A stretch of 64,000 nt of DNA from Patescibacteria group bacterium. GTDB lineage: Bacteria > Patescibacteriota > Minisyncoccia > Phycocordibacterales > CAIZLB01. The stretch lies in NCBI GenBank assembly GCA_040384865.1, contig JAZKIM010000006.1, positions 988 to 64,987 of the forward strand, read 5' to 3'. Position numbers and translations under genes: made by a program. The notes beneath the pieces are model-generated. The model was not told the DNA's origin and did not search any database. It worked only from the letters and a program-made list of their open reading frames with translations. This document shows, piece by piece, positions 1 to 64,000 of this stretch. How positions within the stretch are numbered: the stretch's first letter is position 1; each line of letters opens with the position of its first letter.

Positions 1-445
1 GCCCACCGCGTCACCTTGAGAAGTGACATTGCGGTGGTTGTCATACAGACAGCGCTACCAATTTAATGATTGCTCATTATTTCTATAGAACCATCTGCTG
101 ACCCCTACCCTCGGCGTTGAAAAGACCAAATGAACAATCTCTTGGTTTGTGCTTTCGCACTCGCCGTAGATTGGTTCATACCGGAGTAGGATTAAATTAT
201 CAAATTGCAGTCGTTCGGTATTCGTCTTTTGAAAGTTTTAGCGGCATTCTCTTAACGAGAAGACCGCTCTTTCGAGCGGTCTTCTCAAATACCCCTTTGA
301 CAGGGTTATTAGAGTTCCGCTTTAAGACGAGTCAACATATTGGACGTGGTGGTTATTATACAGACGGCGGAGGTGTTGTCAACTTGCATATAACGGCTTG
401 AAATATGAACATACTGATTAACCTCAGATTGACCCTTTTTAAACA

Positions 446-472
446 CAAAACCCGCTCTCGCGGGCTTTGTGA
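446..472 (-). terminator. Hairpin (aaacccgc-tctc-gcgggttt) just downstream of the membrane-protein gene; a second 13-bp-stem hairpin lies at 252-290
   Basis: Perfect short inverted repeats read directly; lies about 20 nt beyond the stop of the 494..1186 minus-strand gene. Confidence 0.4.
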
Positions 473-493
473 AAACAGAAATTTTAAAGAAAA

Positions 494-1186
494 TTACTGT
501 CTGTGTGTATACACCTCATTCTCAGCCTTCTGGATGAGTCTAGCTGCAGCGTCTCGGCCACCGAGACCAAAAGCGAGGCCAAAAGCCAAAGCGAACGCTA
601 CTACGATACCCATGAGCACGGTCTGAAAGAATGCTGGGGCAATATCCAACTGAAGGAACGCAGCGAAGACAGCGAAGACAATAATAGCCGCCTTTGCAAT
701 AGTTCCAAGAGCTTTTGCAGAATGAATATTTGCAGCAGCTGCACTTGCAGAAACAACCTTCTTAACCGCATCAGCAATAACGATCGATACCACAAGGATA
801 AGGACAGCAATGATAACGCGAGGTAAGTAACTTACAATAATAGTCTGGAGGAACAATGTCACTGGTTCAAGGCCCAGCACCTGCAAAGATGCGAGGAAGA
901 ACACAGCAATAATAAACCACTTAATTAAACCGCCAATGAATGCACCTGAATTCAAGGTGATACCACCTCGATGAAGAGCACTTTCAACACCAGCCTGTCT
1001 AAGAGCTGTATCTACTTTTGCTGTCTGAAACAATTTCTCGATGAGTGTACCGACAAGTGAACCAACCACCCATCCGATGATAAAGATGACGATGGCTACA
1101 AGAAGCGCAACGCCGAGCTGAATGACGCCGGGCCAAAGCGTAAGGAATGAATCACCGATCGCTTGACCCCAAGTGTTAAAAATCAT
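494..1186 (-). CDS. Integral membrane protein with repeated hydrophobic helices (conserved-TM-helix / MscS-like N-terminal region)
   Basis: 230-aa ORF; multiple long hydrophobic segments; no catalytic motif seen. Confidence 0.5.
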   Translation of the reverse strand: MIFNTWGQAIGDSFLTLWPGVIQLGVALLVAIVIFIIGWVVGSLVGTLIEKLFQTAKVDTALRQAGVESALHRGGITLNSGAFIGGLIKWFIIAVFFLASLQVLGLEPVTLFLQTIIVSYLPRVIIAVLILVVSIVIADAVKKVVSASAAAANIHSAKALGTIAKAAIIVFAVFAAFLQLDIAPAFFQTVLMGIVVAFALAFGLAFGLGGRDAAARLIQKAENEVYTHRQ

Positions 1187-1302
1187 ATCGAATATTAAGG
1201 TTATAACCAGTAAGGGCGACGTCCCTCACCTTGGCTTAATTGTATCACGACGGTATTAATTGTTTATTAATATCCACCTCATTAAGAAAGGGCTGTTTTT
1301 GC

Positions 1303-1884
1303 TTAAAAAATGTTCAACCTATCAAGAGCAACCTCGTGAGGATAGTCCAAAACGTCACGAATAAGGCGATCTCCAATGCTTAGACGATATTTAAAATCCT
1401 CAGAATCAAGGACGGCATAGCGAATCTCCTTCCCTATCTCAGCTTCAATGGTGGACATTACAGATTCCACAGCACCTTTTTTAGCATTATCAGTAACCAC
1501 AAGCATATCCAAACGATTCTCATCCCATTGCTCCTTAAAAAGTCCCGAGAGAATAAGAAGCTTTGGCCGTCCAAACTTAGAAAGGCGCTTAATGATTGTA
1601 TTCGGAGTAATAAGACTGGTTTGCAAAAGGAGACGCTGGAATTCATAAAGGTAAGGAAAACTTTCGTTCAGGTGCCAAACACTTCGTCCTCCAGGACCAG
1701 CCCTTTTTTTTGCAAGCCCGACCTTAACAAGAAAAGTGAGCTCTCGTCGCATTCGAGCAACGTCCACTTTTGCACGAGTAGAAATTTCCTCGGAATTAAA
1801 AGCTGACTTTGGATTAAACAAAAAAAGCCGCATCAGTTTTACACGGGGAGCTCCACCGAATATCTTCTCGAGTGTGTCATTCAT
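1303..1884 (-). CDS. Putative transcriptional regulator: N-terminal winged HTH plus C-terminal nucleotidyltransferase-like region
   Basis: 193 aa; N-terminal ArsR-like wHTH pattern (PRVKLMRLF...EISTRAKVDVARMRRELTFLVKVGL); C-terminal GL...D-x-LVVTD is reminiscent of the Pol-beta NTase fold. Confidence 0.4.
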   Translation of the reverse strand: MNDTLEKIFGGAPRVKLMRLFLFNPKSAFNSEEISTRAKVDVARMRRELTFLVKVGLAKKRAGPGGRSVWHLNESFPYLYEFQRLLLQTSLITPNTIIKRLSKFGRPKLLILSGLFKEQWDENRLDMLVVTDNAKKGAVESVMSTIEAEIGKEIRYAVLDSEDFKYRLSIGDRLIRDVLDYPHEVALDRLNIF

Positions 1885-1923
1885 GTATTCAATGTATCAG
1901 TTTTTGGACCTTTATGAAAGTGA

Positions 1924-1953
1924 ATGTCGCGGACGCTTACGCGCCCGCGACAT
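1924..1953 (-). terminator. Hairpin with a 9-bp perfect stem (atgtcgcgg...ccgcgacat) between the TrpD-like gene and the regulator
   Basis: Inverted repeat read directly. Confidence 0.35.
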
Positions 1954-1964
1954 AATACTGTCCA

Positions 1965-3005
1965 CTATTTCTGCATCGCCTGAAACACAGCCTTCGCAGC
2001 CCCGCTCCGAAGAAGCTCCTGGGCATACCTCACGCCATCAAACCATGAATCAACGACCTCTCCGAGATATAAACCGATTCCAGCATTCAGAAGTATGGTA
2101 TCCGTAACCGGCCCAGAAGCCCCATCTAGAACTGCTCGAATACGCATAGCGCTTTGAAAACTATTCTCGACACAAAGATGCTGTCGAGAAGAGGGTCTCA
2201 TGCCAACGCTGGGTAAATCAGAAGTCCAAAGTTCATGTTTCTTGTTGACCACAGAGGATCCACCGACAGAAAACACAAACTCATACGCCTCGCCTTTTCC
2301 TTCAAGGGTTATCTCGTCGACCCCGCCATGGCCAATCAAAATAATTATATGTCTGCCTCCTAATTCCTGAGCGGCTCTGGAAACTTGCTCTAGTGCCTTA
2401 TATCCAGTAACACCGACCAGTTGAACAGCTATGCCTAGCGGGTTCGCAAGAGGAAGAGCAAGATTGAAGATGGTGCTGCCTCCAATTTCTTTTCGGATAC
2501 GATTTATCCGACCAAGCGTTGGGTGAAAAGCAGGCGCGCTCATAAAGCAAACCCGATACCTTTCAAGATCTTCCAAGGCTTCCTGAAGGTTTTCCGCTGT
2601 CCGTACACCGAGCTCACGAAGCACATCGAGACTTCCGGACGTGCCGCTTGACGATCCCCCGCAATGTTTTGCTACAGGCAGACAATTCTCAGCCGCAGCC
2701 AGTATGAAAGCGGTTGCTGTTGAAATATTCACCGTACTAGCACCATCAGACCCGGTACCACAAATATCCATCAAATCCGGGCGAATACTCCTTTGCGGAT
2801 AACCGCCGACAGATCTAACTGCCAGCACCGTACCAACGACTTCAAGGAATGTTTCTTTTTTCATCTGCAGCGCCATGAGAATAGCTCCTATCAAGGAGTC
2901 GGGGATACTCGAATCAGTGAGAAGCAGTGAGAATAATTCTTCCGCCTCCCTAGCTGACAAATTTGTTCCCTTTCTAATCTTTGCAAGTTCTTGTTTAAGA
3001 TTCAT
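1965..3005 (-). CDS. Anthranilate phosphoribosyltransferase family protein (glycosyltransferase family 3, TrpD/TrpD2-like)
   Basis: 346 aa; the CGTGSDGASTVNISTATAFILAAA motif matches the TrpD GTGGD/NISTA signature; no other trp genes nearby. Confidence 0.7.
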   Translation of the reverse strand: MNLKQELAKIRKGTNLSAREAEELFSLLLTDSSIPDSLIGAILMALQMKKETFLEVVGTVLAVRSVGGYPQRSIRPDLMDICGTGSDGASTVNISTATAFILAAAENCLPVAKHCGGSSSGTSGSLDVLRELGVRTAENLQEALEDLERYRVCFMSAPAFHPTLGRINRIRKEIGGSTIFNLALPLANPLGIAVQLVGVTGYKALEQVSRAAQELGGRHIIILIGHGGVDEITLEGKGEAYEFVFSVGGSSVVNKKHELWTSDLPSVGMRPSSRQHLCVENSFQSAMRIRAVLDGASGPVTDTILLNAGIGLYLGEVVDSWFDGVRYAQELLRSGAAKAVFQAMQK

Positions 3006-3103
3006 GATGTGAGGTTCTATTGGTTGAGGTTGAAATCTACCGTTACCCTACCACACTCATAACTTCCGTACAAAACCAATCTTAGATTGGAACAATACAA
3101 ACA

Positions 3104-3136
3104 AAAAAGACCCCTTTCGGGGTCATTTTTGTTTGT
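3104..3136 (-). terminator. Rho-independent terminator after rplL (aaaagacccctttcggggtcattttt)
   Basis: GC stem, tetraloop, T-run. Confidence 0.7.
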
Positions 3137-3139
3137 ATA

Positions 3140-3544
3140 TTATTTCAACTCAGCCTTTCCACCAGCAGTGTCAATTGCTGCCTTCAAAGCATCAGCTTCT
3201 TCTTTCTTCATTCCTTCTTTAAGAACTGAAGGTGCTGCATCAACGAGATCCTTTGCTTCCTTGAGACCAAGACCTAGGACTTCTTTGACTACCTTGATGA
3301 TAGCGATCTTGTTCGCACCAGCATCAGTTAGGTGAACATTGAAACTTGTCTTCTCTTCGGCTGCAGGGCCAGCAGCAGGGCCAGCCACTGCAACAGCAGC
3401 TGCTGATACGCCGAATTTCTTTTCAAGAAACTTCACAAGTTCATGAAGTTCAATAACTGTCATTTTCTCAATAGACTCAACGAGAGTCTTAAAATGAGAT
3501 GGTGTTTCAACAACTTCCGTTGTTGTATTCTGTTCGTCTGTCAT
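3140..3544 (-). CDS. rplL: 50S ribosomal protein L7/L12
   Basis: 134 aa; Ala/Gly-rich hinge and C-terminal domain KEAKDLVD...[19 protein letters not shown]. Confidence 0.95.
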
Positions 3545-3584
3545 AAATTTAATTAATTATTTTAAACCGATTAATGTTACTGTC

Positions 3585-4073
3585 TTAAGCCTTCTTCTCT
3601 GCAATAGCATTGAGCGCCAATACCAATCCTTGAATAGGTGAGTTGATAAGATTGACGAATTGAGCATGGAGCGTCTTCTGAGAAGGGATGGAAGCAATTG
3701 TAATCATTTCCTCCATAGTCTTGTACGCACCGTCGAAGATTCCACCGAGAATTGATACGCGACCATCGAGTTTCTTTTGAAAGTCATAAATCTCTCGAGC
3801 AGGAGCGATGATGTCAGCACCATAAACGAGTGCGAGTTCACCGACAAGCGCTGGCATTTCGCCAGCATAGCCACCTTCGTTCAAAGCTCGCTTAGCGAGA
3901 GTCTTCTTTGCAACAAAGTAACCAAGATCTTTCGATCGAAGTTCCTTTCGAATGCTTGTAGTCTCAGAAACTGGAAGTTTGTGAAAATTTACAAACACTA
4001 CAGTCTTTGCTTTTGAAAGAACATCCTTCACTGCAGATACGATTTCACTTTTCTTTGCCTTGTTAATAGCCAT
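3585..4073 (-). CDS. rplJ: 50S ribosomal protein L10
   Basis: 162 aa; L10 family pattern immediately upstream of rplL. Confidence 0.9.
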   Translation of the reverse strand: MAINKAKKSEIVSAVKDVLSKAKTVVFVNFHKLPVSETTSIRKELRSKDLGYFVAKKTLAKRALNEGGYAGEMPALVGELALVYGADIIAPAREIYDFQKKLDGRVSILGGIFDGAYKTMEEMITIASIPSQKTLHAQFVNLINSPIQGLVLALNAIAEKKA

Positions 4074-4269
4074 AGTGATTTATATAAGGTTCTGTTATTT
4101 TTTTTGTTTTCGACCGGGCCTGAATGACGAAGCCCGCACTTTCGTACGGACTTCAAAGGAGGGTTGGAACAACGTAGGACAGGCAAGTGCCTATCCTTCC
4201 CTATTCCGACCTCTGCACAGGGCTTATTGCTGCCTGTGGTCTTTGAAGCCTTAGGCAGAGATTAACACA
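4074..4269 (-). promoter_or_regulatory. Structured 5' leader of the rplJ-rplL operon (candidate L10 autoregulatory leader)
   Basis: About 195 nt non-coding, relatively GC-rich, with several stem-capable segments directly upstream of rplJ; position is analogous to known L10 leaders. Confidence 0.3.
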
Positions 4270-7200
4270 CTAGGCAGATTCTGCCAAGGCCGAAAAGATC
4301 GTGTTAAGCCTTTGGAACTGGTAGTACAAAATGGTTGTATCCTGAACAATTGGCTCAACCAACTTCTTTATTTTTATTTTCTTTTGCATAAAGTTGTAGA
4401 CTTTCATAGCAGTAGCTAAATTACGTGTAATTCTTACTGTTTCCTTGTAAGCTTTTTCAACACCTCCCTTTTGGATCGTCTTCTGTATTAGATCAAGTTC
4501 ACGAATGTATTTATCTCGTATATGTTTAATTTGAACTTGAGACACTATTACCGCCCTCGCTAAAGTAATTGCGGTGGTTGAATCCAATTCAGAGGATTGC
4601 GAATCTGGAAAAAGCTCTTCATCTTTAAAACCATCGGCGTTGTAATCGATTGTCATAAGACTTGAGGAGGCGGGGATAAATTCAGCTGTCATTCCTTCAA
4701 TCGTTGGCACATTGGAATATTCCATTTTTGATATGACATTATCGCCTTGAAATTCTGTAGCTGTGAATCTAAAAATTCCCGTATCGAGTCCTGTTAGCAC
4801 AATCTTTGCTGGCAACGTTGAAGTGATAATTGTCTTGGCTTCACCGAAATTATCATACTGGCTGTTAGGAATCTCCTGTAATACAAAACCAATTTGATCT
4901 TCAACTGCCTCTTTTACGAGCCCTGTTCGTTTTCCGTCTTGGTCATAGGCCATTATAGCGACAGGTGAATGAACTGAGAATTCATAGCGTTTCCGGGGAT
5001 CATCTGTCATTGACTGCTTACTAACAAAGGGCGGTAATTTTGACAATTCACCACGCAATATTGAAACTATCATTTGTTGAATTACAGGGATACTCATCAT
5101 ATTAGAGTGCTGATAGTTTTGTTTTGTCTCCAGGTTAAGAGCAGAAATATCAACAGCATACACGTCACCGCTTCTAATACTCAGCTCTCCTGCCAACACC
5201 ACTCCGTCGCCATCAGCAGAATAAACCCTTGTACGATCAATTTTAGTTTTGTCTCCTTTCTTTGTATATCGATATGATATTCCTGTTGTCGTATTTCTTC
5301 CCACCCCCACAATATTAGTTACACCCACCAAACCAGATAACGAAGATGATTGAAAAAGTCCATCCATACTCTGATGAAAGTTTTCAGACCTTACCAGCAA
5401 ACCGCTGTTAAGGACGCTCGGCTGATCAATACTTTTAGTATCCACACGATCTCCTTTTGAAGCTACGAGAAAGTTCTCCAACTGAATACGATCGGTAATT
5501 GTATTGCCGTACTTTGAGGCGGGACTCAAGGCAGGATCTGAGTCGGCTGTAAAAGTAATGACAGGAGGGCTTGATGAACCAAAATACTTTTGGGAAGGCA
5601 AAAGAGAATATGCGGCTGACATATTTTTCGACAAATCACGTGCGGTAGATTTGCTAAGAATGAGCCCTCCTAAAATACTCTGGCCGTCACCGTGAAGCAT
5701 GTCTCCAACGGCCTGTGGTGTTCCATATTCAGGTGCTCCAACCATGATCAAACGATCAACCAAACTCCCCTTCCCTTTATCAAAAAGATTTTTAATAAAA
5801 GTCTTGGCTACCAACCCTCCATTACTATGGGTCAGTATGGAAACCTTCCCTGTCTTTGAATTATTTACCAGACTGTTAAACAATATCTCTAGGGAAGTGG
5901 TAGCATTCTTTTCAAGCATTATCTGCCTGTTTGCAACTTCATCAGGGTTACCCCTCCAATCATACGGAGCGGCTGTCCATGCGGCAATCATACTCTGAGA
6001 CACAAGGCTCGCAAGAAAATTGCTTATCCCATCGTACACACCCACATCGAACAATCCCCCAGACAAATTTGTCTTTCTTATAACGTCACGAGTATAAACA
6101 TTCTTTTCTATACTGTTACCATTCGAGTCGAGAAATAGTTTTTTAACATCAGCATTTGTGTTAGGTTCCCACAACTGGTTCTCAGTCCAATTCCTTACAT
6201 AAAGTCTACTCGCTTCAATGCCAGGGATAAACAGGATGCTCGAACAACAGATAATGGCATTAGGTTTTTCTATAAGCCACGGTATAAACACAACATCATC
6301 AGTGACAATTTGCCCTGTTCCTGCTGGATTTGTTTTCTTGTTGTATGGACCATTGGCACTCCCCCACCAATTTTTCGAAGCGGTTACAGGGCCTCCATAA
6401 GCGATCATTCCATAAGATTTATTCTCTTCAATACTACTATTCATTATAGTAGTTGATGAGTTATATGATTCAACACCAATATCATTTCTTTCAAACAAAC
6501 TATTTCTTATATCCACCCCTCCGTTTGAATGCGCTAATAAGCCACTGGCCTTACTGTCAGTGATTGAAACTCCATCAAGGATTACGGATGCACCATTAAA
6601 AACTTCAACTCCTACGGAGGGAGATTGAAGAAACGTCGAGGCAGAAATAGACATACTAGTTTTACCCTGAGAATTCCATCCATCAAAAATACTAATAGCG
6701 GCTTTATATCCAGACTTCTGAAAAGATGTCTGTCTTATGTCTCCATGAGAGTTGTTGTATATATCTAATACGTGAGGAGTGTTAACTCCTGAGAATAAAT
6801 TGTCAGCGAGAGAAATAGTACTACCGCTGTATACGATCATATATGATCTACTCCCTTGTATGTTTTCAAAATGCGAGTGAACTATCTCCACCTTCCCTCC
6901 GATAGACTCAATTATAGGCCCCTCACCTGTTGCGTTAGTGAATTGCATGTATAAATTTCCACCCACAATATTCATGGGCGCTAAAAGTTTCCTAGGATTT
7001 ACGAGCTCAATTGAAATTTGCCTCGAAGATGTGCCTTGAAATTTTAATGTTCCGCTTACTTTAATTTGTCCTCCGTCAAATCGAATCGTTGTTCCCTCTT
7101 CAACAACTATCTCTCTTCCGAGTGGAATATAAATATCTGCCGCTGATACTGTATACGGACCGTTCTCAGCTGTGATATATGAATGCTCGTTAATAAACAA

Positions 7201-7287
7201 CTGAGTTATTTCTGTCTCAGCATAGATAAGACGCGGCAAACTAACGATGAATAAACTAATAAAGAAAACTATGGTCTTTGATTTCAT
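4270..7287 (-). CDS. Large secreted multidomain protein: signal peptide, right-handed beta-helix region and alpha/beta-hydrolase (PGAP1/lipase-like, HSxGG) domain
   Basis: 1005 aa; N-terminal MKSKTIVFFISLFIVSLPRLIYA signal; repeated N-x-S/G beta-helix-like segments; LTHSNGGLVAKTF nucleophile-elbow-like motif. Confidence 0.6.
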   Translation of the reverse strand: MKSKTIVFFISLFIVSLPRLIYAETEITQLFINEHSYITAENGPYTVSAADIYIPLGREIVVEEGTTIRFDGGQIKVSGTLKFQGTSSRQISIELVNPRKLLAPMNIVGGNLYMQFTNATGEGPIIESIGGKVEIVHSHFENIQGSRSYMIVYSGSTISLADNLFSGVNTPHVLDIYNNSHGDIRQTSFQKSGYKAAISIFDGWNSQGKTSMSISASTFLQSPSVGVEVFNGASVILDGVSITDSKASGLLAHSNGGVDIRNSLFERNDIGVESYNSSTTIMNSSIEENKSYGMIAYGGPVTASKNWWGSANGPYNKKTNPAGTGQIVTDDVVFIPWLIEKPNAIICCSSILFIPGIEASRLYVRNWTENQLWEPNTNADVKKLFLDSNGNSIEKNVYTRDVIRKTNLSGGLFDVGVYDGISNFLASLVSQSMIAAWTAAPYDWRGNPDEVANRQIMLEKNATTSLEILFNSLVNNSKTGKVSILTHSNGGLVAKTFIKNLFDKGKGSLVDRLIMVGAPEYGTPQAVGDMLHGDGQSILGGLILSKSTARDLSKNMSAAYSLLPSQKYFGSSSPPVITFTADSDPALSPASKYGNTITDRIQLENFLVASKGDRVDTKSIDQPSVLNSGLLVRSENFHQSMDGLFQSSSLSGLVGVTNIVGVGRNTTTGISYRYTKKGDKTKIDRTRVYSADGDGVVLAGELSIRSGDVYAVDISALNLETKQNYQHSNMMSIPVIQQMIVSILRGELSKLPPFVSKQSMTDDPRKRYEFSVHSPVAIMAYDQDGKRTGLVKEAVEDQIGFVLQEIPNSQYDNFGEAKTIITSTLPAKIVLTGLDTGIFRFTATEFQGDNVISKMEYSNVPTIEGMTAEFIPASSSLMTIDYNADGFKDEELFPDSQSSELDSTTAITLARAVIVSQVQIKHIRDKYIRELDLIQKTIQKGGVEKAYKETVRITRNLATAMKVYNFMQKKIKIKKLVEPIVQDTTILYYQFQRLNTIFSALAESA

Positions 7288-7484
7288 GTGACCATTATCC
7301 GCGCAGCCTATTAAACAAAGTTCAAAAAAATATCAAAGGAAACCTATCTCAAATGAAAGTAACTAGTGGTAAACAGGACGACAAACCCCGCAATCAAAAT
7401 TCCAAGGAAACCACATATTAATTTGAAGGATGTTTTATCGAGCATGTTAATGTCCTAATTTTATACTAAATAACCAAAACAAAA

Positions 7485-7520
7485 AGCCCACCCCTTGCGG
7501 AGTGGACTTTTTGTCTAGTG
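7485..7520 (-). terminator. Rho-independent terminator after the PG-binding surface protein gene (aaaaagcccaccccttgcggagtggacttttt)
   Basis: Stem, tetraloop, flanking A/T runs. Confidence 0.6.
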
Positions 7521-7574
7521 TTACCTAGTACCTAGATCAGTCGTGTGACTGATGAATCTAGACTACAGAATTGC

Positions 7575-9428
7575 TTACTTAATGAAGTTAGCAGCTGCTG
7601 ATGTCTTGAAATCATCTAGACCCCATGTCTGAAGCTGTGTATTTGCGTCAACTGTCCATCCAATTGCTACGACAGCAGCATTGTAGAGACCACTCTGAGG
7701 TACAGAAGCTGAAGGCAACTGTGCTGTCAAAGTAACCTGTGCTGTTGAACCATCAGCGATAGCATTGTTAGGAATCGTTACAACGCTCTTTGTGACGCCT
7801 ACAGATGTAGCATCAGCTGAAGTTGTACCGAACTTAACTGTGAAGTCGCTAGATGAAGCCTGGAGCATTGTTCCACCAAGAGCTGTTACGTTGAATGTGA
7901 ATGTAGCAACGAGAGCTGTTGATGATCCAGATGTATTTGTTCCAGAGATCGCAATTGTAGGTGTGCTAGCAAGTACAAACTGAGCAACGTCTACGAAGAC
8001 GTACTGGTTTACACCGTTAACCGCTGTAGAAACAGTTGCTGAAGAACCATTTGGCTTTTCGTATACAACTGAAGTTACAGATGTTGATGCGATGTAAGAA
8101 CCTGTAGATGTAGCTGGGAAGCCAATCTTGACAGAGAGTGTCTTTGTAACATCCTGACCAACCGTAACGCTGAGGTTATCGAATGATACTGATGTGCTAC
8201 CAGTCTTAGAGCTCAAGAGTGTTGAACCATCGTACAAGTAGAAAACAAGATCAGATCCGTTAACACCAGTCAAAGAAGATGTCGCGTTAACAGTCAAGAT
8301 CTTTGAAGCGCCAGTTTCTGACTTAACGTTGAAGTTAAGAACAGGGGCAACAACAGAGTCTGTTGTGTTAACTCGGTAGTTCTGTGATCGAAGTGGGCTT
8401 GCAGCTGAAGAGAGTGTCAAAGTAGCTGTACCAGGCTTCTTGAAGGTGTGTGTACGTGTGTACGCAGAACCGTCGATTGAGTAGAAGCTGCTGATGTTGT
8501 TACCTGAAACTGCTCGAACAGATGATGAGCCGTATCCGTCAATAGTCACAACTCGGTCAGAGTCAATTGAGTTTGTGCTGAATGACACTGTAAGAACCTT
8601 TGTTGAATCAACTGGAACCACGAAGTTCAAACCTGAAAGTCGTACGTAGTACACCTGGTTTGAGTCCTTTGTGAATGTTGTTGATGTTACAGGAACTGTA
8701 GCGATAACGTTTGAGCCGTCCCAAACCTTGATCGTGTTGATCAAAGTAGATGGGTTTTCAGCTGAACCGCTAAGCGTTACTGCAACCTGAAGGTCAACAG
8801 TCTGAACTACAGACTGTGCAATCTTACCCTTGAATTCAATACCGTATACAGGAACATCTGTTGATGTCTGAACATTAGCATTGTTTGTAGGAGTAGCTGC
8901 AAGTGAAACTGTCAATGAACCTTCAACTCCAGAAGTTACTGGTGTTGTGTTCGTTGATGAGCAAGGCTGACCAGTTACTGAGTTGTAAGCTGCACCAGCA
9001 GAGCATCCAGGAACTGTTGACTGGCCTGCGCAAGGCTGACCAGTTACTGAGTTGTAGATAGCGCCAGCTGAGCAACCAGGTGTTGAAACGATACCACCAG
9101 CCATGTCAGCCTGTACTGCAGCGCGAGTGATCGCACCGAAGTATCCTGCTGTAGGAGTGATACCCTTCATTGACTGGTAAGCTGATACCGCTGATCGAGT
9201 AAGGGCACCGAAGTATCCCTTAGCTACGCCAGCAGGTATTGTGAGAAGACCCTTAGACTCAAGGAAAGTCTGAAGAGCAACCACGTCTGCACCTCTGCTT
9301 CCAATCGTAAGATTAGAAGAGAAAGTGTAGGCTGAAGTTGTCATGACCTGCGCTGATGTTGCTACTGGAGCAACGATAGTCAACGCGAGAGCAAGAGCAA
9401 CAACAACAGAAACAATTTTCTTTATCAT
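7575..9428 (-). CDS. Secreted surface protein with two peptidoglycan-binding (PG_binding_1-like) domains, two Cys-containing tandem repeats and a long Thr/Ser/Val-rich beta region
   Basis: 617 aa; signal peptide; duplicated ...GYFGA(L/I)TR(S/A)AV... PG-binding motifs; tandem PGCSAGA(I/A)YNSVTGQPC repeat, also visible as a roughly 63-bp nucleotide tandem repeat near 8960-9085. Confidence 0.65.
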   Translation of the reverse strand: MIKKIVSVVVALALALTIVAPVATSAQVMTTSAYTFSSNLTIGSRGADVVALQTFLESKGLLTIPAGVAKGYFGALTRSAVSAYQSMKGITPTAGYFGAITRAAVQADMAGGIVSTPGCSAGAIYNSVTGQPCAGQSTVPGCSAGAAYNSVTGQPCSSTNTTPVTSGVEGSLTVSLAATPTNNANVQTSTDVPVYGIEFKGKIAQSVVQTVDLQVAVTLSGSAENPSTLINTIKVWDGSNVIATVPVTSTTFTKDSNQVYYVRLSGLNFVVPVDSTKVLTVSFSTNSIDSDRVVTIDGYGSSSVRAVSGNNISSFYSIDGSAYTRTHTFKKPGTATLTLSSAASPLRSQNYRVNTTDSVVAPVLNFNVKSETGASKILTVNATSSLTGVNGSDLVFYLYDGSTLLSSKTGSTSVSFDNLSVTVGQDVTKTLSVKIGFPATSTGSYIASTSVTSVVYEKPNGSSATVSTAVNGVNQYVFVDVAQFVLASTPTIAISGTNTSGSSTALVATFTFNVTALGGTMLQASSSDFTVKFGTTSADATSVGVTKSVVTIPNNAIADGSTAQVTLTAQLPSASVPQSGLYNAAVVAIGWTVDANTQLQTWGLDDFKTSAAANFIK

Positions 9429-9525
9429 ATGTGTTGTAATTTATAATTTAAAAAATATCCTATCCACTTAATTAATAATCATTTAGTAATGTGTGGAATC
9501 AAATACTTTTCGGGTTAATACTGAT

Positions 9526-9600
9526 TTGCGAACCCGTAATGATTCTGGATAGAACATTTCTGTTCCGCCAGCACCATTACGGGTTCGCAATTTTCTATCC
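9526..9600. promoter_or_regulatory. Perfect 16-bp inverted repeat (ttgcgaacccgtaatg / cattacgggttcgcaa) enclosing a nested 5-bp hairpin (gaaca-tttc-tgttc)
   Basis: Read directly; sits in the 545-bp intergenic region between the regulator and the surface-protein gene. Confidence 0.5.
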
Positions 9601-9972
9601 TATCTATGAATTCGTTTTTAACGCGAACGCATACCACTCCCCCGCCTCATATGTTATCGACACGAGGCAAGGAAAAGTTGTTGAGTTTAAGAGGAAGTTC
9701 GGAATGTCTATTCATGAAGGAATAAAGCAGAATTTCTGATATTTTGAAACCATCTATTATATTGTCAAAGTTCGGTCTTTCGGAAATTATAGTACGGGGC
9801 TTATCTTAAACCAAACTTTCGTGTGGATAAGTGCTGCCAAATCAACTGACTTGAAAACAGCCCCGGTCTTTCTGGTGATACACCTAATGACGGCGTACAA
9901 GTGAATATATTACAGAAAATAGGCCCTATAGTCAACAAAACCTTAATATTGTGTAATTTGTACCCATTCAGC

Positions 9973-10770
9973 CTATGAAATCAGCGAATAACGGCTCCAG
10001 CGTCGTTCACCCACCTTGTTAAGAATTCCTTGCTCTACAAGTACCAAAAGCTCTCGCTGAATAGTCTTTTCACTGCATCCCTTTATCACTCCCGTAAGGT
10101 CTTTTATGGACAATTCTCCCTTTGAGCGGATCACAGAAATGATGGCCTCCTGACGTTCTGATTTACGGTTACTTTTTTCTACCTTTCCCGCAGCTGGGCG
10201 CTGGCCTACAAGGCTTTGATGTATATGAGTATGATGTGACTTTGGTTTAAGGACAGATTGGTGTTGCACAGAAGAATTTTGACGATATCCAGACATAGGA
10301 GTTGGTGCCGGCAATTCGTCTTTAATGAAGTCGTCGCTTAGCACAAAATGCCGTCCTAACTTTTGAGGCAATTCACGGCTTTCAATTGTCCTTATGAAAT
10401 TCTCAAGCTCGCCCTTTATGATTCGATGATTCATGACCGATTCAATTCCAGTACGCGCGGCTATCTCAGAATATGAAATGACCGATAGTGCTTCGCGAAC
10501 GATATTATTAAGTAAGTCCTTTCGGTCAGGAGACAAGGTGGTATTAAGAGACAAGCTCATGTCTATAAGAGACAATACCGCGGAACGAATATTTGTCTTT
10601 AATGGTTCATTGTCCGAAAAGAAATCACTGATCATATAAACAGCAGCGGCTATCTTTTCCGCCTTCTTGTATATATAAAGGAAATAATCGTCCCCCTCAA
10701 AGATACTGATGTTCTTCTGATCTTCAGAGGCGGCGAATTCGTCCTTATGAATGTTTTTGTCTTTTTCCAT
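9973..10770 (-). CDS. Hypothetical regulator with C-terminal DeoR/winged-HTH-like domain
   Basis: 265 aa; C-terminal SIKDLTGVIKGCSEKTIQRELLVLVEQGILNKVGERRWSRYSL resembles a wHTH. Confidence 0.4.
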   Translation of the reverse strand: MEKDKNIHKDEFAASEDQKNISIFEGDDYFLYIYKKAEKIAAAVYMISDFFSDNEPLKTNIRSAVLSLIDMSLSLNTTLSPDRKDLLNNIVREALSVISYSEIAARTGIESVMNHRIIKGELENFIRTIESRELPQKLGRHFVLSDDFIKDELPAPTPMSGYRQNSSVQHQSVLKPKSHHTHIHQSLVGQRPAAGKVEKSNRKSERQEAIISVIRSKGELSIKDLTGVIKGCSEKTIQRELLVLVEQGILNKVGERRWSRYSLIS

Positions 10771-10932
10771 AGTGCTTGGCTTTAATCGAGATTAAGTAAA
10801 ATGACTTATAAAAAGTTTATGCAAACTTTGTCTGAAATAGATGTCCTTCAAAATTCCAAAAGGTCAGAGGTGGTTTCAATGCAATTATATATAAGACAAT
10901 ATTAAAAGCAACTTCTTTTTCTCAAGGAGGGC

Positions 10933-13245
10933 GTGATAAAATATTCCCATATGGCAAAGAAAGACCGAAAGAAATCATCAGAGACAACTACCACTAACCG
11001 AATTGTTTTTAAAGAACTACAGGACAGCACCATGCAAAGCGTATTCGGCATCCTCTTTTTAGTGGCTGCTGTCTTTTTCCTTTTAGCTTCTTTTCACAAA
11101 GGTGGAATTGTAGGGAATACTGTATATGAGTGGCTCAACACCTTACTAGGACTTGGCTATTACCTCCTCCCTGTTCTCCTATTCATGCTCTCAGTTTCTT
11201 TCTTTAGTGAAAAAGAGCGGCGCTTCCCTCTCTCAAAGACAATTGGATCCATAATGTTCTTTTTGTCCGGACTAGGAATATTCAGTCTCGTAAAGGTAGA
11301 CAGCGGCGGGGTTATTGGGAACCTCATTTCCAATCCCCTCGTTAAACTTTTTGAAATTACCAATAGCTATATTCTTCTTCTAGCCCTTCTCATCATCTCA
11401 ATATTAGTTATTTTCGATTCCGCCCTCAAGCTTCATCATGTCCTTTTCTGGAGAATGTTTAAAAAGGACATGGTTGAAGGAGACGCAGACATAGATGATG
11501 ATGTCCCAGAGATAATAGCTCCTGTCAGCCTTAAAAAGACAGAACCTCTAGAAGCTGAGGCTGAAGCACAAGGTATGATGGCTGCTATCAAGCGAAAACT
11601 TGCTGGAGAAGATAAAGGACAAAAGGACACAGAAGATCCTTTGCCTGTTCCAGCGGACGATATGATAAAGGTTTCAAAAAAAAGCATGCTGCTCGGGAAG
11701 AGCTTTGTCCCTCCACCTCTTTCGTTACTTGAAAACGACAAAGGCAAGCCTGGCGTCGGTGACATAAAAGCAAATGCAAACATCATCAAGCGAACCCTTC
11801 AAAACTTCGGCATCGATGTCGAAATGGATGAAATCTCAATCGGACCCTCAGTCACTCGATATGCATTAAAGCCAGCAGAAGGCGTCAAACTTTCTCGAAT
11901 TCTTGGACTTCAGAACAACCTTGCTCTTGCTCTTGCCGCCCACCCAATACGTATCGAGGCGCCAATTCCTGGTAAATCGCTTGTCGGTATTGAAATTCCC
12001 AACAGTGTTAAAACAACAGTTGGTCTTGGAACACTCCTGGCCCATGAAGACTTCCAGAAAAATGAAAAGCCACTGATGGTTGCTCTCGGTAAAGGAATCT
12101 CTGGCAAATCCTATTTTGAAAACCTCGCCAAGATGCCTCACATGCTTGTCGCTGGTGCCACAGGGTCTGGTAAGTCAGTTACAATCCACGCAATCATCAC
12201 CTCTCTCTTGTACAGAAATTCTCCTGATAATCTTCGCTTTATCATGGTAGATCCAAAGCGAGTAGAGCTTACCTTGTACGACAAGATTCCCCATCTCCTT
12301 ACACCTGTCATAAAGGATGCGAAGAAAGCTATTCTTTCACTCAAGTGGGCAGCAAAGGAAATGGATCGACGCTATGACATCCTTGAGAAAAATTCCGTAA
12401 GAGACATAGACTCTTACCATAAGACTATTCTTATGCCTGCTCTCGAAAAAGTGAAAGGACAAAAGGATAGCGGAGAAGAAGTCGAACTTCCGGACACCAT
12501 GCCATACATTGTCATCGTCATAGATGAATTGGCGGATATTATGCAGACATACCCTCGAGAACTTGAATCAGCTATTGTTCGCCTCGCACAAATGAGCCGA
12601 GCTGTAGGTATTCACCTCATCCTCTCGACACAACGTCCATCGGTTAACGTTATCACAGGTCTTATCAAAGCGAACGTACCGGCTCGTATCGCACTCCAAG
12701 TAGCATCACAGATTGACTCTCGAACTATTCTTGATACCCGAGGTGCTGAAGAGCTGCTTGGTGCTGGTGATATGCTTTTCTTCTCTGGCCAAATGTCTGC
12801 GCCTGTCCGAATCCAATCTGCCTTCATTACTGAAGGCGAAATAAAGAAAGTGGTTAAGTATCTAGTCGACAATTCTGACTCTCTCCCCCAAGAAATCGTT
12901 ATCACCGGAGAATCTGTCACCAACGGTAGCAGTGGCGTGAATGATCCTGTTTTCAACTCATCATTCGACGACATGGGCGATCCCGCCGAAGACGATGATC
13001 TTTATGTAGAGGCAAAAGATATTGTTATCAAAGCCGGCAAAGCCTCTACTTCATACATCCAACGAAAACTTCGAGTCGGCTATGCTAGAGCAGCACGCCT
13101 CATGGATATTCTTGAGGAGCGAGGAGTTATCGGACCATCTGACGGATCAAAGCCACGTGAAGTCATGGCAGAATACTTAGGAACAGCAACAGGGACGAAT
13201 AGTGGGGGAATAGAGATGCCAGATGATACCGCAGAAAAGTTTTAG
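10933..13245 (+). CDS. ftsK: DNA translocase FtsK/SpoIIIE
   Basis: 770 aa; N-terminal TM segments; Walker A GATGSGKS; C-terminal gamma wHTH (YIQRKLRVGYARAARLMD). Confidence 0.9.
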   Translation: MIKYSHMAKKDRKKSSETTTTNRIVFKELQDSTMQSVFGILFLVAAVFFLLASFHKGGIVGNTVYEWLNTLLGLGYYLLPVLLFMLSVSFFSEKERRFPLSKTIGSIMFFLSGLGIFSLVKVDSGGVIGNLISNPLVKLFEITNSYILLLALLIISILVIFDSALKLHHVLFWRMFKKDMVEGDADIDDDVPEIIAPVSLKKTEPLEAEAEAQGMMAAIKRKLAGEDKGQKDTEDPLPVPADDMIKVSKKSMLLGKSFVPPPLSLLENDKGKPGVGDIKANANIIKRTLQNFGIDVEMDEISIGPSVTRYALKPAEGVKLSRILGLQNNLALALAAHPIRIEAPIPGKSLVGIEIPNSVKTTVGLGTLLAHEDFQKNEKPLMVALGKGISGKSYFENLAKMPHMLVAGATGSGKSVTIHAIITSLLYRNSPDNLRFIMVDPKRVELTLYDKIPHLLTPVIKDAKKAILSLKWAAKEMDRRYDILEKNSVRDIDSYHKTILMPALEKVKGQKDSGEEVELPDTMPYIVIVIDELADIMQTYPRELESAIVRLAQMSRAVGIHLILSTQRPSVNVITGLIKANVPARIALQVASQIDSRTILDTRGAEELLGAGDMLFFSGQMSAPVRIQSAFITEGEIKKVVKYLVDNSDSLPQEIVITGESVTNGSSGVNDPVFNSSFDDMGDPAEDDDLYVEAKDIVIKAGKASTSYIQRKLRVGYARAARLMDILEERGVIGPSDGSKPREVMAEYLGTATGTNSGGIEMPDDTAEKF

Positions 13246-13278
13246 GGAATATTTATAGAAAATTAATCAACAATAACT

Positions 13279-13662
13279 ATGATACGAGTATACGAAGATG
13301 GAAAATTGATGGTTAGGGTTCTCATCACCATCCTCTTCGTATTTGTCATCATCGGTTACAGTATCTTCCAGGCACACAATATAGTAACCGGACCTGAAAT
13401 AGTCCTTAATTCTATAAGTTCTGGAGACATAGTCACAGATCAAGCGGTAAACATTGGTGGTGTTGCAAAGAACATCTCATTTATCAGCCTTGATGACCGG
13501 CCAATTTTTATAGACGAGAGTGGTCAGTTCAAGGAGAAATTGCTCCTCTACCCGGGCTATAATATAATCCGATTGTACGCACGGGATAAGTTCGGCACCG
13601 AGACCGAAAAGCAGATTGAACTCATTTATCAACCCCCTACTCAATTGGTCATCAATCAGTAG
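13279..13662 (+). CDS. Small membrane-anchored hypothetical protein
   Basis: 127 aa; single N-terminal TM. Confidence 0.35.
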   Translation: MIRVYEDGKLMVRVLITILFVFVIIGYSIFQAHNIVTGPEIVLNSISSGDIVTDQAVNIGGVAKNISFISLDDRPIFIDESGQFKEKLLLYPGYNIIRLYARDKFGTETEKQIELIYQPPTQLVINQ

Positions 13663-14793
13663 TTGAAAAAGTTTAAATATAAATTTATGGCAAAGAAGGC
13701 AAAACCGCAGAAACAAACAAAAACCCCCTCAAGTAGCGCAGCTGATGCTGCGGCAATAGAAGCTCAGGACGAGATCCAGACGGATGATTCTCCTAAAGGT
13801 AACACGAAGCAAGACGGTAAAGACATCGAGGATACGATTGCACAAATAAAAACCAAATTCGGTGATGACTCCATTATGAAACTCGGCGATAAGCCTAAGG
13901 TAAACATTGATGCAATCTCGACAGGGTCAATCGGCCTTGACGCAGCTCTTGGCGTGGGTGGTCTTCCCCGCGGACGAATTATTGAAATCTTTGGACCTGA
14001 ATCTTCAGGTAAAACAACCCTAGCTCTTCATGTAACAGCTGAGGCTCAAAAGAAAGGTGGCATATGTGCCTACATTGATGCCGAGCATGCAATGGATCCT
14101 GATTACGCCAAGAAACTTGGGGTGAAGATTGACCAACTTCTCATCTCTCAACCAGATACAGGTGAACAAGCTCTTGAAATCGTTGAGAGTCTCGTACGAT
14201 CTGGAAAGGTAGATGTCATCACCATCGACTCCGTAGCAGCGCTGACGCCCAAAGACGAGATTGAGGGTGACATGGGGGCTTCACACATGGGTAAACAGGC
14301 TCGTCTCATGTCACAAGCACTCCGAAAGCTTACTGGCATTGTTGCTAAAAGTAAGACTATCGTCATTTTCATCAACCAGATCCGTATGCAAATTGGTGTT
14401 ATGTTCGGTAACCCTGAAACCACTCCAGGTGGAAAGGCTCTCAAATTCTATACATCAGTACGTCTCGATATTCGTCGTATCGCCCAAATTAAGAAGGGCG
14501 AAGAAATCATGGGAGGCCGTTGTCGAGTGAAGGTGGTGAAGAACAAAGTGGCTGCCCCATTCAAGCAGACTGAATTCGATTTGATGTACAACGAAGGTAT
14601 TTCTCGAGAAGGTGAACTCATCGCTCTCGGTGAAAAGATGGGTATTATTACAAAGACGGGGGTATCATACAGCTATGGAGACACAAAGCTCGGCCGAGGC
14701 TATGATGCAACACGCCAGTTTCTCAAAGAAAACACCAAAGTAGCGAATGATGTTCTTAAAGATATTCGTTCAAAACTCAAAGAACAGCTTTAA
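13663..14793 (+). CDS. recA: Recombinase RecA with a Lys/Asp-rich N-terminal extension of about 50 aa
   Basis: 376 aa; GPESSGKTT Walker A; canonical RecA core begins around [17 protein letters not shown]. Confidence 0.95.
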
Positions 14794-14860
14794 TTTAAGA
14801 ATTCCGATGATGGCCAAATGCATAGACATATGGCCATTTTTGGTCTAGAATGACCCCACC

Positions 14861-15427
14861 ATGCTTGAATATAATGAAATAACACTCCGAAAATACATCA
14901 TTTTTGAAAATGAACCTTATGAGGTTCTCGACTCTCATGTATTCAGGAAACAGCAACGAAAGCCGGTTAATGCGACAAAACTTAGAAACCTTCTCAGCGG
15001 TCGCATTGTTGAACACTCTTTTCACGTCTCTGATAAGGTAGACGAGGCTGAAATCGATGCAAAGAAGGTAAAGTATCTTTATACAAATAAAGGAGAATGG
15101 TGGTTCTGCGAAGAAAACAACCCAGCTGAGCGATTCACTATTGCTGAAGCAATGCTTGGAAATGCAGCACGATTCCTCAAACCAAACTCAATCGTTGAAG
15201 CAAAAGTCTACGATGAAAAGATATTCGGCATCAACATGCCAGTAAAGGTTGACCTTAAAGTTACAGACGCTCCTCCAGCAGTTAAGGGTGACACCGCAAA
15301 GGGCGGCAACAAAGTTATTACTCTTGAAACAGGTGCAACAATCAACGCTCCCCTTTTCGTTGCTCCGGACGATATAGTGCGCATCAATACTGAAACCGGT
15401 GAATATGTAGAGCGAGTTGGGAAATAA
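14861..15427 (+). CDS. efp: Elongation factor P
   Basis: 188 aa; aligns to EF-P along its length; the modification loop reads FRKQQRKPVNA rather than KPGKGQA. Confidence 0.9.
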   Translation: MLEYNEITLRKYIIFENEPYEVLDSHVFRKQQRKPVNATKLRNLLSGRIVEHSFHVSDKVDEAEIDAKKVKYLYTNKGEWWFCEENNPAERFTIAEAMLGNAARFLKPNSIVEAKVYDEKIFGINMPVKVDLKVTDAPPAVKGDTAKGGNKVITLETGATINAPLFVAPDDIVRINTETGEYVERVGK

Positions 15428-15451
15428 GAAAAAAAGGTTTATTAAGCAAAA

Positions 15452-15492
15452 CATAAAAGCGTCACTCGGTACCGAGTGACGCTTTTATGTTT
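15452..15492. terminator. Bidirectional terminator between efp and rpsR (aaaagcgtcactcggtaccgagtgacgctttt)
   Basis: 12-bp perfect stem flanked by A/T runs on both strands. Confidence 0.75.
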
Positions 15493-15498
15493 TGCTTT

Positions 15499-15714
15499 TT
15501 ATGATGCTACATACGGAATGAGTGCCATGAATCGTGCTCGCTTTACTGCATTAGCCAACTTTCGTTGATTCTTTGCTGTAACGCCTGTTCGCTTTCGTGC
15601 CATCAATCGCGCGTGTGGATTGAGAAACTTCTTCAAGAGCTCAACTTCCTTATAATCGATATGTTGGATGTTGTTCTGTGAAAAGTAACACTGTTTTGTT
15701 GAACTGTTGTTCAT
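15499..15714 (-). CDS. rpsR: 30S ribosomal protein S18
   Basis: 71 aa; ARLMARKRTGV...VKRARFMALIPY. Confidence 0.9.
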   Translation of the reverse strand: MNNSSTKQCYFSQNNIQHIDYKEVELLKKFLNPHARLMARKRTGVTAKNQRKLANAVKRARFMALIPYVAS

Positions 15715-15766
15715 ATTGATAAATTTATTTATTGAATGTAATTATTGATCCTGAATCTTTTCAAGA

Positions 15767-16267
15767 TTAGAACGGAATGTCTTCTGGGTTGATCTCTTCT
15801 TCAGGGTATGAGATGGAGTCGAGCTGCTCGAGAGCATTCTTGCCACCCTTCTTCTCAGCACCCTCATCTTCCCCTACCGACTTCTTTGCTCCTGCTGGAG
15901 CAGATGTGCCGAACGAACTTCCTCCCGCAGATGCTCCACTTGGTCGATCACCAAACTGTACACGATCTGCTACTACTTCTGTTCGGTACTGTTTCTTACC
16001 ATCCTGTCCATCCCAGCTTCGAGTCTGCATTCGTCCTTCTACAAGAACTGAGCTTCCCTTCTTGAGGTATTGTGCAGCTGTTTCAGCCTGTCGGCCAAAG
16101 ACTACCACGTTATGATAATCAACAGCTTCCTGCTTAGCTCCGTTCTGGTCCTTCCAAACACGGTTTGTTGCTAATGCTAAACTTGTCACCTGAATTCCCG
16201 ACGGTAAAGCCTTCAACTCGGGATCCCGAGTGAGGTTGCCGATGATTATTGCTTTGTTTAGGTACAT
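15767..16267 (-). CDS. ssb: Single-stranded DNA-binding protein
   Basis: 166 aa; OB-fold; Gly-rich tail ending DIPF. Confidence 0.9.
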   Translation of the reverse strand: MYLNKAIIIGNLTRDPELKALPSGIQVTSLALATNRVWKDQNGAKQEAVDYHNVVVFGRQAETAAQYLKKGSSVLVEGRMQTRSWDGQDGKKQYRTEVVADRVQFGDRPSGASAGGSSFGTSAPAGAKKSVGEDEGAEKKGGKNALEQLDSISYPEEEINPEDIPF

Positions 16268-16285
16268 ATGTTTTTACGCTTCTAT

Positions 16286-16747
16286 TTATACCGCCAACTC
16301 TTCTAATTTCTTATCAAGTTGAGCTTCATTCACCACCCCTTCTGAATCTTCTTTTAACTTTCTGTCTTCTTTTGGTTCCACCAGAGTGCTTTCTTTTACC
16401 GTGCTGATTACGAGGTATCGTAGGATAGGTTCGAAGGCTTTCACCTCCTTTTCCAAATCACCGATCTGATCCGCCGCGAGAGTGAACTTAACCCATCCAA
16501 AGTACGCATTGTTATAGCGCTTCTTCAAGGCCTTTACTGTTTTCGAAATCTCGTATGACAACGGAATCATTTTCGGAAAATCTTCGGAAATGAACTCGCC
16601 TCCTCGTTTCTCAATCATCGATTTAAGATGAGAAAACTGGACAGGAACGTCGTCCTCGGCAATGGTTGGCACGAAATGAAAGCCAAGCTCATACACCTTT
16701 ACGTCGTTCTCCTGTTCTGTGTGGTCGATTTGCTGTTCTTTTGACAT
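16286..16747 (-). CDS. rpsF: 30S ribosomal protein S6 with acidic C-terminal extension
   Basis: 153 aa; YELGFHFVP core resembles S6; sits in the conserved rpsF-ssb-rpsR arrangement. Confidence 0.7.
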   Translation of the reverse strand: MSKEQQIDHTEQENDVKVYELGFHFVPTIAEDDVPVQFSHLKSMIEKRGGEFISEDFPKMIPLSYEISKTVKALKKRYNNAYFGWVKFTLAADQIGDLEKEVKAFEPILRYLVISTVKESTLVEPKEDRKLKEDSEGVVNEAQLDKKLEELAV

Positions 16748-16787
16748 GCGGAAAGGTTAACACGCCGTAGACTATAAAGCAAGATAC

Positions 16788-17651
16788 CTATTTGAGGCGA
16801 AACATCGAAAAAGCGTTGTCTACTAAGGCTTTTTTAACTATTTCAATATCAATCTTCTTTATATCAGCAATCTTCGCCGCTATTTCCCTAACATAGAGAG
16901 GCTCGTTTCTAGTACCTCTGAAGGGCACTGGTGTCACGTATGGACAGTCCGTTTCTACCATAATCCTATCGAGAGGAACCATTTCTACCAACTCCCTATA
17001 CTGCTTTGCAAAGGTGACAACCCCAGTGAACGACAGGGTAAATCCCCTTTCTAGAAACGCATTGGCTTCTTCCTTGGTACCAGCGAAGAAGTGTGCGTTT
17101 CCCCGTAATCTTCCCTTACTAGTGCTCAAATATTCATCAATTATTTCTAAAATTTCTTTGTAAGATTCACGGGCATGAATCATGATCGGCTTATCGAACT
17201 CGATAGCAAGTTCAATTTGCTCACGAAAAGCTTTTTTCTGTCGCTGAATCGCACCGGCAGCAAGATCAGCATGTTCAGGCAGTCGAAAAAGATCGAGACC
17301 ACACTCCCCGATACCAACGACGCGAGGATTTTTTAAAAGCTCACGATAGGCATTTTTATCAAAAACCTCCCCAGTTTCATATACTTTTGCTGGTTTCTCA
17401 GACTCATTTGGATCGACACGGGCAACAGAAAGTGGTGAGGTATGTATGGGATGAAGACCAATAATTGCGTAAACGCCTTCATCAGCTTTTTCTGCGAGCT
17501 CTACAACCTGTCTTGAAGTTTCCAAATGGGTTCCAACATTTATCATCCATACACCAGCTTCGTGGGCACGCTTAAGAACTTCAGTGCGGTCAGTATCGTA
17601 CGCGCCAAAGTTTACGTGGGCGTGTATGTCGATGTATTTTGGACGAGTCAT
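16788..17651 (-). CDS. tatD: TatD-family metal-dependent hydrolase (DNase)
   Basis: 287 aa; IDIHAHV..., His/Asp metal ligands in TIM-barrel pattern. Confidence 0.85.
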   Translation of the reverse strand: MTRPKYIDIHAHVNFGAYDTDRTEVLKRAHEAGVWMINVGTHLETSRQVVELAEKADEGVYAIIGLHPIHTSPLSVARVDPNESEKPAKVYETGEVFDKNAYRELLKNPRVVGIGECGLDLFRLPEHADLAAGAIQRQKKAFREQIELAIEFDKPIMIHARESYKEILEIIDEYLSTSKGRLRGNAHFFAGTKEEANAFLERGFTLSFTGVVTFAKQYRELVEMVPLDRIMVETDCPYVTPVPFRGTRNEPLYVREIAAKIADIKKIDIEIVKKALVDNAFSMFRLK

Positions 17652-17654
17652 TAT

Positions 17655-19106
17655 TTATTTCCTCAAAAACAACGCTTCTGTCGGCATCTTATTCTTCTTC
17701 ACTACAGCCTTAATCTTATCTGACGTTTCAGGCAGGATTGGATTGAGCATTCGACCGACGGTGTACAATCGGACAACAAGGCCTTTGATTATTTCAATCG
17801 CCTTTTCTTTGTCTTCCTTTATTAATTTGAAAGGTTGATTTTCTTGAATGAACAAATCCATGGCGCCAATTTCCGTCCAGATAATATCCGCGGCCTTATT
17901 GAGATCGAAGGATTCAAAAGCGTCTTTAAAATTCTGAGGAATGCTCTTTTTAGGAATGGCGACAGGCTCCGCGAGATTCATTTCAGCCATTTTCATAATT
18001 CGATTAGTGAGATTCCCCACTCCATTCGCAAGACCTGCGTTATACGATTCCTTAAAAATATCCATGGTCATTTCACCATCATCAAAAAGCGGAATGTGTC
18101 GAGCAACATAATATCGAAACGCGTCCTTCCCATATTCGTCAAGGAGTACCTTTGGGTCAATGGTATTACCGATACTTTTCGACATTTTTTTGCCGCCAGA
18201 CATAATAAGACCGTGAACGAGTATACGTTTTGGTAGTGGTAGGCCGGCCGACAACAGCATGCCCGGCCAGATAGCTGCATGGAATCGTAAGATGTCCTTA
18301 CCGAGTACATGAACGTCGGCCGGCCAAAACTTCTTAAACAACTCATCATTGCCAGTTCCATATCCAAGTGCAGAAATATAATTCACCAAAGCGTCGCACC
18401 ATACATAGATTATCTGCGAATCATCGCCAGGGACTGGGATGCCGCGGCCGAGAGTTTTAGCTGGTCTTGAAAAACTAACATCATCGAGGCCGCGACCAAG
18501 CTGTGCCAAAATTTCATTTTTTCTACTTACAGGCATCACCTCGAGTTCCCCCGTTTCAATAGCTTTTTTGATCCGCTCTGTATATTTTGAAAGTTTGAAA
18601 AAATAATTCTCTTCTTCAATAACCTGAGGCGGCTTGTGATGAAAAGGGCAATTACCGTCAACCAAATCTTTTTCCGTATAAAATGCTTCGCAATCCGGAC
18701 AATACAACCCCTTGTACGCAGACTTATATATATCCCCAACATCAACGAGCCTCTTCCAAACTGCCTGAGCGCCTGGCCAATGCACTTTCTGATCACTTGT
18801 TCGAATAAACTGATCATATGACGCTCCAATATCGGCAAATAGTTTCTTAAACTGATCTGTCATATCATCAAGGAACGGGCCAACCCCAACGCCGCGTGCC
18901 GCAGCTGTTTTTTCGATCTTCGCACTATTCTCGTCTGCCCCCGTCAAAAAGTATGTGTCCTCCTCCATCAGTCGATGATAGCGAGCAAATATATCGCACA
19001 CAACCATAGTATAGGCATGACCAATATGCAGTTCGCCATTAGGATAAAATATCGGACTTGTGATATAAAATTTCTTAGACATGTTTAGAATTATTTTCTG
19101 ATTCAA
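17655..19106 (-). CDS. metG: Methionyl-tRNA synthetase (short form)
   Basis: 483 aa; HIGHAYT and KMSKS motifs. Confidence 0.9.
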   Translation of the reverse strand: MNQKIILNMSKKFYITSPIFYPNGELHIGHAYTMVVCDIFARYHRLMEEDTYFLTGADENSAKIEKTAAARGVGVGPFLDDMTDQFKKLFADIGASYDQFIRTSDQKVHWPGAQAVWKRLVDVGDIYKSAYKGLYCPDCEAFYTEKDLVDGNCPFHHKPPQVIEEENYFFKLSKYTERIKKAIETGELEVMPVSRKNEILAQLGRGLDDVSFSRPAKTLGRGIPVPGDDSQIIYVWCDALVNYISALGYGTGNDELFKKFWPADVHVLGKDILRFHAAIWPGMLLSAGLPLPKRILVHGLIMSGGKKMSKSIGNTIDPKVLLDEYGKDAFRYYVARHIPLFDDGEMTMDIFKESYNAGLANGVGNLTNRIMKMAEMNLAEPVAIPKKSIPQNFKDAFESFDLNKAADIIWTEIGAMDLFIQENQPFKLIKEDKEKAIEIIKGLVVRLYTVGRMLNPILPETSDKIKAVVKKNKMPTEALFLRK

Positions 19107-19107
19107 T

Positions 19108-20184
19108 TTATCCTATAACTGACTTTTGCTGACCGATCCGTTTACGTTTCTCAAAGTCATCAAGGTATTCCATTAATGCTACTGAAATTGGCACAGCAAG
19201 CAAGGCCCCCACCAACCCAGCAAGCTCAGCACCAGCTACCAAGGCAATGATTACAAGGAGAGGTGGCACACCGATAATCTTATTTACAACCAACGGATAA
19301 ATGAGGTGCGCTTCAATTTGCTGAATGAAAAGATATATCGCGAGAACAAGCAACCCAAGTCCGAGCCCGCCATCGAGAAATGCAAGAAAAAATGCTGGTA
19401 TAACAGAGATTATAAGTCCGACAACAGGAATAAGCTCAAAGACGGCAGCAACAAAAGCAAGCAAAAATGGATGTGGCACCCCAAGTATCGATAAACCTAT
19501 ATACGTAAGTACGCCCACCAAAAGGCCCAGTAATATCTGCCCTTGCATCCATCGACCAATCTTATTTTGTGAACGTCTCCATAAGCCACGCACGTATGGC
19601 TCATATTCGATTGGTGTAATAATACCGAGAAACTCTCCAACACCATCTTCGCGCACAGAAAGATAGAATGACAAGACGATCACTAATATAAAACTAATAA
19701 CTCCTCCGAAGAAATTGCTAACTGTATCAAAAATACCACCAGAAAAGTTTGAGATAGCTCGAGTAATTTCCCCTGCCAAATCTCCGACTGAAATAACCTT
19801 AGGTAAGCCAGGAAACAACGTTTCAACGCCTGTAAACCACTGATCATGGAATGGTGCCAAGATATCGATGGTCTTTATATATTTTGGCAAACCATTGATT
19901 GCTTCAATGGTTTGTACAAAAAGCGGTGGTAATACAAAAGAAATAGTGCCGACAACAATGAGAGCAATAATTACATACATGAGAATGACCGCTAACATGC
20001 GTGGAACCTTTCTCCGAACAAACCATCTTGTCCCCGGCTCTATGACCGATGCTGTCACTATTGAAATGAGCAACACTAAAATCAAACCTCGTAGTTTGAA
20101 GGCAAGAAAAGCAGCAAGGCCGGCTACCACCAGCTTGAACATACTACCAAAGGTTATATTTATAGAAAGAGTGTTTTTATCCAT
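19108..20184 (-). CDS. AI-2E family transporter (UPF0118 permease)
   Basis: 358 aa; about 8 TM segments with typical AI-2E pattern. Confidence 0.75.
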   Translation of the reverse strand: MDKNTLSINITFGSMFKLVVAGLAAFLAFKLRGLILVLLISIVTASVIEPGTRWFVRRKVPRMLAVILMYVIIALIVVGTISFVLPPLFVQTIEAINGLPKYIKTIDILAPFHDQWFTGVETLFPGLPKVISVGDLAGEITRAISNFSGGIFDTVSNFFGGVISFILVIVLSFYLSVREDGVGEFLGIITPIEYEPYVRGLWRRSQNKIGRWMQGQILLGLLVGVLTYIGLSILGVPHPFLLAFVAAVFELIPVVGLIISVIPAFFLAFLDGGLGLGLLVLAIYLFIQQIEAHLIYPLVVNKIIGVPPLLVIIALVAGAELAGLVGALLAVPISVALMEYLDDFEKRKRIGQQKSVIG

Positions 20185-20247
20185 TACCCCTAGAATACCA
20201 CCGTCACTAAAAAATATCTAATTGAGACCCTCACCAAAGGAGGTAAC

Positions 20248-21516
20248 TCAAAAAGTCAGCAGTTTTTTAAGCTTTTTATCATTTTTATGAGGACCGACAA
20301 TAGCCAAATTTGCTTTTGAAGTTTGAAAAATGTCCAAAGCTGCCTGTCGCATCTGATTGACGCTAACCCCTTCTATACGTTTAGTAGACTCTTCGATAGA
20401 GCGGATCTTGCCGTGATAAAGTTCTTGAAAGGCGCACCGGTCTGCCACGGCATTTGAGGTCTCAAGACCAAGCACGAGTCCTGAAAGACGCATATTTTTA
20501 CACCGTTGAAATTCCTCCTTGCCTGCTAATTCTTCTTTTATAAGCCTCAATTCAGTGACAATACCGTGAACCGCTTCTTCAAGACGATCATTTGCCACTC
20601 CGGCATATACCGAGAAAGTACCACTTTCCATTCCCGCCTGAAAACTACTACCAATGTAATAACAAATACCAAGCTCTTCTCTCATCTTTTTAAACAAACG
20701 TGAACTTGAACTTTCACCGAGAATAGTCGATAGTGCTGAAACGGCAGACTCCCTCTTATCAAACATGGTCGGCGCATGGAATGACAGCACAAAATGAGTC
20801 TGGTCAGTTTGCTTGTAATGGATTTTTACCGACGCATCCTTTTGCTTAATGACAGTCGGCTGCAATGTAGGTCTCTTTGTTTTCTTTATTTGAGAAAACT
20901 GTTTTTTGATATGTTTTTCAACAGTGGCACGATTGAAGGCTCCTGCAATGACGACAAGAGTATTTTCCACAGTGTAGTGCGTATTTCTATATCGAATGAG
21001 ATCCTCTCGCGTAAATGAGTTCACAGTTTTTTTGGTACCAATAATCTCCCGCCCTGCTGCCTGATCACCATACATCAATTCATCAATCACCTGCCCTACT
21101 TTTGCAGACGGATTGTCTTCATACATATTGATTTCTTGAATAACTACACCCTTCTCTTTTTCCATCTCAGATTCGGGAAAAATCGGATTTAGATATAGGT
21201 CTGAAATAATATCAACGAGTTCAACAGCATTCTTCTTGTGACCCTTCGCCCAGTAACCTGTCGAATACGCACCTGTAAATGCGTTATGGCGCGCACCAAG
21301 CATATCGAGCTCTTCTACAATATGCATTGATGACGGTCGCGTGGTCGTCCCTTTGAAGCACATGTGTTCAAGAAAATGAGCCAAACCATTCTCTTCCTTC
21401 TTTTCGTACATAAGGCCTGTGCCGACAAGCACCATTACGGAGACAGCTTGAGTGTTTCGCATTGGAGCTAAAATATATCGAAAACCGTTCTTAAGCTTAT
21501 GTTTAGTGAATTTCAT
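20248..21516 (-). CDS. M16 family zinc peptidase (insulinase-like)
   Basis: 422 aa; HFLEHMCFKGT inverted HxxEH zinc motif. Confidence 0.85.
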   Translation of the reverse strand: MKFTKHKLKNGFRYILAPMRNTQAVSVMVLVGTGLMYEKKEENGLAHFLEHMCFKGTTTRPSSMHIVEELDMLGARHNAFTGAYSTGYWAKGHKKNAVELVDIISDLYLNPIFPESEMEKEKGVVIQEINMYEDNPSAKVGQVIDELMYGDQAAGREIIGTKKTVNSFTREDLIRYRNTHYTVENTLVVIAGAFNRATVEKHIKKQFSQIKKTKRPTLQPTVIKQKDASVKIHYKQTDQTHFVLSFHAPTMFDKRESAVSALSTILGESSSSRLFKKMREELGICYYIGSSFQAGMESGTFSVYAGVANDRLEEAVHGIVTELRLIKEELAGKEEFQRCKNMRLSGLVLGLETSNAVADRCAFQELYHGKIRSIEESTKRIEGVSVNQMRQAALDIFQTSKANLAIVGPHKNDKKLKKLLTF

Positions 21517-21574
21517 ACGTCATATGAGTGTACTCAAAATCAGAAGTAAATGAAAGCGTCATACACAAAATACA

Positions 21575-21610
21575 AATGCCCACCGCCTCGAGAGAGACGG
21601 TGGGCATTGC
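21575..21610 (-). terminator. Hairpin gcccaccg...cggtgggc downstream of the GC-rich small gene
   Basis: 8-bp GC stem read directly. Confidence 0.4.
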
Positions 21611-21618
21611 AAAGAGCT

Positions 21619-22035
21619 CTAGGTCCGCAGAGGTTCAGGACGGTTGAAGTTGACCTTCAGCTCCACTCCACCCGGGATATGAAAGATGGCGAAATCCTGG
21701 GCACAAGGAGCGGGGCTGGTCACGACCGGAATCGCACCGTTTTGAACCAAGTATTTGATCACTTCTTCGCGGTCAGCCCACTTTTTCGGGGTCGTCTGCA
21801 AAACCAGCAGGACACTGGCATTTTTTGCCCCGATGCCGAATTTGAAGAAGGTAACCTGTTGTCGCTCCGAAGGTTGCGCACCGTAAAGAATGACTGTTTT
21901 CCGCACAACAGGATCGTCTTCGGCATTCTGCAAGCCGGGAACAAATCCAAGGTGCGAACAGCAAAACGCCGAAGCCACCGCAGGGTCGATCGTTGGAATC
22001 TGAATTTCCAGCGGACCGAAGGAAGGTTTACTCAT
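21619..22035 (-). CDS. Hypothetical protein in a GC-rich patch (small alpha/beta protein; DsrE-like fold is a weak guess)
   Basis: 138 aa; local GC clearly above the surrounding 40%; several overlapping spurious ORFs on both strands, as is typical of GC-rich coding. Confidence 0.35.
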   Translation of the reverse strand: MSKPSFGPLEIQIPTIDPAVASAFCCSHLGFVPGLQNAEDDPVVRKTVILYGAQPSERQQVTFFKFGIGAKNASVLLVLQTTPKKWADREEVIKYLVQNGAIPVVTSPAPCAQDFAIFHIPGGVELKVNFNRPEPLRT

Positions 22036-22179
22036 TGTGTATCACCGCAAAGAACCTTCACCCCCGTCGAAGGGTGTTGGCCCTCGATTGTTTTGGTTTT
22101 GGTGGATCGCAATCTTTAGTTTAGCCATAGTGGCCTTACTTAAAGTGACGTGCGAAAACTGGCGTTATAATGCCACGAG

Positions 22180-23592
22180 TTAAATATTCTGTCCAATCTT
22201 TTCCGCAAGGTCTGCAATAGCCACTCTCTCCTGCTTACCGGTGTCTCTATCACGCAAAGTCACGGCTCCATCTTTTTCAAGAGTATCAAAATCAATAGTC
22301 ACACAGTAAGGAGTACCGATTTCATCCTGTCGTCGATATCGCTTACCAATATTTCCATTATCATCAAAAGCAACACGACCGAACTTTTTCTTTAGATCGG
22401 TAAAAACATCTCGAGCCTTCTCTATGAGTGCAGGCTTGTTCTTCAATAACGGAAATACAGCAACAAGCACTGGCGCAACCTTCGGAGAGAACCTTAGAAA
22501 AGTTCGCACCTCCCCCTTTTCTCCATCTTCAGCAACAGCAGAAAGGTCGTCTTCGTTATATGCATCTGAAATAATAGCAAGGAGTGTTCGTCCAACTCCA
22601 AATGTCGGCTCAATGCAGTGCGGAACAAATCGTTGCTTTGTCTCTTCGTCGAAATAGGATAAATCAACCTTACTAGCCTCAGTATGATTCTTCAAATCAA
22701 AGTCTGTTCTGTAAGCCAAACCCAACAATTCTTTTTGACCCATTGGAAAATCAAATTCAGTATCAACGCTGTGTTTTGAATAATGTGCTCTGTCGGCATC
22801 AGCAATATCAACTTGGTGAATCTTTTCCTTCGACAATCCGAGGTCGTCAACAAGAAAAGAAACCTGTTCCTTTTGGAAAGCATCGAAAATATCTTTCCAT
22901 GCATCTGGTTTTACAAAATACTCAATTTCCATCTGTTCAAGCTCACGAACACGGAAGACGAAATCGCGTGGAGCAATTTCGTTTCGGAACGCCTTACCAA
23001 TCTGCGCCATACCAAATGGCAACTTTGGATGAAACGAGTCTACAATGTTCTTAAAGTTAACAAACATGCCTTGAGCTGTTTCCGGCCGTAAGTACGAAGT
23101 AGACGATTCATCCTCGGCGGCACCTACGTGCGTCTTAAACATCATATTGAACTGTCGCACATCTCCAAGCGCGTTTCCTTCTGGACTTTTGATCCCCTTC
23201 TCCTTTATCAAAACATCCATCTGAATGAGCGTCATTCCCTTAGGATCCACGCCTGCGTCTTCAAGTAAATGGTCCGCTCGGTAACGTTTCTTTGTTTTTA
23301 CGTCTTCAACCAAAGGATCAGCAAATCCGTCTACATGGCCAGATGCTTTCCATACATTTTGATTCATTAAAATAGCCGCGTCCATGCCGTACATATCTTC
23401 ACGATCCGTCACGAATCGTTTCCACCACAAATTCTCTATATTCTTCTTAAGTGCCACTCCGAGCGGGCCGTAATCCCAAGTACCAGCAAGTCCACCATAT
23501 ATTTCAGACCCCTGATAGATGAAACCGCGTCGCTTGCAGAGCGAGATGATCTTCTCCATTTGAGACATGTTTGAGGTATTTTCTGTTGACAT
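22180..23592 (-). CDS. glyQS: Glycyl-tRNA synthetase (alpha2 dimeric type)
   Basis: 470 aa; class II motifs; anticodon-binding C-terminus. Confidence 0.9.
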   Translation of the reverse strand: MSTENTSNMSQMEKIISLCKRRGFIYQGSEIYGGLAGTWDYGPLGVALKKNIENLWWKRFVTDREDMYGMDAAILMNQNVWKASGHVDGFADPLVEDVKTKKRYRADHLLEDAGVDPKGMTLIQMDVLIKEKGIKSPEGNALGDVRQFNMMFKTHVGAAEDESSTSYLRPETAQGMFVNFKNIVDSFHPKLPFGMAQIGKAFRNEIAPRDFVFRVRELEQMEIEYFVKPDAWKDIFDAFQKEQVSFLVDDLGLSKEKIHQVDIADADRAHYSKHSVDTEFDFPMGQKELLGLAYRTDFDLKNHTEASKVDLSYFDEETKQRFVPHCIEPTFGVGRTLLAIISDAYNEDDLSAVAEDGEKGEVRTFLRFSPKVAPVLVAVFPLLKNKPALIEKARDVFTDLKKKFGRVAFDDNGNIGKRYRRQDEIGTPYCVTIDFDTLEKDGAVTLRDRDTGKQERVAIADLAEKIGQNI

Positions 23593-23639
23593 AATAGGAC
23601 AACTATACGGGTTTTGACTCTTTAAATCAATAAATGCTT

Positions 23640-25571
23640 TTATTGATTTACTACCTTGTCCTGTCCGTACTTATAAGCTGGATCTGTCTCAATCTGCGCA
23701 TCTAATGACGCCTGAATATTTTCAACTATCGTATCCGTAAAATTATCTTTCCCCGCCACTCGCTGAGAATTCACTATGATAGGTGATTGTCCGAACTGAC
23801 TGATACTTGGCTGGAAAGAAATCTGAAATGCAAATTCTTTGGCACTTGAATTGTATCCCGTACCAGCTCCAATCTCTCCGATCGGCCAAGTGATCTCGCG
23901 TTTGTCGGCATTATAAACAACGCCAGGAGTCACTGGGTCTATAACACCAAGCCATTTTACATACGAAGGCAGAGTTGTGGTAAAAACTCCATCCTTTACT
24001 GTATTAAATGAATTAGAAACACTTACCAATACGGTATAAGTAGAATCCTGATCAACAACTGGAGGCAGTGGACCTGTGTTCACGAAAGGACCAGCGGTGC
24101 GAACTAAACGAGTATTCATGACCAGTCCAGACTGAATCTTTATTCTTCTAATAACAGTTGAGGTAATTTCCTCTGGCACTCTATTTTCATTAAGACGCTT
24201 TGCCCGAATCGTTAGCTCTAGAGAAATTTCAGGACGACGGAATGTCATGTTGTTTTGAATACTTGCAGGTAATGACGCAAAACCAAACTGAATACGACCA
24301 ACCCCTCCAGGGGCAATTTCCTTCAAATCCTTTAAAGTAGTTCTGTCCCACAAAATCGTACTATCAATAGAGCGATAAAAACCTTCATCTCCAGTTACTA
24401 CCCGCTTGTCCAACATGGCACCGGTAATCTTTGCTTCCAAAATTACATCGTTTACCGGCACGTCAAGATTGTTTTGCCAAGTTATTTCGCCACCAATTGC
24501 TTCGCCAGCATCAACAACGACAACATCAGCTCCGTTGCCATTCAAAGAAATATCAGCACCAAGGAATGGTTCACGTACCGCAATACTGGCAGAAGTACTA
24601 ACAAATACGGATTTAATAACGGTTGTATTCTGGGGATCTTCTGTTCCTGCCGAAAAGTTAAATACACGCTCGTCTTTATTCTGCCCGATAATGGTACCGA
24701 CAATAGTAATCTCTCTTCGACCGCCAGGCTCAAGATCGCCAAGTGACCATGTATCAGTTCCTGAAAGAGGATCGGGGGTTGCCTTGAAGTATTTAAAACC
24801 AAAAGGGTAATCAACCTTAAGAAGCAATCCTTTAATGATGGAGGTTGAATTTGATACAAGCGTTACCTTAAATGTAGACACCTGATTTGCAGTCACTTCT
24901 CTGAGCGTATCTACAGTGAGAGTGACAGGAGATGAGCCGATGAAAATTGGATAGTCTTTAGTTTTGGTAAAGATACTATCTGAACCAGGCACACGGTATT
25001 CAAGCGTTACTTTAATATTTTTCTTTACATTTTCTTCACCAAACAAAATTGACTTTACTGTCTTGCGAATGGTTTGACCGGACTTAATCGTACCTACAGG
25101 GACACGATCAGTCACAAGAGAAGTCACCCCATCACCTTCCTCCCGAGTACCTTCGGGATATGTTACAACAAGGTCAGCTAAAATGAGCTCTGAATTATTA
25201 TCATTCCTTATATCAATATCGACAGAGAGCACTTCCCCTGCAGGGCTTGCAACGGGTCCGAGCATTTTTATGTCTATCTTGTCAGGAGAAACTACGTTGG
25301 AGCCATTGTAGAAGATATATGATGAAGCGCTGGCCGCAAGAACAAAAAAAGCGACAGCACCTATAAGTACCTTCTTAAAGCCAGCACCAAAACCTGTATA
25401 TTCATCATCCTTACCATATTCTACTTTTGGAATTTCCTGGTCACCCACCCATGAATTATTAACTACAGGGGCATGAGGATGGAGCCGACCGCGATGCTGT
25501 TTTGGCGGTTCCTCGGTCTGTGAATAGAGTTTTTTCTTAAGTTGCTCGATACGACTGTCGTCTTGTGCCAT
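23640..25571 (-). CDS. Large membrane-anchored extracellular hypothetical protein
   Basis: 643 aa; cytoplasmic N-terminus, single TM (LIGAVAFFVLAASASSYIF), beta-rich ectodomain. Confidence 0.45.
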   Translation of the reverse strand: MAQDDSRIEQLKKKLYSQTEEPPKQHRGRLHPHAPVVNNSWVGDQEIPKVEYGKDDEYTGFGAGFKKVLIGAVAFFVLAASASSYIFYNGSNVVSPDKIDIKMLGPVASPAGEVLSVDIDIRNDNNSELILADLVVTYPEGTREEGDGVTSLVTDRVPVGTIKSGQTIRKTVKSILFGEENVKKNIKVTLEYRVPGSDSIFTKTKDYPIFIGSSPVTLTVDTLREVTANQVSTFKVTLVSNSTSIIKGLLLKVDYPFGFKYFKATPDPLSGTDTWSLGDLEPGGRREITIVGTIIGQNKDERVFNFSAGTEDPQNTTVIKSVFVSTSASIAVREPFLGADISLNGNGADVVVVDAGEAIGGEITWQNNLDVPVNDVILEAKITGAMLDKRVVTGDEGFYRSIDSTILWDRTTLKDLKEIAPGGVGRIQFGFASLPASIQNNMTFRRPEISLELTIRAKRLNENRVPEEITSTVIRRIKIQSGLVMNTRLVRTAGPFVNTGPLPPVVDQDSTYTVLVSVSNSFNTVKDGVFTTTLPSYVKWLGVIDPVTPGVVYNADKREITWPIGEIGAGTGYNSSAKEFAFQISFQPSISQFGQSPIIVNSQRVAGKDNFTDTIVENIQASLDAQIETDPAYKYGQDKVVNQ

Positions 25572-25590
25572 ATAGGGAAATTATAACATA

Positions 25591-26235
25591 CTACAAATGA
25601 CTCTCGCGAACCGCACGCACGAGCTCCTTTCGTGCCTGTTCACTATCACTCTTCATCATTTCTATTAATTCCACACTCCATTCATATTCCACCTTATTAC
25701 CATCATTCATATCCCCTATGTTTTTATTTTTCTGAACAATATATTTATGAAAAGTCTCATCTGCTGCGGCATACCCAAGCACAGCGAGAATTCTTAGCGA
25801 AGCAATCAATTCAACAGCCTCACTCGCCTCTTTAGTCTTCAGCAAATGCCTCTCCGAAAAACAAAAAGAAGCAAGGCTTGAAAGAATAGAGAAAAGATTG
25901 GGGTTTGGAGACTCTCCAACAACCAATCTCTTTACTAATGCCAACACCCTAGCCATCATGATTCGGCCACCAACCGGAATTCGCCGGTCATACAAAGAAA
26001 TAAGCTTACGAGCACTAGTTACTCGCCACAACTCTTTGCCGCGCACTAAAGCAAGCGAAGCGAATGACAGATCTTGAAGTGACGACTTAAGTTTCGAGTG
26101 TTGTACACGCACCGACTGTGCCGCCGCATTCACCAATCCCAAATCAGCCGTAAAGAGAGTGACAAGCCTGTTTGCTTCACCGATGTCTTTGCTATCAATA
26201 ATGAAGCCCTCTGTTTGATAGATATGATATGACAC
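25591..26235 (-). CDS. recO: DNA repair protein RecO
   Basis: 214 aa; N-terminal OB (GEANRLVTLFTADLGLVNAAAQSVR) matches the RecO N-domain. Confidence 0.65.
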   Translation of the reverse strand: MSYHIYQTEGFIIDSKDIGEANRLVTLFTADLGLVNAAAQSVRVQHSKLKSSLQDLSFASLALVRGKELWRVTSARKLISLYDRRIPVGGRIMMARVLALVKRLVVGESPNPNLFSILSSLASFCFSERHLLKTKEASEAVELIASLRILAVLGYAAADETFHKYIVQKNKNIGDMNDGNKVEYEWSVELIEMMKSDSEQARKELVRAVRESHL

Positions 26236-26244
26236 GTGTTTTAC

Positions 26245-28085
26245 TTACCCTTTCTTGACTATATTAAACCTGAGCTTCATTCCATCAATGTCAATTTCTT
26301 GAGCCCCTTCTCCTACTTTTCCATACTCAAAGACAGCAGCCTGTACAGCATAAGCAATCATGTCTCGATAGTTTTCAATTGTTTCCTTACCTACATCATC
26401 AGTTTCAATAGTAAGCACTATATAATCAGACGGAGAAAGTTCCTCTTTCTTTCGTGTCTCTTGTATGGCGCGCATAAATTCACGGACTTGACCCTCAGCC
26501 TTAAGTTCAAGTGTAAGCTCTGTATCAATTTGGACAAGACTTCCCTTCTCAACCTTTTTAACATTCAATTCGTCAGCAATAATTTCAGCTAATTCAACAG
26601 AAAGCGTTGTTGAATCCGCATATGTAAATGTTGCAAGTGGCTGACGAACTTTGATTCCCGCCTTCGAACGAAGCATTAATCCAGTTTCAACAAGCTTGCG
26701 AGCTGAAACCATGGACTCAATGAGAGTTGAATCAATTTCACCCGGTACTGGCCAGTTTTCAAGATGGACGCTTTCAACACCATCCACGCCTTTTACTTTC
26801 TGATACAAATCCTCCGCAATAAACGGCACGAATGGGGCCATCACCTTCGCAAGGGTAACCAATATGTATCGTGTTGTTTCAAGAGCTGCCTGTTTGTCTA
26901 CTTCATCTTCCGCCTTGAATCGGTCTCTAGACCGTCGAAGATACCATGTCGAAAGGTCATCGATAAAATCAGCGATTGGCCGTGAAGCGCGGTCTAGCTG
27001 ATTTGTATCAAGAGAAGTGGTGACTTCCAATATCAAAATGTTAAGTCGAGAAACCATCCATCTGTCTAACACGTGCTTACTCCCCGGCAATACTACCGAA
27101 GACTCCTCTTGAGGCGCATAGGTATTGTAAAATGTAAAGACATTCTCTAGTCGGTTGAAAAGCTTTTTATTTACCTCATCAAGAGCCTTCTCGGTGAAAG
27201 CCACCTCTTCACCACGAACAGCAGGAGAAGAGACAAGGAAATATCGAAGTGCATCAGCCCCATATTTTTCTACTGTAGGCATGAGATCGGGATAGTTCTG
27301 TAAACTCTTAGACATCTTCCGACCATCCTCACCAAGGATGAGACCGTTGACGATGACACTTTTAAATGCAGAACGATCAAAAATAGATTTTGAGAGATTG
27401 AGAAGTGAATAAAACCAACCTCGAGTTTGATCCAGACCTTCAGCTATAAAATCTGCCGGAAAAAGTTTACTATTTGTGGCAAGCATCTCCTCTTTGTTTT
27501 CAAAAGGATAATGATTCTGAGCAAAAGACATAGAACCCGAGTCATACCAAACATCAAATACTTCAGGGATACGGCGCATCGTTTCGTCAATATCATTTTT
27601 CCATGTCACTTCATCGATATATGGACGGTGAAGATCGAGTTCAAAACTTTCATTATGCGGAAGGGGCACAAATTTACATTCATGAACAGAACCTGTCGGA
27701 TCAGAAATATCAGTCCAGCCATGACGAACAAGGTCGCGTAAAGTCACACCATTTGCAATATTTATAGCTAAACGAAGTGGCAATCCATGCGTAACAATGA
27801 GAATGCGTGAGTCCACATGTTTTGCATCGATATCATAGAAAAATTCCCCTACGCGCCTTTTAACATCTTCAACAGATTCACCATCCGGCACCTTCTTGTA
27901 AAGATGTTCACTAATATCCTTAAAATATTCCGTGCGCTGACTCCAACTTCCCCCATCAAAATCTCCCGCATATATTTCCCGAATACGTTTGTCATACACA
28001 ATCTTCGTCTTGTCATAGCCAATAACCTCTGCAACAATTTCAGCGGTTTCTTTAGTTCGAAGAAAATCAGAAGTATAGATGACAA
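26245..28085 (-). CDS. ileS: Isoleucyl-tRNA synthetase, C-terminal part (remnant of histidine-phosphatase-like insert, then WYDSGS, KMSKS and anticodon-binding domain); reading frame is -1 relative to the N-terminal part
   Basis: IYTSDFLRTKETAEI...LIVTHGLPLR (PGM-family motifs) followed by DLHRPYIDEV, VWYDSGS, GRKMSKS; frame open upstream to 28110. Confidence 0.8.
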
Positions 28086-29633
28086 CTGACCGTGGCGCAT
28101 AACGAAAAATTCATTTCCTCGCCCCTCCTTTCGGATCTTTTCCTTTAATTCTTCAACTGAACTGATAAACTCAGTTTTTCCAGATGTTTCCCCCCTCCAC
28201 ACAGGAAGCGGTGATCCCCAATATCGGGATCTAGAAACTGCCCAATCGCGAGCCCCTTCAAGCCATTTACCAAAACGTCCTTCACCAATTTCTTTTGGCG
28301 TCCATGCAATTTTATTATTTTCTTCAACCAACCTATCTTTAAATTCGCTAACCCTTACAAACCATGACGAGGTGGCATAATTAAGAAGCGGCGTATTACA
28401 TCTCCAACAGTGCGGATACGAGTGCGTATACTTTTCTTTTTTAAACAAAGGAGACGGGACTTTCCTGCCAAGATATTTTATCACCTCCACATCCCCCTTC
28501 TGGTGATCATCAATTGGCTTTGCGGCCTGGCCAGCAAAGTCAGTTACAGTGGAAACAAAGAGGCCATCTGGACCAATGTGGTGAATAACAGGAAGACTTT
28601 CTTTTCGAGCAAGCTTCATATCATCTTCGCCGAAGGCAGGAGCAATATGAACAATACCTGTTCCGTCTTCTGCTGTTACAAAATCAGCTGCATAAATTTT
28701 CCAGGCATTAATACGACGCGCTTCAGCATCACCGAGAAGCGTGCCTGGAGTAACATAATATGGAAACACTGAAATGTATGATTTCCCTACAAGAGCCACA
28801 CCCTTCACCTCTTCAAGGATTTCATACCCAGCAGGTACACCTTCTTGTCCAGCAGCACCTACTCCCGCAAAAACTTTTGGTAATAAATTCTTTGCCGCCC
28901 AATATTTAATACCTTCAAATTCCACCCTTGCGTAATCCAAATCAGGATTAACCGCGAGGGCAACATTACCAGGCAATGTCCACGGTGTGGTTGTCCAAGC
29001 TAATACATAGGTTCCAGGTTCATCTATTAATTCAAATTTAACGAAAGCGGAGATATCAGTGATATCTTTATATCCCTGTGCCACTTCAAAGTTTGAAATG
29101 GAAGTCCCACATCGAGGACAATATGGCATGACCTTGTAGTCTTCATATACCAAACCTTTTTTATTGAGCTCGGCAAATGACCACATGACAGATTCCATGT
29201 ATGAAGCATCCATGGTGCGGTAATCATCATCCATATCAACCCATCGGCCAAGACGCGGAATAATTCTTTTCCACTCGTCGGCATATCTAAGAACGCTCTC
29301 CCGAGCTGCACGATTGAATTTCTCCACACCTACCTCTTCGATCTCTTTTTTGTTTTTAAGACCCATTTCCTTTTCGATCAAGTTTTCAATCGGCAATCCA
29401 TGGCAATCCCATCCCCATCGGCGAGGAACATGGAATCCCTGCATAGTTTTATATCGAGGAATGACATCTTTTATAGTAGTCGGCAATACATGTCCGTAAT
29501 GAGGTAAACCTGTTGCATAAGGTGGACCATCGTAGAATACAAAATTACCCTTCGGTGAAGGTTTATTCAAACTTTTCTGAAAAATATCATTTTCTTTCCA
29601 GAAAGCAAGGATTCGGTTTTCTCGTTCGTGCAT
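28086..29633 (-). CDS. ileS: Isoleucyl-tRNA synthetase, N-terminal part (HIGH region, CP1 editing domain, start of inserted RHG phosphatase motif); only junk translation beyond about 28086
   Basis: PPYATGLPHYGH, GWDCHGLPIE, VSRSRYWGSPLPVW, then NEFFVMRHGQ; the annotated ORF continues out of frame to 27849. Confidence 0.8.
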
Positions 29634-29753
29634 ATATATTTAACAGCGGCAAAGAGCCCTCGTTTGTAGCCATTATAGTAGCACCAACCTATATAAAATG
29701 GAAAAGGTCGTCCGGATTGTTACCGGACGACCTCGTAAACAGAATGCTCAAGA

Positions 29754-30086
29754 TCAGACGAGCAGATTGGTGGCATCGTATCGACGATCTACCGGCTGAC
29801 GAGCCCAAATAGGGCTGCCGTTTGGAACGGGCACCTGAACCGGCTCCGGAAAAATGAGCAGCCAGAGGCCTCCAACTTCATCAGACTGGTCGGGCGTGGC
29901 GACAGACTCGGGCACGTAGATATCCTGCTCCGGCGGCAGCTCTTCATCGAGTGGGTTGCTCAACTGGACATTGATTCCAGGCTTCATTTCCGCCCAGGGA
30001 CTCTGATCGAAATCACTCTTCGCCTGAGCCAAGATCGAAAGTGCCGCAAGGGCCAACGTTGCAGACAAAACTTTTTTGAGTTTCAT
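29754..30086 (-). CDS. Small secreted acidic protein in a GC-rich patch
   Basis: Signal peptide MKLKKVLSATLALAALSILAQA; Pro/Glu/Asp-rich; GC visibly above 50%. Confidence 0.35.
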   Translation of the reverse strand: MKLKKVLSATLALAALSILAQAKSDFDQSPWAEMKPGINVQLSNPLDEELPPEQDIYVPESVATPDQSDEVGGLWLLIFPEPVQVPVPNGSPIWARQPVDRRYDATNLLV

Positions 30087-30206
30087 TAGATTCACCTTCC
30101 TCTCTGGTTGCACGCGGTCAAAATGACTGCGCTGTTTTTGTTCTTAAGAGACCTATTCAAATGCTACGCTTGTATATATAAACGGTCAATTGATATGTAT
30201 AAAAGA

Positions 30207-30244
30207 TTCAGCCTCCGGCGCGCAATGTTTGCGCGCCGGAGGCT
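30207..30244 (-). terminator. Strong 16-bp GC palindrome (cagcctccggcgcgca...tgcgcgccggaggctg) terminating the small basic-protein gene
   Basis: Perfect inverted repeat followed by a T-rich stretch on the minus strand. Confidence 0.6.
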
Positions 30245-30275
30245 GTGAATTCTGCGATCCGAGGATCGATTACCG

Positions 30276-30548
30276 TTACTTCACGGTAGTGTGCCGCTGC
30301 CGAACCGTGGGCGAGGGACGAGTTTCGATACCGGGGTCTCTGTGTGGGGACTGACCCCGAGGACCTTTCCGCGTCCGCGCCGAACCGCGCCGCTTCTTAT
30401 GTTTGCGGATCAGGGGGATAAGGCCGCCGCCGAACGCGAGGTTATCAAACCGCCGCTGACTGAACTTCATCTGGACCCCGTTGGCGAGGCGGACAATGAC
30501 GCGTCGGGAACCTTGCTGAATTGGAACTTCACTTTGTTTTCGTGACAT
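30276..30548 (-). CDS. Small basic hypothetical protein (Arg/Lys-rich C-terminus) in a GC-rich patch
   Basis: 90 aa; has its own terminator; faint OB/IF1-like resemblance only. Confidence 0.35.
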   Translation of the reverse strand: MSRKQSEVPIQQGSRRVIVRLANGVQMKFSQRRFDNLAFGGGLIPLIRKHKKRRGSARTRKGPRGQSPHRDPGIETRPSPTVRQRHTTVK

Positions 30549-30639
30549 GACTGCTGTGGACTCTCTGTTTTTGTTTCATTAACACGCTCGAAACCACGTA
30601 CAACCATTTTTGTACAACCTAGCAAGAAATACTATTAGA

Positions 30640-30870
30640 CTTGCATCGACACGTCAAGTTTTTTGTAATAAAAAAGATTCTTAAACGTCTTAGTAATAGG
30701 CTGGAGATAAATCGGAAGACGGTTGCGTCGAGCTTCAATAAAGCCTCAGTTTTACAACGTTTTGCCCTGCAAAACTTTAACCACAAACACTTTATTGACT
30801 CCTCGTCACAACCTTCCCCTTCCACCCACACCAAAGCCGCTCGCATCTGCAGCGGCTTATTTATTTGTAT
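30640..30870 (+). ncRNA. Candidate small non-coding RNA bounded by a sigma70-like promoter and a rho-independent terminator
   Basis: TTGCAT, 17 nt, TGTAAT at about 30643-30671; terminator aagccgct-cgcatctgc-agcggctt plus T-run at 30835-30870; no credible ORF between them. Confidence 0.25.
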
Positions 30871-30883
30871 ATTTTTAGGAGTG

Positions 30884-31807
30884 TTAAACGCTCAACCTTG
30901 CCGTCTGGCCAACGCAATTATTAACACACAAAGTTTTCCCCTCTCTTTCTTGCTCACATAATTCGCAACAAATGAAATGTAAGTGGCATTCATCATTAAT
31001 ACAGTTTACGTAATGCTCGGTGGTGGTTTTACAATAGTCACATTTACCTATAACATCTCTTTCTTTGGTGGTATCCATAGTAATTCGATTATCAAATACA
31101 TATAGCGAGCCGCTAAAATCCTTTCCTGGGAATTTCTGCATATAGGTGGCCATACCCCCATCAAGTTGGTAAACATCCTTGAAACCTTTTTTAATTAAAT
31201 ATCCCGAAGCTTTTTCACAACGCACCCCTCCGGTGCATACTGTTAAAATTTTTTTCTCTTTCAAATGCTCAAAATCTTTAACTACATTTTTTAATTCACG
31301 AAAATTACGCATACCAGCATCAGTTGATCCTTTAAAATGACCTACTTTGTACTCATAGGTGTTGCGCATATCGATGATATGAAAATCCTTGCCAGCTTCC
31401 CCTCTTTCATACCACGTACGAAGTTCTTCAGGTGGAAGATGTACGCCTGTTGTTTCATTCGGATTCACATCTTCATTGCCAAGTTTTGCAGACACGATCT
31501 CGTCACGAACCTTTATAATTAACTTTTGAAATGATCTACCGTTTCCTTCGCTGCGCTTGAAAACTATATCGGAAAAGCTACCAAACTTACATCCGCCGCC
31601 ATCCCCCTGAGAAGTAAGTCGTGTGCAATATTCATCTATTTGTGCGGGTGTACCTTCGAGCGTACCGTTGATTCCTTCTTGGGCAACAAGCACCCGCCCT
31701 TTGAGACTAAGCTTTGCACATAGTGATTTATGCCAAAACATAAAAGCAGTCGGATCAGCAACCGTGGTGTATTTGTAGTATAGGATTATGTCGTATCTCT
31801 CTGCCAT
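30884..31807 (-). CDS. trhO: Rhodanese-domain tRNA U34 hydroxylase TrhO/YceA (UPF0176)
   Basis: 307 aa; rhodanese active site CTGGVRCEKAS; C-terminal Cys-rich tail. Confidence 0.8.
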   Translation of the reverse strand: MAERYDIILYYKYTTVADPTAFMFWHKSLCAKLSLKGRVLVAQEGINGTLEGTPAQIDEYCTRLTSQGDGGGCKFGSFSDIVFKRSEGNGRSFQKLIIKVRDEIVSAKLGNEDVNPNETTGVHLPPEELRTWYERGEAGKDFHIIDMRNTYEYKVGHFKGSTDAGMRNFRELKNVVKDFEHLKEKKILTVCTGGVRCEKASGYLIKKGFKDVYQLDGGMATYMQKFPGKDFSGSLYVFDNRITMDTTKERDVIGKCDYCKTTTEHYVNCINDECHLHFICCELCEQEREGKTLCVNNCVGQTARLSV

Positions 31808-31819
31808 GAATACAATATA

Positions 31820-33637
31820 TTACATTTTTTTCGGAACCTGTATACCAAGAAGCCAGAGGCCTCCGGTAATGACACGTACGAATGCGCTTACCAGCGCAAC
31901 CTTGTATGGTGCGAACTTGTCATCCTTGCTCACAATTTGTGTTGAGCTGTAGAAAGAGTTAAATTCACCAGCTAATTCCATGAGGTAATTGGCAACATGG
32001 TGTGGTGAGTGTTCACTCTCGGCACGGGCCGCAACCTCCGGAAAGCGCACCAATAATCGCTCCAATTTTCCTCCAGGCCATAGCAATGTTCCTGCCTCGA
32101 GTTCTGGTGTCCAATCAATTTCTGTCGATGCCTGAATACCCACCACCCCTGCTTTTTCAAGAAGAGACTTCGCTCGCACGGCTGAGTACTGAAGATATGG
32201 ACCAGAGTCGCCTTCAAACGAAAGTGATTTCTCCGCATCAAAAATGATATCCTTGCCAGACGACTGTCGAAGCACGGCGTATTTTATAGCAGCAACACCA
32301 ACCTGATCGGCAACAACCTTCTTATCATCGCTACTCATTTCTCGATCTTTCATCCTTTCAAGTGCCATCTGTCTCATATCATTGAGTAATGATTCGCCCG
32401 TAACCACTTCACCTGTTCGGGATGACATCTTCCCTGTCGGCAATCGAAGCATGCCATGGGAAACATGTTCAGCCTTTATGCCGATTTCTGGAAACAACAG
32501 TTCAGTTAGTTTCAAAATAACCTTAAAGTAGTCATTCTGTTCATTACCTGACACGGTAATACCTTTATCATATTGATACACCGCATATTTTTCTTTCGCG
32601 AAACCTATTTCCTTTCCATCATATGTCGGTAAACTATCGCGCGTAATAAATACTCGCGTATGAAGAGGAATACCATTTCTGTCCGTATATTCTTCTCCAG
32701 GGAAAATAACAGCACCGTCGCTTTCTCTAAAAAGCTTTAAACCTTTTGGTGCGGTGTTAGCTCGAACTATCTCCAATCCAGGTGTACTCATCTGACTTTC
32801 AAAGAAATATCTGTCGAATTTTGTATCGAGTATTTTATATAACTCTTCAAATTGTTCCAAGCTCCACTCCCTGCCTTTATCATATATTTCATTTACTTCA
32901 GCATCACTTCGGTCATAGATCTTTTTGTTCATCTCACGAACTTCCACTTCCACCGAAGCGAATTCCTCTTTTTCAGACTCAGAAGATTCGGGGGCTTTTG
33001 CAATAGTCTCTAATTTTCCAAACCTTTGTGCACCCTTTGCATACGCCTGACCAAAAAACTCCACCTTATCACCCAAAGATGCATCCTCAACAGGAAACGG
33101 CTTGTCCATAAATCGCAAACCCCACAAAGCAAGTGCTACGTGTCGACCTACGTCTCCTTGATAGCAGAAACGCTTCACTTCGGCACCTGTGTATTCACCA
33201 AGACGACTAAGTGACTCACCAATAGTATTAGCCATGAGATGTCCAATATGGAACTGTTTAAATGGATTAGGGTCGGTATATTCGAAAGCAAACTTCTTAC
33301 CAACGTTCCGTATACTTTTTCCAAAGTTCTCGTTACTCAATATTTCAGCGATACCACCCTTGATAGTATTGGCAGTTTGGTAGAAATTGATGAAACCAGG
33401 ACCAGCCACTTCAATTTTTTCAATACCAGCAATATTTTGCAATTTAAGTGTCTCTACTATCTGAAGAGCAAGGTTGACAGGATTCAACTTAAGTTGCTTT
33501 GTGAGCACAAGCGAAATGTTAGTGGAAAAATCACCATGGAGCATATCCGTTGGACGCTCAATAGTGATCTTTTCTGGAGCCTCAATCTTAAGGCTAATAA
33601 GAGCAATTTTAATACTGGAAATAAGAGCTTCTTGCAT
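31820..33637 (-). CDS. argS: Arginyl-tRNA synthetase
   Basis: 605 aa; HIGH-like HIGHL region; KMSSR variant of KMSKS. Confidence 0.9.
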   Translation of the reverse strand: MQEALISSIKIALISLKIEAPEKITIERPTDMLHGDFSTNISLVLTKQLKLNPVNLALQIVETLKLQNIAGIEKIEVAGPGFINFYQTANTIKGGIAEILSNENFGKSIRNVGKKFAFEYTDPNPFKQFHIGHLMANTIGESLSRLGEYTGAEVKRFCYQGDVGRHVALALWGLRFMDKPFPVEDASLGDKVEFFGQAYAKGAQRFGKLETIAKAPESSESEKEEFASVEVEVREMNKKIYDRSDAEVNEIYDKGREWSLEQFEELYKILDTKFDRYFFESQMSTPGLEIVRANTAPKGLKLFRESDGAVIFPGEEYTDRNGIPLHTRVFITRDSLPTYDGKEIGFAKEKYAVYQYDKGITVSGNEQNDYFKVILKLTELLFPEIGIKAEHVSHGMLRLPTGKMSSRTGEVVTGESLLNDMRQMALERMKDREMSSDDKKVVADQVGVAAIKYAVLRQSSGKDIIFDAEKSLSFEGDSGPYLQYSAVRAKSLLEKAGVVGIQASTEIDWTPELEAGTLLWPGGKLERLLVRFPEVAARAESEHSPHHVANYLMELAGEFNSFYSSTQIVSKDDKFAPYKVALVSAFVRVITGGLWLLGIQVPKKM

Positions 33638-33674
33638 GCAAAGAGTCTAGCACAAAAGCCTTATGCTTACATGT

Positions 33675-34943
33675 TTATGACAATGCCTTGAGACCGATGT
33701 CTTTCCTATATTGTTTACCTTCAAAATCTATTTGCCCTCCAGCCTTATACGCCTTACCTAAAGCGCTTTGCAGATTATCTGCAACAGCTGTTATGCCCAA
33801 TACTCGTCCACCACTTGTCACAAGACCAGTGGCGGTCTTTGCCGTTCCTGCATGAAATATTTCAATACTTTCCAAGCTGCTCGCCCCTTCAATACCGGTA
33901 ATACTTTTTCCTTTTTCATATAAAACAGGGTACCCCTCTGAGGCCAAGACAACACAGCAAGCGCTCTCATTTGACCATTCAACTTTTATATCAGAAAGTT
34001 TTCCTTCAACACACGCAAGTAATATGCCGACGAGATCGTCCTTTAAAATCCTCATATATGACTGCGTTTCAGGATCACCAAAACGTGCGTTAAATTCAAT
34101 CACCTTCGGCCCACCTTCTGTCATCATGACTCCGGGAAATAATATACCGACAAAAGGTGAGCCACGTCGCTTAAGAGCTTGTATTGTTGGCATGACTACT
34201 TTTATCTTTATATCCTCGAGCATTTCATTCGTCACCCAAGGCACCGGGACGACAGTCCCCATACCTCCTGTATTTGGACCTGAATCTCCTTCCCCTATCC
34301 GCTTATGATCCTGAGCAGCTGGAAACATAATTATGTCAGTGCCATCGCAAAAGGCATGAATGGAAATTTCTCTACCCTGCATATACTCCTCAATGACCAC
34401 CTCGTTTCCAGCATCACCAAATATCTTTACTTGTAAAATCTCATCAAGAGCTATTTCTGCTTCTTTTAAATCTTCTGCAATAATTACACCTTTGCCAAAA
34501 GCTAGACCGCTTGCCTTTATAACGATTGGAAATCTTTGCCTTTTTAGGTAAACCTTTGCTTCTTCAAAATCTGTGAATACTTTGAATGCAGCAGTTGGAA
34601 TACCTTCCTCCATCATAAATTCCTTTGCGAACGATTTTGACCATTCTATTTCAGCAGCAATTTTTGTAGGTCCAAAGACTTTGATTCCTATGGCGATGAT
34701 TTCATCAACTAATCCTTCTGCCAAATAGTTATCAGGACCGATTACAACCAAATCAATATCCTCCTTGTTTTTCTTTAACCACTCGACAATCTCTCCCGAT
34801 GAATTTAAAGCTATATTTTGTGCGAACGGTGCTGTACCGGGATTCCCTGGCGCAACAAATATATTTTTTACCTTTTCAGATTGCCTGATTTTCCATGCAA
34901 GTGCGTGTTCTCTTCCTCCACTACCAACAATGAGAATGTTCAT
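33675..34943 (-). CDS. purD: Phosphoribosylamine-glycine ligase
   Basis: 422 aa; MNILIVGSGGREHALAWK N-terminus; ATP-grasp. Confidence 0.9.
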   Translation of the reverse strand: MNILIVGSGGREHALAWKIRQSEKVKNIFVAPGNPGTAPFAQNIALNSSGEIVEWLKKNKEDIDLVVIGPDNYLAEGLVDEIIAIGIKVFGPTKIAAEIEWSKSFAKEFMMEEGIPTAAFKVFTDFEEAKVYLKRQRFPIVIKASGLAFGKGVIIAEDLKEAEIALDEILQVKIFGDAGNEVVIEEYMQGREISIHAFCDGTDIIMFPAAQDHKRIGEGDSGPNTGGMGTVVPVPWVTNEMLEDIKIKVVMPTIQALKRRGSPFVGILFPGVMMTEGGPKVIEFNARFGDPETQSYMRILKDDLVGILLACVEGKLSDIKVEWSNESACCVVLASEGYPVLYEKGKSITGIEGASSLESIEIFHAGTAKTATGLVTSGGRVLGITAVADNLQSALGKAYKAGGQIDFEGKQYRKDIGLKALS

Positions 34944-34984
34944 GCAACGATTTTAACACGTAGTACACGCAAAGAATATTTAGA

Positions 34985-35413
34985 TTATTTTCCCGTTGAG
35001 CCAAAACCTCCGGATCCTCTTATTGTTTCATTCAACTCCTCCACTTCGATGATATCTGCATGAAGTCGCTCCTGGATAATCATTTGTGCCACCTTATGTC
35101 CTTTTTCGAAAGTATATTCTTTCTCTGAAAGATTAACTACACCGACAATTATTTCACCACGATAGCCAGCATCAATAACCCCTCCCAAGGTTTTAATTCC
35201 CTCTCTTATAGCAATACTGCTCTTGTCCCAAATCAAACCGACATAACCTTCAGGAATTGCCATCGCTATACCGGTAGGTATTTGAGAATGCTTTCCTGGA
35301 GAAACAGTGGTCGAACTTTGAGCATAAAGATCAAAAGCCGCGTCACCAAGAAGAGCATATTTTGGGACGAGGGCGTCTGATTGAAGTTTTTTTATCTTTA
35401 GCTTGAGAGACAT
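34985..35413 (-). CDS. dut: dUTP diphosphatase
   Basis: 142 aa; GVIDAGYRGEI motif. Confidence 0.9.
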   Translation of the reverse strand: MSLKLKIKKLQSDALVPKYALLGDAAFDLYAQSSTTVSPGKHSQIPTGIAMAIPEGYVGLIWDKSSIAIREGIKTLGGVIDAGYRGEIIVGVVNLSEKEYTFEKGHKVAQMIIQERLHADIIEVEELNETIRGSGGFGSTGK

Positions 35414-35422
35414 ACGTACAAA

Positions 35423-36622
35423 TTACTTTCTTAAAATACCATCGATCTTCTTAGCGATTTTCTTAAAATCATTTTCTTTCTTTCCTCTAGTAGTTTCAGC
35501 AGCTGTCCCGAGACGAATACCAGAAGGATCCATTGGAGATCTCTGTTCTCCTGGGATTGTGTTTTTGTTCACAATAATTCCTGCCTTCTCAAGCCTGTCG
35601 CTCGCCTCTTTACCTGAAATACCCTTACCGCCCATCCAGGTGTCGAGAAGTATTAAATGAGTATCAGTTCCTCCAGATATGACTCTCCATCCAAGCTTCT
35701 GTAATTCTTTTGCGAACGTTGCTGCGTTTTTAATTATCTGTTTCGCGTATGATTTGAAAGCTGGTGTCATCGCCTCTTTCAATGCCACAGCGACAGCAGC
35801 AATCTGATTCAAATGGGGACCACCTTGGAGCCCGGGAAAAACCGCCTTATCAACAAGCTCGACAAAAGAACGTTCTTTTCCCTTTTCATCAGCCTCGACC
35901 CTAAACCTATTAACAAAAATAAGCGCACTACGTGGACCTCGAAGCGTTTTATGTACAGTAGTCGTTACAATATCAGCATATTTGAATGGAGAATCATATT
36001 GTCTTCCAGCCACAAGGCCGGCAAAATGTGACATGTCCACCATCATGATAGCACCGCACACATCACAAATCTCACGAAATTTTTTGAAATCAACCATTCG
36101 AGGATATGCCGTAAACCCGCATACGATCAATTTTGGTTTTTCTTTTAATGCTATTTCTTTGACCGCGTCATAATCGATCATCTCAGTATTAGGATCAACA
36201 CCGAATGAAACTTGCTGCCAGAACTTTCCCGTGGCTGAAACTTTATGTCCGTGAGTGAGATGGCCACCATCTGACAAATTCATTCCCATAATTTTTTCTC
36301 CTTTAGGAACAAGGCCGACATATACAGCAAGATTCGCAGGTGACCCTGAGAGAGGCTGCACATTCACATGCCAATCTCTTTCTTTCAAGCCAAACGCTTT
36401 AATCGCACGTTCTTTACAAAGATTTTCTATCTTATCTACAAACTCATTACCTCCATAATATCGATGCGATGAATACCCTTCTGCATATTTATTAGTAAGT
36501 TCAGAACCAAGAGCTTCAAGCACATCTTTTGAAACATAATTCTCAGATGCGATGAGATTAATTACCTTCTTTTGACGAGCCCTTTCAAGCATTATCAGTT
36601 TTTTGATTTGAGTGTCTTTCAT
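35423..36622 (-). CDS. glyA: Serine hydroxymethyltransferase
   Basis: 399 aa; LIASENYVSKDVLEA; PLP lysine region. Confidence 0.95.
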   Translation of the reverse strand: MKDTQIKKLIMLERARQKKVINLIASENYVSKDVLEALGSELTNKYAEGYSSHRYYGGNEFVDKIENLCKERAIKAFGLKERDWHVNVQPLSGSPANLAVYVGLVPKGEKIMGMNLSDGGHLTHGHKVSATGKFWQQVSFGVDPNTEMIDYDAVKEIALKEKPKLIVCGFTAYPRMVDFKKFREICDVCGAIMMVDMSHFAGLVAGRQYDSPFKYADIVTTTVHKTLRGPRSALIFVNRFRVEADEKGKERSFVELVDKAVFPGLQGGPHLNQIAAVAVALKEAMTPAFKSYAKQIIKNAATFAKELQKLGWRVISGGTDTHLILLDTWMGGKGISGKEASDRLEKAGIIVNKNTIPGEQRSPMDPSGIRLGTAAETTRGKKENDFKKIAKKIDGILRK

Positions 36623-36725
36623 GGAAATTTGATTAACAAGCTTATTATACGCAATACCTCAAAAAGGACGAAATTATGAAAAATTGACAATTATTGCCAT
36701 ACTTATAGTATCTAATAAGAACAAT

Positions 36726-37685
36726 ATGAACCCACAAAATCCCATCATTGAATATAAACCGGTTGACGAGCGAACGCCCGACGACCAATACGAGAAGCTT
36801 ATGAAAGAGTTGCTCGCTGGACACAAAAAAGTGACCATTCATGCCTCTTTGCCGGAAAACCAGGAATCAGAGCATCAGTTTTGCCTCGAACTATCCGGGC
36901 GCACGTTATCTTACAACCTTTCAAACGGGGCTCCGGTGATGCCAATCAGAGACCTCAGTGCTTCGTTTAAAGGGGCCATTGGGGAAATCGTTGCCTTCAT
37001 TAACGGGGCCCACACGCTGGAAGACCTGAAGAAGTTCGGTTGCCCTGAAATATTTTGGGGACGCTGGGTCACCGCTGAAAAATGTGCCAACTTCGGCTTA
37101 GAAACAGGAGACCTGGGCGCTGGTTCATACGGCGCCGTTCTTACTGCCACACCGATGCCTGGCGGAAAAACATTCAATCAAATCGACGCCCTCATTCGAC
37201 AGATGAAGCGGATGCCGAATCTTCGAACTCACGTTATTACGACATGGTATCCGCCATACGATCTTTCCGACAAAGAGCAGGACTCGCCTCGAAAAGTCGT
37301 CGTGGCTCCCTGCCACGGCAACATGGTTATGTTCAATGTCTACCCCGAAACAAACGAGATGGACTTAGTACATGTTCAACGCTCAGCAGACGTACCCGTT
37401 GGACTACCCTTGAACATGATTGAGTGGACGGCCTTCGGTATGATGGTATCGTACATAACCGGAATCAAACTTCGGAACTACATCCACATGTTGCCAAACC
37501 CCCAAATCTACGATATCCAGATCCCGCAAATCCAACAGCTACTAGAGCGCGAGGTGCGGAAGCTTCCGACCATGCATTTACGGCCTCAGCGCGAGATCCT
37601 GTCGATCACCGACTTCCGCCGCGAAGATTTTGTGCTCGAAGACTACCACCCGCACGAAAAGATGATGGTTCGAGCCATCATCTAG
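36726..37685 (+). CDS. thyA: Thymidylate synthase (ThyA family) with divergent N-terminal half and GC-rich composition
   Basis: VVAPCHGNMVMFNV (catalytic Cys), QRSADVPVGLPLNMIEW (Asn of dUMP-specificity region), C-terminal FRREDFVLEDYHPHEKMMVRAII; TTGACA at 36683 fits a start at MNPQNP rather than the first ATG at 36684. Confidence 0.75.
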   Translation: MNPQNPIIEYKPVDERTPDDQYEKLMKELLAGHKKVTIHASLPENQESEHQFCLELSGRTLSYNLSNGAPVMPIRDLSASFKGAIGEIVAFINGAHTLEDLKKFGCPEIFWGRWVTAEKCANFGLETGDLGAGSYGAVLTATPMPGGKTFNQIDALIRQMKRMPNLRTHVITTWYPPYDLSDKEQDSPRKVVVAPCHGNMVMFNVYPETNEMDLVHVQRSADVPVGLPLNMIEWTAFGMMVSYITGIKLRNYIHMLPNPQIYDIQIPQIQQLLEREVRKLPTMHLRPQREILSITDFRREDFVLEDYHPHEKMMVRAII

Positions 37686-37704
37686 ACCACCGACATCCCT
37701 CTAC

Positions 37705-37745
37705 CCTGCGAAACCGGAGATTTCGCAGGGTAGTTTGTTTTTTGC
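37705..37745 (+). terminator. Rho-independent terminator after thyA (ccctgcgaaa...tttcgcaggg plus T-run)
   Basis: 10-bp stem plus tagtttgtttttt. Confidence 0.8.
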
Positions 37746-37757
37746 TATGATACCTCC

Positions 37758-38207
37758 ATGAATCAAAACCTAGTGAATCTCTCTAATGCTGGTCGCCCCG
37801 GGGATGATACTTATAAAAAAGTGATCGAAAAAATACAAAGCGACAATGCCTGCCCTTTTTGTCCAGACCAACTGGCAAAGTATCACAAGAATCCAATACT
37901 TAGAGAAGGAAAATTCTGGAAGATAACAACAAACATGTATCCTTATCCCAATACGAAGCATCACTTTATGTTTATTCTTAATAATCATAAAATCGATACC
38001 AAGGAACTATCGACTGATGAGTGGGCAGAACTCCACGAACACATAAATTGGGTCGTTGATTCAAATAATATCCCTGGAGGAACATTCTTTATGCGGTGCG
38101 GAGATACATCGCACACAGGAGCCACTGTCACACACTTACATGCCCAGTTTGTATCCCCTGACTACGAAAACCCAGACAGAAAGCCAATAATGGCTCGAGT
38201 GGGATAA
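37758..38207 (+). CDS. HIT-family (histidine triad) nucleotide hydrolase/transferase
   Basis: 149 aa; CPFCP zinc-like motif and THLHAQF histidine triad. Confidence 0.7.
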   Translation: MNQNLVNLSNAGRPGDDTYKKVIEKIQSDNACPFCPDQLAKYHKNPILREGKFWKITTNMYPYPNTKHHFMFILNNHKIDTKELSTDEWAELHEHINWVVDSNNIPGGTFFMRCGDTSHTGATVTHLHAQFVSPDYENPDRKPIMARVG

Positions 38208-39035
38208 TTATTCAGACTTCACCAAAACTATTTCTACCTCTGCAGTCTTTAGAATTGTCTCAGCGTCGAGCAATGAATATCCCTTTGAATAGAAAACTTT
38301 TTTAATTCCCGCTTCTACAATGAGTTTGGCACAATTAGGGCAAGGAAATGTCGTGACGTAAATTGAGGCTCCTTCAAGACTAGTTCCCTTCCTTGCTGCC
38401 CGCGCAATCAAATTTGCTTCTCCATGAATAGCTGTTGATAGGTCAATACGTTCGCCTGCGTCAAAACTACTTCGTGGATCGCCATACATATCCATACTCA
38501 AGTCTGATGGCATGTGCTTGTTATAGCCGGCTAATAAAACATTTTTATCCTTAACCACAACAGCCCCCACTTGTCTCCACCAATCAGAACTCTTTGAAGC
38601 TTCGTCAAATGCTTTTTCAATCACCTCTTTATCAAACTCATCTATAGAGATAATTCTGTCAGGCGGAACGATAGACTCCGTTAAGGTTATCTGCCTATTC
38701 CATCTCAAGAAAACCGGTTCAAATTTTACTTCCAACTTTGAAAAATATTTATCTTTCAATTCTCGAGTGATATCTTCATCTGGCATCACAATTTCCCCTT
38801 CTATCTTTACAATACCAACCTCTGCTACATGCAACACCTTTATTTCCTTAAATATACCCAAGGCTCCAATTGCCTTTTTCATATCATCGGCATTCGTTTG
38901 ACGAAGATCTCTTTCCAATCGCGGGAAGTCTGTGACGAAATCTGCGTCTAGCAGATAAAGAGTTCCTGGGTATTTTTTAAAGAAATCTATATATCCCTTA
39001 TGAAGAGCTGGGACGAAAGAAATGATAGCTGACAT
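38208..39035 (-). CDS. dCMP/cytidine deaminase-family protein with an N-terminal extension of about 130 aa of unknown function
   Basis: 275 aa; C-terminal HGEANLIARAAR...TFPCPNCAKLIVEAGI zinc motif (H-x-E ... PC-x-x-C). Confidence 0.7.
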   Translation of the reverse strand: MSAIISFVPALHKGYIDFFKKYPGTLYLLDADFVTDFPRLERDLRQTNADDMKKAIGALGIFKEIKVLHVAEVGIVKIEGEIVMPDEDITRELKDKYFSKLEVKFEPVFLRWNRQITLTESIVPPDRIISIDEFDKEVIEKAFDEASKSSDWWRQVGAVVVKDKNVLLAGYNKHMPSDLSMDMYGDPRSSFDAGERIDLSTAIHGEANLIARAARKGTSLEGASIYVTTFPCPNCAKLIVEAGIKKVFYSKGYSLLDAETILKTAEVEIVLVKSE

Positions 39036-39628
39036 TATGCGGCTCTAATTTTATCTAAAAAGTTTTTTGTTAATTTAGAAACTTCATTTGCCAAATCTTC
39101 CGCACCTTCAATGGTGAGATTTCGAATACGAGCAGTGGTACTTGTTGTCGCTTGTGCTGGAAGTGTAACAATTTCACCAACATAATTTTTACAATCCGCC
39201 AATCGCTTCTTGGCAAAATCGCCGGTAGTTTCTGAAACGATCAAAATATCTGGGGAAACAATTTTTACTAATTCATTTTTCTCTAATGGCTCGCGTCGCA
39301 AGGTCACAATATCTACAGATCGTAAATGAACAAGCATTTTAACGCGCTCTGATTCTGGGACGATTGGTCGGTTTGGACCCTTCCTCTTCTTCGTAAGTGA
39401 ATCGGTGTCCGCACCAACAATCAGAATATCCCCTGCATTTCTTGCCGCCTCAAGATACAGGGCATGGCCCTCATGGATAAGATCGTAGACCCCCATAGTA
39501 AGAACAATTCGATACCCCATCTTTTTCAAAGACCTAACAACATCTTTAAGCTCTTTATAATCTGGAATAAAACGACTCTCGTGGTTTGGTCTATTAGTGA
39601 GAATATCTTTGATTTGGATCTTTGCCAT
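39035..39628 (-). CDS. Cytidylyltransferase-family nucleotidyltransferase (HldC/RibL/TagD-like); stop overlaps the start of the deaminase gene
   Basis: MGVYDLIHEGHALYLEAA (HxGH) and RPIVPESERVKML; real start probably MAKIQIKD (39628); coupled to the downstream gene. Confidence 0.65.
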   Translation of the reverse strand: MAKIQIKDILTNRPNHESRFIPDYKELKDVVRSLKKMGYRIVLTMGVYDLIHEGHALYLEAARNAGDILIVGADTDSLTKKRKGPNRPIVPESERVKMLVHLRSVDIVTLRREPLEKNELVKIVSPDILIVSETTGDFAKKRLADCKNYVGEIVTLPAQATTSTTARIRNLTIEGAEDLANEVSKLTKNFLDKIRAA

Positions 39629-39728
39629 AGTAGTAGAGATAATTGTTAAATTAAGTATAATTAAGCAACTTGGCCCGGTCAACAAATACCCAAACTGCAA
39701 CATTCTTTAGTCACTCGCGCCACCTTTT

Positions 39729-40226
39729 ATGATAAAAGCCTTTATAATTGCAGCTGTTACAATGGATGGTTTTATAGCGAAAGACAACGCTCATTCTCCT
39801 ATGAATTGGACTAGCAAGGACGACAAGACAAGATTTGTCGAGATTACCAAACGTGCAGGGGTTGTGATCATGGGGGCGAATACCTTCAGAACCTTTCCTC
39901 GTCCCCTCAAGGATCGCTTAAATATTGTTTACTCACGTACCCAACAATTCGAAGGTACAGAAACAGTGACCGAAGAGCCATCGAAACTTCTAAAAAAACT
40001 TGAGGCTAGAGGCTTCACCGAAGTTGCAATTTGCGGTGGTGCTGAAATTTATACAAAATTCATAGAAGCTGGCGTGGTCAACACTATTTATTTAACCACC
40101 GAACCTGTGCTATTTGGAAAAGGTATTTCCCTTTTTAGCCGACCAGTTGATACGAAGCTAGAATTAATAAGCACATCAAAGACTGAGAGTGGAACTATCT
40201 TTTCTGAATACAAAGTAATTAAATAA
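39729..40226 (+). CDS. Dihydrofolate reductase-like protein (DHFR/RibD-C family)
   Basis: 165 aa; IIAAVTMDGFIAKDN...VIMGANTF...GGAEIY pattern parallels DHFR. Confidence 0.6.
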   Translation: MIKAFIIAAVTMDGFIAKDNAHSPMNWTSKDDKTRFVEITKRAGVVIMGANTFRTFPRPLKDRLNIVYSRTQQFEGTETVTEEPSKLLKKLEARGFTEVAICGGAEIYTKFIEAGVVNTIYLTTEPVLFGKGISLFSRPVDTKLELISTSKTESGTIFSEYKVIK

Positions 40227-40227
40227 A

Positions 40228-40262
40228 GCAAAAACCCCTTTCGGGGCTTTTTGCTTTATTTA
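40228..40262. terminator. Bidirectional terminator (aaagcaaaaacccctttcggggctttttgcttt) between the DHFR-like gene and rplK
   Basis: Perfect extended palindrome. Confidence 0.8.
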
Positions 40263-40678
40263 ACTTCGATTCCGAGAGACTTACACGTTCCCTCTATCAT
40301 CTTCATTGCACCTGCAATATCTTTTGAGTTGAGATCAGGCATCTTCTTTTCAGCGATTTCCTTGACCTGAGCCTTAGTGATAGAACCGGCCTTCTTGGTA
40401 TTTGGTGTTCCTGAACCCTTCTCGAGACCCGCCGCCTTGAGAACAAGCTGGGCCGCAGGAGGAGTCTTAAGGATGAAATCGAACGAACGATCTTCATATA
40501 CTGTAATAACAACAGGGACAATATCCCCCATCATTTTTGCCGTTGCATCATTGAATCGCTTTACGAATTCACCAATGTTAACACCAGCCTGACCGAGAGC
40601 GGGACCAACTGGAGGCGCAGGATTAGCCTTTCCTGCAGGGATCTGAAGTTTAAGCTGTTTTGTTATTTTTTTTGCCAT
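40256..40678 (-). CDS. rplK: 50S ribosomal protein L11
   Basis: 140 aa; [22 protein letters not shown]. Confidence 0.95.
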
Positions 40679-40758
40679 TGTGATTTAAGAAAATTTAACC
40701 TCCGAGAGAATATCCACTGAGAAGCGCAGGGCGCCCCTGGAAGTTATATTAGAGTACC

Positions 40759-41304
40759 CTAGACGCGCTTAACTTGCAAGAAATCGAGTTCAACCGGTGT
40801 TTCTCGCCCGAACATAGATACAAGCACTCGAACCTTACCTCGCTCATTGTCCACTTCCGATACCTTACCTTCAAGCTCCTTGAATGGACCGTCAGTAATA
40901 ACCACAAGATCACCTGTTCCAAGGTCAATAGTGTGCTTAACGTTGTCTGTATTCATCCGCTTGAAAAGTGTCTCTACCTCGGCCTTTTCTAAAGGCACAG
41001 GAACGACGCCTGAACCAACGAACCCTGTTACTCGAGGGGTATTTCGAACTACGTACCATGAATCTTCAGTTACGATCATATCTACGAGCACATAGCCGGG
41101 ATATACCTTCTCCTCTTCTTCTACTCGCTTACCACCCTTAATCTTGATCTTCTTTTCAGTTGGAACGAGTACATTAAAAATTCGGTCTTCCATTCCAAGA
41201 GATTCGATTCGCTGCTTTAAGTTTCGAAGTACAGCGTTTTCATATCCAGCATAAGTGTGGACCGCGTACCAATTTCGTTCGTTGTTAGCCTGTTGTTTTG
41301 ACAT
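40759..41304 (-). CDS. nusG: Transcription termination/antitermination factor NusG
   Basis: 181 aa; NGN domain WYAVHTYAGYE and C-terminal KOW. Confidence 0.9.
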   Translation of the reverse strand: MSKQQANNERNWYAVHTYAGYENAVLRNLKQRIESLGMEDRIFNVLVPTEKKIKIKGGKRVEEEEKVYPGYVLVDMIVTEDSWYVVRNTPRVTGFVGSGVVPVPLEKAEVETLFKRMNTDNVKHTIDLGTGDLVVITDGPFKELEGKVSEVDNERGKVRVLVSMFGRETPVELDFLQVKRV

Positions 41305-41355
41305 ATATTTTATATTTTCTTTATGAAAGTCTTGTTACCCACCACATCTCTCCCT

Positions 41356-41538
41356 TTATTTACTGATCAATTGAGTAAGCCCGGCTGCGAAGATTGCATC
41401 AAAGACGCCGAGGATAGCGGCAATGACAAGAGAAAGCACGACAACAAGAATGGTATAGAGAACGGCCTGACCTTGAGTTGGCCATGTCACATGCTTCATT
41501 TCAGCCTTTGTTTCGTTGATGTAATTGATGATTCCCAT
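41356..41538 (-). CDS. secE: Preprotein translocase subunit SecE
   Basis: 60 aa; single TM; sits upstream of nusG. Confidence 0.8.
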   Translation of the reverse strand: MGIINYINETKAEMKHVTWPTQGQAVLYTILVVVLSLVIAAILGVFDAIFAAGLTQLISK

Positions 41539-41715
41539 GGTGTTACTGTGTTATTTTACGGTTAATTTGCGTTATTATACGCTTCATTTTGGTATTTAAA
41601 AACACCCTTTCGGGTGCTGTTTATAGCTGCATATTACGCCTAAAAACTATTTTGTCAACCTCATTAAAAACACAAAAAATCAGCGTCAATCATAACGTAG
41701 CACACAAACAACAAA

Positions 41716-41750
41716 AAGGTGGCGTCCGCGAGCGAACGCCACCTTTTGAA
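41716..41750. terminator. Bidirectional terminator (aaaaggtggcgtccgcgagcgaacgccaccttttg)
   Basis: 10-bp GC stem with A/T flanks. Confidence 0.7.
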
Positions 41751-41874
41751 AACTAAGGTTATTTCAAACTATCGATTTCAGCGAGCACACCCTGAAGCCT
41801 GCGGGACTTGAGATGAGGGCGTACACAAAGGCCTCACGTTCAAGCTTATACTTCGCGCTCTTTACAGCCTTAAT

Positions 41875-42720
41875 TTATCGAATTGAATATGAGACTGTCA
41901 CATCCGCAGAAACTGTTTGGCTGCCATTTGGAATTTCTGGAATAACAGGTGTTTTTGCCTGATTCATAACAGCATCACGTGCAGAGCCATATGCCATCGG
42001 GTAGTACCCACCGTAACTTTCGTTAAAAGAGGCAACACCTTTGATCTTCACACCTAGTGCTGAGGCGATTTCTTCAGCCTGCGCACGAGCTTTTTCTACA
42101 GCCTCGACACGAGCTTGCTGCCTTACTGCATCTATATCATCAAATGTGAAATATGCACTTCCCGGCTTCACACCAAACTGACCCACTCCAGCAATGAGCT
42201 CTCCGATTTTATTATCACCTTCCTTGACCCCTCTAAGCTTCACCGTCACTGTCTGATTAGTGGTGTAACCGATAATCTTAGGACAAGAATTGTATACCGG
42301 AGGAACGGGGGCAATAGCTTTGCTATCACCAGAAGCCGAAACGGAAACATTACATGGAGCGTTGTAATCATACAATTCATTTGTACTGTATGACTGGTTT
42401 GAAATATCCTTAGCGTCAACGCCATTCTTCTTGAGATACGCTACGGCATTATTACTCTTTTCAGCAGCCTTATCCTGCGCCGCCTGAACCGTGGCACCAT
42501 TCTCTGTTACTGTCCAAGAGAATGTAGCAACATCAGGAATAGCTTCCACTTCACTATGGCCTGTAACAGTAATGACTCGAGACATGTCAGTAGGACTGTC
42601 ACCTACCGATGGAAGAGCTTTTATTTCCGTAACTATCTTCGTAGCCAAGAGAACAGACAAGAGTGTCAGAGCAAGAACTCCGGCTGTGCGTAAATGATTA
42701 TTAAGCTGCTCGTTGTTCAT
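41875..42720 (-). CDS. SIMPL-domain (DUF541, YggE-like) periplasmic/secreted protein
   Basis: 281 aa; N-terminal TM/signal; SIMPL-type alpha/beta pattern. Confidence 0.7.
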   Translation of the reverse strand: MNNEQLNNHLRTAGVLALTLLSVLLATKIVTEIKALPSVGDSPTDMSRVITVTGHSEVEAIPDVATFSWTVTENGATVQAAQDKAAEKSNNAVAYLKKNGVDAKDISNQSYSTNELYDYNAPCNVSVSASGDSKAIAPVPPVYNSCPKIIGYTTNQTVTVKLRGVKEGDNKIGELIAGVGQFGVKPGSAYFTFDDIDAVRQQARVEAVEKARAQAEEIASALGVKIKGVASFNESYGGYYPMAYGSARDAVMNQAKTPVIPEIPNGSQTVSADVTVSYSIR

Positions 42721-42792
42721 ATTTATATATTTAACTATTAGACCTCTATTCTATCACTTCACACAAATTTTCAAAAAGATAAACAACAACCT

Positions 42793-43212
42793 CTACTTAT
42801 CTCGTGTAAACAAACTTGCCGCAACAAATATAAACCCACCGGACATATCCGCCACAAGGTCAAGCAAAGAATCGTTTAAGTCTCCGCTACGAAACCACTC
42901 GAGTAACCATGGAAAATACTGTGGACTATAGAGTGAAGAGAGTCGTTCCATAAATTCCCAAAGAACTCCTATGAAACAAACCGTTGAAACGGAAACGAGT
43001 AGTAAATTGAGAGACGTCAATTTGGTTTGAGGAGAATTAAAGTATCTATAGAAAAACCACCCGAGTATCACCCCTCCCAACACATGGTATACCTTATCGA
43101 GACTCTTTATTTGTCCGTACAAGCCAAAGTAGTTCGAAACAAACAATCCAAAAATAATTACGATCAAACCGATAATAATTGGTGACAAATACTTTTTGAT
43201 ATGGAGTTTCAT
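42793..43212 (-). CDS. Hypothetical 4-TM membrane protein
   Basis: 139 aa hydrophobic. Confidence 0.4.
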   Translation of the reverse strand: MKLHIKKYLSPIIIGLIVIIFGLFVSNYFGLYGQIKSLDKVYHVLGGVILGWFFYRYFNSPQTKLTSLNLLLVSVSTVCFIGVLWEFMERLSSLYSPQYFPWLLEWFRSGDLNDSLLDLVADMSGGFIFVAASLFTRDK

Positions 43213-43227
43213 ATATTTACCCTGCTC

Positions 43228-43998
43228 TTACCACCATAATAACAAGAACAAAACAGCCAGTACAATACGATACCATCCAAATACAGCGAAACTGTGTTTT
43301 TGTATATATGCAAGAAATGTTTTAACAGCAATGAGTGCCACTAGGAACGATACGGTGAAACCTATAGCAAGCGATCCAAATTGATCCATTGAAAAACTCC
43401 CCGCATTTTTAAAGAGATCTAGTCCGCTTGCCGCAAGCATTGTCGGAATAGCTAAGAGAAATGAAAAATCTACTATAGTCTTCTTGTCCACACCAATAAG
43501 CTGACCTCCGACAATTGTTGCAGCAGAGCGAGAAACCCCTGGAATAATAGCTATTGCCTGGAATACTCCCACCCAGAAAGCTTGCCAGTACGTAGGCTCG
43601 CTATTACCTTCGAACGTAGGTGCACGCTTCTTTATAAGACGTTCAAATACAATAAGGGCAACCCCTCCAACGAATAGTGCGCCAATAACCACCCACACAT
43701 TACCAAGCAGATATGTTTTTACCAATCTGTAAAAAACTAATCCAATTACTGCGGTTGGAATAAATCCAACAATAATCTTCCCCGCGAGAGAGAAGCTTGA
43801 AAAGATACGTTGCCGGTACAGAACAACAACAGCCAAGATAGCTCCGAGCTGAATAACGACATCAAAACTCTTTGTAAATTCAGACTCTCCAATTCCTAAT
43901 AATTTCCCCGCCAAGATCAAATGACCAGTTGATGAAATAGGTAAAAATTCTGTTATGCCTTCTATGATGCCGAGTAGTAGTGCGTGAAAAATATCCAT
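43228..43998 (-). CDS. uppP: Undecaprenyl-diphosphate phosphatase (BacA/UppP)
   Basis: 256 aa; GITEFLPISSTGHL motif. Confidence 0.9.
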   Translation of the reverse strand: MDIFHALLLGIIEGITEFLPISSTGHLILAGKLLGIGESEFTKSFDVVIQLGAILAVVVLYRQRIFSSFSLAGKIIVGFIPTAVIGLVFYRLVKTYLLGNVWVVIGALFVGGVALIVFERLIKKRAPTFEGNSEPTYWQAFWVGVFQAIAIIPGVSRSAATIVGGQLIGVDKKTIVDFSFLLAIPTMLAASGLDLFKNAGSFSMDQFGSLAIGFTVSFLVALIAVKTFLAYIQKHSFAVFGWYRIVLAVLFLLLWW

Positions 43999-44025
43999 TT
44001 GTACTAAAGTTTTCCGATAGAGTTA

Positions 44026-44595
44026 TTAAATGTGTTCTTCACCGAAGAAAGAAGCTAATGCTTTATCTACTGCTTCGTACAATTCCTCAAGAGAGCCCTG
44101 ATTATATACTATCCCATCGGCCATATCGATACAGGCGCGCAAATTTTGTGAACTCGGATCAGAAGAAGACATTTCTCTTTGCTCATCAGACTTAAATCTT
44201 TCCAAAGTTACATGATCTGTGGAAAGATTTCTTTTAACAATTCGCTCGTAACGAAGTTCAATATTCGCATCCACCGCAAGTAAAAAGAAATTATCCTTAT
44301 CTCTCAAAAAAGAAACCTCTCCGGGGGTACGGAGAGATTCAATGATAGCGTTTTTTCCTTCGGCCGCGGCTGTCTCATAGAGAGACAAAGCGATGAAAAA
44401 TGGACCGTTTTCATGACGGAGACTATTGGCAACTGTGGTGAAGCTATCACGATCCACAGGAAGACCTCGACGTTTAACCTCGGTGGTCAAAAACTCTCGT
44501 GCCGAGTAGTGCATAAAGTCTTTTTTCTTTGACAGATATTCAACAACCGTTCCCTTCCCCGCACCAATAGTTCCAGTAATACCGATGATAATCAT
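44026..44595 (-). CDS. P-loop nucleotide kinase (dephospho-CoA-kinase-like fold)
   Basis: 189 aa; GITGTIGAGKGT Walker A. Confidence 0.5.
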   Translation of the reverse strand: MIIIGITGTIGAGKGTVVEYLSKKKDFMHYSAREFLTTEVKRRGLPVDRDSFTTVANSLRHENGPFFIALSLYETAAAEGKNAIIESLRTPGEVSFLRDKDNFFLLAVDANIELRYERIVKRNLSTDHVTLERFKSDEQREMSSSDPSSQNLRACIDMADGIVYNQGSLEELYEAVDKALASFFGEEHI

Positions 44596-44615
44596 ATTGG
44601 AAATATTCTAACATA

Positions 44616-45131
44616 TCAGTTGCCCCTTTTTACCGATATCCGTGTATAAAAAATAACAGACAATAGGAACCAGAAAGTTCCAAGGCAAATTCCCCCAACA
44701 ACATCATTAAAGGTATGTACGCCCAAATATATGCGACTATAAGAAACAAGCATTGGGACGCCAAGTCCCGCAATAATCAAAAAAAACTTACCCGTTCTAG
44801 ATTTAACATGAGAAAGATATGAGTAGGTAAGAAGGAAAAAGAAAAGTGTTGCCATCGCAGCATGACCGCTTGGAAAGCTATACCCTGGTGCCTGAATGAT
44901 TCCATCAACTGGACGTGGGATTTGAAACCATTGTTTCAATAGCCAAACGGAACCGCCACCAAGCGACATAAAGATAACAAACTGGAAAAAGTGATAAATC
45001 TTTTTATGCGACAATAAAAATATTCCAAGCACTATGCATAAAATAGTAATACTTTGAGGACTACCGATTTTAGAAACAAAGATCATAAATTCACTAAATG
45101 ACATATATGGATAGTATAACAAAGTAAACAA
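44616..45131 (-). CDS. PAP2-family membrane phosphatase
   Basis: 171 aa; PSGHAAMA and SRIYLGVHTFNDVVGG motifs. Confidence 0.75.
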   Translation of the reverse strand: MFTLLYYPYMSFSEFMIFVSKIGSPQSITILCIVLGIFLLSHKKIYHFFQFVIFMSLGGGSVWLLKQWFQIPRPVDGIIQAPGYSFPSGHAAMATLFFFLLTYSYLSHVKSRTGKFFLIIAGLGVPMLVSYSRIYLGVHTFNDVVGGICLGTFWFLLSVIFYTRISVKRGN

Positions 45132-45178
45132 AATGGCCGGTCGCGACTAGAACGCGACCGGCCCCTAAACCATTGATG

Positions 45179-46084
45179 TTATGCCGCAGGAACAAGACGC
45201 ACGTGAACACTTCCCCTTTTCCCCTCCTTGATTGCCAGCGGCCGGCCATCAAGGGAAATGGGTACAATGCTGTATTTCAAGCCGCAAAAAAATTTGTCGT
45301 TACAGAGACGACCAATCGCGGCTTTGGTGGCTGTTATTCGGCGCTCCAGACCGATGTTCAGGGAATTGACCTTTCCGCTCCCCTCAACCTTCACCGGGTG
45401 TGCTTTGCAGTCCTCGTGCGGACAGATTATAAGTTCACACATACCCAGATTGGTCTTGGCGTAGCGAAGGTTCTCGCGGGCCCAGCGACGAAGCGAGCTC
45501 CATGCACGCTTCCTGGTTGTCGTCAGGTGGTAGAGACAACCAGGTATTGTTAACCACGAAGCATCCAGCAACTCAACCTCAATTTCCGTACGAACACGGG
45601 CGAGCCTCGGATCGATGCACCCGAGGACGCATCGATTAACCTTCCTACGCGGAAACTCGACAATTTCATTACCGTCCCGTGCCGTTCCTTTGGCATCCAA
45701 TTCGAGGCAGCGTACAACCGGTGTGTAATCCAATTTAGCCGAATGCCTTACCGACTTTGCCATTGCCTCGACCAACTCTCGCACCGCCTTGGTATCCTCT
45801 CCGTAGTCAATGATCACCAGCACCTCGGCTGGCCGATGTAGAGAAAACCCCATTGTTGAGATGGTCATCATCGCCTCCAACAGCTTTCTCCAGTGACGAG
45901 ACTTGAAGATCTCATTAAACGGCATCATGTGGCAAAGAGGGTCATATGCCCCCCTCACCAAAAGTTGAACGGCCGACGGGGTGAACCGAGTGCTCGGACA
46001 GATGACTAACGCCCGCGAATACTCAGCCTTGGGAGAACTAAGTGTTTCGGGTGGGTGATGAACTACAGGTGTTATTTCAAACAT
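45179..46084 (-). CDS. Hypothetical protein in a GC-rich patch; its C-terminal half has Cys/His/Cys motifs resembling the beta-carbonic-anhydrase zinc site
   Basis: 301 aa; LGCIDPR...ICPHEDCKA compared with beta-CA CxDxR...HxxC; GC visibly about 55%. Confidence 0.3.
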   Translation of the reverse strand: MFEITPVVHHPPETLSSPKAEYSRALVICPSTRFTPSAVQLLVRGAYDPLCHMMPFNEIFKSRHWRKLLEAMMTISTMGFSLHRPAEVLVIIDYGEDTKAVRELVEAMAKSVRHSAKLDYTPVVRCLELDAKGTARDGNEIVEFPRRKVNRCVLGCIDPRLARVRTEIEVELLDASWLTIPGCLYHLTTTRKRAWSSLRRWARENLRYAKTNLGMCELIICPHEDCKAHPVKVEGSGKVNSLNIGLERRITATKAAIGRLCNDKFFCGLKYSIVPISLDGRPLAIKEGKRGSVHVRLVPAA

Positions 46085-46218
46085 ACGACCCCTCCTTTTT
46101 GTTTTTCTTTTTCATTTTTCCTAACTAACTTGGTTGTGAACGTGTACTGTTTTTTGGAATCCTTTTCCCGTTTTCCTAAAGGACACTATTACTCAAAACT
46201 GTCAAACCGTCAACGATC

Positions 46219-46737
46219 TTATCTTATACCACTATCAAAAGAGAGCACGACGTTTGTATATTGATCTTCCTCTACCACAACCTTTTGAGGCGAAAGTGCG
46301 GGCAGTATCCCCTCTCCACCAGCCACAACGGTGTAGTTTCCTGGGGCAAGCATAATACTAAAGGATCCATCTTTGGAAGAAGTAGCTATCATTACTGAAC
46401 CATACTGATTAAGGAATTTGATCGTGGTTACAAGAGGTTTATCACTGCATTCTTCCTCGCTACCCTCCTTCATCACAGGGCAAGTAGGCCCAACCATCGC
46501 AACACCCTTGATTCCTGATTTATACAACACAGGGGGTGAGTAACTCTCGCGGCGGGAATACGCTCGATCGGCCGAAGAATAACTTTTTACTGCCGCCTCA
46601 TTTTCACTATCATATATGGCCATGGTCTTTTGATATTCGCGACCTATAAAAAACACAAGAATTGGTACCGCCCCGAGAAGAACAAGAGCGCTTGCAAGTT
46701 TTGAATACCAGGTGACATTATTAAAATCTATTTTCAT
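46219..46737 (-). CDS. Membrane-anchored protein with carboxypeptidase-regulatory-like beta-sandwich domain
   Basis: Start probably MKIDFNNV; N-terminal TM; DGSFSIMLAPGNYTVVAGG pattern. Confidence 0.4.
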   Translation of the reverse strand: MKIDFNNVTWYSKLASALVLLGAVPILVFFIGREYQKTMAIYDSENEAAVKSYSSADRAYSRRESYSPPVLYKSGIKGVAMVGPTCPVMKEGSEEECSDKPLVTTIKFLNQYGSVMIATSSKDGSFSIMLAPGNYTVVAGGEGILPALSPQKVVVEEDQYTNVVLSFDSGIR

Positions 46738-46759
46738 ACGTTTAAAATTATAACATTGC

Positions 46760-47161
46760 CTATGCAATAATACTCGTGCAATGTGCGCATCGCTTTGCTG
46801 CGATTGGAATTTCACTCAAACACTCTGGGCACTTCTTCGTTGTCGGATCTGCTGGTTTTTCATTACGAGACCGCGAAATTAATTTATTAATAGGGGTAAC
46901 AACGAAAAAATAAATAGCTACAGAAACCAAAAGAAAAGATACTACGTTGTTCAAGAAATCACCATACATAAAAATACTGTCATTAAGAACAAACTTTGCC
47001 TCCGAAAAATCTGGAACCTTGGCGATTGCTCCTATAAATGGAGTAAGGATATCCTTAACAAGAGCATTCACCACCCCGTTAAAGGAAGCTCCGATGACCA
47101 CACCGACAGCTAAATCGACGACATTACCCCGGAGAATAAACTGTTTAAAACCTTTAAGCAT
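46760..47161 (-). CDS. mscL: Large-conductance mechanosensitive channel MscL with C-terminal CxxC...CxxC zinc-ribbon-like tail
   Basis: 133 aa; MLKGFKQFILRGNVVDLAVGVVIGASF; tail CPECLSEIPIAAKRCAHC. Confidence 0.85.
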   Translation of the reverse strand: MLKGFKQFILRGNVVDLAVGVVIGASFNGVVNALVKDILTPFIGAIAKVPDFSEAKFVLNDSIFMYGDFLNNVVSFLLVSVAIYFFVVTPINKLISRSRNEKPADPTTKKCPECLSEIPIAAKRCAHCTSIIA

Positions 47162-47214
47162 GGAGATGTTATTAAGTTTAGGCTATTCGTACCCAATTAC
47201 TATATAATATTTAT

Positions 47215-47793
47215 ATGAAAAACCAAGCGTATGCTGAACGCACCAACGAAAAGATGAAGGAGGTCCTCATGAACCCCGCAGCAGCTGGCCCTGAAATACA
47301 TTATTACATGATTCGCGGTGGTTCGAAAAAAAAGAATATCACCGTTTGGGAATCTGGTACGGTAGGCGGTGAATACATCAAAGCATATGGCCACTATCAT
47401 ATCGATGACTTCATCGAAACATACTGGGTGCTTGAAGGCCAAGGACTTCTCCTCTTACAGATGCGTAAGAAAGATAGCATGGGAAAATTTATCGATGACG
47501 AAATAGATTCATTCGAAGCTATTTCAGTACGAGCTGGTAGCAAGATCGTCATCCCCCCATTTGCCGGCCACTTGATGATTAACACCGGATCAACATGGCT
47601 CGCCACATCAGATGACAGTCCGGTTAATTTCGATGCTGGGGACTCTGCAAGTCAACCAGCTCATGCCGACTACGAACCACTTCGAAAACTGAATGGCTTT
47701 GCGTATTATGTTATCGAAAAGAACGGTAGACCTGAGTTCGTGAAGAACCCGAATTATAAAACGATTCCCGATATCACCCATCGAACAGCCTAA
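47215..47793 (+). CDS. Cupin-type glucose-6-phosphate isomerase (archaeal cPGI-like)
   Basis: 192 aa; AYGHYHIDDFIETYWVLEGQG cupin metal motif typical of cupin PGI. Confidence 0.65.
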   Translation: MKNQAYAERTNEKMKEVLMNPAAAGPEIHYYMIRGGSKKKNITVWESGTVGGEYIKAYGHYHIDDFIETYWVLEGQGLLLLQMRKKDSMGKFIDDEIDSFEAISVRAGSKIVIPPFAGHLMINTGSTWLATSDDSPVNFDAGDSASQPAHADYEPLRKLNGFAYYVIEKNGRPEFVKNPNYKTIPDITHRTA

Positions 47794-47797
47794 ATCT

Positions 47798-49345
47798 CTA
47801 AGAATTTACCTGAGGTTTCTTTGAAGTCTTTCTCTTTGGACGCTTTTTATGTAAATCAATTACCCGATTGAATAGATTTACATATTTTTTAGCAGATGCA
47901 CTCCAAGAAAAATCCTGTGCCATAGCACGTGACTGAATAGCTCGCCATTTCTTATTATCTCTGAAGTTTTCAAAAGCGCGAATTATAGCAATCATCAACG
48001 ATGATGAATCGAATTTTTCAAATACAAAACCTGTTCCTACTCCCTCGTCGGGATTATAATCCTCAACCGAGTCAGCGAGACCACCTACCTTGCGTACAAT
48101 AGGTACAGCTCCAAGTCGCATTGCTTCCATCTGCGTCAATCCGCAGGGTTCATATTTTGAAGGAATAACAACGGCATCTGTTCCTGAAAATACGAGATGA
48201 GGAAGGTCTGAATCAAATTGAAGGTGAATACCAACCTGAGTCGGGTTTGCTGCCTGCAACTCTTGAAAGAAAGTCATCAATTCATGATCTCCCTCTCCTA
48301 CAACGATAAGTTGTATTGGTAATTCCTGAAGCAATGTTTGAATGATAGGCTGAAGGAGATTAATCCCCTTTTGACTCCACAAACGGGAAACTATACTGAT
48401 CACAAATGTTTTTTTATCAATTGGCAAGCCAAATCGCTCCTGCAACGCCTGCTTATTTTTTAAACGCCTCTCCAGTTTTGAGGTTGTAAAATGTTCTGGT
48501 ACAAAAGGATCATTTCGCGGATCCCATAGGTCAATATTAATACCATTCAGAATACCGAACAGCACAGACCTCCTCTCTTTTAAAAGATCTTCAAGCCCTT
48601 CACCAAAATCTTTAGTTAGAATTTCCTTGGAATGATTTTCTGAAACAGTCACTATTGCATCCGAATATATGATGCCGCGTCGCAATGCATTTATTTTTAA
48701 TAATCGATTGCTTTCAAATGACGGAACCTCTGAATGCCCATCATCGTAATCCATCTCCTGCACGAACCGATGATTAAACATTCCCTGGAAAGCAAGATTG
48801 TGGATGGCAAGTAGCGACGCAATATCGGCAATTTCAAGGTCGTTCTTGTATACCGTTTTCATGTAATTAAACATATACCCCATCGGCCAATCCGCACCAA
48901 CGATTATATCTGGCTTCCACTCATCATGAAACTTAAGGAATTCAAGGACACCTCGAGACAACAAAGCCCAGCGCACAGGGTCATCTCCATAGCCGTACAC
49001 ATTAGCGCGCTGTTCGTAATATTCTTGATTCTCAAGAAAATATGTCGTAACCGGATCGACATCTTTCACCGGGGTATATCGTCGCACGTTACAAATAAGA
49101 TTCTTTGGACCCTCCTCATTATCAGTAGGCACCTCTAAATGCTCATGAATGAGTTCAAGCTCATATACATCAGGATCAATATTCAAATATCGTGGGATGA
49201 AGACTCGAGCGTCATGACCAAGTTTCTGAAGAGCCTTGGGTAGTGAGTACATTACTGCAGCAAGACCACCCACCATAGCAAAAGGGGCAGCTTCGCTTCC
49301 TACGAAAAGGATTTTTAATCCTTTCTTTGATCCAAAGAGTTTCAT
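47798..49345 (-). CDS. glgA: Glycogen/starch synthase (GT5, ADP/UDP-glucose type)
   Basis: 515 aa; N-terminal KILFVGSEAAPFAMVGGLA motif. Confidence 0.85.
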   Translation of the reverse strand: MKLFGSKKGLKILFVGSEAAPFAMVGGLAAVMYSLPKALQKLGHDARVFIPRYLNIDPDVYELELIHEHLEVPTDNEEGPKNLICNVRRYTPVKDVDPVTTYFLENQEYYEQRANVYGYGDDPVRWALLSRGVLEFLKFHDEWKPDIIVGADWPMGYMFNYMKTVYKNDLEIADIASLLAIHNLAFQGMFNHRFVQEMDYDDGHSEVPSFESNRLLKINALRRGIIYSDAIVTVSENHSKEILTKDFGEGLEDLLKERRSVLFGILNGINIDLWDPRNDPFVPEHFTTSKLERRLKNKQALQERFGLPIDKKTFVISIVSRLWSQKGINLLQPIIQTLLQELPIQLIVVGEGDHELMTFFQELQAANPTQVGIHLQFDSDLPHLVFSGTDAVVIPSKYEPCGLTQMEAMRLGAVPIVRKVGGLADSVEDYNPDEGVGTGFVFEKFDSSSLMIAIIRAFENFRDNKKWRAIQSRAMAQDFSWSASAKKYVNLFNRVIDLHKKRPKRKTSKKPQVNS

Positions 49346-49367
49346 AATGTATATCTATATTAGCAAT

Positions 49368-51770
49368 TTACTGTTGATTTGGAAAATAGAGTTTGTTTAT
49401 ATAATCCTTCACCATACGAGTGGCGGTATATCGTTCTTCCGTAAGACCAACAGTACCACGGATACGAGAAATCCAATTTCGCGGGATTCCGGAAGCGTCG
49501 CGCTCATAGAATATCGGTACTATTTTATTTTCGATCGTGTCATATATATCTGTAGAAATATGTTCATCATCAAGTATCCAACCTAAACCACTCCAGTCTA
49601 CTTCCCCCACCCAACCGTCTTTAGTGCTGCACTGAAGAGCTCCATTAAGTGCTGCCTTCATCCCACTAGTGCCACAAGCTTCGAAGCCGGGAATGGGGGT
49701 ATTAAGCCAAACATCAGCACCAAGCACCAACTCTTTTGCCACGTTAATTGAATACTCCGGAACATAGACGATCTTACCCAAAAACTCTGGCCGTGATACA
49801 TATTCTTTTATCCGTGCCACTGTTGCTTGCCCCTCTTTATCGTCCTTATGCGCCTTGCCGGAAATAATGAAATGTACCGGCCCGTCGGCTTTTTCAACAA
49901 TTTGAGCAAGTCGTCCTAAGTCACTAAATAACATTTCTGGACGTTTATATGAAGCAAACCGTCGAGCCCAGACAATGATAAGGGTGTTGGGGTTTAGTTT
50001 TACTCCTGTTTGCGAGTCAATGTAAGCAACCAAATTTGTGCGCAAAGTCATTCTTGTCTTCCACAGCTCATAATCATCAATGTCCTCAAGAGATAGTGTT
50101 GGCCACCCCGGGGTTCTCCATCGTGGTAAGTAGACCCCATTGGTAATAGGGATTAATAAGCTATGTGGATGAACCTTCTTTTCAAACTCAACATGGAGAG
50201 CGCTCACTCCATTCGCCCGCGACGCGCTACCAAGCATGAATTTAGTGGTTGAAAACATTTCTGGATTTTCCTGTCGGGCCCCAAGTAGAAAGAATTCTTC
50301 AAAATCAATTCGATGGCGGTTGAAATAATGTTTAACAATTCCACGCAGACGATCTCTTGAAAAGTTTATTCCCGCAACAGATAGGATGGTGTGTTTCGAC
50401 GCAACAATGTGCTGCTTCATCATCTGAACAGCCGCGCGAAGACTCATTTCTGGATGATCATGAATATACTCAGCAAATAGTGCCAGCGCTACAAAACTAG
50501 TATGACCCTCGTTGAGATGATATACCGTTGGATGAATATCTAATGTGCGAAGCAACTTTACTCCACCTATACCGAGTAAGAGCTGCTGTAAAATGTTAAT
50601 GCTAATATCCGACCCATATAAAGAAGATAGAATCCTCTGAATGTCACCGCTGTTTTTTTCAGTATCAGTATCAAGAAGATACAAACGCGAGCTTCCATGA
50701 ATTCGTTGCCATACTTGCAGACAAATCGTACTGTCCGCCACATCAACATTAACAATCATTGGCTCACCGTTTGCCAAACGTAGTAATCGAAAGTTGTGAT
50801 TTATAAGACTAATACGGTTCTCCGAGCGAAGCTCTTCCGAAGATGCTTCTGTACGTTGGTTATAAAAAAGACCTATGGCAGAAAACGGTATGCCTTGATC
50901 CCCTACTTCTCGAACAAAGTCTTCAGCAAGCATACCAAGCCCTCCGGCATAGAGGGGTAAACCTTGAATACCGTACTCTGCACAAAAAAATGCTACGGAC
51001 TTTTTTGATAATATCTTTTTTATAATTTCAGCGGTGTCCTGCGGACCTGCAATTTTCACTGATTCAATTCCTACCTGTGATGGTGAATAATCATTACCGC
51101 CCGGAAACACAGCGTCACCGACGAATAACATGTCCGAAACCTTTAACTCATAACGATCCAAAAGGCGTTTCAACCCCGTTGCCTTATTAAAACCTTTGGA
51201 AAGAAAGTCTATAGATGTTGTACCTCCAATAACAATCTCTATATCCGGTAAAAGAGGCTCAAGTTCAGCTTTAATAGCTAAGCGTTTTTTTTGATCAGAA
51301 TCCCACATCTCTTTTACCTCAATCGGCGCCTTTTGGCCATAAGCCGAAAAGGTTATCTGTGATCCTCTATCCTCGATGTAGTCTCCAAAAATTTGATGCT
51401 CGGGTGGAATATCATACCGATGAGAAGCAATGAGATCTTTTAGTGCAACGATAGTTTTTCTCTTAAGATCTTCTCTGAAGAGCTGCTCGTCCACTAGCTG
51501 CCACTCACCTATTTCAGCTTCATATTCATAACACTGACTACCGTCTACCGGCAACATAACAAGATCATTGACCGGGCCCTTCCAAAATGGCAAAAATTGT
51601 TTTTTAAATTGTTCAAAAGAGCCTCCTGAAATGACGACTACCTTTGCACGCGTCGCTAGTTGTGCCAGCAATTCAGCCATCTCTAATCCAAGAGACTGTT
51701 TGCTCTCAGCAAGAGTACCGTCAAGATCGAAAGCGATAATCTTTTTTACCTCTTGGGAAGAATCAATCAT
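49368..51770 (-). CDS. Fusion protein: N-terminal HAD-IIB phosphomannomutase-like domain plus C-terminal alpha-glucan (glycogen) phosphorylase, GT35
   Basis: 800 aa; N-terminal AFDLDGTLAESKQ and GDAVFPGGNDYSP (PMM/HAD motifs); C-terminal EACGTSGMKAALNGA PLP-lysine motif of GT35. Confidence 0.8.
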   Translation of the reverse strand: MIDSSQEVKKIIAFDLDGTLAESKQSLGLEMAELLAQLATRAKVVVISGGSFEQFKKQFLPFWKGPVNDLVMLPVDGSQCYEYEAEIGEWQLVDEQLFREDLKRKTIVALKDLIASHRYDIPPEHQIFGDYIEDRGSQITFSAYGQKAPIEVKEMWDSDQKKRLAIKAELEPLLPDIEIVIGGTTSIDFLSKGFNKATGLKRLLDRYELKVSDMLFVGDAVFPGGNDYSPSQVGIESVKIAGPQDTAEIIKKILSKKSVAFFCAEYGIQGLPLYAGGLGMLAEDFVREVGDQGIPFSAIGLFYNQRTEASSEELRSENRISLINHNFRLLRLANGEPMIVNVDVADSTICLQVWQRIHGSSRLYLLDTDTEKNSGDIQRILSSLYGSDISINILQQLLLGIGGVKLLRTLDIHPTVYHLNEGHTSFVALALFAEYIHDHPEMSLRAAVQMMKQHIVASKHTILSVAGINFSRDRLRGIVKHYFNRHRIDFEEFFLLGARQENPEMFSTTKFMLGSASRANGVSALHVEFEKKVHPHSLLIPITNGVYLPRWRTPGWPTLSLEDIDDYELWKTRMTLRTNLVAYIDSQTGVKLNPNTLIIVWARRFASYKRPEMLFSDLGRLAQIVEKADGPVHFIISGKAHKDDKEGQATVARIKEYVSRPEFLGKIVYVPEYSINVAKELVLGADVWLNTPIPGFEACGTSGMKAALNGALQCSTKDGWVGEVDWSGLGWILDDEHISTDIYDTIENKIVPIFYERDASGIPRNWISRIRGTVGLTEERYTATRMVKDYINKLYFPNQQ

Positions 51771-51814
51771 GGGTGTTCGCTCCTATTATATCCCAAATAC
51801 GCTATCATTAATAA

Positions 51815-52408
51815 ATGATTGAACAATTGTCTTCTGAAGTTTCGCCTTTCATTCTTACACTATTACTTAAATATAAATATTTAGTCCTTTTTCCCATTCT
51901 CGTTGTGGAAGGCCCCATCGTCACTATACTGTCGGGAGCCTTGGCCACACCCGAAGCGCACGTGTTTTCCATCGTTCCCCTGTTCTTCTTTGTTGTCTTC
52001 GCCGATCTCTTCGGCGATACGTTCTATTATTTGATAGGAAGGTACGCTGGTGAAAAGGTATTAAATAGGATCAGCGAGAAAAAGCATGTTGATTATCACC
52101 AAAAGATTACGGACTATTTTGAAAAATATGGTGGACGAACGTTGATTATTGGAAAAATAAGTCACGGTCTCGGATGGCCAGTGATGGTATTTGCAGGAAG
52201 TGTACATATGAACTACGCAAGATTCATGACATTTAATCTTTTTACCAGTCTTATTAAAAGCATTGTCCTGATTTTAATAGGATACTTATACTCCGAGAAT
52301 TATAGACAGATAGTTTCTTATTTCGGCTCAGTAAGCGCAACGATTACAATAACAGCTCTTGTTGTGCTACTGATATATCTATTCGTCTATTCGAGAAAGG
52401 TTCGATGA
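51815..52408 (+). CDS. DedA/TVP38-family membrane protein
   Basis: 197 aa; DedA-like hydrophobic pattern. Confidence 0.75.
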   Translation: MIEQLSSEVSPFILTLLLKYKYLVLFPILVVEGPIVTILSGALATPEAHVFSIVPLFFFVVFADLFGDTFYYLIGRYAGEKVLNRISEKKHVDYHQKITDYFEKYGGRTLIIGKISHGLGWPVMVFAGSVHMNYARFMTFNLFTSLIKSIVLILIGYLYSENYRQIVSYFGSVSATITITALVVLLIYLFVYSRKVR

Positions 52409-52546
52409 ACCCTATCATGAAGCTTTAATTAAGATTGCATAAGCTGTGCATAACCAGGTGGAAAACTTGTTGACATCATGTGGATGAGGTATAGCATTAG
52501 ACACAGGGAAGCACGGATTGTCAACAATCAACTAGAGGAAACATAT

Positions 52547-52693
52547 ATGGTGTCGCACAGTTACAACCGAAAAATCGACCTGCTCGAAGCAGTCACGCAG
52601 TTACTGACGCAAGGGTTACCACCACCGCGTCTGAAGGAAGCAATTCGCAACCTCAAAAAACAGCGGGCTCTCAGCCGACCGGCTATCGGCTAA
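52547..52693 (+). CDS. Possible small (48 aa) protein with good RBS in a GC-rich patch
   Basis: agaggaaacatatATG; the ORF is GC-rich compared with its surroundings. Confidence 0.2.
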   Translation: MVSHSYNRKIDLLEAVTQLLTQGLPPPRLKEAIRNLKKQRALSRPAIG

Positions 52694-52956
52694 AACAAGG
52701 CTGGCTTTGCGCCGGCGCTGAAAAGGACCGATCCCCCGCTTACGCGATGGACCGGCCCTTTCTATTAAAAAATCTCTCCACCTTTTATACCCAATAGACT
52801 AAGATAAGTGCCATTACGATCAACGACACGAGATAATATCCAATGTTGATCCACCATAACTTCCAAGGTTTTTCCTCCCAGAGTCCGCCGAGCAAAACAG
52901 GAACGATGTGTTTTAAAGCGGTAACTACCTGAAATATTAAAACCAGTAAAATCTAA

Positions 52957-53352
52957 TTAATCCCTAAGAATCTCAGGTATCCGACTTCGGGGAATCTTTC
53001 TTACAAACACAGTCTTTTCTTTCTGAATATAAACCTTCACTAAACGGTGTAATCCATCTAAAATAAGCCACCTTCCTTTATTCTCCATAATATCTATTGG
53101 ATGAATTAAATCAGCAGCTTGGACTTTGGCGTAATGTGTCTTTTCAATCTCAGGATGTTTAATAACATCCCAGGCTTTAAGGTTGTAGTCGTCTGTCCCT
53201 TCCTTTTCCCAAAATGGAATATCAAAATGCCAAAGCAATTCATTTATATCAATCTCTTCTGTTGGCTCATCTAAAGCCCAAACCTTCTTTGAACTCCAAT
53301 CAAAATCAAATCCAACATCTTTAATAATTTGTGGTACTTCAGAATCTTTCAT
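52957..53352 (-). CDS. Hypothetical protein (weak ParB/Srx-like DGxHR motif)
   Basis: 131 aa; ILDGLHRL. Confidence 0.3.
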   Translation of the reverse strand: MKDSEVPQIIKDVGFDFDWSSKKVWALDEPTEEIDINELLWHFDIPFWEKEGTDDYNLKAWDVIKHPEIEKTHYAKVQAADLIHPIDIMENKGRWLILDGLHRLVKVYIQKEKTVFVRKIPRSRIPEILRD

Positions 53353-53430
53353 TCCTAGAGTATATCAAAACAAAAAGTTCGATTCCTAATAGCCTATTTC
53401 AACCATATACCCGACGGGAGATTATAATTA

Positions 53431-53500
53431 GGGGGCGCGACTACCGGAACCTTATACTGGAGGTATTTTACGACCGAAAATACTTAAAATCCCTTATTGA
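53431..53500 (+). repeat. Repeat A: tRNA-His-3'-end-like element (gggggcgcgactaccggaacc) plus shared tail ttatactggaggtatttta...aatacttaa
   Basis: About 45/50 identity with repeat C; head resembles the + strand image of the tRNA-His acceptor/T-arm at 58230-58255. Confidence 0.6.
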
Positions 53501-53510
53501 GAATCTATGG

Positions 53511-54014
53511 TTAATTAACCTTTAATCTATTAATCAACTTATTAACATCCCTTTGATTCTTAAGAATGATCAATTCTTTCCCTTCGATACCCTCTTCAAC
53601 TTTCTTAAACATTTTTTTACGCGGAAACCTTATGACAAATCTCATATGACTCCATTCCAATCTATCTTTATTGTTTCCTCCCATATCAGGTCTTACTTTG
53701 TTGAAATTTAAAATATATCTTTTTAGAGACCTCCACAGAACAACAATCTTAGGCAAGTCAAAAACTATAACAGTGTCCGCCACTTTTACCCTGTCTTCAA
53801 TGTTCCTAATATAATTTCCATCGATGATCCATTTTTCTTCTTTTAAAATACTGCCCACGCTTTGATTGAACTCGTCCATCGGCGTTTCCGTCCAATTCTC
53901 TTTCCAATAGTATTTATCCAAATAATGAACAGGGAGATTCAAAATACTACCCAACTTTGTTGCTAGGGTTGATTTACCAGATCCAGGACAACCTATAATA
54001 ATTACTCTATTCAA
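53511..54014 (-). CDS. P-loop NTPase/kinase (AAA, topology-modulation/adenylate-kinase-like)
   Basis: 167 aa; IIGCPGSGKSTLA Walker A. Confidence 0.6.
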   Translation of the reverse strand: MNRVIIIGCPGSGKSTLATKLGSILNLPVHYLDKYYWKENWTETPMDEFNQSVGSILKEEKWIIDGNYIRNIEDRVKVADTVIVFDLPKIVVLWRSLKRYILNFNKVRPDMGGNNKDRLEWSHMRFVIRFPRKKMFKKVEEGIEGKELIILKNQRDVNKLINRLKVN

Positions 54015-54420
54015 GAAATATTTTATTATTTAAAAAGGCAGAAATTACTCTTTTGTGACCGATAAAAATATCTTCAGGCAACTGATCTAGAGGAAACCAT
54101 TCCCATCCATAACATTTATCAGGTTCGATATTTTCTGGTTCACCAATAACACTACTCGCCAAGAAATTTATATGAATATAATGCTTATCTTCACCAAGCA
54201 TTGGCTCATTCACAATACTCAAGAAAGAAAGGTTCGCGTTTAAACCAGTTTCTTCTTTAAGTTCTCTTTTTGCAGCATCCACCAAATACTCCATATATTC
54301 CAAATGTCCTCCTGGTAAACCGTAAAAGCCATCGCTTGAAGGTTTTCGTCTTTTCCCTAAAAGTAACTTATTGTCTTTAATTACAAAGATATTTACAGCA
54401 ACTTTGGTATATTTATCCAT
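54007..54420 (-). CDS. NUDIX hydrolase
   Basis: 137 aa; Nudix box GGHLEYMEYLVDAAKRELKEETG; overlaps the kinase gene by 8 nt (operon). Confidence 0.8.
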   Translation of the reverse strand: MDKYTKVAVNIFVIKDNKLLLGKRRKPSSDGFYGLPGGHLEYMEYLVDAAKRELKEETGLNANLSFLSIVNEPMLGEDKHYIHINFLASSVIGEPENIEPDKCYGWEWFPLDQLPEDIFIGHKRVISAFLNNKIFLE

Positions 54421-54432
54421 TCGATAAGTATA

Positions 54433-54500
54433 CCAAAGTCAGAATAAGCTCCATTTGTATACCCTATCTGAATCTTATTATAACCTTACTTGAATCTGAC
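54433..54500 (+). repeat. Repeat B: aaagtcagaataa...ccctatctgaatcttattataacc (paralog of repeat D)
   Basis: Shares about 65 bp with 56101-56165, including a copy of the last codons of the TrmB-like gene. Confidence 0.6.
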
Positions 54501-54541
54501 TACCGCACACATCAAATTGATCTAGGGGATATTCTTTCAAC

Positions 54542-54727
54542 TTAATCAGCTGTTGATTTTGAAACAAGAAAACGTACAGAAAAAATTGAGACTATTAATA
54601 GCGGTAAAAAAATGAAAAAAGCACCTAGTGGGTTATGTTCAAAGCCCATTATTCTGTAAACCACCATTGAAATTAAAACTACAATTACCTGTAGAACTAA
54701 TATCTTATTTTTTCTTGCGTGATGCAT
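54542..54727 (-). CDS. Small 2-TM membrane protein
   Basis: 61 aa hydrophobic. Confidence 0.3.
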   Translation of the reverse strand: MHHARKNKILVLQVIVVLISMVVYRIMGFEHNPLGAFFIFLPLLIVSIFSVRFLVSKSTAD

Positions 54728-54750
54728 TTACAGTAAAGTATACCCTAAAT

Positions 54751-54830
54751 TATCTATAGACGTGGGCGCCTGCCGGAACCTTATACTGGAGGTATTTTAG
54801 GATAGAGAATACTTAAGAAATGTAATTGAG
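54751..54830 (+). repeat. Repeat C: cgtgggcgcctgccggaacc plus ttatactggaggtatttta...aatacttaa
   Basis: Paralog of repeat A; head resembles the tRNA-His 3' end. Confidence 0.6.
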
Positions 54831-54855
54831 GTGTTAAATCTGATACAAAGAGAAT

Positions 54856-54889
54856 ACCCGCAAGCACAACAGGTGTGCTTGCGGGTATC
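54856..54889 (-). terminator. 13-bp perfect-stem hairpin (acccgcaagcaca...tgtgcttgcgggt) after the cupin gene
   Basis: Read directly. Confidence 0.6.
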
Positions 54890-54891
54890 GG

Positions 54892-55263
54892 TCAGGCAGC
54901 AAGTGCCAGAACCTTCTGCGTTTCATGGCGATTGTCGAGAGACCCGACGCAGCCAAGGTCTTGCTTAGGGACCCAGCTATGTGCAGTCCCTGGCAGAACC
55001 AGCGTGAGCGCGTGTTCAGGGAGACTGATCCGCTCTCCGCATACTTCGACGTCCAGACCTTCAGATTTGTAGAAGGACGGGAAATCGTGCTCGTGAGGTT
55101 CAGTTCTCTTCCCCCGAGGAACAGACTCCATCCCGTGCCGACCAACAGCAAGGGATTCGAACAACGCAGACTCGGTGGTCAGGTCAGCGACCAAGAATGG
55201 ACCTTGGACTCGGAAACTGATTCCACCGAGTTTTTGCATAATCTCCGTTGTTTCGGAATTCAT
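54892..55263 (-). CDS. Cupin-domain protein in a GC-rich patch
   Basis: 123 aa; HEHDF...E...LPGTAHS cupin metal motifs; GC visibly about 55%. Confidence 0.5.
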   Translation of the reverse strand: MNSETTEIMQKLGGISFRVQGPFLVADLTTESALFESLAVGRHGMESVPRGKRTEPHEHDFPSFYKSEGLDVEVCGERISLPEHALTLVLPGTAHSWVPKQDLGCVGSLDNRHETQKVLALAA

Positions 55264-55369
55264 TCAATATCACCTCCTTCTAGGACTATTTGGTCCGATC
55301 TTAGTATAAAAACATGGTGTGTTATGTAAACCTGTTGACACAGCTTGACAACCATACTACCCTACAGCT

Positions 55370-56113
55370 ATGGAATTACTAACCCCGAAGGAAAAACGCA
55401 TCTTGGGTGCTTTATATAAATTAGGTGAGTCCCCTATTAGTAAGATATCCAAAGAAATCTTGCTTAATAGAACTGCTCTCTATCACACGATCGAAGAGCT
55501 TCTTAAAAAAGGATTGGTGACAAAGATTACAAAAGAAGGAGGTGCTTTCTTTCAAGCAATTTCTCAAGACGAGTACAGAAGCTGGGCAAAGAGAAAAATC
55601 AGCTCCCTCACAGAAGAAACATCAAATCTGGGCGACTGGCTAAATAATCAGCAACAGCAACTCCCTACTCTGTATTCTGATATTCGATACTTTGAAGGGG
55701 TTGAGAGCGTTAAGAATCTTTATGAAGACAGCTGGCGAGAAAACAAAGATAAGAAAATTTATTGCATTACCGATTATGACAAAGCATATGACACGTTAAA
55801 TAACTTTCTTGAACAAGAATACTTCCCTGATAGAGTGAAGAGAGGGATTTCTATTAAAAGCTTACTTCCTCAAAGCACTTCTGGAAAAAGAGATATTTCT
55901 AGATCAAAAGAACTTCTTCGGGATATGCGTTTCTTAAATACATTCAAAGATTTAGGAATTGAGCTAAATATCTATGGGTCGAAAGTCTCAATTGTTGCCT
56001 TTGATAAAAAGAAACCTTCCGGTGTCATAATCAAAAATGAAATAATTGCAAAAGCATTCAAAAATATCTTTGAATCACTATGGGCAACAACAAAACCTAT
56101 AAAGTCAGAATAA
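55370..56113 (+). CDS. TrmB-family (sugar-responsive) transcriptional regulator
   Basis: 247 aa; N-terminal wHTH LTPKEKRILGALYKLGESPISKISKEILLNRTALYHTIEELLKKGLV; divergent from the cupin gene, with two TTGACA hexamers in the shared 107-bp intergenic region. Confidence 0.6.
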   Translation: MELLTPKEKRILGALYKLGESPISKISKEILLNRTALYHTIEELLKKGLVTKITKEGGAFFQAISQDEYRSWAKRKISSLTEETSNLGDWLNNQQQQLPTLYSDIRYFEGVESVKNLYEDSWRENKDKKIYCITDYDKAYDTLNNFLEQEYFPDRVKRGISIKSLLPQSTSGKRDISRSKELLRDMRFLNTFKDLGIELNIYGSKVSIVAFDKKKPSGVIIKNEIIAKAFKNIFESLWATTKPIKSE

Positions 56114-56170
56114 ACACCATTACTATGCCCTATCGGAATCTTATTATAACTTTGCTGAATAGAGATATTT
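56101..56170 (+). repeat. Repeat D: aaagtcagaataa...ccctatcggaatcttattataac (overlaps the TrmB stop codon)
   Basis: Paralog of repeat B. Confidence 0.6.
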
Positions 56171-56203
56171 GTACCAATTCAATAAAAAATCAATATCTTA
56201 GCC

Positions 56204-56752
56204 TTACAAATTCTTAGATCTATAGACAAAGATGCTGACAATAAGAGCAAGAACACCTAAAGCAATAAAAATCTCTCTGAAGCCAAAGTTTTGTATCAGG
56301 ACTGTTCCTATAAGAGCGGCCATTCCAGTAATAATATATGCAACTGATTGCAGGTCTGCCCATTGAATCGAAGAGTCTTCCTTATTAACATGTTTCGTAT
56401 ACAGGGCATCAAATGCTGGCATACTCAACGCACTCCCAATACTCATTAACACCAAACCCACCAATAAAGAAATATTAGAAAGTGAAAGACCAATTACAAC
56501 AAAAGATACTCCCTTCACAGCATATCCCGATGCAATCAACTTTTTCTTTTCTGAATAACGAGTTTCAAATTTTCCTAAAAAGAAAAGAAAGATTCCTGTG
56601 AGAATTGAAAATAAAGCCAATGAAGAACCGGCAAAGAGGAAACTACCATTCAGAGACTGAATATAAGTTACATAAAACGGAGTAAAGATTGCCCCAATAA
56701 ATGTCATCGTCGAGCTAACAACAATCATTATTTTAAGTTCTTTTTGAAACAT
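56204..56752 (-). CDS. 6-TM membrane protein (half-MFS-like)
   Basis: 182 aa hydrophobic. Confidence 0.4.
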   Translation of the reverse strand: MFQKELKIMIVVSSTMTFIGAIFTPFYVTYIQSLNGSFLFAGSSLALFSILTGIFLFFLGKFETRYSEKKKLIASGYAVKGVSFVVIGLSLSNISLLVGLVLMSIGSALSMPAFDALYTKHVNKEDSSIQWADLQSVAYIITGMAALIGTVLIQNFGFREIFIALGVLALIVSIFVYRSKNL

Positions 56753-56788
56753 CGCTAAATTATAGCGTATGTACCTGTAGATATCTAA

Positions 56789-56830
56789 GCGTGGGCAGCT
56801 ATCCGAATCTTATTATAACTTTAGTCGAAC
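56789..56830 (+). repeat. Repeat E: gcgtgggcagctatccgaatcttattataac (closest copy of the tRNA-His 3' end plus the ttattataac tail)
   Basis: cgtgggc..ctatc.gaatc aligns with 58228-58250. Confidence 0.6.
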
Positions 56831-56904
56831 ACATGAGTACGATCGACAGCCTGTTTAGGTCACTTAAAAAGATTAAGACCTTCAAGATTTAAAATATGAT
56901 GGAA

Positions 56905-58209
56905 TTAAATTCTTTCCATTGTCACTAGATAAATTAACTCTCCATTCGAAGTGAATGATTGGATCAGGTCATTAGTTTTTACTGGCCACCCTGGCGTGAA
57001 GTTAAAATCCCGTACCGCGACACCGCAAAGACCTGATCTTGGATAAGCATCCGTCTCTTGTTTCATTGTTATCTTTCCATTGTCTACTGAGTAAACTGAA
57101 GTAAGCGGAGGCATTCCAGATATTGAAAGTGATGCCTTATCCATAGCCAGGTTCGAAACCGTCCATCTATACTTACCCTGATCATTGAAAAAGTAATACT
57201 GGTATTTTTCATGCAGAGCATCATCAGGGTCAGGAACCAACCCTGGCTTTATATATGAATAGGTCCGACTCCAGTCTCCGATAACGTCTTCAGCCTGGCA
57301 TAATCTATAATCTTCTTTACTCAAAACTATTTTTTGAGTATCCGTTCTAGGTTCAGTCGTCTCTTGAGAACTTGAATTCCCTTCGTCTATTATCATTCTA
57401 CAAATATCTGCAACAGTATTCCCGTTTTTATCCCGATTTAAAACACCCTCCGTCTCAATTGTTGGGTCAATTGTTAAACCTTTTATACACTCTTCTCTTG
57501 CCATAGCATCATTAAAATGATCGGAGCGGTACAATACACCCTTAGTTAAATAAGCCTGCGCGGTGACACCTGGCAACACTTTAGTGCTAGTAATTTCATT
57601 AAGCACCTCTATTGCCTTTATCTTATTACCACTGGAGTAATATTGTTGTGCTACAAAAAACTTCCCCTCCATGTTTTTATATTCTTGATAGTCTGTCCAA
57701 AGAGGAAGAAGGAATACTACAAATGCGACCAGAACTCCCCAACCAAAATGCTTAAAACCATTCGACTCTTTTACCTCTTTTTTCACTAGCTCAGAACTAC
57801 CGTTGTTTATTTCAGCAAAGGCACGATTAATCTTTTCAATATCCCATCCACCCTGCATATTTAATAATTGGATTATTTCATCTTCCCTCTTTCCCTTGCT
57901 CTGCTGATCTTTAATAAAATTCATCAGTTCCGGGTATATTGAAACTTCTGTTCTCTTTTTTATTTTAGATTTCCACCCCAAGTATATCCATATCGAAAAT
58001 GAAAAAATTGATGCGAGAAAAAAAGCACGCATTAAACCAACACTAACTACAAGAGCCTCCGATGTTCCATATAGGTCGTAATACAGCCAACCACCAACAC
58101 GAGCAACGATACCGAGACCAAGAATAAACCAGGCGGCCTTAATCATTATGTTTTTATTATAACCTAAAGTTCCATACTCCATCCAAGTTCGCCTATTTAA
58201 TTCACACAT
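56905..58209 (-). CDS. Hypothetical multi-TM membrane protein with large extracytoplasmic domain
   Basis: 434 aa. Confidence 0.4.
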   Translation of the reverse strand: MCELNRRTWMEYGTLGYNKNIMIKAAWFILGLGIVARVGGWLYYDLYGTSEALVVSVGLMRAFFLASIFSFSIWIYLGWKSKIKKRTEVSIYPELMNFIKDQQSKGKREDEIIQLLNMQGGWDIEKINRAFAEINNGSSELVKKEVKESNGFKHFGWGVLVAFVVFLLPLWTDYQEYKNMEGKFFVAQQYYSSGNKIKAIEVLNEITSTKVLPGVTAQAYLTKGVLYRSDHFNDAMAREECIKGLTIDPTIETEGVLNRDKNGNTVADICRMIIDEGNSSSQETTEPRTDTQKIVLSKEDYRLCQAEDVIGDWSRTYSYIKPGLVPDPDDALHEKYQYYFFNDQGKYRWTVSNLAMDKASLSISGMPPLTSVYSVDNGKITMKQETDAYPRSGLCGVAVRDFNFTPGWPVKTNDLIQSFTSNGELIYLVTMERI

Positions 58210-58229
58210 ACTCCACCAACATCTAATCG

Positions 58230-58304
58230 TGGGCGACTATCGGGAATCGAACCCGAATCGAGAGTTCCACAAACTCCAGTGTTAACCTTTACACCATAGT
58301 CGCC
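58230..58304 (-). tRNA. tRNA-His (anticodon GTG) with encoded G-1
   Basis: Cloverleaf folded by hand: G-1 + GCGACTA acceptor, anticodon loop TTGTGGA, T-arm TCGGG-TTCGATT-CCCGA, discriminator C. Confidence 0.8.
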
Positions 58305-58370
58305 ATGTATTTTGCCGTTGCATGAAATTTCTCTTTTCGAAAACCTCACCAAGACAGCACCGCCGCCGTA

Positions 58371-58931
58371 CTACGAATAGCTCGGCGGCGTCTCAGTTAT
58401 ACCAGATAAATGGTTAGAAAGTCTAGCGAGAGCATAAAGAAGCGATGAGAGACGGTTGAGATATGCGAGGGTTGTCGGGCCAACAAGGGTCCCTTCTTCG
58501 TGGACTTGCACTACCCGTCTCTCCGCTCGACGCGCAATAGTACGAGCGAAATCAAATTTAGCAGCAAGCTCTGTACCTCCTGAAATAAAGAATGATTTGA
58601 TAGGGGGTAACATCTTTTCAGCCGTATCTATAATCTGCTCCACCCTCTTTACCTTCTCCTCAGCAAGACCTTTAGGAAACCCTGCCACCTCAGCTTGAAT
58701 GATGAAAAGTGTTTCTTGAACTCCATGAACAATAGATTCAAAAGTGACAAGGTTTCCATCAATTTCAATTGAGACTTTAGCATTTGCACTCAAAACCTTC
58801 ACAAGACCGAGGAATGAATTGATTTCATCAAGACCACCTAAGGCCTCTGCTCGAGCAGAACTCTTTGAAATTCTTTGATCACAACCAAATGTCTTTGTGG
58901 TTCCCCCATCCCCTTTTCGCGTGTAAAGCAT
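58371..58931 (-). CDS. PduO-type ATP:cob(I)alamin adenosyltransferase family protein
   Basis: 186 aa; MLYTRKGDGGTTKTFGCDQRISK N-terminal signature. Confidence 0.75.
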   Translation of the reverse strand: MLYTRKGDGGTTKTFGCDQRISKSSARAEALGGLDEINSFLGLVKVLSANAKVSIEIDGNLVTFESIVHGVQETLFIIQAEVAGFPKGLAEEKVKRVEQIIDTAEKMLPPIKSFFISGGTELAAKFDFARTIARRAERRVVQVHEEGTLVGPTTLAYLNRLSSLLYALARLSNHLSGITETPPSYS

Positions 58932-58936
58932 GACTG

Positions 58937-59746
58937 TTATCTAAAAAGAAACGATAATGGTCCATTTTGATCAATGATATCCCTAATGGCACTGTAATGA
59001 ACAAACACTTCTTGAACACCTGCGGCATAAGCTGCAACCTGATATTCCTGGAAGATGATAATTAAGCCGGTATCAGCAAACATGAAGGAAGAGAAGTTTT
59101 CCTTGTCTGGTGTGGTTCCTGATGTAATTTGCGGATAGATATTTTCATCACTGCCGATCTTTTTCTGAAGTTCCGCTCTGGTATACGAAGAGATTCGCTG
59201 CAGGTAATCGCTGGAAGAAAATACATCATCAAGAGTTACTTCCATTCCTGTTGAGGTGTTGTAGTTCAATGTCTCGATGAAGTGTCCTGGATGTGCAGCC
59301 CCTGATTCAAAGAACGATTCAATCAAACGAATTGAAATCAAATTCGGAATAGTGGTATTTGGCTGAATTGAGTAGGTGACATCAAGAGTACTTAGTCCCG
59401 ATCCAGGAAGAGAATCACTAACGTCGTTATTTGATTTCTTAAAATCAGAAATTAATTCATTTATATTTGTAGAAATAGATTTATTGATTTTTATTTGAGC
59501 ATCGGAACGAGTCAATCCAGACAACTGCGGATAGATAACATTAATACTATAACCGGCTTTACTATTTTCATCTTTTATTATCTTACTAGTCACTACCATC
59601 TTTTGTTCAAGTGTCGGAGGGGTTGTTGTCGCAACCTCATCAGTCTGTGATTGCTCCTTTGTTTTTGGGACAAAAACAATTACCAAGATTATAGCGATTA
59701 CTATAATACCGACCGAAATCCAAGTGCGTGATGTATGTGTAGCCAT
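58937..59746 (-). CDS. Membrane-anchored DUF3298/DUF4163 (RsiV/PdaC-like) protein
   Basis: 269 aa; single TM; GAAHPGH motif typical of DUF3298. Confidence 0.6.
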   Translation of the reverse strand: MATHTSRTWISVGIIVIAIILVIVFVPKTKEQSQTDEVATTTPPTLEQKMVVTSKIIKDENSKAGYSINVIYPQLSGLTRSDAQIKINKSISTNINELISDFKKSNNDVSDSLPGSGLSTLDVTYSIQPNTTIPNLISIRLIESFFESGAAHPGHFIETLNYNTSTGMEVTLDDVFSSSDYLQRISSYTRAELQKKIGSDENIYPQITSGTTPDKENFSSFMFADTGLIIIFQEYQVAAYAAGVQEVFVHYSAIRDIIDQNGPLSFLFR

Positions 59747-59817
59747 GGATATAGTATATCAAAATGAAAAAATGCACGGGGTGGGTACCAAGCATTTCTT
59801 CATTCTAACTTTATTTG

Positions 59818-59900
59818 TGCGCGGGAGAGGACTTGAACCTCCACACCCGTAAGGGCATAACCACCTCAAGGTTACGTGTCTACCGTTTCACCACCCGCGC
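59818..59900 (-). tRNA. tRNA-Leu (anticodon GAG), long variable arm
   Basis: GCGCGGG acceptor, D-loop AAACGGTA, anticodon loop TTGAGGT, variable arm TGCCCTTACGGGTGT, T-arm GGAGG-TTCAAGT-CCTCT. Confidence 0.85.
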
Positions 59901-60062
59901 GCATATTTGTCAAAAGCCCTCACTAGGGAGTCCCCACTATACCTAAAATTCCATTCACTTTCAACCATTTTCTTCTTAAAAAGATTTTTACTTTTTCGTA
60001 ATACATACCCGACTTTAGTATTCTGGATTCTCTCCTACAACGTTTCAACTTTTGTAATCAAA

Positions 60063-60092
60063 AAAGCCCGCTCTAAAGCGGGCTTTTTTGAT
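60063..60092. terminator. Bidirectional terminator (aaaaagcccgctctaaagcgggcttttttg) after rplS
   Basis: Perfect stem with flanking A/T runs. Confidence 0.8.
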
Positions 60093-60100
60093 TCTAGAAA

Positions 60101-60562
60101 CTACTCAGCTTTCGGTTCCGCAGATGTCGCAACCTCAATCGGAGCTTCATCTACCTCTTCTTCCTTAACATCAGTATTGTTTCCACTCATCATTTCCATC
60201 TTCATTCGCTTACTAATCTCTTTAGCAGCCTTATCTCGAATGTAGTAAAGCTTAGCTCGTCGTACCTTAGCTCGCTTTGTCACCTCAATCTTGTCGATAG
60301 ACGGAGAGTAAAGAGGAAAGATTCGTTCTACGCCATATCCTCCTGACATCTTTCGTACGGTAAAAGTCGCACCAGCTTCTGCTCCATGCTTTCGAGCAAG
60401 GACAAGACCTTCAAACATCTGAATTCGAGTCTTTCCTTTTTCCTGGATCTTTTGGTGAACCTTAACAGTGTCGCCAGAGCGCATATCAAGATTCTTACGA
60501 GAGTCTCGATTGATGGTCGCAAGAACGACTGCCTTTTTTGTTGGTATTTTAGCTGCTGTCAT
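60101..60562 (-). CDS. rplS: 50S ribosomal protein L19 with acidic C-terminal extension
   Basis: Start probably MTAAKIP; [11 protein letters not shown]...[19 protein letters not shown] matches L19. Confidence 0.9.
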
Positions 60563-60631
60563 ATAGGGCATCAATATAACAAAAGGTGGAGGTTTTGGCA
60601 AATATTTCCCCTTTCAGATATTCGACCCGAG

Positions 60632-61423
60632 TTAAAAAGACTTAACCGCCTCTAAGAAATCTGTAGGTTGCGGTGCTTCAAACATATGAGTTTTACCATC
60701 AATGTCCTCTATTTCAATGGAGCGGGCATGTAGCGCAAGGCGCTTAAAACCGAGAGCCTCTGGATGATTAGCGGCATAAAGAGAGTCACACACCACAGGG
60801 TGGTTTATAGCCTTAAAATGGACACGTATTTGGTGCGTACGGCCAGTTCGAGGGTAGGCTTCTATATACGAAAAATTCATCGGTATCTCATGCGGCTTAC
60901 TCACACCGCCATCAATTCGACCGAGCACTTTGTAATCGGTCACCGCTGGGCGCATATCCCCTCTTGCTTCACGCTGGGCAGACCACTTACGAAAGTCGCT
61001 TCGGCTTCGGCCAATCGGACGGTCAATCGTTCCTTTGTCTTCTTTAACCAATCCCCAGACAACAGCGTTATATACCTTACGAACCTCTCGTTCCTGAAAC
61101 TGTTTTTTAAGATATTCAAAAGATTCCTGTGTTTTGGCAATAACCATGACGCCGGAAGTTTCTCGATCAAGACGATGAACAATGCCTGGTCTGTATATGA
61201 CAGTGCCGTCTTGAAGGATCATTGGTTCTCCTACTTCCTTGATAGCAGGATAGTTTTTAAGAAGCCAGTCCGCCAGCGAAGGTTCTTTTGTCTTACCGTC
61301 ACCATGCACAACTAAACCGGCTGGTTTGTTAACAGCAAGGATGTGTTTGTTTTCAAAGATGACAGTCATCTCTGATGGTAGTTCATTCAACATGAAAACC
61401 ATACTAGCATGGAATTGAAACAA
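60632..61423 (-). CDS. RluA-family rRNA/tRNA pseudouridine synthase
   Basis: 263 aa; HRLDRETSGVMVIAKT catalytic Asp motif. Confidence 0.85.
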   Translation of the reverse strand: MFQFHASMVFMLNELPSEMTVIFENKHILAVNKPAGLVVHGDGKTKEPSLADWLLKNYPAIKEVGEPMILQDGTVIYRPGIVHRLDRETSGVMVIAKTQESFEYLKKQFQEREVRKVYNAVVWGLVKEDKGTIDRPIGRSRSDFRKWSAQREARGDMRPAVTDYKVLGRIDGGVSKPHEIPMNFSYIEAYPRTGRTHQIRVHFKAINHPVVCDSLYAANHPEALGFKRLALHARSIEIEDIDGKTHMFEAPQPTDFLEAVKSF

Positions 61424-61452
61424 ATCGAGATTTGATGTATGCTGGCTTCCAC

Positions 61453-61525
61453 GGGAGATTAGCTCAGTTGGTAGAGCAACTCATTTACACTGAGAAGGTC
61501 ACAGGTTCGAGTCCTGTATCTCCCA
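61453..61525 (+). tRNA. tRNA-Val (anticodon TAC)
   Basis: GGGAGAT acceptor, GCTCAGTTGGTAGAGC D-arm, anticodon loop TTTACAC, T-arm ACAGG-TTCGAGT-CCTGT. Confidence 0.85.
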
Positions 61526-61533
61526 CAACACTC

Positions 61534-63906
61534 TTACTTGCCCGTAGTTACTGTCACAGCACCCGAAGTACCAACGCCTCCTGCTGCGTTATATGCTTTA
61601 GCCGAGAAAGACGTAGTCTTACTTGGACTGTTCGGTGCTTTCCAAGCACAAGAATAAGGACTTGTAGTGTCGGTACATGTGACTTTCGGTCCAGCGTAAA
61701 ATTCAACCTTAGTAACACCCACACTGTCAGAAGCACTAGCCTGGATAGTTACAGTGGAGCCTTTGGCAACAATAGCTCCACTCACCGGGCTTGTGATCGA
61801 AACGGTCGGAGAAGACGGGGTAGGATTCGGTACAGGATTTGGCAAAGGACTCGGTGAAGAAGGGGCGCTTCCTAAAGGGAGCTCAAATGTATACTGTAGG
61901 GAATTATCAGCATTATCACTCGCAATAATTCGTAATGTGATTTTTCCGCTAGCAGTACTGCTTGATATACCCGCCTGATATACAGCACCGGCTGAAGTTA
62001 CCGACAACGGTATGAAGTTAGTTCCGTCTACTGAATAACTAACTAATACGGATTTCATTGAGCCGCCTACAGGGTCAAACTCTAGCTCTATTGTGTTAGA
62101 GACCGCCGGATCATACACATCACTTCGGGCACCCTTGCTAAAATAATAAAGCCTTTTAATGGTGGGAGGATTTGGATCAGCAAGAGTTGTGTCGAAGGAT
62201 GCCACCACCGATCCTGTCAAATTCTGCGATTGGTTTTGATAAGGGAAAGAAGCACTAAACTCGTACTTACCCGACGAAGGCAAGTTAACTGTAGACAGAA
62301 CGTCAGAATCATAGTTAACGCAGGCCAAACCTGTTAGGCCCACACAGGCCTTAAGAGAGCCCGTTGATACTGTGAGACCGTCTTTTTTTATAACAAAAGG
62401 AATCTGATCATTCTCACCTGTGGCATAATCTTGCCGAAGAATAGGAGTAACAGGACCTTTAAAGTTTGCTAAGATTTTAAGTATATTTGGACTGTTTTGG
62501 AACTTTGCAAACCACACACTCGGTCCTAAGCCCAGATATACTTTAGTGCCTGTAAGTGGAGAGATTATTGATGGATCTATTGGGTAAAAAGTAGAGGAAA
62601 TAAACGGGAAGCGACTATTGGTTGCAAAATCAATGTAAGGAGACTTGAATACTGAGGGACATGCTCCAGTTGACGGACAACCATGCCTAAACTGATTTGA
62701 CACAAAAGCAGCAAAATAACCTGGAGGACGCATCGTATAAATTGTTTGAGTATAAGGCAATGTAAGTGCCCCAGGTCCATTTCCGGAACACGACATACTT
62801 TTATAATCTAGGAAATGAATATACGGAGTCATATTACAATCTTCTAGATCAGGATACTCAGTAGTTCCGGCAGGTCTATTCTCATCGAACTGTACGGTAT
62901 AACTTTTAAGGTCAGAAGGACTGTTGGTAAACGTCATACCCCTGCTAATCCCTTTAGATTCTGCATACAGATAGTAGAAATCTTCTCTCGTTTCAGTAGA
63001 ATTATGAGCACTCGTTGGAGCCTTAACTAAGTAATTGGTGCTTAGATCAGACACATAAATACTTTTTATAGTGCCGGGAAGATGGACACCTAAGGCCGAA
63101 ATAAATCCAAAAAAACTTTGATTTGTTGGTAGATGAATAAACTCAAGGCTGCCAGATACTGTACTGAGAGTATTATTGTTTTTATCTTTTGGAATGAACT
63201 GAATCAAGTGTTTTGCTTCACTAATACTTACAGGAAGTGTTGTGGAACCAGTCAAGCCATCAACGGTCACACCTTCCTTAAATACAAACCTGCGACGATC
63301 ATCAGGACTCATTGGATAATCAATCATAATGTCGTAAGGGCCCATAGAGTCCAGATAAAATATTTTTGGGTTAGAATCTAATGACACTCCAATAGGCCAC
63401 CGATTATTACGATTAATTATAGTTATCTTAGGTACTGCCTGAAAAACAGTGCCGCTGGTCTCCTTTATTGCCAGAACATAATTTTTAATAAAAGTGACAT
63501 ATATATCGAAACGATAAAAATTATTGGAAAGAGTGAGCGTACCGCCATGGACGGCGTTTTCTGCTTTACTGTTGTCCGCAGTAAAGTAGGTGTCTAATGT
63601 GGTTGTACTTCCACGCAGAGCAACGACAGTAGGAGAGCCTGTATTATAAATTACACCGTATGGAGAATATATTATTGATTGTTTGACATTAAGAGTTTGA
63701 TCAATATCCGTACGTTTATTCACAAGAGTAACTTTGAGAGTTTTAGACGTCCATGATGAAAGCGCTGGACTATCGACTCCGTAGTCTAGAGTGCCGGGAG
63801 TAACCAAAAGAGTTGGTGTGACGGTTATAAAAACTGGAATAGTGCTTTTCCGTACCCCATTCTCGTTCAGATAGATAGCGCTTACATAGTTTCCAGGTTT
63901 GACCAC
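61534..63906 (-). CDS. Large secreted/surface protein with Pro-rich linker and C-terminal bacterial Ig-like domain; N-terminus may lie beyond the window edge
   Basis: At least 790 aa; PSSPSPLPNPVPNPTPSSPT linker then Ig-like VSITSPVSGAIVAKGSTVTIQASASD...; frame stays open toward 64000. Confidence 0.5.
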   Translation of the reverse strand: MVKPGNYVSAIYLNENGVRKSTIPVFITVTPTLLVTPGTLDYGVDSPALSSWTSKTLKVTLVNKRTDIDQTLNVKQSIIYSPYGVIYNTGSPTVVALRGSTTTLDTYFTADNSKAENAVHGGTLTLSNNFYRFDIYVTFIKNYVLAIKETSGTVFQAVPKITIINRNNRWPIGVSLDSNPKIFYLDSMGPYDIMIDYPMSPDDRRRFVFKEGVTVDGLTGSTTLPVSISEAKHLIQFIPKDKNNNTLSTVSGSLEFIHLPTNQSFFGFISALGVHLPGTIKSIYVSDLSTNYLVKAPTSAHNSTETREDFYYLYAESKGISRGMTFTNSPSDLKSYTVQFDENRPAGTTEYPDLEDCNMTPYIHFLDYKSMSCSGNGPGALTLPYTQTIYTMRPPGYFAAFVSNQFRHGCPSTGACPSVFKSPYIDFATNSRFPFISSTFYPIDPSIISPLTGTKVYLGLGPSVWFAKFQNSPNILKILANFKGPVTPILRQDYATGENDQIPFVIKKDGLTVSTGSLKACVGLTGLACVNYDSDVLSTVNLPSSGKYEFSASFPYQNQSQNLTGSVVASFDTTLADPNPPTIKRLYYFSKGARSDVYDPAVSNTIELEFDPVGGSMKSVLVSYSVDGTNFIPLSVTSAGAVYQAGISSSTASGKITLRIIASDNADNSLQYTFELPLGSAPSSPSPLPNPVPNPTPSSPTVSITSPVSGAIVAKGSTVTIQASASDSVGVTKVEFYAGPKVTCTDTTSPYSCAWKAPNSPSKTTSFSAKAYNAAGGVGTSGAVTVTTGK

Positions 63907-64000
63907 ATCATTGTCAACACTAATAGTTGCTTGGAAAGTATCGGTGGTTTTATTGGCAACATTTAAAGTAGCTTTATCAAAGCTAAAGGTAATACCGGGT

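Follow-up and report, generated by a model that had tools for sequence, protein, structure and literature searches.

Paceibacteria isoleucyl-tRNA synthetases carry an embedded histidine-phosphatase domain that is interrupted by a 130-nt gap in one assembled genome

Gene organization of the ileS locus

The window (the whole 64-kb stretch of DNA that was analyzed) contains a single type-2 isoleucyl-tRNA synthetase (IleRS) gene, ileS, which is laid out as two minus-strand ORFs, 29633..27849 and 28110/27999..26245. The locus is best read as the only ileS of a Patescibacteria genome of the Paceibacteria class, in syntenic position; its neighborhood runs SHMT, dUTPase, GARS, ArgRS, rhodanese, small variable ORFs, ileS and recO. 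ORF1 (29633..27849, 594 aa) contains the motifs PPYATGLPHYGH and GWDCHGLPIE and matches positions 9-508 of the TIGR00392 ileS model with 566.3 bits. The ORF2 frame is open from 28110 to 26245, downstream of a TGA at 28113-28111, and matches positions 509-853 of the same model with 314.1 bits. Each ORF alone scores below the TIGR00392 cut-off of 621.4 bits, and jointly they are contiguous over the model. The original prediction that both belong to one type-2 IleRS is supported. The class I signature motifs are present as PHYGH in ORF1 and KMSKS in ORF2, and type-2 affinity is indicated by a match to PF19302 (DUF5915, E = 1e-16) and by the next-best NCBIfam matches, MupA and MupB.

In the native frame, the N-terminal part of the gene (28086..29633, minus strand; PF00133, E = 1.5e-90) encodes the first half of the Rossmann fold, the CP1 editing domain and the WGSPLPVW motif, and ends with the first 10 residues of a histidine-phosphatase insert, NEFFVMRHGQ (28115..28086, minus strand). 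ORF1 then runs on for 79 codons in the +1 frame relative to the native gene (27849..28085, minus strand) as far as a TAG at 27851-27849, and this tail has no homology to any part of IleRS. The domain order in ORF2, all on the minus strand, is the remaining two-thirds of His_Phos_1 (IYTSDFLRTKETAEI ... GES ... LIVTHG; 27718..28083), the second half of the IleRS catalytic domain, tRNA-synt_1 (DLHRPYID, VWYDSGS and KMSKS; 27205..27636; PF00133, E = 1.8e-41, profile positions 276-412 of 414), the anticodon-binding domain Anticodon_1 (26632..27066; PF08264, E = 1.6e-29), and the C-terminal DUF5915 typical of type-2 IleRS, together with the stop codon (26245..26538). An uninterrupted single coding sequence is therefore absent from the window, where the frame changes at 28086, but is present in relatives. 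Motifs, frames and the TGA upstream of the junction, by which the ORF2 frame is closed, had all been described correctly from the sequence, as reading-frame inspection confirmed. No exact database match was found to ORF1, ORF2, the 643-aa neighbor or the 110-aa upstream ORF, and nothing credible emerged when the ORF-poor region upstream of ileS was scanned against Rfam.

A histidine-phosphatase domain between the two halves of the catalytic domain

The inserted module in the window matches PF00300 (His_Phos_1) with 79.4 bits against a gathering cut-off of 21.7 (E = 3.6e-22, profile positions 47-170 of 194), so that a histidine-phosphatase (PGM-family) domain does replace the short linker, as originally proposed. 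According to the Pfam and NCBIfam profiles it is inserted exactly between ileS model positions 508 and 509. This site is in the surface loop that leads from the WG.P.PVW strand to the DLHRPYID motif, and in most members CxxC...CxC zinc-knuckle cysteines flank the insert. The Paceibacteria-type enzyme shares the HIGH-type motif, KMSKS, CP1 editing domain, Anticodon_1 and DUF5915 with other type-2 (eukaryote/archaea-like) IleRS proteins of the TIGR00392, MupA/MupB type; where an ordinary type-2 IleRS has a linker of about 10 residues, the Paceibacteria type has a PspA/PhoE-like His_Phos_1 domain of about 190-200 aa.

The window retains the catalytic set, consisting of RHG (28097..28089), the Arg of LRTKET, the Glu of GES and the His of THG. 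The relatives have the RHG, the SxxxR Arg, the Glu, the further Arg and the second His without exception (79 of 79 sequences). They also have the whole alpha/beta core, spanning profile positions 1-194 with the RHGxxxN loop and helix 1, which the window lacks. An AF2 model of an intact insert has a pLDDT above 90, and its best fold matches in the PDB are the branch-1 histidine phosphatases PspA (4ij5), PhoE/YhfR (1h2e, 1ebb), HFP (9mmh) and CobC (6nru, 6e4b). Target-normalized Foldseek TM-scores are 0.69-0.77, with the named PspA, PhoE and HFP chains at 0.70-0.75, and profile E-values against branch-1 phosphatases range from 1e-27 to 1e-20. The insert shares with these enzymes the fold and the catalytic set of RHG His, two Arg, Glu and second His. 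Those phosphatases are free-standing proteins, about 200 aa long, whose small-molecule substrates are known, whereas the insert is embedded in an aminoacyl-tRNA synthetase (aaRS). NCBIfam equivalog scores for the phosphatase domain are all far below their cut-offs. We infer phosphomonoesterase activity for the embedded domain.

The insert is the standard architecture of Paceibacteria-type IleRS

We compared the window with loci from GTDB species genomes. At least 259 loci among the 600 pattern matches listed contain the insert. In 79 of 80 species-level genome loci that were fetched, IleRS with the insert is one intact ORF of 1000-1340 aa; in these 79 the flanking motifs are about 230 aa apart and RHG lies about 40 aa in. 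PF00300 is carried by all of the best 120 full-length database homologs. The nearest relatives are 72-79% identical, have the same gene order, and encode one intact ORF of 1168-1186 aa; the relatives examined have a single intact ileS at the syntenic locus. The public Paceibacteria IleRS-His_Phos fusions (for example P0123, P0124 and P0126, and locus L001 of JAGOSK010000001.1) are orthologs with 62-79% identity and have the same insertion point, domain and gene neighborhood; they are single intact ORFs of 1168-1256 aa, whereas the window copy lacks 130 nt. The sole broken relative, L050, was considered as a second instance of the lesion and rejected, since its ileS is in many pieces throughout. 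A JGI metagenome scan with window-specific peptides detected no close relative.

On this sequence comparison, the phosphatase insert is the standard architecture of Paceibacteria-type IleRS, lineage-wide and intact elsewhere, and not peculiar to this gene as had been suggested. Insert-bearing IleRS is the norm for hundreds of Paceibacteria genomes that are already public with automatic Pfam matches. Literature searches, including one for the run accession, recovered no account of a histidine-phosphatase domain in an IleRS, in line with the suggestion that the architecture had not been described. One paper mentions both IleRS and Parcubacteria, and is unrelated.

The junction and the missing 130 nt

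The upstream frame, ...GNEFFVMRHGQ, ends at 28086, and the downstream frame, VVIYTSDFLRTKETAEI..., begins at 28086 and is -1 relative to it. The G at 28086 is shared: it closes the Gln codon CAG and opens the Val codon GTT. Across the junction, the window nucleotides are CACGGTCA followed directly by GTTGTCATC. Comparison with the nearest relatives, together with the end of an independently assembled contig (L082, below), places the deletion junction CA/G at 28086..28087 on the minus strand. Compared with the nearest relatives, 130 nt (43 codons plus 1 nt) are missing between RHGQ and VVIY: P0123-P0125 read RHGQ, 43 aa, VVIY, and the window reads RHGQ/VVIY, one base short. The partial loss of the domain with a frame shift around 28086 was thus correctly recognized from the sequence, although the gap had been put at about 30 residues. 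The absent 130 nt code for the loop and the first helix that link strand beta1 (FFVMRHGQ) to strand beta2 (VVIYTSD), and the 43 absent residues include a conserved N and an LTxxG motif.

The rest of the gene shows no relaxation of constraint at the sequence level. At every column conserved at 90% or more that is still present, the window retains the consensus residue. Window-specific changes at otherwise invariant sites number 10 of 325 in the N-terminal half, 4 of 60 in the phosphatase remnant, and 9 of 239 in the C-terminal half, all within the range of intact relatives. The description of the insert as a decaying domain is not upheld by these counts, nor by its completeness in the lineage and the invariance of its catalytic residues. 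With no other lesions and no substitution excess in either half, any inactivation would have to be extremely recent.

An independent assembly breaks at the junction base

Logan contigs of SRR26324625 are 100% identical to the window. One of them, L082, corresponds to 28086..25014, i.e., it starts on the junction base. With about one contig end per 2 kb, we estimate a chance of ~0.002 that an end would lie within 1 nt of a base specified beforehand, and the position of this end indicates a graph branch or misjoin at the junction. A contig end may also be a coverage dead end. Both junction flanks occur once in the window, so a local repeat is not the cause of the contig break, and with no repeat over the junction we rejected repeat-mediated assembly collapse. 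A repeat of k-mer length or longer would need to encode conserved residues in two different frames. The other large genes of the window that were checked, including ArgRS, MetRS, FtsK, SHMT and GARS, are single ORFs with normal full-length Pfam matches, which indicates that the assembly is not generally riddled with frameshifts. If the window assembler crossed the junction, some reads must support the deletion, which may then be real in at least part of the population.

No Logan contig upstream of the junction was on record under a guessed partial product of the 110-aa ORF. A chimeric 93-aa query, in a search that seems to report only matches near the query length, did not find a fragment with the missing 43 codons and matched only two unrelated phosphatase fragments (44-47% identity).

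Origin of the break

Normal constraint on the rest of the gene and the break of an independent assembly at the same base make a recent allele or an artifact most likely. Loss of the 130 nt would join the beta1 and beta2 strands of the phosphatase domain and shift the frame by -1. The gene as assembled would yield a 594-aa N-terminal fragment, and the half with KMSKS and the anticodon-binding domain would have no translation start of its own. We consider it probable that this is the ileS of the lineage with its phosphatase insert, and that the break is either a very recent deletion allele or chimeric junction, coexisting with an undeleted allele and chosen by the assembler, or a plain misjoin. 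A sequencing or assembly indel was rightly listed among the original options. On the favored reading an intact allele would be expected in the sample, the organism's fixed, functional state is probably not the deleted form, and an assembly or minority-variant lesion is a likelier account of the break than real biology.

A fixed pseudogene, in which ileS was lost by the 130-nt deletion and the cell survives by means of a second ileS elsewhere or of a host or partner, appears unlikely. The deletion does stand in the assembly, with its flanking sequence matched at 100% identity by the independent Logan assembly, and Patescibacteria are symbionts with reduced genomes. Neither half of the gene, however, shows further lesions or excess substitutions, the relatives have one ileS at the syntenic position, no second ileS was found within the 64-kb window, and the Logan contig break suggests more than one path in the reads. 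We know of no bacterium that imports an aaRS.

It is improbable that the organism has a real 129-nt in-frame loss, giving RHGQ-VVIY and a crippled phosphatase, combined with a 1-nt error at CAG/GTT that reduced G-G to G. In one relative, L083, each of the two boundaries carries a CAG (GGA CAG GCT ... GAG CAG GTG), and slippage between such short repeats would give the in-frame RHGQ-VVIY, one G off the window sequence. Against this, the large genes of the window have no other single-base frameshifts, and the 79 of 79 intact relatives that keep the full domain with invariant catalytic residues argue that loss of the helix would be selected against. The contig break would also go unexplained, as a 1-nt bubble would normally be popped.

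A functional split gene, with halves made separately and reassembling, or a programmed -1 shift is highly improbable: a break in a surface loop of an inserted domain would be tolerable in principle and the ORF1 tail is unusually long for its frame (79 codons against a median of 8 in relatives, only 2 of 78 of which are open that long in the same frame), but no expression or recoding signal was detected and no relative is split at this site, the gene being unsplit in the 79 intact loci and in the best 120 homologs. No slippery heptamer of the X XXY YYZ form occurs at the junction or ahead of it in GAA TTT TTC GTT ATG CGC CAC GGT CAG TTG, and 28115..27990 folds no better than shuffled sequence (z = -0.92), so it offers no stimulatory RNA structure. 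The earliest start codon available to the ORF2 frame is a GTG at 27999, which is not preceded by a Shine-Dalgarno sequence; the ORF1 stop has no start codon at it, and no internal promoter was found on the minus strand. Translational recoding, another of the original options, accordingly finds no signal here. A tail open for 79 codons is mildly unexpected for a random lesion.

The alpha/beta LeuRS of Aquifex aeolicus is a split class I synthetase; splits of this kind are conserved, and both pieces come with start signals of their own. The window resembles it in having the catalytic body in two polypeptides divided at an insertion before the KMSKS half, and differs in that its relatives are unsplit and ORF2 lacks a start signal. 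Were the deletion fixed, with the essential IleRS made as two polypeptides that reassemble around a phosphatase stump or rescued by unrecognized recoding, which we regard as very doubtful, the gene would represent a naturally split IleRS at the moment of its origin.

Potential role of the embedded phosphatase

Under the favored reading of a recent allele or misjoin, the frameshift itself is probably unimportant, other than as a flag for assembly checking and a caution against calling ileS a pseudogene. The point of interest is a catalytically conserved phosphatase inside an essential aaRS across a class of ultrasmall CPR bacteria. To our knowledge, additional catalytic domains in bacterial aaRSs are rare. 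One precedent for an IleRS with an additional enzyme domain is the NCBIfam family NF040702 (ileS_w_GNAT), with an N-acetyltransferase; its insert has the GNAT fold, not His_Phos, and the window protein, with 96-236 bits where the cut-off is 1999, is not a member. The position of the phosphatase adjoining the aminoacylation site would suggest possible action on AMP or other nucleotides, and further candidate targets include a phosphorylated tRNA 3' end and a phosphorylated metabolite or inhibitor.

Two reading frames of one ileS gene

The isoleucyl-tRNA synthetase (IleRS) gene of the window lies on the minus strand in two reading frames. ORF1 (29633..27849, 594 aa) contains PPYATGLPHYGH, GWDCHGLPIE and the CP1 region, matches PF00133 in Pfam (E=1.5e-90), and covers positions 9-508 of TIGR00392, the NCBIfam ileS model. 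Frame 2 is open from 28110 to 26245, with a GTG at 27999 as its first start codon, and encodes in order His_Phos_1 (E=3.6e-22, profile positions 47-170 of 194), the second half of PF00133, within which DLHRPYID, VWYDSGS and KMSKS all fall, Anticodon_1, and DUF5915. Because frame 2 covers TIGR00392 positions 509-853, the two frames read as a single type-2 ileS, with the phosphatase module falling precisely at the boundary of model positions 508 and 509. At the junction, ...GRGNEFFVMRHGQ is read in frame 1 and VVIYTSDFLRTKETAEI... in frame 2, and base 28086, a G, closes the Gln codon CAG while also opening the Val codon GTT. Frame 2 is closed upstream by a TGA (28113-28111), and ORF1 ends at a TAG (27851-27849) after 79 out-of-frame codons. 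The ORFs, domains and model positions bear out the original prediction of one ileS with a phosphatase insert and a change of frame. Each of the other large window genes that were checked is a single ORF with a normal, full-length Pfam match; the assembly is therefore not generally error-ridden.

The histidine phosphatase insert across the lineage

A search with the junction region returned about two dozen Patescibacteria/Paceibacterota IleRS fragments with PF00133 plus PF00300, and the aligned fragments having that part contain an intact RH[G/S/A]...LTxxG...SxxxRTxETA segment. Relatives of the insert are encoded at at least 259 loci among the 600 pattern matches listed from species-representative genomes, and PF00300 is present in 120/120 of the best full-length matches (1140-1357 aa) to the reconstructed window protein, so the insert is the norm in this lineage and not an oddity of one gene. 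Only matches comparable in length to the query came from the homologue search: a 294-aa query gave matches of up to 512 aa, a 93-aa query 86-95 aa, and a 1129-aa query 1140-1357 aa. Full-length relatives are therefore missed by fragment queries, and vice versa. Among 80 fetched genomic loci, ileS is a single ORF in 79, of ~1100-1340 aa where the contig holds the complete gene, with ~230 residues between YWG.P.PVW and ELDLHRPYID, and with RHG ~40 residues past YWG.P.PVW. The sole exception (CAZDWR010000005.1, 4360-8022) has ileS broken from end to end into at least six ORFs, suggesting a poor-quality MAG assembly, or else a truly decayed gene; we rejected it as a case related to the window lesion, since it is fragmented throughout, as against one clean lesion.

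In all 79 intact loci the RHG triplet is present, as are both the Ser and the Arg of SxxxR, the Glu, one additional Arg, and the second of the catalytic His residues; 78 of them keep the Asn of RHGxxxxN. The AlphaFold2 model of an intact homolog, P0002, has pLDDT >90 across the insert, whose best structural matches are the free-standing branch-1 histidine phosphatases PspA (4ij5/4ij6), HFP (9mmh), and PhoE (1h2e), in agreement with a sequence profile search. Taken together, the catalytic residues, single ORFs and fold model argue that the lineage insert is a complete phosphatase domain, under strong purifying selection and almost certainly active, rather than the decaying domain that was first proposed. 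PspA, PhoE and CobC-type phosphatases are its closest kin; its scores lie well under all the NCBIfam equivalog cut-offs, and so no specific function can be assigned. CxxC ... CxC zinc-knuckle cysteines (PVWxCxxC ... IDExxxxCxCG) flank the insert in most Paceibacteria IleRS. All four are lost in the window (28185-28210 and 27590-27640) and in its close relatives P0123-P0127 and locus L001; in this comparison the loci L083 and L084 stand with L001 against the other loci.

An IleRS with an embedded enzyme domain is already recognized in NCBIfam (NF040702, ileS_w_GNAT), but that domain is GNAT, whereas here it is His_Phos, for which NCBIfam holds no IleRS model. No description of an IleRS with a histidine-phosphatase domain was found in the full-text literature searched by topic, and the sole paper containing both "isoleucyl-tRNA synthetase" and "Parcubacteria" in a full-text search has a different subject. 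The fusion proteins are numerous in public databases, with automatic Pfam hits, under names such as "class I tRNA ligase family protein" or "histidine phosphatase family protein, partial". We thus rate the architecture as undescribed, though its sequences are public. It is directly testable and of interest to aminoacyl-tRNA synthetase and CPR specialists; the window locus adds only a damaged copy.

A 130-nt gap at the frame junction

The closest relatives of the reconstructed window protein, P0123, P0124, P0125, and P0126 (79, 78, 74, and 72% identity), are all single ORFs of 1168-1186 aa. In these relatives 43 residues separate RHGQ from VVIY (e.g., ATSNLENKISSKDLNESGLTELGKEEVRKTAEDMKARLGPLEQ in P0123); in the window RHGQ directly abuts VVIY, and at the DNA level a single base is missing from what would be an in-frame junction (CAG GTT becoming CAGTT). 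The absent residues and the missing base amount to a 130-nt deletion. With it go the loop that bears the phosphate-pocket Asn and the first helix, which lie between strands beta1 and beta2; the phosphatase domain of the deletion allele should therefore be unable to fold normally. The lesion carries no sign of age: the consensus residue is retained at every still-present column that is ≥90% conserved. Where five relatives are invariant, the window has unique changes at 10/325 sites (N-half), 4/60 (phosphatase remnant), and 9/239 (C-half), compared with 8-11, 5-10, and 4-12, respectively, in the intact relatives.

The same organism occurs in public run SRR26324625, where two neighboring window proteins are present on Logan contigs L081 (window 32385..29983) and L082 (28086..25014), both 100% identical to the window. 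Of the contig ends, at 32385, 29983, 28086, and 25014, the break at 29983 falls inside a 110-aa ORF. L082 starts on the junction base itself, the G of GTTGTCATC. A contig start in a de Bruijn graph marks the merge of two upstream paths, or a dead end. Both junction flanks are unique within the window, and no repeat spanning the junction was found there. Given approximately one end per 2 kb, we estimate the chance of a contig end within one base of this pre-specified site at ~0.002. The simplest reading is that upstream of 28086 the reads diverge into at least two sequences, one with the deletion junction and another that is most plausibly the undeleted gene. This intact allele we infer rather than see, since neither the upstream contig nor any fragment bearing the missing codons was recovered. 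Alternatively, the junction may have arisen when two contig ends were wrongly joined.

We consider it probable that the locus is a lineage-typical IleRS-phosphatase fusion gene in which the assembler has captured, as the 130-nt gap, a deletion allele of very recent origin, a chimeric junction or a misjoin, the deleted form not being the functional state of the organism. The frameshift is probably not a biological feature, and the apparent splitting of an essential synthetase most likely reflects an artefact or a transient allele.

A fixed pseudogene, with a second ileS elsewhere in the genome, is unlikely in view of the gene neighborhood. The window order is SHMT, dUTPase, (GARS), ArgRS, rhodanese, small variable ORFs, ileS, recO, and a ~645-aa protein; the surroundings of P0123 and P0124 have the same order, with ileS as one intact gene at each syntenic locus. 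This shared order argues that the window copy is the orthologous, primary ileS and not a spare. Slightly less likely again is a true in-frame 129-nt loss combined with a single-base error, a reading suggested by the CAG found at both boundaries in the relative L083.

The ORF1 tail (27849-28085, minus strand) comprises 79 codons open in the +1 frame relative to the native gene. The same frame in 78 related genes has a median of 8 open codons and reaches ≥79 in only two; the long tail is a mild oddity and probably due to chance. A functional split or recoded gene is very improbable, as the sequence gives no sign of a rescue mechanism: we found no slippery heptamer at the junction, no RNA fold around it better than that of shuffled sequence (z=-0.92), no minus-strand promoter or terminator, and no Shine-Dalgarno or start codon near the junction or the ORF1 stop.

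The rhodanese-ileS interval and other window genes

The interval from the rhodanese gene to ileS (29700-30550), which has no family match in an Rfam scan, contains two small minus-strand ORFs of higher G+C. One, of 90 aa (30548..30276), has a strong hairpin terminator behind it (30245-30209), and so does the other (~29745-29705), a signal-peptide ORF of 110/119 aa (30086/30113..29754). Different small ORFs occupy this spot in L083 and L084, which makes the interval look like a variable islet.

An 800-aa protein (49368-51770, minus strand) combines an N-terminal HAD/phosphomannomutase-like hydrolase domain with a C-terminal part resembling glycogen phosphorylase, and adjoins a starch-synthase-type glycosyltransferase (47798-49345). 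In a 1005-aa protein (4270-7287, minus strand), a right-handed beta-helix region accompanies a domain resembling LCAT (lecithin:cholesterol acyltransferase family); the protein may be a lipase or acyltransferase secreted by an episymbiont.

Follow-up and report, generated by a model that had tools for sequence, protein, structure and literature searches.

A locus in a Paceibacteria-type Patescibacteria MAG (contig JAZKIM010000006.1) raises two questions: whether its GC-rich thymidylate synthase gene, thyA, was brought in from elsewhere, as the initial annotation proposed, and whether the less expected genes beside it belong to thymidylate supply. Within the window, the whole 64,000-nt stretch of DNA that was analyzed, profile matches place all the genes claimed earlier (dut, glyA and thyA-family, HIT, deaminase, NTase and DHFR-like genes) where they had been reported. 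Below, dcd and NT denote the deaminase and NTase genes, and L-numbers denote related loci. The features are:

34985..35413, minus strand: dut, dUTP diphosphatase (Pfam dUTPase 8.6e-29; TIGR00576 140 bits, cut-off 102.55)
35423..36622, minus strand: glyA, serine hydroxymethyltransferase (Pfam SHMT 9.5e-163; NF000586 518 bits, cut-off 335)
36684..36711, plus strand: promoter-like site of thyA (TTGACA, 16-nt spacer, TAGTAT; 14 nt 5' of the ATG)
36726..37685, plus strand: thyA, Patescibacteria-type thymidylate synthase, 319 aa (PF00303 2e-44; GC 0.50, GC3 0.60)
37701..37743, plus strand: intrinsic-terminator-like hairpin ending the thyA unit (13-bp perfect stem, 7-nt loop, T-rich tail)
37758..38207, plus strand: HIT-superfamily protein, 149 aa (N-terminal CPFC motif, HLHAQ motif)
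38208..38648, minus strand: dCMP-deaminase domain, residues ~130-275 of a two-domain protein
38649..39035, minus strand: N-terminal domain of the deaminase, ~129 aa (predicted cytidylyltransferase-like, HUP/Rossmann-like fold)
39035..39628, minus strand: cytidylyltransferase-family NTase, 197 aa (PF01467 1.9e-15; HEGH and ATTSTTARIR motifs)
39729..40226, plus strand: DHFR-like protein, RibD_C/DHFR type, 165 aa (PF00186 2.8e-18; PF01872 3.1e-17, both above cut-offs)
40230..40251, strand unassigned: terminator-like hairpin at the right-hand module edge, between the convergent DHFR and rplK genes

The locus is best explained as a lineage-typical dTMP-synthesis module of Paceibacteria-type Patescibacteria; to this explanation in full, the roles of the accessory genes included, we assign a probability of about 0.6. 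Judging by family assignments, Dut and the deaminase would supply dUMP, GlyA would supply 5,10-methylene-THF, the clade-specific ThyA would make dTMP and dihydrofolate, and the DHFR-type reductase would recycle the folate. The earlier reading of a thymidylate-supply cluster is supported by the gene identities and by a core order, thyA(+), HIT(+), deaminase(-), NTase(-) and usually then DHFR(+), conserved in essentially all of ~55 related loci; those with this order are labeled Paceibacterota, Nomura-, Moranii- and Zambryskibacteria.

On this explanation, ThyA is an ordinary enzyme of its clade, inherited together with its neighbor genes. Its start is most likely ATG 36726; TTG 36684 is part of the TTGACA in the promoter-like site, which agrees with the consensus at 10 of 12 positions in a consensus scan and is a consensus match only. 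The protein belongs to PF00303, yet reaches none of the NCBIfam equivalog cut-offs for thymidylate synthase; thymidylate synthases in the PDB match it with E-values down to 6.5e-27. The divergence ascribed earlier to its N-terminal half holds for the first ~50 residues, with an N-terminal extension of ~25 aa, and for two insertions of ~10 aa each; residues 54-310, by contrast, align with E. coli ThyA (27% identity, E 2e-28). Nor does the divergence mark foreignness, as had been suggested: the odd N-terminus and both insertions are common to hundreds of Patescibacteria ThyA proteins, and the best 120 of 593 homologues are all from Patescibacteria (49-100% identity over 89-100% of the length). 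Being family-wide, these traits give no sign of foreign origin.

The catalytic Cys (APCH) and the Asn of the dUMP-specificity region are retained, as the annotation stated, and are invariant in the family alignment (C146 and N177 equivalents), together with the equivalents of E58, W80, Y94, R126, H147, R166, S167, D169 and Y209; W83 and the C-terminal segment are also conserved. Of the four arginines that form the canonical phosphate clamp, two (R21, R127) are replaced family-wide, and the H207 equivalent is Q in many members. With the R21 and R127 equivalents gone and all equivalog cut-offs unreached, the substrate or binding mode may, as far as sequence can tell, be changed. The same features, the extra nucleotide-handling enzymes adjoining thyA, and a second TS homologue in L061 with an Asn177-to-Asp change, typical of dCMP-specific enzymes, would fit a cluster that makes a modified pyrimidine, its ThyA-like enzyme being a dUMP hydroxymethylase or a modifier of another nucleotide. 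Such a role, entertained in the initial annotation, is very improbable because Asn177 is kept, no similarity to T4 dCMP hydroxymethylase was detectable and thyA is persistently linked to DHFR. Sequence comparison clearly sets ThyA nearer to true thymidylate synthase (E 2e-28) than to the T4 enzyme (no match). DHFR is needed only when the folate cofactor is oxidized, as in true thymidylate synthesis, and the constant DHFR and glyA partners fit a DHF-producing reductive methylation. Conservation of C146, E58, Y94, W80, W83, D169 and the C-terminal segment also speaks against base modification; almost every locus has the ThyA-like gene as its sole TS-family member, and the organisms require dTMP; the phage relatives are all annotated as thymidylate synthases and are only 26-32% identical.

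That thyA alone is GC-rich was borne out: its GC3 of 0.60 (CDS GC 0.50) compares with a mean of 0.376 in the other 56 ORFs of the window (sd 0.053, median 0.37, maximum 0.578; z = 4.2). The GC-rich tract, ~36750 to 37750, coincides with the thyA promoter-to-terminator unit and has sharp edges at the gene borders. ThyA clusters with the ThyA of its own phylum, but its GC difference exceeds the variance of the window. A thyA-only GC3 excess recurs in L001, L061, L062, L059 and L054, where same-codon identity is at chance level, ThyA, GlyA and deaminase identities run parallel, and thyA co-diverges with glyA and dcd. The GC-rich codon usage of thyA looks like a stable gene-specific trait shared among related lineages rather than the waning signature of recent import.

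In neighbor-joining trees built on simple distances, L001, the closest relative, is sister to the window for ThyA (100%), dcd (95%) and the reference genes (100% bootstrap). Between the two, dN is 0.12 for thyA, 0.13 for glyA and 0.16 for dcd, and dS is saturated in every gene; the pairings (window, L001) and (L061, L062) agree between thyA and glyA. With ThyA sister to L001, dN and dS like those of the neighbors and the GC3 excess shared by relatives, a recent import is unsupported.

The stable GC3 could instead mean repeated re-import from GC-rich kin, e.g., of the L060 type, whose ThyA is 77% identical and whose four genes all have a GC3 of 0.70, so that a plausible donor type exists. A thyA cassette from a Patescibacterium with higher GC and a ThyA of the same subclade would then have replaced the resident gene in place, perhaps repeatedly, and the GC content would be the donor's. 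The GC3 step from 0.37 to 0.60 at the gene boundaries favors this account, as do the four-fold sites of thyA (C 0.31, G 0.25), which resemble native genes of the GC-richer L046 and L002; the tract also differs in extent, comprising thyA only in the window and thyA plus HIT in L001, neither the NT tree (0%) nor the HIT tree (4%) pairs the window with L001, and L061 carries two TS-family genes. Against it stand the sister relation of the two ThyA proteins, the neighbor-like dN and saturated dS, and the matching thyA and glyA pairings. By a rough two-state estimate, the GC3 excess of a single ancestral import should fall to about one quarter, needing an impossible start, and independent imports into at least five lineages call for donors whose phylogeny parallels that of the recipients. 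A search of the locus turned up neither mobile-element marks nor flanking repeats, and only one distant relative was seen on viral contigs. In-place replacement is a tentative, rather unlikely explanation.

The part of the replacement proposal that stood is exchange within the phylum: across Patescibacteria, alleles of the module tend to be swapped in gene-sized pieces. Bootstrap support for the ThyA clade T1+groupB is 100%, as opposed to 0% in argS+rplK+nusG; dcd and NT of L056 group with L017 (100%), and its argS groups with L006 (100%). Among the sequences compared, all MAGs or contigs, the L010/L011 species pair, from one shared co-assembly, shows dS of 0.04 in thyA and 0.10 in NT versus 0.5-1.2 in neighbor genes. 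The conflicting gene trees and these near-identical thyA and NTase genes point to frequent exchange. The recent gene-sized transfer directly visible in L010/L011 and the published transfer of thyA and glyA within Patescibacteria (PMC12455944) are also in keeping with replacement of thyA.

The HIT gene and the deaminase-NTase pair, described earlier as additions, are real and conserved. The module keeps its position next to rplK-nusG-secE, and argS, rplK, nusG and secE are likewise syntenic at the locus, without a functional link to thymidylate supply, so that conserved order by itself says little about function. HIT and NTase might accordingly be unrelated housekeeping genes in a frozen gene order (an Ap4A/phosphoramidate hydrolase; a sugar-phosphate, glycerol-phosphate or FMN nucleotidyltransferase) that do not contribute to thymidylate metabolism. 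The HIT protein matches generic Hint-type proteins and is named Ap4A hydrolase in some sources; the closest solved relatives of the NTase, in a profile search against the PDB, are ECT (2e-26), HldC (3e-25) and TagD, and its match to the HldE domain II profile (5.9e-30) is under the cut-off. However, in Moraniibacteria-type loci the flanks are rearranged while the four-gene core remains together, a compositional link joins thyA and HIT in L001, L024 and L059, DHFR-HIT fusions occur in three species, and P0480 joins NTase, N-domain and deaminase in one chain (one of 364 representatives, possibly a gene-calling or frameshift artefact). The two kinds of fusion tie both accessory genes to the pathway; coincidental neighbors are an improbable explanation.

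The gene overlap behind the earlier claim of deaminase-NTase coupling was confirmed: the NTase, most likely starting at ATG 39628, where its homologues begin, has a TAA stop that overlaps the deaminase ATG by 1 nt (TAATG). The pair is conserved across the ~55 loci, with an overlap of 4 or 1 nt in 25 of 52 and a distance within 20 nt in most, which also argues against unrelated genes. The extra N-terminal region of ~130 aa is present, has a predicted cytidylyltransferase fold, the fold class of the NTase, and conserves P-x-x-H-x-x-Y, ERDxR, MPDED and FLRW; no sequence relatives outside this deaminase fusion were detectable. HIT and NTase are inferred to be integral accessory parts of the module. 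The NTase would be co-translated with a deaminase whose N-domain is a degenerate cytidylyltransferase-fold module, probably nucleotide-binding; the two proteins most likely form a complex, comparable to the pairing of two such domains in cytidylyltransferases. This complex would serve to sense cytidine nucleotides ((d)CTP/dCMP) or to process them, thereby feeding or gating the conversion of dCMP to dUMP. The substrate of the HIT enzyme would be a nucleotide phosphoanhydride or phosphoramidate connected with the ThyA/DHFR step.

The reductase matches RibD_C as strongly as DHFR_1 and the NTase resembles the RibL/HldC/ECT subfamily, as expected if deaminase, reductase and NTase formed a riboflavin/FAD unit (a split RibD plus an FMN adenylyltransferase) outside thymidylate synthesis. 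Yet the deaminase is far nearer to dCMP deaminases (ComEB 6e-19, T4 cd 2e-16) than to RibD (1.7e-6), and many relatives have canonical FolA in the reductase position (PF00186 1e-41 to 1e-52 in L002, L048 and L049), even fused to HIT. With ribA, ribB, ribH and ribE absent from all loci examined and the three genes embedded among thyA, dut and glyA, a riboflavin unit is extremely improbable.

Several known systems resemble parts of the dTMP-synthesis module. In contrast to the phage T4 set (td, frd, cd, the gp56 dCTPase/dUTPase and gp42), the window encodes no hydroxymethylase, its ThyA is unlike gp42, the partners are cytidylyltransferase-family and HIT proteins in place of a dUTPase-fold dCTPase, and the locus is chromosomal and vertically conserved. 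The anti-phage dCTP deaminase (NF041025; PADLOC dCTPase) and the chlorovirus bifunctional dCMP/dCTP deaminase are likewise zinc deaminases of the dCMP-deaminase class with an added N-terminal nucleotide-related domain, and the deaminase domain of the module protein matches them partially (84 and 91 bits). It falls far below the 400-bit cut-off of the former, however, its N-domain is cytidylyltransferase-like rather than kinase-like, and the locus, present in all relatives, is of the housekeeping kind, unlike a variable defence island.

The NTase shares the HxGH and (R)TxxxSTT-type motifs of the ECT/GCT/CCT/HldC cytidylyltransferases, ECT and HldC being its best profile matches, and the deaminase N-domain is predicted to have the same fold. 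In ECT, two cytidylyltransferase domains, one per active site, can pair in one functional unit; here the second domain lies on another polypeptide, fused to the deaminase, has P-x-x-H-x-x-Y in place of HxGH and lacks detectable sequence similarity to the family, and the NTase is under every equivalog cut-off. Within the HIT superfamily (Hint, Fhit, Rv2613c Ap4A phosphorylase, GalT), the third triad position is His in Hint-like hydrolases and Gln in GalT and Apa-type transferases/phosphorylases, whereas it is either His or Gln within the one orthologous family of the module. The module HIT protein differs also in an invariant Arg in M-R-F-G before the triad, where PDB alignments show a different residue, in a family-specific 30-aa N-terminus, and in its constant linkage to thyA and occasional fusion to DHFR; no literature report of a HIT-thyA linkage or HIT-DHFR fusion was found.

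A further parallel is the bacterial ThyA-DHFR (thyA-folA) cycle with GlyA, Dut and a dCMP deaminase of the ComEB/DCTD type, known for example from Gram-positives. The same five enzyme families are present here, and the implied chemistry would be the same: dUMP and methylene-THF yield dTMP and DHF, DHF is reduced to THF, and the folate is recharged from serine. ThyA here keeps the catalytic Cys, Asn177 and the Trp residues that contact folate. Unlike in that cycle, the module ThyA forms a separate subfamily, with its low identity to the E. coli enzyme, replaced R21/R127, N-terminal extension and two insertions; the reductase of this genome is a RibD_C/DHFR hybrid, the deaminase has an extra N-terminal domain, and HIT and NTase are constant extra members.

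The window is 42% GC, and its best protein matches come from Patescibacteria MAGs. The thymidylate module lies at 34985-40226, flanked by argS and purD on one side and by rplK-nusG-secE on the other, and its features run in the following order:

dut, minus strand
glyA, minus strand
thyA-family gene, plus strand
37701-37743, terminator-like hairpin with a 13-bp perfect stem and a T tract, closing the thyA unit
small HIT-like gene, plus strand
deaminase gene (dcd), minus strand, 275 aa
nucleotidyltransferase (NTase) gene of the cytidylyltransferase family, minus strand
39729-40226, DHFR/RibD_C-type reductase gene, plus strand

The same genes had been listed for this stretch in the initial annotation, and two gene starts were corrected: thyA most likely begins at ATG 36726, the upstream TTG belonging to the TTGACA of a promoter-like site, and the NTase gene most likely begins at 39628, since its homologues begin there. 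The TAA stop of the NTase overlaps the ATG of the deaminase (TAATG). No known RNA or riboswitch was found in the cluster, where the sole match, at 40220, is at chance level. A defence-system reading was rejected, the PADLOC match being partial and confined to the deaminase domain.

This arrangement was compared across about 55 loci (47 representing one genome per species, 12 from contigs with close homologues; a few are same-genome duplicates). Essentially every locus keeps the order thyA(+), HIT(+), deaminase(-), NTase(-), usually with DHFR(+) next, and the order persists where the flanks are rearranged, e.g., in Moraniibacteria-type loci. Between thyA and HIT the median spacer is 26 nt. In 25 of 52 loci the stop of the NTase gene overlaps the start of the deaminase gene by 4 or 1 nt, and in most loci the two are no more than 20 nt apart.

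The match of the ThyA-family protein to PF00303 reaches 152 bits (cut-off 24.3) and takes in positions 21-262 of the 266-position profile. Solved thymidylate synthases in the PDB match it down to 6.5e-27, and its residues 54-310 are 27% identical to E. coli ThyA (E 2e-28). It falls below all NCBIfam ThyA equivalog cut-offs, the best score being 121.7 bits against 327 for NF002497, with TIGR03284 at 101.7 against 108.35. The non-canonical features are all common to the family: an extended N-terminus, 9 extra residues ahead of the first core strand, two insertions of about 10 aa (one following W83, the other following the S-A-W motif), and Q or H at position 207. The search yielded 593 homologues, the best 120 of which share 49-100% identity across 89-100% of the length; among the matches listed, every named source belongs to Patescibacteria, and so do all 47 species-level loci that the family profile recovered in genomes. 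The divergent N-terminus, read in the initial annotation as a sign of foreignness, is therefore a clade trait rather than evidence of a foreign source. A phage origin was likewise rejected: thymidylate synthases of phages show no more than 32% identity, and a single IMG/VR contig relative reaches 34%. That gene, at 7739-8662 of contig L058, is the only relative of this ThyA type on a viral-collection contig.

Aligning 36 family members with E. coli ThyA shows no variation at the equivalents of E58, W80, Y94, R126, C146, H147, R166, S167, D169, N177 and Y209, and almost none at that of W83; the catalytic Cys146, in a P-C-H motif, and Asn177, the determinant of uracil specificity, are thus both present. 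In ThyA, a clamp of four arginines, R21, R166, R126' and R127', holds the dUMP phosphate. The clamp is incomplete here: the equivalents of R126 and R166 do not vary, R21 is replaced by Ser or is variable, and R127 is replaced by a nearly invariant Thr. Family-specific R16, K35, H39 or R189 might compensate for the lost arginines.

The reaction catalysed has to be weighed against those of homologous hydroxymethylases. T4 gp42-type dCMP-specific homologues carry Asp in place of Asn177, and a BLASTP comparison of the family protein with T4 gp42 dCMP hydroxymethylase yields no match (E = 24); Asn177 is kept. The SPO1 gp29-type dUMP hydroxymethylase is a homologue that has Asn177 and releases THF rather than DHF; to our knowledge, dUMP hydroxymethylation and thymidylate synthesis are inseparable by sequence alone. 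The constant linkage to DHFR argues against a dUMP hydroxymethylase and for reductive methylation. Conversion of dUMP to dTMP with DHF as co-product is predicted, with indirect support from the constant linkage to DHFR and glyA.

One relative's locus, L061, holds a second TS-family gene directly after DHFR, at 10018-10908(-), whose product is 31% identical to E. coli ThyA. It keeps R21 and the catalytic Cys, and has Asp for Asn177 (GLPFDFAF) and Pro for His147, a pattern of dCMP-specific enzymes such as T4 gp42, which marks it as a candidate dCMP (hydroxy)methylase of a Patescibacterium. The same locus also has an IS481-type transposase gene (2015-2935).

The composition of thyA sets it apart from the rest of the window. 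Its GC at third codon positions (GC3) is 0.60, the highest of the 57 window ORFs (mean of the others 0.376, sd 0.053), and the GC-rich tract has the same extent as the thyA transcription unit; with z = 4.2 among these ORFs, the GC anomaly pointed out in the initial annotation is real and lies outside the window's variance. It is not private to this genome, since relatives share it. Both thyA and HIT are GC-rich in L001, the closest relative, and only thyA is in L061 and L062 (GC3 0.66 and 0.60 vs 0.29-0.48). An intermediate thyA excess is seen in two further loci (L059, L054), and all four genes on one short contig, L060, are GC-rich. In group B, a separate clade (L002, L010, L013 and others), the module as a whole has a lower GC content than its flanks, and in L048-L050 it has a higher one. 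Strand or replication direction was rejected as a cause of the GC3 excess, given that HIT and dhfr on the same strand are not GC-rich in the window and that the GC-rich genes of L048-L050 lie on both strands. Codon optimisation as in highly expressed genes was also rejected, because rplK, rplJ, rplL, nusG and efp have GC3 of only 0.32-0.42. In a codon-shuffle folding test for selection on mRNA structure, the z-scores of thyA are -2.5 in the window, -2.7 in L001, -1.3 in L061 and -0.1 in L062, with -1.25 for glyA and 0.0 for dcd as controls.

Several other stretches of the window are unusual in their own right. The only other ORF resembling thyA in GC encodes 301 aa at 45179-46084(-) (GC 0.53, GC3 0.58) and has no Pfam match. 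Between ileS and a rhodanese gene lie short ORFs at 29754-30113(-) and 30276-30548(-), of GC 0.55-0.60 and without Pfam matches; at the matching position L001 has ORFs at 1046-1423 and 1617-1982 (GC 0.50-0.51). The stretches 21550-22119(+) and 54925-55329(+), of GC 0.51-0.52 and situated in intergenic gaps, contain only Arg-rich ORFs without Pfam matches and may be non-coding; no Rfam family was found in 21400-22300, even at permissive thresholds. The ileS gene itself, at 26245-29633(-), is present as two overlapping ORFs, 27849-29633 and 26245-27999, the break falling inside an inserted His_Phos_1 domain. IleS of L001 and L002 is a single protein of 1175-1181 aa with this histidine-phosphatase insert, which is unusual in IleS, and the split may reflect a frameshift, pseudogene formation or misassembly.

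A recent foreign import of thyA was rejected as the main reading of the GC3 excess. Window and L001 are sisters in the trees of ThyA (100% bootstrap), dcd (95%) and the reference genes argS+rplK+nusG (100%), and dN is similar for thyA (0.12), glyA (0.13) and dcd (0.16), with dS saturated in every gene. In every pair tested, thyA and its neighbours alike show no more same-codon identity at conserved residues than expected by chance. The identities of ThyA, GlyA and the deaminase run parallel, with the pairings of window with L001 and of L061 with L062 in agreement, and the thyA-only GC3 excess recurs in co-diverging relatives. For the window genome the thyA tree shows no conflict with flanking or reference genes, the conflicts present lying deeper. 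The gene sits in a conserved syntenic slot, with no meaningful flanking repeats and no tRNA nearby as marks of a mobile element. The xenologous replacement proposed in the initial annotation is thus not borne out for this thyA, which follows L001 and has diverged at the pace of its neighbours. For a single old import, a rough two-state estimate suggests that most of the GC3 excess would have been lost by now. A live rival is that thyA was re-imported repeatedly from GC-rich kin, for which L060 could stand as a source; independent imports into at least five lineages would need donors mirroring the recipients' phylogeny. Given the sisterhood, the matching dN and dS, the parallel identities and the expected decay, we read the GC3 excess as a stable gene-specific state in the ThyA family. 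A one-gene GC anomaly can persist across saturating divergence and is insufficient evidence of recent horizontal transfer.

Within the module, however, gene trees show strongly supported conflicts, so that the transfer idea holds for the module generally, although it is not shown for this thyA. In neighbour-joining trees on simple distances, the ThyA subclade holding the window (T1) joins group B in a clade at 100%, a grouping that receives 0% from the reference genes, which place L017 beside window and L001 at 98%. Another locus, L056, goes with L017 for deaminase and NTase (100%) but with L006 for argS (100%), and the sisterhood of window and L001 is absent for NTase (0%) and HIT (4%). Two species-level MAGs, L010 (module region ~9000-12100) and L011 (2089-5300), have near-identical thyA and NTase (dS 0.04 and 0.10), with dN 0.30 for the deaminase gene situated between those two and dS 0.5-1.2 in the flanks. 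This pattern points to recent gene-sized exchange; both MAGs stem from one co-assembly, and a chimera is possible. A published survey likewise counts thyA and glyA as genes that have undergone transfer in Patescibacteria (PMC12455944). Gene-by-gene allele exchange inside a fixed gene order bears on how recombination shapes these reduced genomes.

The deaminase has the deaminase fold and both zinc motifs, H-A-E and P-C-x-x-C, and scores 68.5 bits against a cut-off of 219.45 for ComEB (TIGR02571); its AF2 model has a pLDDT of 82.5. The two-domain form, with an extra N-domain of about 130 aa, occurs throughout the deaminase family. This N-domain has no sequence match in Pfam, in the PDB or in the neighbouring NTase, and no HxGH signature or profile match. 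An exhaustive search of 1.84 billion representative proteins found it 364 times, almost always at the N-terminus of deaminases of 270-300 aa. In one protein of 469 aa, P0480, the only case among these 364 representative clusters, NTase, N-domain and deaminase form a single chain, which could be a real fusion or reflect a lost stop codon. The NTase is a PF01467 member (57.7 bits against a cut-off of 21) with an invariant H51-x-G53-H54 and a C-terminal QATTSTTARIR; its closest solved relatives are ECT and HldC. No substrate-specific subfamily claims it, all those compared scoring below cut-off (HldE-II 104 vs 181.5, TagD 37.7 vs 165.4, and PPAT and RibL too).

The window reductase matches PF00186 (66.6 against 25) and PF01872, RibD_C (63.5 against 24.1), equally well, and falls short of the type 3 DHFR equivalog (43.6 against 168). 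Other lineages have canonical FolA in this slot, in support of a DHFR role. The window's RibD_C/DHFR hybrid and canonical FolA (L002:11125-11667; also L049), two unrelated reductase types, are only 24-30% identical, in what looks like non-orthologous displacement within the module. A riboflavin/FAD reading of deaminase, NTase and reductase was rejected. In three relatives (L048:4999-5928, L049:9909-10841, L050:9897-10829) a single ORF joins canonical DHFR to the module's HIT-like protein; the two scanned, from L048 and L049, match PF00186 at 1e-41 to 1e-52.

The family assignments suggest a thymidylate cycle in which Dut and the deaminase would supply dUMP, ThyA would make dTMP and DHF, the reductase would regenerate THF and GlyA would recharge it. 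The NTase and the N-domain of the deaminase, the latter with a predicted cytidylyltransferase fold, probably pair up, and before deamination takes place the pair would sense or process cytidine nucleotides. A nucleotide derivative coupled to the ThyA/DHFR step is the probable substrate of the HIT enzyme. We propose, tentatively and with a probability of about 0.3, a reading in two separate parts. HIT and NTase/deaminase may constitute an undescribed, Paceibacteria-type-specific enzymatic or regulatory layer of pyrimidine deoxynucleotide synthesis, e.g., a complex converting (d)CTP to dCMP to dUMP or gating by cytidine-nucleotide sensing, with nucleotidyl transfer by HIT coupled to ThyA/DHFR; and selection or biased conversion, rather than foreign origin, may hold thyA at a GC-rich codon equilibrium of its own within AT-rich genomes.

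Patescibacteria are thought to live mostly on salvaged nucleotides, and enzymes that balance dCTP and dTTP would for that reason be central to their biology. What emerges is a fixed thymidylate module that includes two nucleotide-handling partners, both uncharacterised, one of which includes a domain without sequence relatives outside this fusion, and the gene fusions make the HIT and NTase/deaminase partners concrete targets for biochemistry. The literature searched yielded no published description of these module features and no paper on the deaminase-NTase pair or on the DHFR-HIT fusion. Set against known systems, the cluster represents a familiar type of pathway in a form peculiar to its lineage, distinguished by a separate ThyA subfamily, a sequence-orphan domain, two accessory enzymes connected to it through gene fusions, and an anomaly of composition that is stable and confined to a single gene.

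Follow-up and report, generated by a model that had tools for sequence, protein, structure and literature searches.

A recurrent fusion of a PgmH-type mutase domain with a minimal alpha-glucan phosphorylase in Patescibacteria

An 800-aa protein encoded on the minus strand at 49368..51770 of the 64-kb stretch of patescibacterial DNA analysed here (the window) joins a PgmH-type alpha-phosphoglucomutase domain to a minimal alpha-glucan phosphorylase. Judged from its sequence, it is probably a bifunctional alpha-glucan phosphorylase/alpha-phosphoglucomutase that converts glycogen to glucose-6-phosphate (G6P). The two-step fusion is real and recurrent, and it is a variant arrangement of already known enzymes.

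The fusion protein and its locus

Three adjacent genes lie where a sequence-only reading had placed them, namely a cPGI-like ORF (47215..47793, plus strand, 192 aa), glgA (47798..49345, minus strand, 515 aa) and the fusion ORF. The motifs quoted in that reading are all present in the translations: DLDGTL at aa 15-20, GDAVFPGGNDY at aa 218-228 and EACGTSGMKAALNGA at aa 697-711 of the fusion, as well as GHYH at aa 59-62 of the cupin protein. glgA starts 22 nt downstream of the fusion gene on the same strand and the two probably form one operon, whereas the cPGI gene converges on glgA with a 4-nt gap and is therefore not co-transcribed with the other two. Read directly, the region upstream of the fusion gene (51771..51790, minus strand) carries a Shine-Dalgarno sequence (AGGAG) 9 nt upstream of the ATG, with a TATAAT-like hexamer ahead of it; a divergent dedA-like gene lies beyond. 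As a consensus promoter scan of this region gave no excess over the shuffled expectation, we take only the Shine-Dalgarno sequence as meaningful.

The proposal that a PMM-like domain and a GT35 enzyme share one polypeptide was borne out by the ORF, by domain matches to both halves, well outside what chance would give, and by recurrence. The fusion is 100% identical to the NCBI protein MES3005909.1 from a Patescibacteria group bacterium, and approximately 38 fusions (independent cluster representatives, 37-77% identity), found by searching databases for the same fusion as had been suggested, share its architecture in Patescibacteria. The full-length AlphaFold2 model (pLDDT 90.1, pTM 0.87) has no disordered linker between the domains. 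Together, the identical protein, the cluster representatives and the full-length model rule out an assembly or frameshift artefact.

Our literature search found no paper describing a glycogen phosphorylase-phosphoglucomutase fusion, and none appears among the fusions in the accessible portion of a review of prokaryotic alpha-glucan metabolism (PMC11046441). The same portion lists TreS-Mak(Pep2) and GlgA-GlgB as natural fusions, which likewise place consecutive or related alpha-glucan steps in one polypeptide but combine enzymes other than phosphorylase and phosphoglucomutase.

A PgmH-type mutase domain and a minimal phosphorylase

The N-terminal HAD-IIB domain (aa 1-257; 51000..51770, minus strand) matches the PMM profile PF03332 over its full length at 38 bits (Pfam cut-off 22.4), in line with the family assignment suggested earlier, and also PF08282 (Hydrolase_3) at 42 bits and the NCBIfam HAD-IIB model TIGR01484 at 68 bits (cut-off 42). 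In a phmmer search of the PDB its best relative was the PgmH-type alpha-phosphoglucomutase of Lactococcus lactis, 4BND (E 2.5e-36, 128 bits), aligned over its full length to fusion aa 8-255; eukaryotic PMMs came next (E ~1e-11 to 1e-8, 36-47 bits), with sugar phosphatases far behind (E 3e-4 or weaker, at most 23 bits). Although the closest characterised mutase, 4BND is only 32-38% identical to the domain. The AlphaFold2 model of the domain (pLDDT 92.4) has the type IIB alpha/beta cap and the overall 4BND/PMM fold, and Foldseek ranked 4BND first (E 8.5e-28, TM 0.79-0.80), ahead of 22 PMM chains and then SupH and T6PP at ~1e-12. The description of a PMM-family HAD-IIB domain thus stands, while the label 'eukaryote-type' is better replaced by the PgmH-type alpha-phosphoglucomutase subfamily, whose members occur widely in bacteria as free-standing proteins of ~250 aa. 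L. lactis PgmH itself (Neves et al., 2006, J Biol Chem, as cited in PMC8576529) is such a protein of ~252 aa, in contrast to the window domain, which is joined to a phosphorylase without a linker.

Residue mapping, with roles taken from PMC4263888, places the catalytic residues of the mutase domain at D15, D17, S48, K196, D219 and D227, of which D15, D17, K196, D219 and D227 align to PMM2 D12, D14, K189, D209 and D217 and are invariant in 37 fusion domains. Together with T19, this HAD core (the DxDxT nucleophile and acid/base, the Ser/Thr of motif II, the Lys of motif III and the Mg2+-binding acidic residues of motif IV) is invariant in 35-37 fusion domains and kept in 182-185 of the 185 family members; all four HAD motifs are shared with 4BND. 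PMM1 and PMM2 share the domain's fold and its catalytic Asp-Asp-Lys-Asp set and are also mutases working through a hexose bisphosphate, but they act on mannose phosphates for GDP-mannose synthesis and resemble the domain only at E ~1e-11. The alignment further separates the two groups by a cap/clasp signature, K24/R135/Q146/K153, which is identical in 4BND (K17/R128/Q139/K146) and occurs in 164-184 of the 185 family members, whereas PMM2 has R21/R123/R134/R141. In PMM2, R21, R134 and R141 hold the hexose bisphosphate by its distal phosphate (PMC4263888); they correspond to K, Q and K in the fusion, where the basic cap and clasp residues predicted to contact the second phosphate are conserved.

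A better score for a sugar phosphatase than for a mutase had been named beforehand as the outcome that would speak against the proposed chemistry. It was not seen: 4BND and the PMMs outrank the sugar phosphatases by both phmmer and Foldseek, and the conserved catalytic and basic cap residues likewise argue against a sugar phosphatase. The mutase-first ranking makes conversion of glucose-1-phosphate (G1P) to G6P a more specific and more likely chemistry.

The C-terminal ~540 aa (aa 258-800; 49368..50999, minus strand) are a minimal alpha-glucan phosphorylase of the GT35, TIGR02094 'clade 2' type, in which the PLP-lysine and the catalytic residues are intact. TIGR02094 matches aa 259-796 at 457 bits (NCBIfam cut-off 192) over profile positions 1-599 of 600, and PF00343 matches at 66 bits. 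The glycogen phosphorylase of Segatella copri (ScGP, 9L6I), the best fold match, aligns with 323 bits over its residues 109-710 of 852. ScGP H316, R507, R508, K513 and K609, with roles from PMC12912991, correspond to fusion H460, R603, R604, K609 and K705, the last being the PLP-lysine; across 45 sequences, each of the five is either invariant or conserved to at least 90%. These matches and residues uphold the phosphorylase claim. PF11897 (DUF3417), also suggested as a check, had no Pfam match in the fusion and that domain is absent. Compared with ScGP, which has an extra C-terminal beta-sheet domain and an alpha-helical domain used for pentamer formation (PMC12912991), the window protein lacks the first ~108 and the C-terminal ~140 residues and carries the mutase domain at its N-terminus instead. 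The ScGP alignment thus leaves the fusion with no counterpart of the C-terminal beta-sheet domain found in many long TIGR02094 members. Unfused relatives of 540-560 aa lack both DUF3417 and this domain as well, which indicates that both are accessory rather than defining features.

Neighbouring enzymes and recurrence of the module

The neighbours were also identified as proposed. GlgA matches TIGR02095 at 472 bits (cut-off 328) and PF08323 at 208 bits. It carries AMVGGL in place of KxGGL, a methionine replacing the lysine of the N-terminal nucleotide-sugar binding motif (K15 in E. coli GlgA); its closest relative, at locus L089, has AMAGGL, while the residue is K or R in six other GlgAs from syntenic loci. 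The cupin protein matches PF06560 (GPI) at 68 bits (cut-off 20.7), with no NCBIfam equivalog match, and is a member of the cPGI family, predicted to interconvert G6P and fructose-6-phosphate. The archaeal cPGIs of P. furiosus (1QXJ) and T. litoralis (1J3P) match it at E 1e-7 to 8e-7 and share the cupin family, the His-His-Glu-His ligands and the H-x-Y phosphate-site motif. The match is weak, and the window protein differs in its shorter N-terminus, two insertions and bacterial host; the archaeal-type assignment nevertheless agrees with the PF06560 match and the alignment of all four metal ligands. These are H60, H62, E68 and the His of FAGH, kept in eight syntenic homologues, and they align with H88, H90, E97 and H136 of the P. 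furiosus enzyme.

At all nine loci examined, the phosphorylase gene, fused or unfused, directly adjoins glgA, usually followed by GH57 and cPGI genes and once by a G6P dehydrogenase (G6PD) gene. The order fusion-GlgA-GH57-cPGI is found at L001, L003, L086, L087 and L088, and at L089 without GH57; at the P0043 locus, the genes that come next are those for G6PD and 6PGD. Two close unfused phosphorylases, P0013 and P0021, sit in the same gene cluster with no HAD gene beside them, and fusion is therefore not obligatory. Two further proteins, P0048 and P0146 (62% identical to each other), carry the domains in reverse order and group in a clade of their own, which means at least two origins of the fusion. 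The conserved synteny and the independent reverse-order fusion support the functional link suggested for the module. The proposed 'compact glycogen cycle' is incomplete in the window: no GH57 branching enzyme was found in the 64 kb, none of the nine loci and none of the 20 largest remaining ORFs of the window encodes an NTP-transferase or GlgC, and GlgA lacks the KxGGL lysine.

Proposed function and alternatives

In the proposed mechanism, the PLP-dependent C-terminal domain would phosphorolyse alpha-1,4-glucan (glycogen or maltodextrin) to G1P, which the N-terminal domain would convert to G6P by way of an aspartyl-phosphate at D15 and of glucose-1,6-bisphosphate as intermediate, with R135 and K153 of the cap holding the second phosphate of the latter. 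The neighbouring metal-dependent cupin PGI would then form fructose-6-phosphate, or, in one relative, G6P dehydrogenase would act instead; GlgA, whose gene comes immediately after the fusion gene on the same strand, would provide the opposing synthetic step. These activities, a preference for glucose over mannose and a degradative direction in vivo are what the domains and their neighbours suggest, and joining the domains may bring a kinetic advantage or substrate channelling.

It is unlikely that the HAD domain is instead a hexose-phosphate phosphatase, with glycogen yielding free glucose and the phosphate used by the phosphorylase being recycled. Such a role could explain why Hydrolase_3 scores as high as PMM, the weak S6PP, Cof and SPP matches and the JGI annotation of one family member only as 'HAD superfamily hydrolase'; HAD-IIB enzymes of the PMM family can have phosphatase side activities, and PMM1 hydrolyses hexose bisphosphates (PMC5736207). 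However, no specific phosphatase model in NCBIfam reached its cut-off, solved phosphatases are at least 25 orders of magnitude weaker than 4BND by sequence and ~15 by fold, and the second-phosphate residues R135, K153 and K24 are essentially invariant. In addition, the neighbouring cPGI and G6PD consume G6P rather than glucose, and fusion partners such as PMI require a 6-phosphate product. The enzymes found joined to this HAD domain act on hexose-1-P or hexose-6-P: GT35 on either side of it, a mannoside phosphorylase of family GH130, the cupin-type PMI (PF01050) in four proteins, and a nucleotidyltransferase. One of its closest relatives, in P0121 (56% identity), is the domain joined to the GH130 enzyme, which implies that sugar specificity is not fixed in the subfamily. 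That relative, the PMI fusions and the named PF03332 match would also suit a phosphomannomutase, or an uncoupled or regulatory module joined to the phosphorylase for co-expression only; we consider this very improbable, since the domain is nearer to the glucose-acting 4BND than to any PMM, its neighbours are all glucose and glycogen enzymes, and two independent fusions with the same partner argue for coupled consecutive reactions.

A mainly synthetic role, in which the mutase would run from G6P to G1P and the phosphorylase would elongate or prime alpha-glucan, offsetting a missing GlgC, also seems quite improbable. It would fit the result of the GlgC search and the loss of the KxGGL lysine from the window GlgA, and phosphorylases are reversible in vitro, ScGP having been assayed both ways (PMC12912991). 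Against it, GlgA is kept beside the phosphorylase at every locus, and GlgC may sit elsewhere in the genome, as only 64 kb were seen. Cellular Pi/G1P ratios, moreover, normally drive GT35 enzymes towards degradation.

It is tempting to speculate, though the combination is doubtful as a whole, that a rigid two-site fusion with channelling evolved at least twice independently in Patescibacteria, once per domain order, with the PgmH domain as the sole phosphoglucomutase of these reduced genomes. If so, every exchange of carbon between alpha-glucan and central metabolism, whichever way it runs, would pass through the fusion. The sub-clade of the window, with GH57 and the KxGGL lysine of GlgA lost, may be shifting the module from glycogen storage towards scavenging of host-derived or environmental alpha-glucans. 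A bacterium with a tiny genome has joined the enzyme that takes glycogen to G1P with the one that most probably takes G1P to G6P, and encodes the following and the opposing steps alongside.

The glycogen module and its fusion gene

The sequence-only reading had described a cupin protein, a GlgA and an 800-residue fusion in this region, and ORF translation located all three, together with every motif quoted in that description. The cupin-type phosphoglucose isomerase (cPGI, 192 aa; 47215-47793, plus strand) matches PF06560 (GPI) with 68 bits and is convergent with glgA, the gene for a 515-residue glycogen/starch synthase (47798-49345, minus strand; TIGR02095, 472 bits), across a gap of 4 nt. 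The fusion ORF (49368-51770, minus strand) is co-oriented with glgA, precedes it by 22 nt and has an AGGAG 9 nt ahead of its own ATG. Its residues 8-255 match the whole phosphomannomutase (PMM) profile PF03332 with 38 bits and TIGR01484 (HAD-IIB) with 68 bits, and residues 259-796 match the alpha-glucan phosphorylase model TIGR02094 with 457 bits; all domain-model scores are well over the curated Pfam and NCBIfam cut-offs. The PMM-like and isomerase assignments of the earlier description are thus borne out by their profiles; PF11897 (DUF3417), which it had also associated with the phosphorylase, gave no match in the fusion in the Pfam scan. An identical protein at NCBI (MES3005909.1) is titled 'MAG: alpha-glucan family phosphorylase [Patescibacteria group bacterium]', a title that names the phosphorylase alone, so that public annotation hides the N-terminal mutase domain.

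Promoter and terminator scans of 46700-52500 gave signal no higher than the shuffled expectation, and Rfam and tRNA scans returned only three tRNAs, all far from the glycogen module. Elsewhere in the window, isoleucyl-tRNA synthetase (26245-29633, minus strand) is divided between two overlapping ORFs (27849-29633 and 26245-27999), the latter with a partial His_Phos_1 match at its start, which could mean that the frame is shifted, the gene split or a domain inserted. The ORFs at 23640-25571 (643 aa) and 56905-58209 (434 aa) had no Pfam match.

Active sites and architecture of the two halves

By sequence, the best solved relative of the N-terminal domain (aa 1-257) is 4BND, the PgmH-type alpha-phosphoglucomutase (alpha-PGM) of Lactococcus lactis, which aligns end to end (E 2.5e-36, 128 bits) and which, in line with its PDB title, we take to be glucose-specific. 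Eukaryotic PMMs come second (E 1e-11 to 5e-8), E is 3e-4 at best for the HAD-IIB sugar phosphatases YbiV and SupH, and no specific phosphatase model in NCBIfam reached its cut-off for this domain. AlphaFold2 modelled aa 1-257 confidently from 35 sequences (pLDDT 92.4, pTM 0.84), and a Foldseek search of the PDB with this model gave a concordant ranking, with 4BND first (E 8.5e-28, TM 0.8), followed by 22 PMM chains and then by IMP nucleotidases, SupH and trehalose-6-P phosphatase at ~1e-12. The proposal that this domain is a mutase rather than a sugar phosphatase therefore stands, the phosphatases being far weaker matches than 4BND by both sequence and fold.

Human PMM2 (sequence identical to PDB 7O0C) served as the residue reference, with roles taken from the literature (PMC4263888). 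Its D12, D14, K189, D209 and D217 align with D15, D17, K196, D219 and D227 of the fusion, which are invariant in 37 fusion domains. In PMM2 the bisphosphate intermediate has its second phosphate held by the cap and clasp residues R21, R134 and R141, with R123 nearby (PMC4263888); the aligned residues of the fusion are K24, Q146, K153 and R135, exactly the pattern of the L. lactis alpha-PGM (K17, Q139, K146, R128), and this pattern is kept in 164-184 of 185 family members. We therefore assign the N-terminal domain to the PgmH-type alpha-PGM subfamily of PMM-like HAD-IIB enzymes; it keeps features needed by a mutase, not by a plain phosphatase.

The closest solved protein to the phosphorylase half is the 'clade 2' glycogen phosphorylase of Segatella copri (ScGP, 9L6I; 323 bits), which is also the best fold match and whose activity was measured in either direction (PMC12912991). 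ScGP H316, R507, R508, K513 and PLP-Lys609 correspond in the alignment to fusion H460, R603, R604, K609 and K705, all of them invariant or at least 90% conserved across 45 fused and unfused relatives. Compared with ScGP, the Patescibacteria phosphorylase is without the first ~108 and last ~140 residues, a minimal core that it shares with unfused relatives of 540-560 aa. A PDB fold search with the fusion found no chain spanning both halves (TMq at most 0.62). In the full-length model (pLDDT 90.1, pTM 0.87) the last HAD helix (aa 243-254) continues directly into the first phosphorylase strand (aa 259-262), which suggests that the geometry between the domains is fixed.

Recurrence, gene neighbourhood and related fusions

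Database searches for the same fusion, suggested by the sequence-only reading, recovered both domains together in ~38 cluster representatives at 37-77% identity to the query, the named carriers being Patescibacteria or Paceibacterota MAGs. In a profile scan of genome contigs most of the matches listed were unfused TIGR02094 phosphorylases from many phyla, and the sole fusion among the matches listed was that of a Saccharibacteria MAG, incomplete at the contig end (L007). The motif DxD[GN]T is present in every N-terminal-type fusion with a complete N-terminus, and GTSG[MI]K in all fusions. A frameshift or assembly artefact was ruled out, since ~38 independent orthologues share the junction, a linker is absent and the pTM is 0.87.

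Two proteins, P0048 and P0146 (62% identical to each other), have the reverse order, phosphorylase then mutase. In a distance-based neighbour-joining tree of the phosphorylase domain, which carries no support values and was used only for the separation of the reverse-order proteins and for interleaving, these two stand apart from the N-terminal fusions, and the latter are interleaved with unfused enzymes. Because of the opposite domain order and separate grouping, the mutase-phosphorylase fusion must have arisen at least twice, and more gains or losses among the N-terminal fusions are possible.

Fusion, GlgA and a branching-enzyme-type GH57 gene follow one another at four loci (L001, L003, L086 and L087, with fusions P0005, P0016, P0009 and P0034), and cPGI lies 0-6 kb beyond on the other strand. 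The reverse-order fusion P0048 (L088) ends a co-directional run of cPGI, GlgA, GH57 and phosphorylase-mutase, and two loci with unfused enzymes (L004, L005) carry GlgP, GlgA and GH57, with cPGI also in L004. The GH57 gene adjoins GlgA in all seven of these loci, and the archaeal-type His-His-Glu-His metal ligands are kept in eight of eight syntenic cPGIs. A separate pgmH-like or HAD-IIB gene, sought as a gene-pair precursor beside the L004 and L005 phosphorylases, was not found within 10 kb. In L005, from Harrisonbacteria, ribonucleotide reductase and RecA (1-3383, 15822-17942) both contain intein and LAGLIDADG domains.

The window and the locus of its closest relative (L089; fusion P0003, 77% identical) share the order fusion, GlgA, cPGI; GH57 is missing between glgA and cPGI in the window (47794-47797) and from the L089 cluster. 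The 20 largest remaining ORFs of the window included no GH57, GlgC or canonical PGM, and no related locus examined had a GlgC-like gene. The N-terminus of GlgA reads APFAMVGGLAAV in the window and AMAGGL in L089 (8724-10268), and in six other GlgAs from syntenic Patescibacteria loci this position of the KVGGL-type motif is K or R. The canonical lysine of E. coli GlgA presumably binds the nucleotide-sugar. The changed motif and the loss of GH57 from the cluster coincide in this sub-clade. At the position of window ORF 45179-46084 (minus strand, 301 aa), L089 has a 306-aa gene with no Pfam match on record, flanked by MscL and PAP2 genes.

At the most divergent N-terminal fusion locus, that of P0043, GlgA is followed by glucose-6-P dehydrogenase (G6PD) and 6-phosphogluconate dehydrogenase within 3 kb, in place of GH57 and cPGI. 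These neighbours start from G6P, as cPGI does, and the arrangement suggests that in this relative G6P from glycogen enters the oxidative pentose-phosphate pathway.

When 1.84 billion cluster representatives were searched exhaustively, 396 relatives of the PgmH-like domain came up at E ≤ 1e-30, most of them free-standing proteins of ~250 aa. Fusion partners include a GT35 phosphorylase, which releases Glc-1-P (P0146 and P0048, HAD domain C-terminal), a GH130 mannoside phosphorylase, which releases hexose-1-P (P0121, 56% identical to the query domain), a mannose-6-P isomerase cupin (PF01050), which uses hexose-6-P (P0256, P0216, P0144, P0222), and a cytidylyltransferase-like domain (P0267), nucleotidyltransferases typically using sugar-1-P. 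A histidine phosphatase-family domain (His_Phos_1, P0156) and a Gmad2 immunoglobulin-like domain (P0137) have no obvious hexose-phosphate link. These two aside, hexose-1-P or hexose-6-P is a product or a plausible substrate of each partner, the pattern expected of a 1-P/6-P mutase, and together the PgmH-like fusions make up a family of naturally occurring mutase fusions of which we found no description in the literature searched. P0061 (897 aa, JGI metagenome), an alpha-glucan phosphorylase of the unfused clade with a C-terminal phosphoglycerate kinase domain (PF00162), is another unexpected phosphorylase-glycolytic enzyme fusion.

Proposed function and significance

The fusion is probably a bifunctional phosphorylase/phosphoglucomutase. 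PLP-dependent phosphorolysis of alpha-1,4-glucan by the phosphorylase domain would yield alpha-Glc-1-P, which the HAD domain would convert to Glc-6-P through phospho-Asp15 and a Glc-1,6-bisphosphate intermediate; the neighbouring cPGI would take Glc-6-P to Fru-6-P, G6PD would send it to the oxidative pentose-phosphate pathway in the P0043 relative, and GlgA would provide the opposing synthetic step. The enzyme would presumably be specific for glucose phosphates and run in this direction in vivo, and might channel its intermediate.

Were the HAD domain a phosphatase, the protein would give free glucose; sequence, fold, cap residues and the logic of the fusion partners all point away from this, and we rejected the sugar phosphatase reading as unlikely. 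A fusion working mainly in the synthetic direction could make up for a missing GlgC, for which no gene was seen in the related loci or the ORFs surveyed, and seems quite unlikely. For a domain that lies closer to the L. lactis alpha-PGM than to PMMs, a role as an uncoupled PMM or as a regulatory domain is highly improbable.

Every part of the proposed bifunctional enzyme and its module comes from a known family (PgmH-type alpha-PGM, TIGR02094 'clade 2' phosphorylase, cPGI and GlgA). Full-text literature searching turned up no account of a phosphorylase and a phosphoglucomutase being fused in nature, and a 2024 Chem Rev review of prokaryotic alpha-glucan enzymes mentions, in its accessible sections, only TreS-Mak and GlgA-GlgB fusions (PMC11046441). 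The fusion is thus a real and biologically sensible joining of domains, previously undescribed as far as searched, and its chemistry is not new. It is a potential compact single-polypeptide catalyst from starch to G6P for cell-free biomanufacturing, and a clean natural test system for whether enzyme fusion yields substrate channelling.

Glycogen phosphorylase and phosphoglucomutase catalyze consecutive steps and are separate proteins in the literature consulted; their recurrent, convergent natural fusion shows selection for coupling both enzymes in ultra-small cells. The non-canonical HAD-type mutase PgmH may serve these Patescibacteria as the phosphoglucomutase of glycogen use, a role concealed by the current annotation, and metabolic reconstruction of the CPR gains a path that takes glycogen to G6P and then either to F6P or into the oxidative pentose-phosphate pathway.

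Follow-up and report, generated by a model that had tools for sequence, protein, structure and literature searches.

The window analysed here is a stretch of 64,000 nucleotides from a genome of the Paceibacteria (Patescibacteria). It carries an intact tRNA-His(GTG) gene at 58231-58303 on the minus strand (to 58304 in the feature list), encoding G-1 and no CCA (ARAGORN; Rfam RF00005, 60.6 bits), and downstream of this gene lies a variable stretch with a GC content of 0.34-0.41 (0.42 for the window). At its far end it meets a conserved distal flank on the plus strand, made up of a VTT-domain gene (51815-52408), a conserved stretch of about 90 nt (52443-52531) and a GC-rich small ORF (52478-52693). 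Between tRNA and flank the cargo is arranged in cassettes of 0.3-1.7 kb with one or two genes each. Cassette 1 begins 22 nt downstream of the tRNA and encodes a 434-aa ORFan with three TM-like segments (56905-58209, minus strand). This gene carries an SD-like GGTGGAG, lacks its own promoter and has a product that matches only itself among 5.8 billion proteins. Cassette 2 holds a half-MFS transporter (MFS_1; mfs182) of 182 aa and six TM segments (56204-56752, minus), with a promoter-like TAGATA-17-TATAAT ending 6 nt upstream of the ATG. Cassette 3 (54853-56113) holds a divergent pair, trmB (55370-56113, plus) and a gene for a 123-aa GC-rich protein (54892-55263, minus; GC 0.546), together with a 16-bp terminator hairpin (54853-54889); such a pair of trmB and a cupin-like gene is found elsewhere in CPR genomes as well. 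Cassette 4 encodes a 61-aa protein with two TM segments (tm61; 54542-54727, minus), and cassette 5 (53511-54420, minus) a Nudix hydrolase (54007-54420) and a P-loop kinase (AAA_18; 53511-54014), the two genes overlapping by 8 nt. Eight cargo genes have a GC content of 0.30-0.385 and one of 0.546, an atypical composition beside the 0.423 of the window. An earlier note, made from the sequence alone, had read the gene content in much the same way, and its kinase, Nudix, TrmB and half-MFS assignments are borne out, as are its two membrane proteins; the label of cupin for the 123-aa protein found no Pfam support.

The cassettes are separated by short repeats, all direct and all 3' of the tRNA, as the earlier note had described; in the 64-kb window they are confined to 53.4-56.9 kb. 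They fall into two classes, E/D/B (class I) and C/A (class II), and are composite: a conserved non-tRNA arm, differing between the classes, leads into a core common to both, TAAGRTTCNGRYAG, followed by an acceptor-like tail that is absent in B and D. Junction E (56783-56833; all junctions are given on the minus strand) consists of class-I arm TTCGACTAAAGTTATAATAAG, core TAAGATTCGGATAG and acceptor-like tail with trailer CTGCCCACGCTTAGAT. In junction D (56101-56160), the class-I arm and core TAAGATTCCGATAG run into a linker, GGCATAGTAATGGTGTTTATTCTGACTTT, within which the trmB stop codon falls. Junction C (54751-54830) has the class-II arm CTCAAT..TTAAGTATT..AAAATACCTCCAGTATAAGGTTCCGGCAG and then tail and trailer GCGCCCACGTCTATAGAT. 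Junction B (54435-54494) has class-I arm and core TAAGATTCAGATAG and a linker ending in TTTGGTATACT, 6 nt upstream of the Nudix ATG. Junction A (53432-53501), the most distal, has a class-II arm and then tail TAGTCGCGCCCC, which is the best acceptor-strand match of the window (TAGTCGC, 7/7). It adjoins a trailer-like segment at 53359-53396 (minus) with an inverted copy of the tRNA-His T-arm/acceptor (GTTCGATTCCTAATAG on the plus strand, 53377-53392; score 10, background fraction 0.008), a T-run and a promoter box, TTTTGATATACT, 7 nt upstream of the ATG of a 131-aa ORF (52957-53352, minus). This segment resembles the tRNA trailer of a related locus (L086, below); the 131-aa ORF is the last variable gene, and the sister loci hold no homologue of it.

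Copy counts and alignments show that the repeats are real. GAATCTTATTATAAC occurs exactly three times in the 64 kb (54470, 56136 and 56805; expected 0.3) and the 27-mer CCGGAACCTTATACTGGAGGTATTTTA exactly twice (53444 and 54773; expected 0), while A and C are 82% identical over 65 nt and B and D 86% over 56 nt. The latter alignment includes AAAGTCAGAATAA, which the earlier note had taken for a copy of the end of trmB. This does not hold: AAAGTCAGAATAA is part of a conserved linker, ATGGWGYTTATTCTGACTTT, which is also present in two related loci (L085 and L095/L096) where no trmB end adjoins it, and the trmB reading frame simply continues into the linker. Likeness to the tRNA-His 3' end and trailer was scored against 3359 background windows. 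Junction E scored 17, a value reached by 0 of 3359 windows, the background maximum of 16 being one match within a coding region at 47754; junction C scored 11 (background fraction 0.0018). The likeness is well beyond background for E and C, is marginal for A and D (score 9 each, fraction 0.023) and is not significant for B alone (score 7, fraction 0.23), which we count as a junction solely because it is clearly homologous to D and E. Compared by eye, the tails agree with the resident tRNA, CCCACG in the window and CCCC in a second genome (L001).

One way to explain small repeats of this kind is as dispersed REP/MITE-like elements or as an artefact of assembly. Repeat size speaks for this, and nothing more. 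Outside the arrays, neither the rest of the window nor some 1.3 Mb of other loci, the remainder of the sister loci among them, contained the repeat, save for two chance-level matches. In the 1.32 Mb of DNA that was fetched, matches to the core pattern numbered 13 at array junctions (11 distinct ones, since contigs L095 and L096 overlap), beside these two strays. The junctions lack terminal inverted repeats, and ten of them folded as single-stranded DNA gave z-scores of -0.9 to +1.8, with no significant structure. Five independent assemblies, which represent at least four populations, show the same junction architecture; this argues against an artefact, and we regard this explanation as extremely improbable.

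The TATAAT hexamers of B, D and E had raised the possibility that the repeats now serve as promoters, and a related explanation holds that they are regulatory modules, promoters or 5' leaders, duplicated together with the genes they drive. In line with this, TATAAT or TATAAG adjoins the core in every junction, and same-strand genes begin 35-80 nt beyond the junctions. Against it, conservation is not highest in the hexamer, which varies in B/D/E-type copies between TATAAT, TATACT, TATATT and TATAAC, whereas AAGATTC is nearly invariant; by eye, the registers of the B/D/E TATAAT and the A/C TATAAG differ by 3 nt. No -35 element was found at the right spacing from the junction TATAAT, the promoter scan made no call there, and junction D faces a gene end. 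Moreover, of the four forward genes located after a junction, three (mfs182, Nudix and tm61) have a promoter-like -10 box 6-11 nt upstream of the ATG, nearer than the junction; of the TGNTATAMT sites in the window, six of seven lie at this same distance from an ATG. There would thus be no need for the repeats to have been exapted as promoters, an idea that the data do not support, and the regulatory explanation appears very improbable.

Related loci place the array in context. Both flanks could be compared in four genomes (the window, L001, L085 and L086); L095 and L096 are two overlapping contigs from sister runs. The four share the tRNA-side flank (DUF3298, pduO and tRNA-His) and the distal flank (small ORF, VTT-domain gene and phosphorylase), between which lie 5.5 kb of variable cargo in the window, 3.7 kb in L001, 3.6 kb in L085 and 0.7 kb in L086, with no cargo in common among them. 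These data support a hypervariable tRNA-His neighborhood, as had been suspected, and the accessory nature of the stretch. The junction classes are reused in three of the four genomes, the smallest locus, the near-empty L086, being without repeats; this, and the lack of dispersal, favors attachment-site remnants over a REP/MITE-like element by the criteria set out in the earlier note. Class I is represented in the window, L001, L085 and L095 and class II in the window and L085, with one core throughout. In L001 the acceptor 12-mer GATAGTCGCCCC is found three times (at most one mismatch) within 2.5 kb downstream of tRNA-His, for a chance expectation that we estimate at about 0.08. Cargo is reused too: in L095/L096, from another metagenome, the trmB and cupin-like module of cassette 3 has a copy with 84% nucleotide identity. 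The gene beyond it is not the same as here, nor is the class of the adjoining junction, the right end of this trmB cargo being of class II in the window and of class I in L095. Among the cassettes with both ends known, end pairing as judged by eye is consistent in 9/9, a tail-type left end going with a class-I right arm in 6/6 and a linker-type left end with a class-II right arm in 3/3.

These comparisons also bear on the idea that the 3' end and trailer of a strongly transcribed tRNA gene were duplicated locally when replication slipped or switched template, the repeats having no connection with gene mobility. T-arm copies do occur within 400 nt downstream of the tRNA, inverted in 8 of 52 loci and direct in 6 of 52, with none upstream (0/52), and their sequence changes from genome to genome along with that of the T-arm, in line with such a process. 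It leaves unexplained why non-tRNA arms are conserved across genomes, and why foreign, non-homologous cargo lies between the copies and the trmB module is reused; we therefore consider it very improbable as an account of the array.

Homologous recombination alone deserves more weight. Here, junctions of about 40-95 nt would act as portable patches of RecA homology, each a linker with a promoter, allowing genes to be swapped, added or deleted between conserved flanks after DNA uptake, and the tRNA-like core would be a historical relic. The window has genes for RecA and RecO, and no integrase was found in the loci searched. L085, the closest relative by pduO (90%), has a completely different tRNA-His gene, as expected if a whole segment had been replaced through flanking homology, and the same cargo stands beside different junction classes in the window and L095. 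Yet the patches, 30-65 nt at roughly 85-90% identity, are near or below the length of an efficient RecA substrate, and concerted evolution is not seen: by eye, arms from different genomes resemble one another as closely as arms from a single genome. Two features are also left without a reason by this account: the match of the tails to the end and trailer of the resident tRNA, and the uniformly direct orientation of the copies, all of which lie 3' of that gene. Taken as the whole explanation, it is in our view unlikely.

We find it probable that the stretch is an additive genomic island that grew by successive insertions at its primary attachment point, the 3' end of tRNA-His. One- or two-gene cassettes would have been inserted one after another at or next to this end, newer ones displacing older ones away from the tRNA, and every insertion would leave a hybrid att-type junction. 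This would comprise an element-derived arm (class I, TTCAAGCAAAGTTATAATAAG, or class II, ..AAAATACCTCCAGTATAAG), the common core TAAGRTTCNGRYAG, mimicking the T-loop and the border of T-stem and acceptor stem, and, unless deleted, a tail that reproduces the acceptor 3' strand and discriminator together with some 12 nt of trailer. The crossover is predicted just after the YAG of the core, and the insertions would be the work of a site-specific recombinase that has since been lost or is supplied in trans. Serial integration as first put forward is supported in part: the stretch is accessory and its repeats recur at the equivalent position in L001 and L085, but the units are small cassettes and not decayed large islands. 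No integrase domain was detected by Pfam in any ORF of the region, in agreement with the earlier note, and the Pfam scan of 30 window ORFs (20 of them outside the region) revealed no recombinase of the tyrosine or serine type, about 25 of the larger window ORFs being covered by phmmer alone. Searches with XerD and Hin (phmmer) found none in the window or 80 fetched loci, the precomputed Pfam tables of L085 and L086 list no recombinase, no integrase remnant was seen in four arrays, and across about 50 loci no family of recombinases turned up repeatedly in the 7 kb that follow tRNA-His. IMG/VR matches and JGI metagenome contigs searched for a carrier element with these arms held none. The missing recombinase and carrier count against serial insertion, as do the cassettes' size, far below that of typical integrative elements, and the one cargo with class-II and class-I right ends. 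Since B and D lack the tail, a cassette with such a left end could not enter the tRNA without destroying it, and inverted tRNA fragments also occur, which simple attR formation does not predict.

More tentatively, the junctions could be the sites of an undescribed, integron-like cassette system of Patescibacteria, a possibility that we consider rather unlikely. The tRNA-His 3' end would then be the primary site, and the attC hairpin would have its counterpart in a linear core (TAAGRTTCNGRYAG plus acceptor-like tail, about 14-35 nt), with two classes of matched cassette ends and leaderless-type promoters belonging to the cassettes. The cassettes would be shuffled in trans by a recombinase whose gene lies elsewhere in these genomes of about 1 Mb or on a phage or plasmid. 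Like integrons and CALINs, the array is a tandem of mostly single-gene, ORFan-rich cassettes in one orientation between short site-like repeats, with no adjacent integrase. Unlike attC sites, the junctions are not hairpin-forming imperfect palindromes (10 junctions, z -0.87 to +1.76) and, being unstructured, are not attC-like; the anchor is a tRNA 3' end and not attI, and IntI was not found in the ORFs searched. Integron cassettes are mostly promoterless, whereas 3/4 forward genes here have their own promoter-like box.

The sites of Xer-dependent dif modules (IMEX) are 28 bp long, with two 11-bp arms and a 6-bp spacer, and usually alternate in orientation around the modules; here all junctions are direct, only a short TTAT-N-ATAA dyad is visible by eye, and phmmer with XerD found no Xer gene in the window. 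In staphylococci, SCC and pseudo-SCC elements lie in tandem at the 3' end of rlmH (orfX), each bounded by a direct repeat of this gene end, and some SCC-type elements have no recombinase of their own and are served in trans. SCC differs in its protein-coding target, its elements of many kilobases and its known Ccr serine recombinases. Closer parallels come from tRNA-anchored islands. In Prochlorococcus, serial integration of tycheposons at one tRNA displaces older elements into the island, neighbors are separated by a partial tRNA copy alone, and the islands hold degenerate remnants and scattered extra partial tRNAs, most islands being without an intact element (bioRxiv 10.1101/2020.12.28.424599). 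Tycheposons are 4-200 kb in size and are defined by replication genes and a recombinase of the tyrosine or small serine type (bioRxiv 10.1101/2020.12.28.424599), whereas neither this array nor the sister arrays examined hold such a recombinase or, at the tRNA-proximal end, a replication/packaging module. The island fGI-2 of 'Ca. Methylopumilus' (Methylophilaceae) is an additive island at tRNA-Lys with recurring tRNA 3'-end repeats (PMC10872708). Both are tRNA-adjoining islands of streamlined genomes with cargo mostly of unknown function and highly variable size (330 bp-42 kb in fGI-2, PMC10872708; 0.7-5.5 kb here), and our array differs in its units of one or two genes, its Patescibacterium host, its tRNA-His and, apparently, its two classes of conserved non-tRNA arms. 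The pattern is one already known from the Prochlorococcus tycheposon islands and the Methylophilaceae tRNA-Lys island, and the locus would represent a familiar kind of gene-acquisition hotspot, here unusually miniature and integrase-free.

Repeat searches of the 64-kb window bore out the repeat elements described in the earlier note. The tRNA-His(GTG) gene lies on the minus strand (58231-58303, with G-1 encoded at 58304), and downstream of it are five junction repeats, named E to A with increasing distance from the tRNA. All junction copies are direct and 3' of tRNA-His, and the remainder of the window holds no further copies. The sequence GAATCTTATTATAAC has exactly three copies in the 64 kb (B, 54470; D, 56136; E, 56805), against an expectation of 0.3, and CCGGAACCTTATACTGGAGGTATTTTA exactly two (A, 53444; C, 54773), where none would be expected. 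Accordingly, we distinguish class I (E, D and B) from class II (C and A) junctions; B and D are 86% identical over 56 nt, and A and C 82% over 65 nt. When similarity to the tRNA 3' end plus trailer was scored for each element and for 3359 background windows, E scored 17, which 0/3359 windows reached, followed by C with 11 (background fraction 0.0018), A and D with 9 each (0.023) and B with 7 (0.23). Resemblance to the tRNA is therefore solid for one member per class, E and C, and the others inherit it via homology. Elsewhere in the window, CGATTCCCGATATCACCCATCG, a near match to the tRNA-His 3' end in inverted orientation (47754-47782, plus strand; background maximum score, 16), sits within the coding region of a 192-aa ORF whose counterpart in the related locus L085 is annotated as GPI; this tRNA-like 20-mer is probably due to chance.

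Read along the minus strand, that is in tRNA orientation, every junction is a composite of an arm, a shared core and then a tail or a linker. The class I arm is TTCAAGCAAAGTTATAATAAG and the class II arm is CTCAAT..TTAAGTATT..AAAATACCTCCAGTATAAG; an apparent extension of the latter into the tRNA anticodon stem was judged too weak for use. Common to both classes is the core TAAGRTTCNGRYAG, which aligns with TTCGATTCCCGATAG of tRNA-His, comprising the T-loop and the border of T-stem and acceptor stem. After the core, E, C and A continue into an acceptor-like tail and trailer (E, CTGCCCACGCTTAGAT; C, GCGCCCACGTCTATAGAT; A, TAGTCGCGCCCC; tRNA, TCGCCCACGATTAGAT), in place of which D and B have GGYATASWAATGGWGYTTATTCTGACTTT. 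From the tRNA outwards, the array consists of a 434-aa ORFan, E, a half-MFS gene, D, trmB with a GC-rich 123-aa gene and a terminator, C, a gene for a 61-aa protein, B, a Nudix gene with a kinase gene, A, an inverted tRNA fragment (53377-53392) with a T-run and promoter, and a 131-aa ORF, after which the conserved flank follows. Cassette ends pair consistently in 9/9 cassettes with both ends known: a tail-type left end is matched by a class I arm at the finish in six of six, and a linker-type left end by a class II arm in three of three. Folded as single-stranded DNA, the junctions were no better than shuffled sequence (z -0.87 to +1.76), which rules out attC-like hairpins or structured RNAs. 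Rfam searches at permissive thresholds across 52.5-59 kb, and at gathering thresholds in five sister loci, returned tRNAs only.

The adjacent pduO gene places the window in Paceibacteria/Parcubacteria-type Patescibacteria, and pduO followed by tRNA-His is a widespread arrangement. Both flanks of the array are kept in three close relatives, L085, L001 and L086, whose pduO is 90%, 85% and 84% identical to that of the window. In these four genomes, one flank comprises DUF3298, pduO and tRNA-His, and the other a small GC-rich ORF, a VTT-domain gene, an 800-aa phosphorylase, a glycosyltransferase, GPI and MscL. Between them lie 5.5 kb in the window, 3.7 kb in L001, 3.6 kb in L085 and 0.7 kb in L086, with no cargo genes in common among the four. 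L001 has three class I junctions with perfect acceptor tails (..AAGATTCGGATAGTCGCCCC..), each before a different gene, and the L085 array consists of a truncated class I core fused to a D/B-type linker, a Cupin_2 gene and a class II arm with the tail GCGCCCA; L086 has one gene between the flanks and no junction. The cupin-like 123-aa protein of the window is unrelated to the L085 Cupin_2 protein. The distal border of the variable region is fixed, and is marked by a non-coding stretch of ~90 nt that is 74-85% identical in the four genomes (window 52443-52531; L086 2593-2681; L001 13014-13093; L085 5547-5660), has TTGACA-type boxes and adjoins a small GC-rich basic ORF (window 52478-52693).

A search of 1.32 Mb of fetched DNA for the core pattern gave 13 matches at array junctions (11 distinct junctions, because contigs L095 and L096 overlap) and 2 stray matches, in agreement with the earlier proposal of att remnants rather than a generic REP/MITE-like element. 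On reading the sequences, two arms from different genomes resemble each other as closely as two from the same genome, and tails follow the resident tRNA, with CCCACG for the window and CCCC for L001, where the tRNA encodes CCA. These shared arms and resident-tRNA tails match the expectation for hybrid attR-type sites. In the best-supported account, towards which we lean, cassettes inserted one after another at the 3' end of tRNA-His by a crossover just 3' of the core, and each insertion left a hybrid att junction behind. Against the textbook version stand the absence of a recombinase in what was searched, the very small cassettes and the D/B-type left end without an acceptor tail. This left end must either have arisen by deletion, with L095 representing a longer intermediate, or be the mark of cassettes that insert only at pre-existing junctions.

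Pfam identified no recombinase in 30 window ORFs, no recombinase domain among the array genes, and none in the precomputed tables of L085 and L086. A phmmer search with XerD and Hin through every ORF in the window and in the first 80 loci returned only one serine recombinase, situated upstream of tRNA-His in L067, and no recombinase family recurred among 135 singleton ORFs downstream of tRNA-His. Exact-pattern scans of IMG/VR with both arm classes, the linker and the tRNA 3' end gave nothing or chance matches without extended similarity, the class I arm was absent from JGI metagenome contigs, and neither source yielded a phage or plasmid-like carrier with these arms. RecA and RecO are encoded in the window. 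The main rival, RecA-mediated shuffling via junctions and flanks, would be in keeping with the lack of an integrase and with the apparent replacement of the entire L085 tRNA-His gene; it leaves unexplained, however, both the tails that copy the resident tRNA end and the strict direct orientation, and we consider it improbable. The two arm classes with one core, the matched ends and the one- or two-gene units leave room for an integron-like cassette-capture system with its own linear recombination site, a reading that we consider rather unlikely.

The tRNA-His gene of L085 (1528-1599; acceptor TAGGCACCC, T-arm GAGAGTTCGATCCTCTC) is quite different from that of the window despite the closest pduO. 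A junction in its array nevertheless keeps the window-type tail, and the tRNA gene itself has apparently been exchanged here. In many Paceibacteria, an inverted copy of the tRNA-His T-arm/acceptor lies 40-270 nt downstream of the tRNA, often followed by a direct copy; within 400 nt downstream, inverted copies were found in 8/52 loci and direct copies in 6/52, and upstream in 0/52. These copies, which co-vary with each genome's own T-arm, are located at L074 6700-6770, L013 10640-10975, L031 10716-11000, L033 10660-10820, L048 1726-1910, L058 10641-10800, L092 9459-9540, L001 10803-10820 and, in the window, 53377-53392. In L013, L031, L033, L048 and L058 they enclose a GC-rich stretch of 80-130 nt with local hairpins, possibly a small structured element or a scar related to att; no Rfam family matched the T-arm copy stretches. 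Different genomes have non-orthologous genes after the trailer-like promoter, so that an 'ancestral trailer' argument comes down to ~20 nt overlapping the host promoter consensus. Two Logan contigs from close relatives, L090 (pduO 89%, ends at 1481) and L091 (85%, ends at 1961), stop inside the 5' half of tRNA-His, consistent with assembly-graph branching here or with a tRNA common to co-occurring species. The 5' 40-mer of tRNA-His was found in one unrelated GC-rich JGI metagenome contig, L084, where an apparent tRNA gene (1290-1555) is split by a ~230-nt insertion between GCTCAGTTGGTAGAGCAC and GGTTCAATTCCCGG and may be an intron-containing tRNA.

The further suggestion of the earlier note, that junction repeats were exapted as promoters, appears unnecessary, because most forward genes after a junction carry their own ATG-proximal boxes and the variable hexamer was not called by a promoter scan. 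In class I this hexamer is TATAAT, TATACT, TATATT or TATAAC beside a nearly invariant AAGATTC, and its TATAAT is 3 nt out of register with the class II TATAAG; a consensus promoter scan made no call at the class I TATAAT. A start-codon-proximal box is present in 3/4 forward genes after a junction. Such boxes belong to the half-MFS gene (TAGATA-17-TATAAT, ending 6 nt before the ATG), the Nudix gene (TTTGGTATACT, 6 nt before) and the 131-aa ORF (TTTTGATATACT, 7 nt before); for the 61-aa gene only a weaker GGTATACT was seen by eye, 11 nt before the ATG. Of the window's seven TGNTATAMT sites, six precede a coding-strand ATG by 6-10 nt (25588, 45121, 46755, 53367, 54435 and 59761, all minus strand), one of them directly after tRNA-Leu. 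This placement suggests that leaderless or near-leaderless transcription is widespread, or normal, in this organism.

Among the cargo, Pfam confirmed an AAA_18 kinase, NUDIX, TrmB and a half MFS_1. TM-like segments number two in the 61-aa, six in the 182-aa and three in the 434-aa protein, the last without relatives among 5.8 billion proteins. Cargo GC is 0.30-0.385, with one gene at 0.546 (window, 0.423), and PADLOC identified no convincing defence system. At the distal array end, the 131-aa ORF (52957-53352, minus strand) contains ILDGLHRLV, which recalls the DGxHR motif of ParB/sulfiredoxin-like nucleases, and has no Pfam match at E<=0.01. The trmB and 123-aa module has a copy in Logan contigs L095/L096 (84% nucleotide identity over 943 nt), followed there by a class I junction, an extended version of the D/B linker and an unrelated gene, and more distant copies of the gene pair are found at unrelated loci of other CPR genomes. 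Since the module stands beside different neighbours in other genomes, cargo modules move independently of their neighbours. In L097, a more distant CPR contig, trmB, a cupin-like gene and a 219-aa gene lie just downstream of tRNA-Leu(GAG), flanked on both sides by 54-nt inverted repeats (5377-5430 and 7328-7381, 89% complementary) plus a 17-nt direct repeat, which would amount to another means of mobilising this cargo. No junctions surround the Nudix homologue in L021.

Patescibacteria/CPR genomes are very small and are usually described as mobile-element-poor. A conserved site of single-gene gain and loss with many ORFans shows how streamlined cells maintain a flexible gene pool, and partial tRNA-His repeats with a defined core provide a concrete, easily found marker with which that pool can be catalogued in metagenomes. 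If a trans-acting recombinase were tied to the core, this would constitute a simple cassette-capture system, distinct from integrons. Our search of the literature found no description of such an island in the Patescibacteria phylum. The locus did not pass the defining tests of a tycheposon, an integron or a REP/MITE, whereas of the five testable features that define a tRNA-anchored additive island it shows four, an integrase being the only one lacking. The additive flexible island at tRNA-Lys in 'Ca. Methylopumilus' measures between 330 bp and 42 kb, and ~80% of the proteins it encodes have unknown functions (PMC10872708). Tycheposons of Prochlorococcus integrate serially at a tRNA with only partial tRNA copies between them, and islands there hold degenerate remnants and extra partial tRNAs, most without an intact element (bioRxiv 10.1101/2020.12.28.424599). 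The present locus has the same pattern as these published islands of streamlined planktonic bacteria, and we file it with the tRNA-anchored additive islands already known in other bacteria; specific to it are the two arm classes with one shared core, the matched cassette ends and the units of one or two genes.
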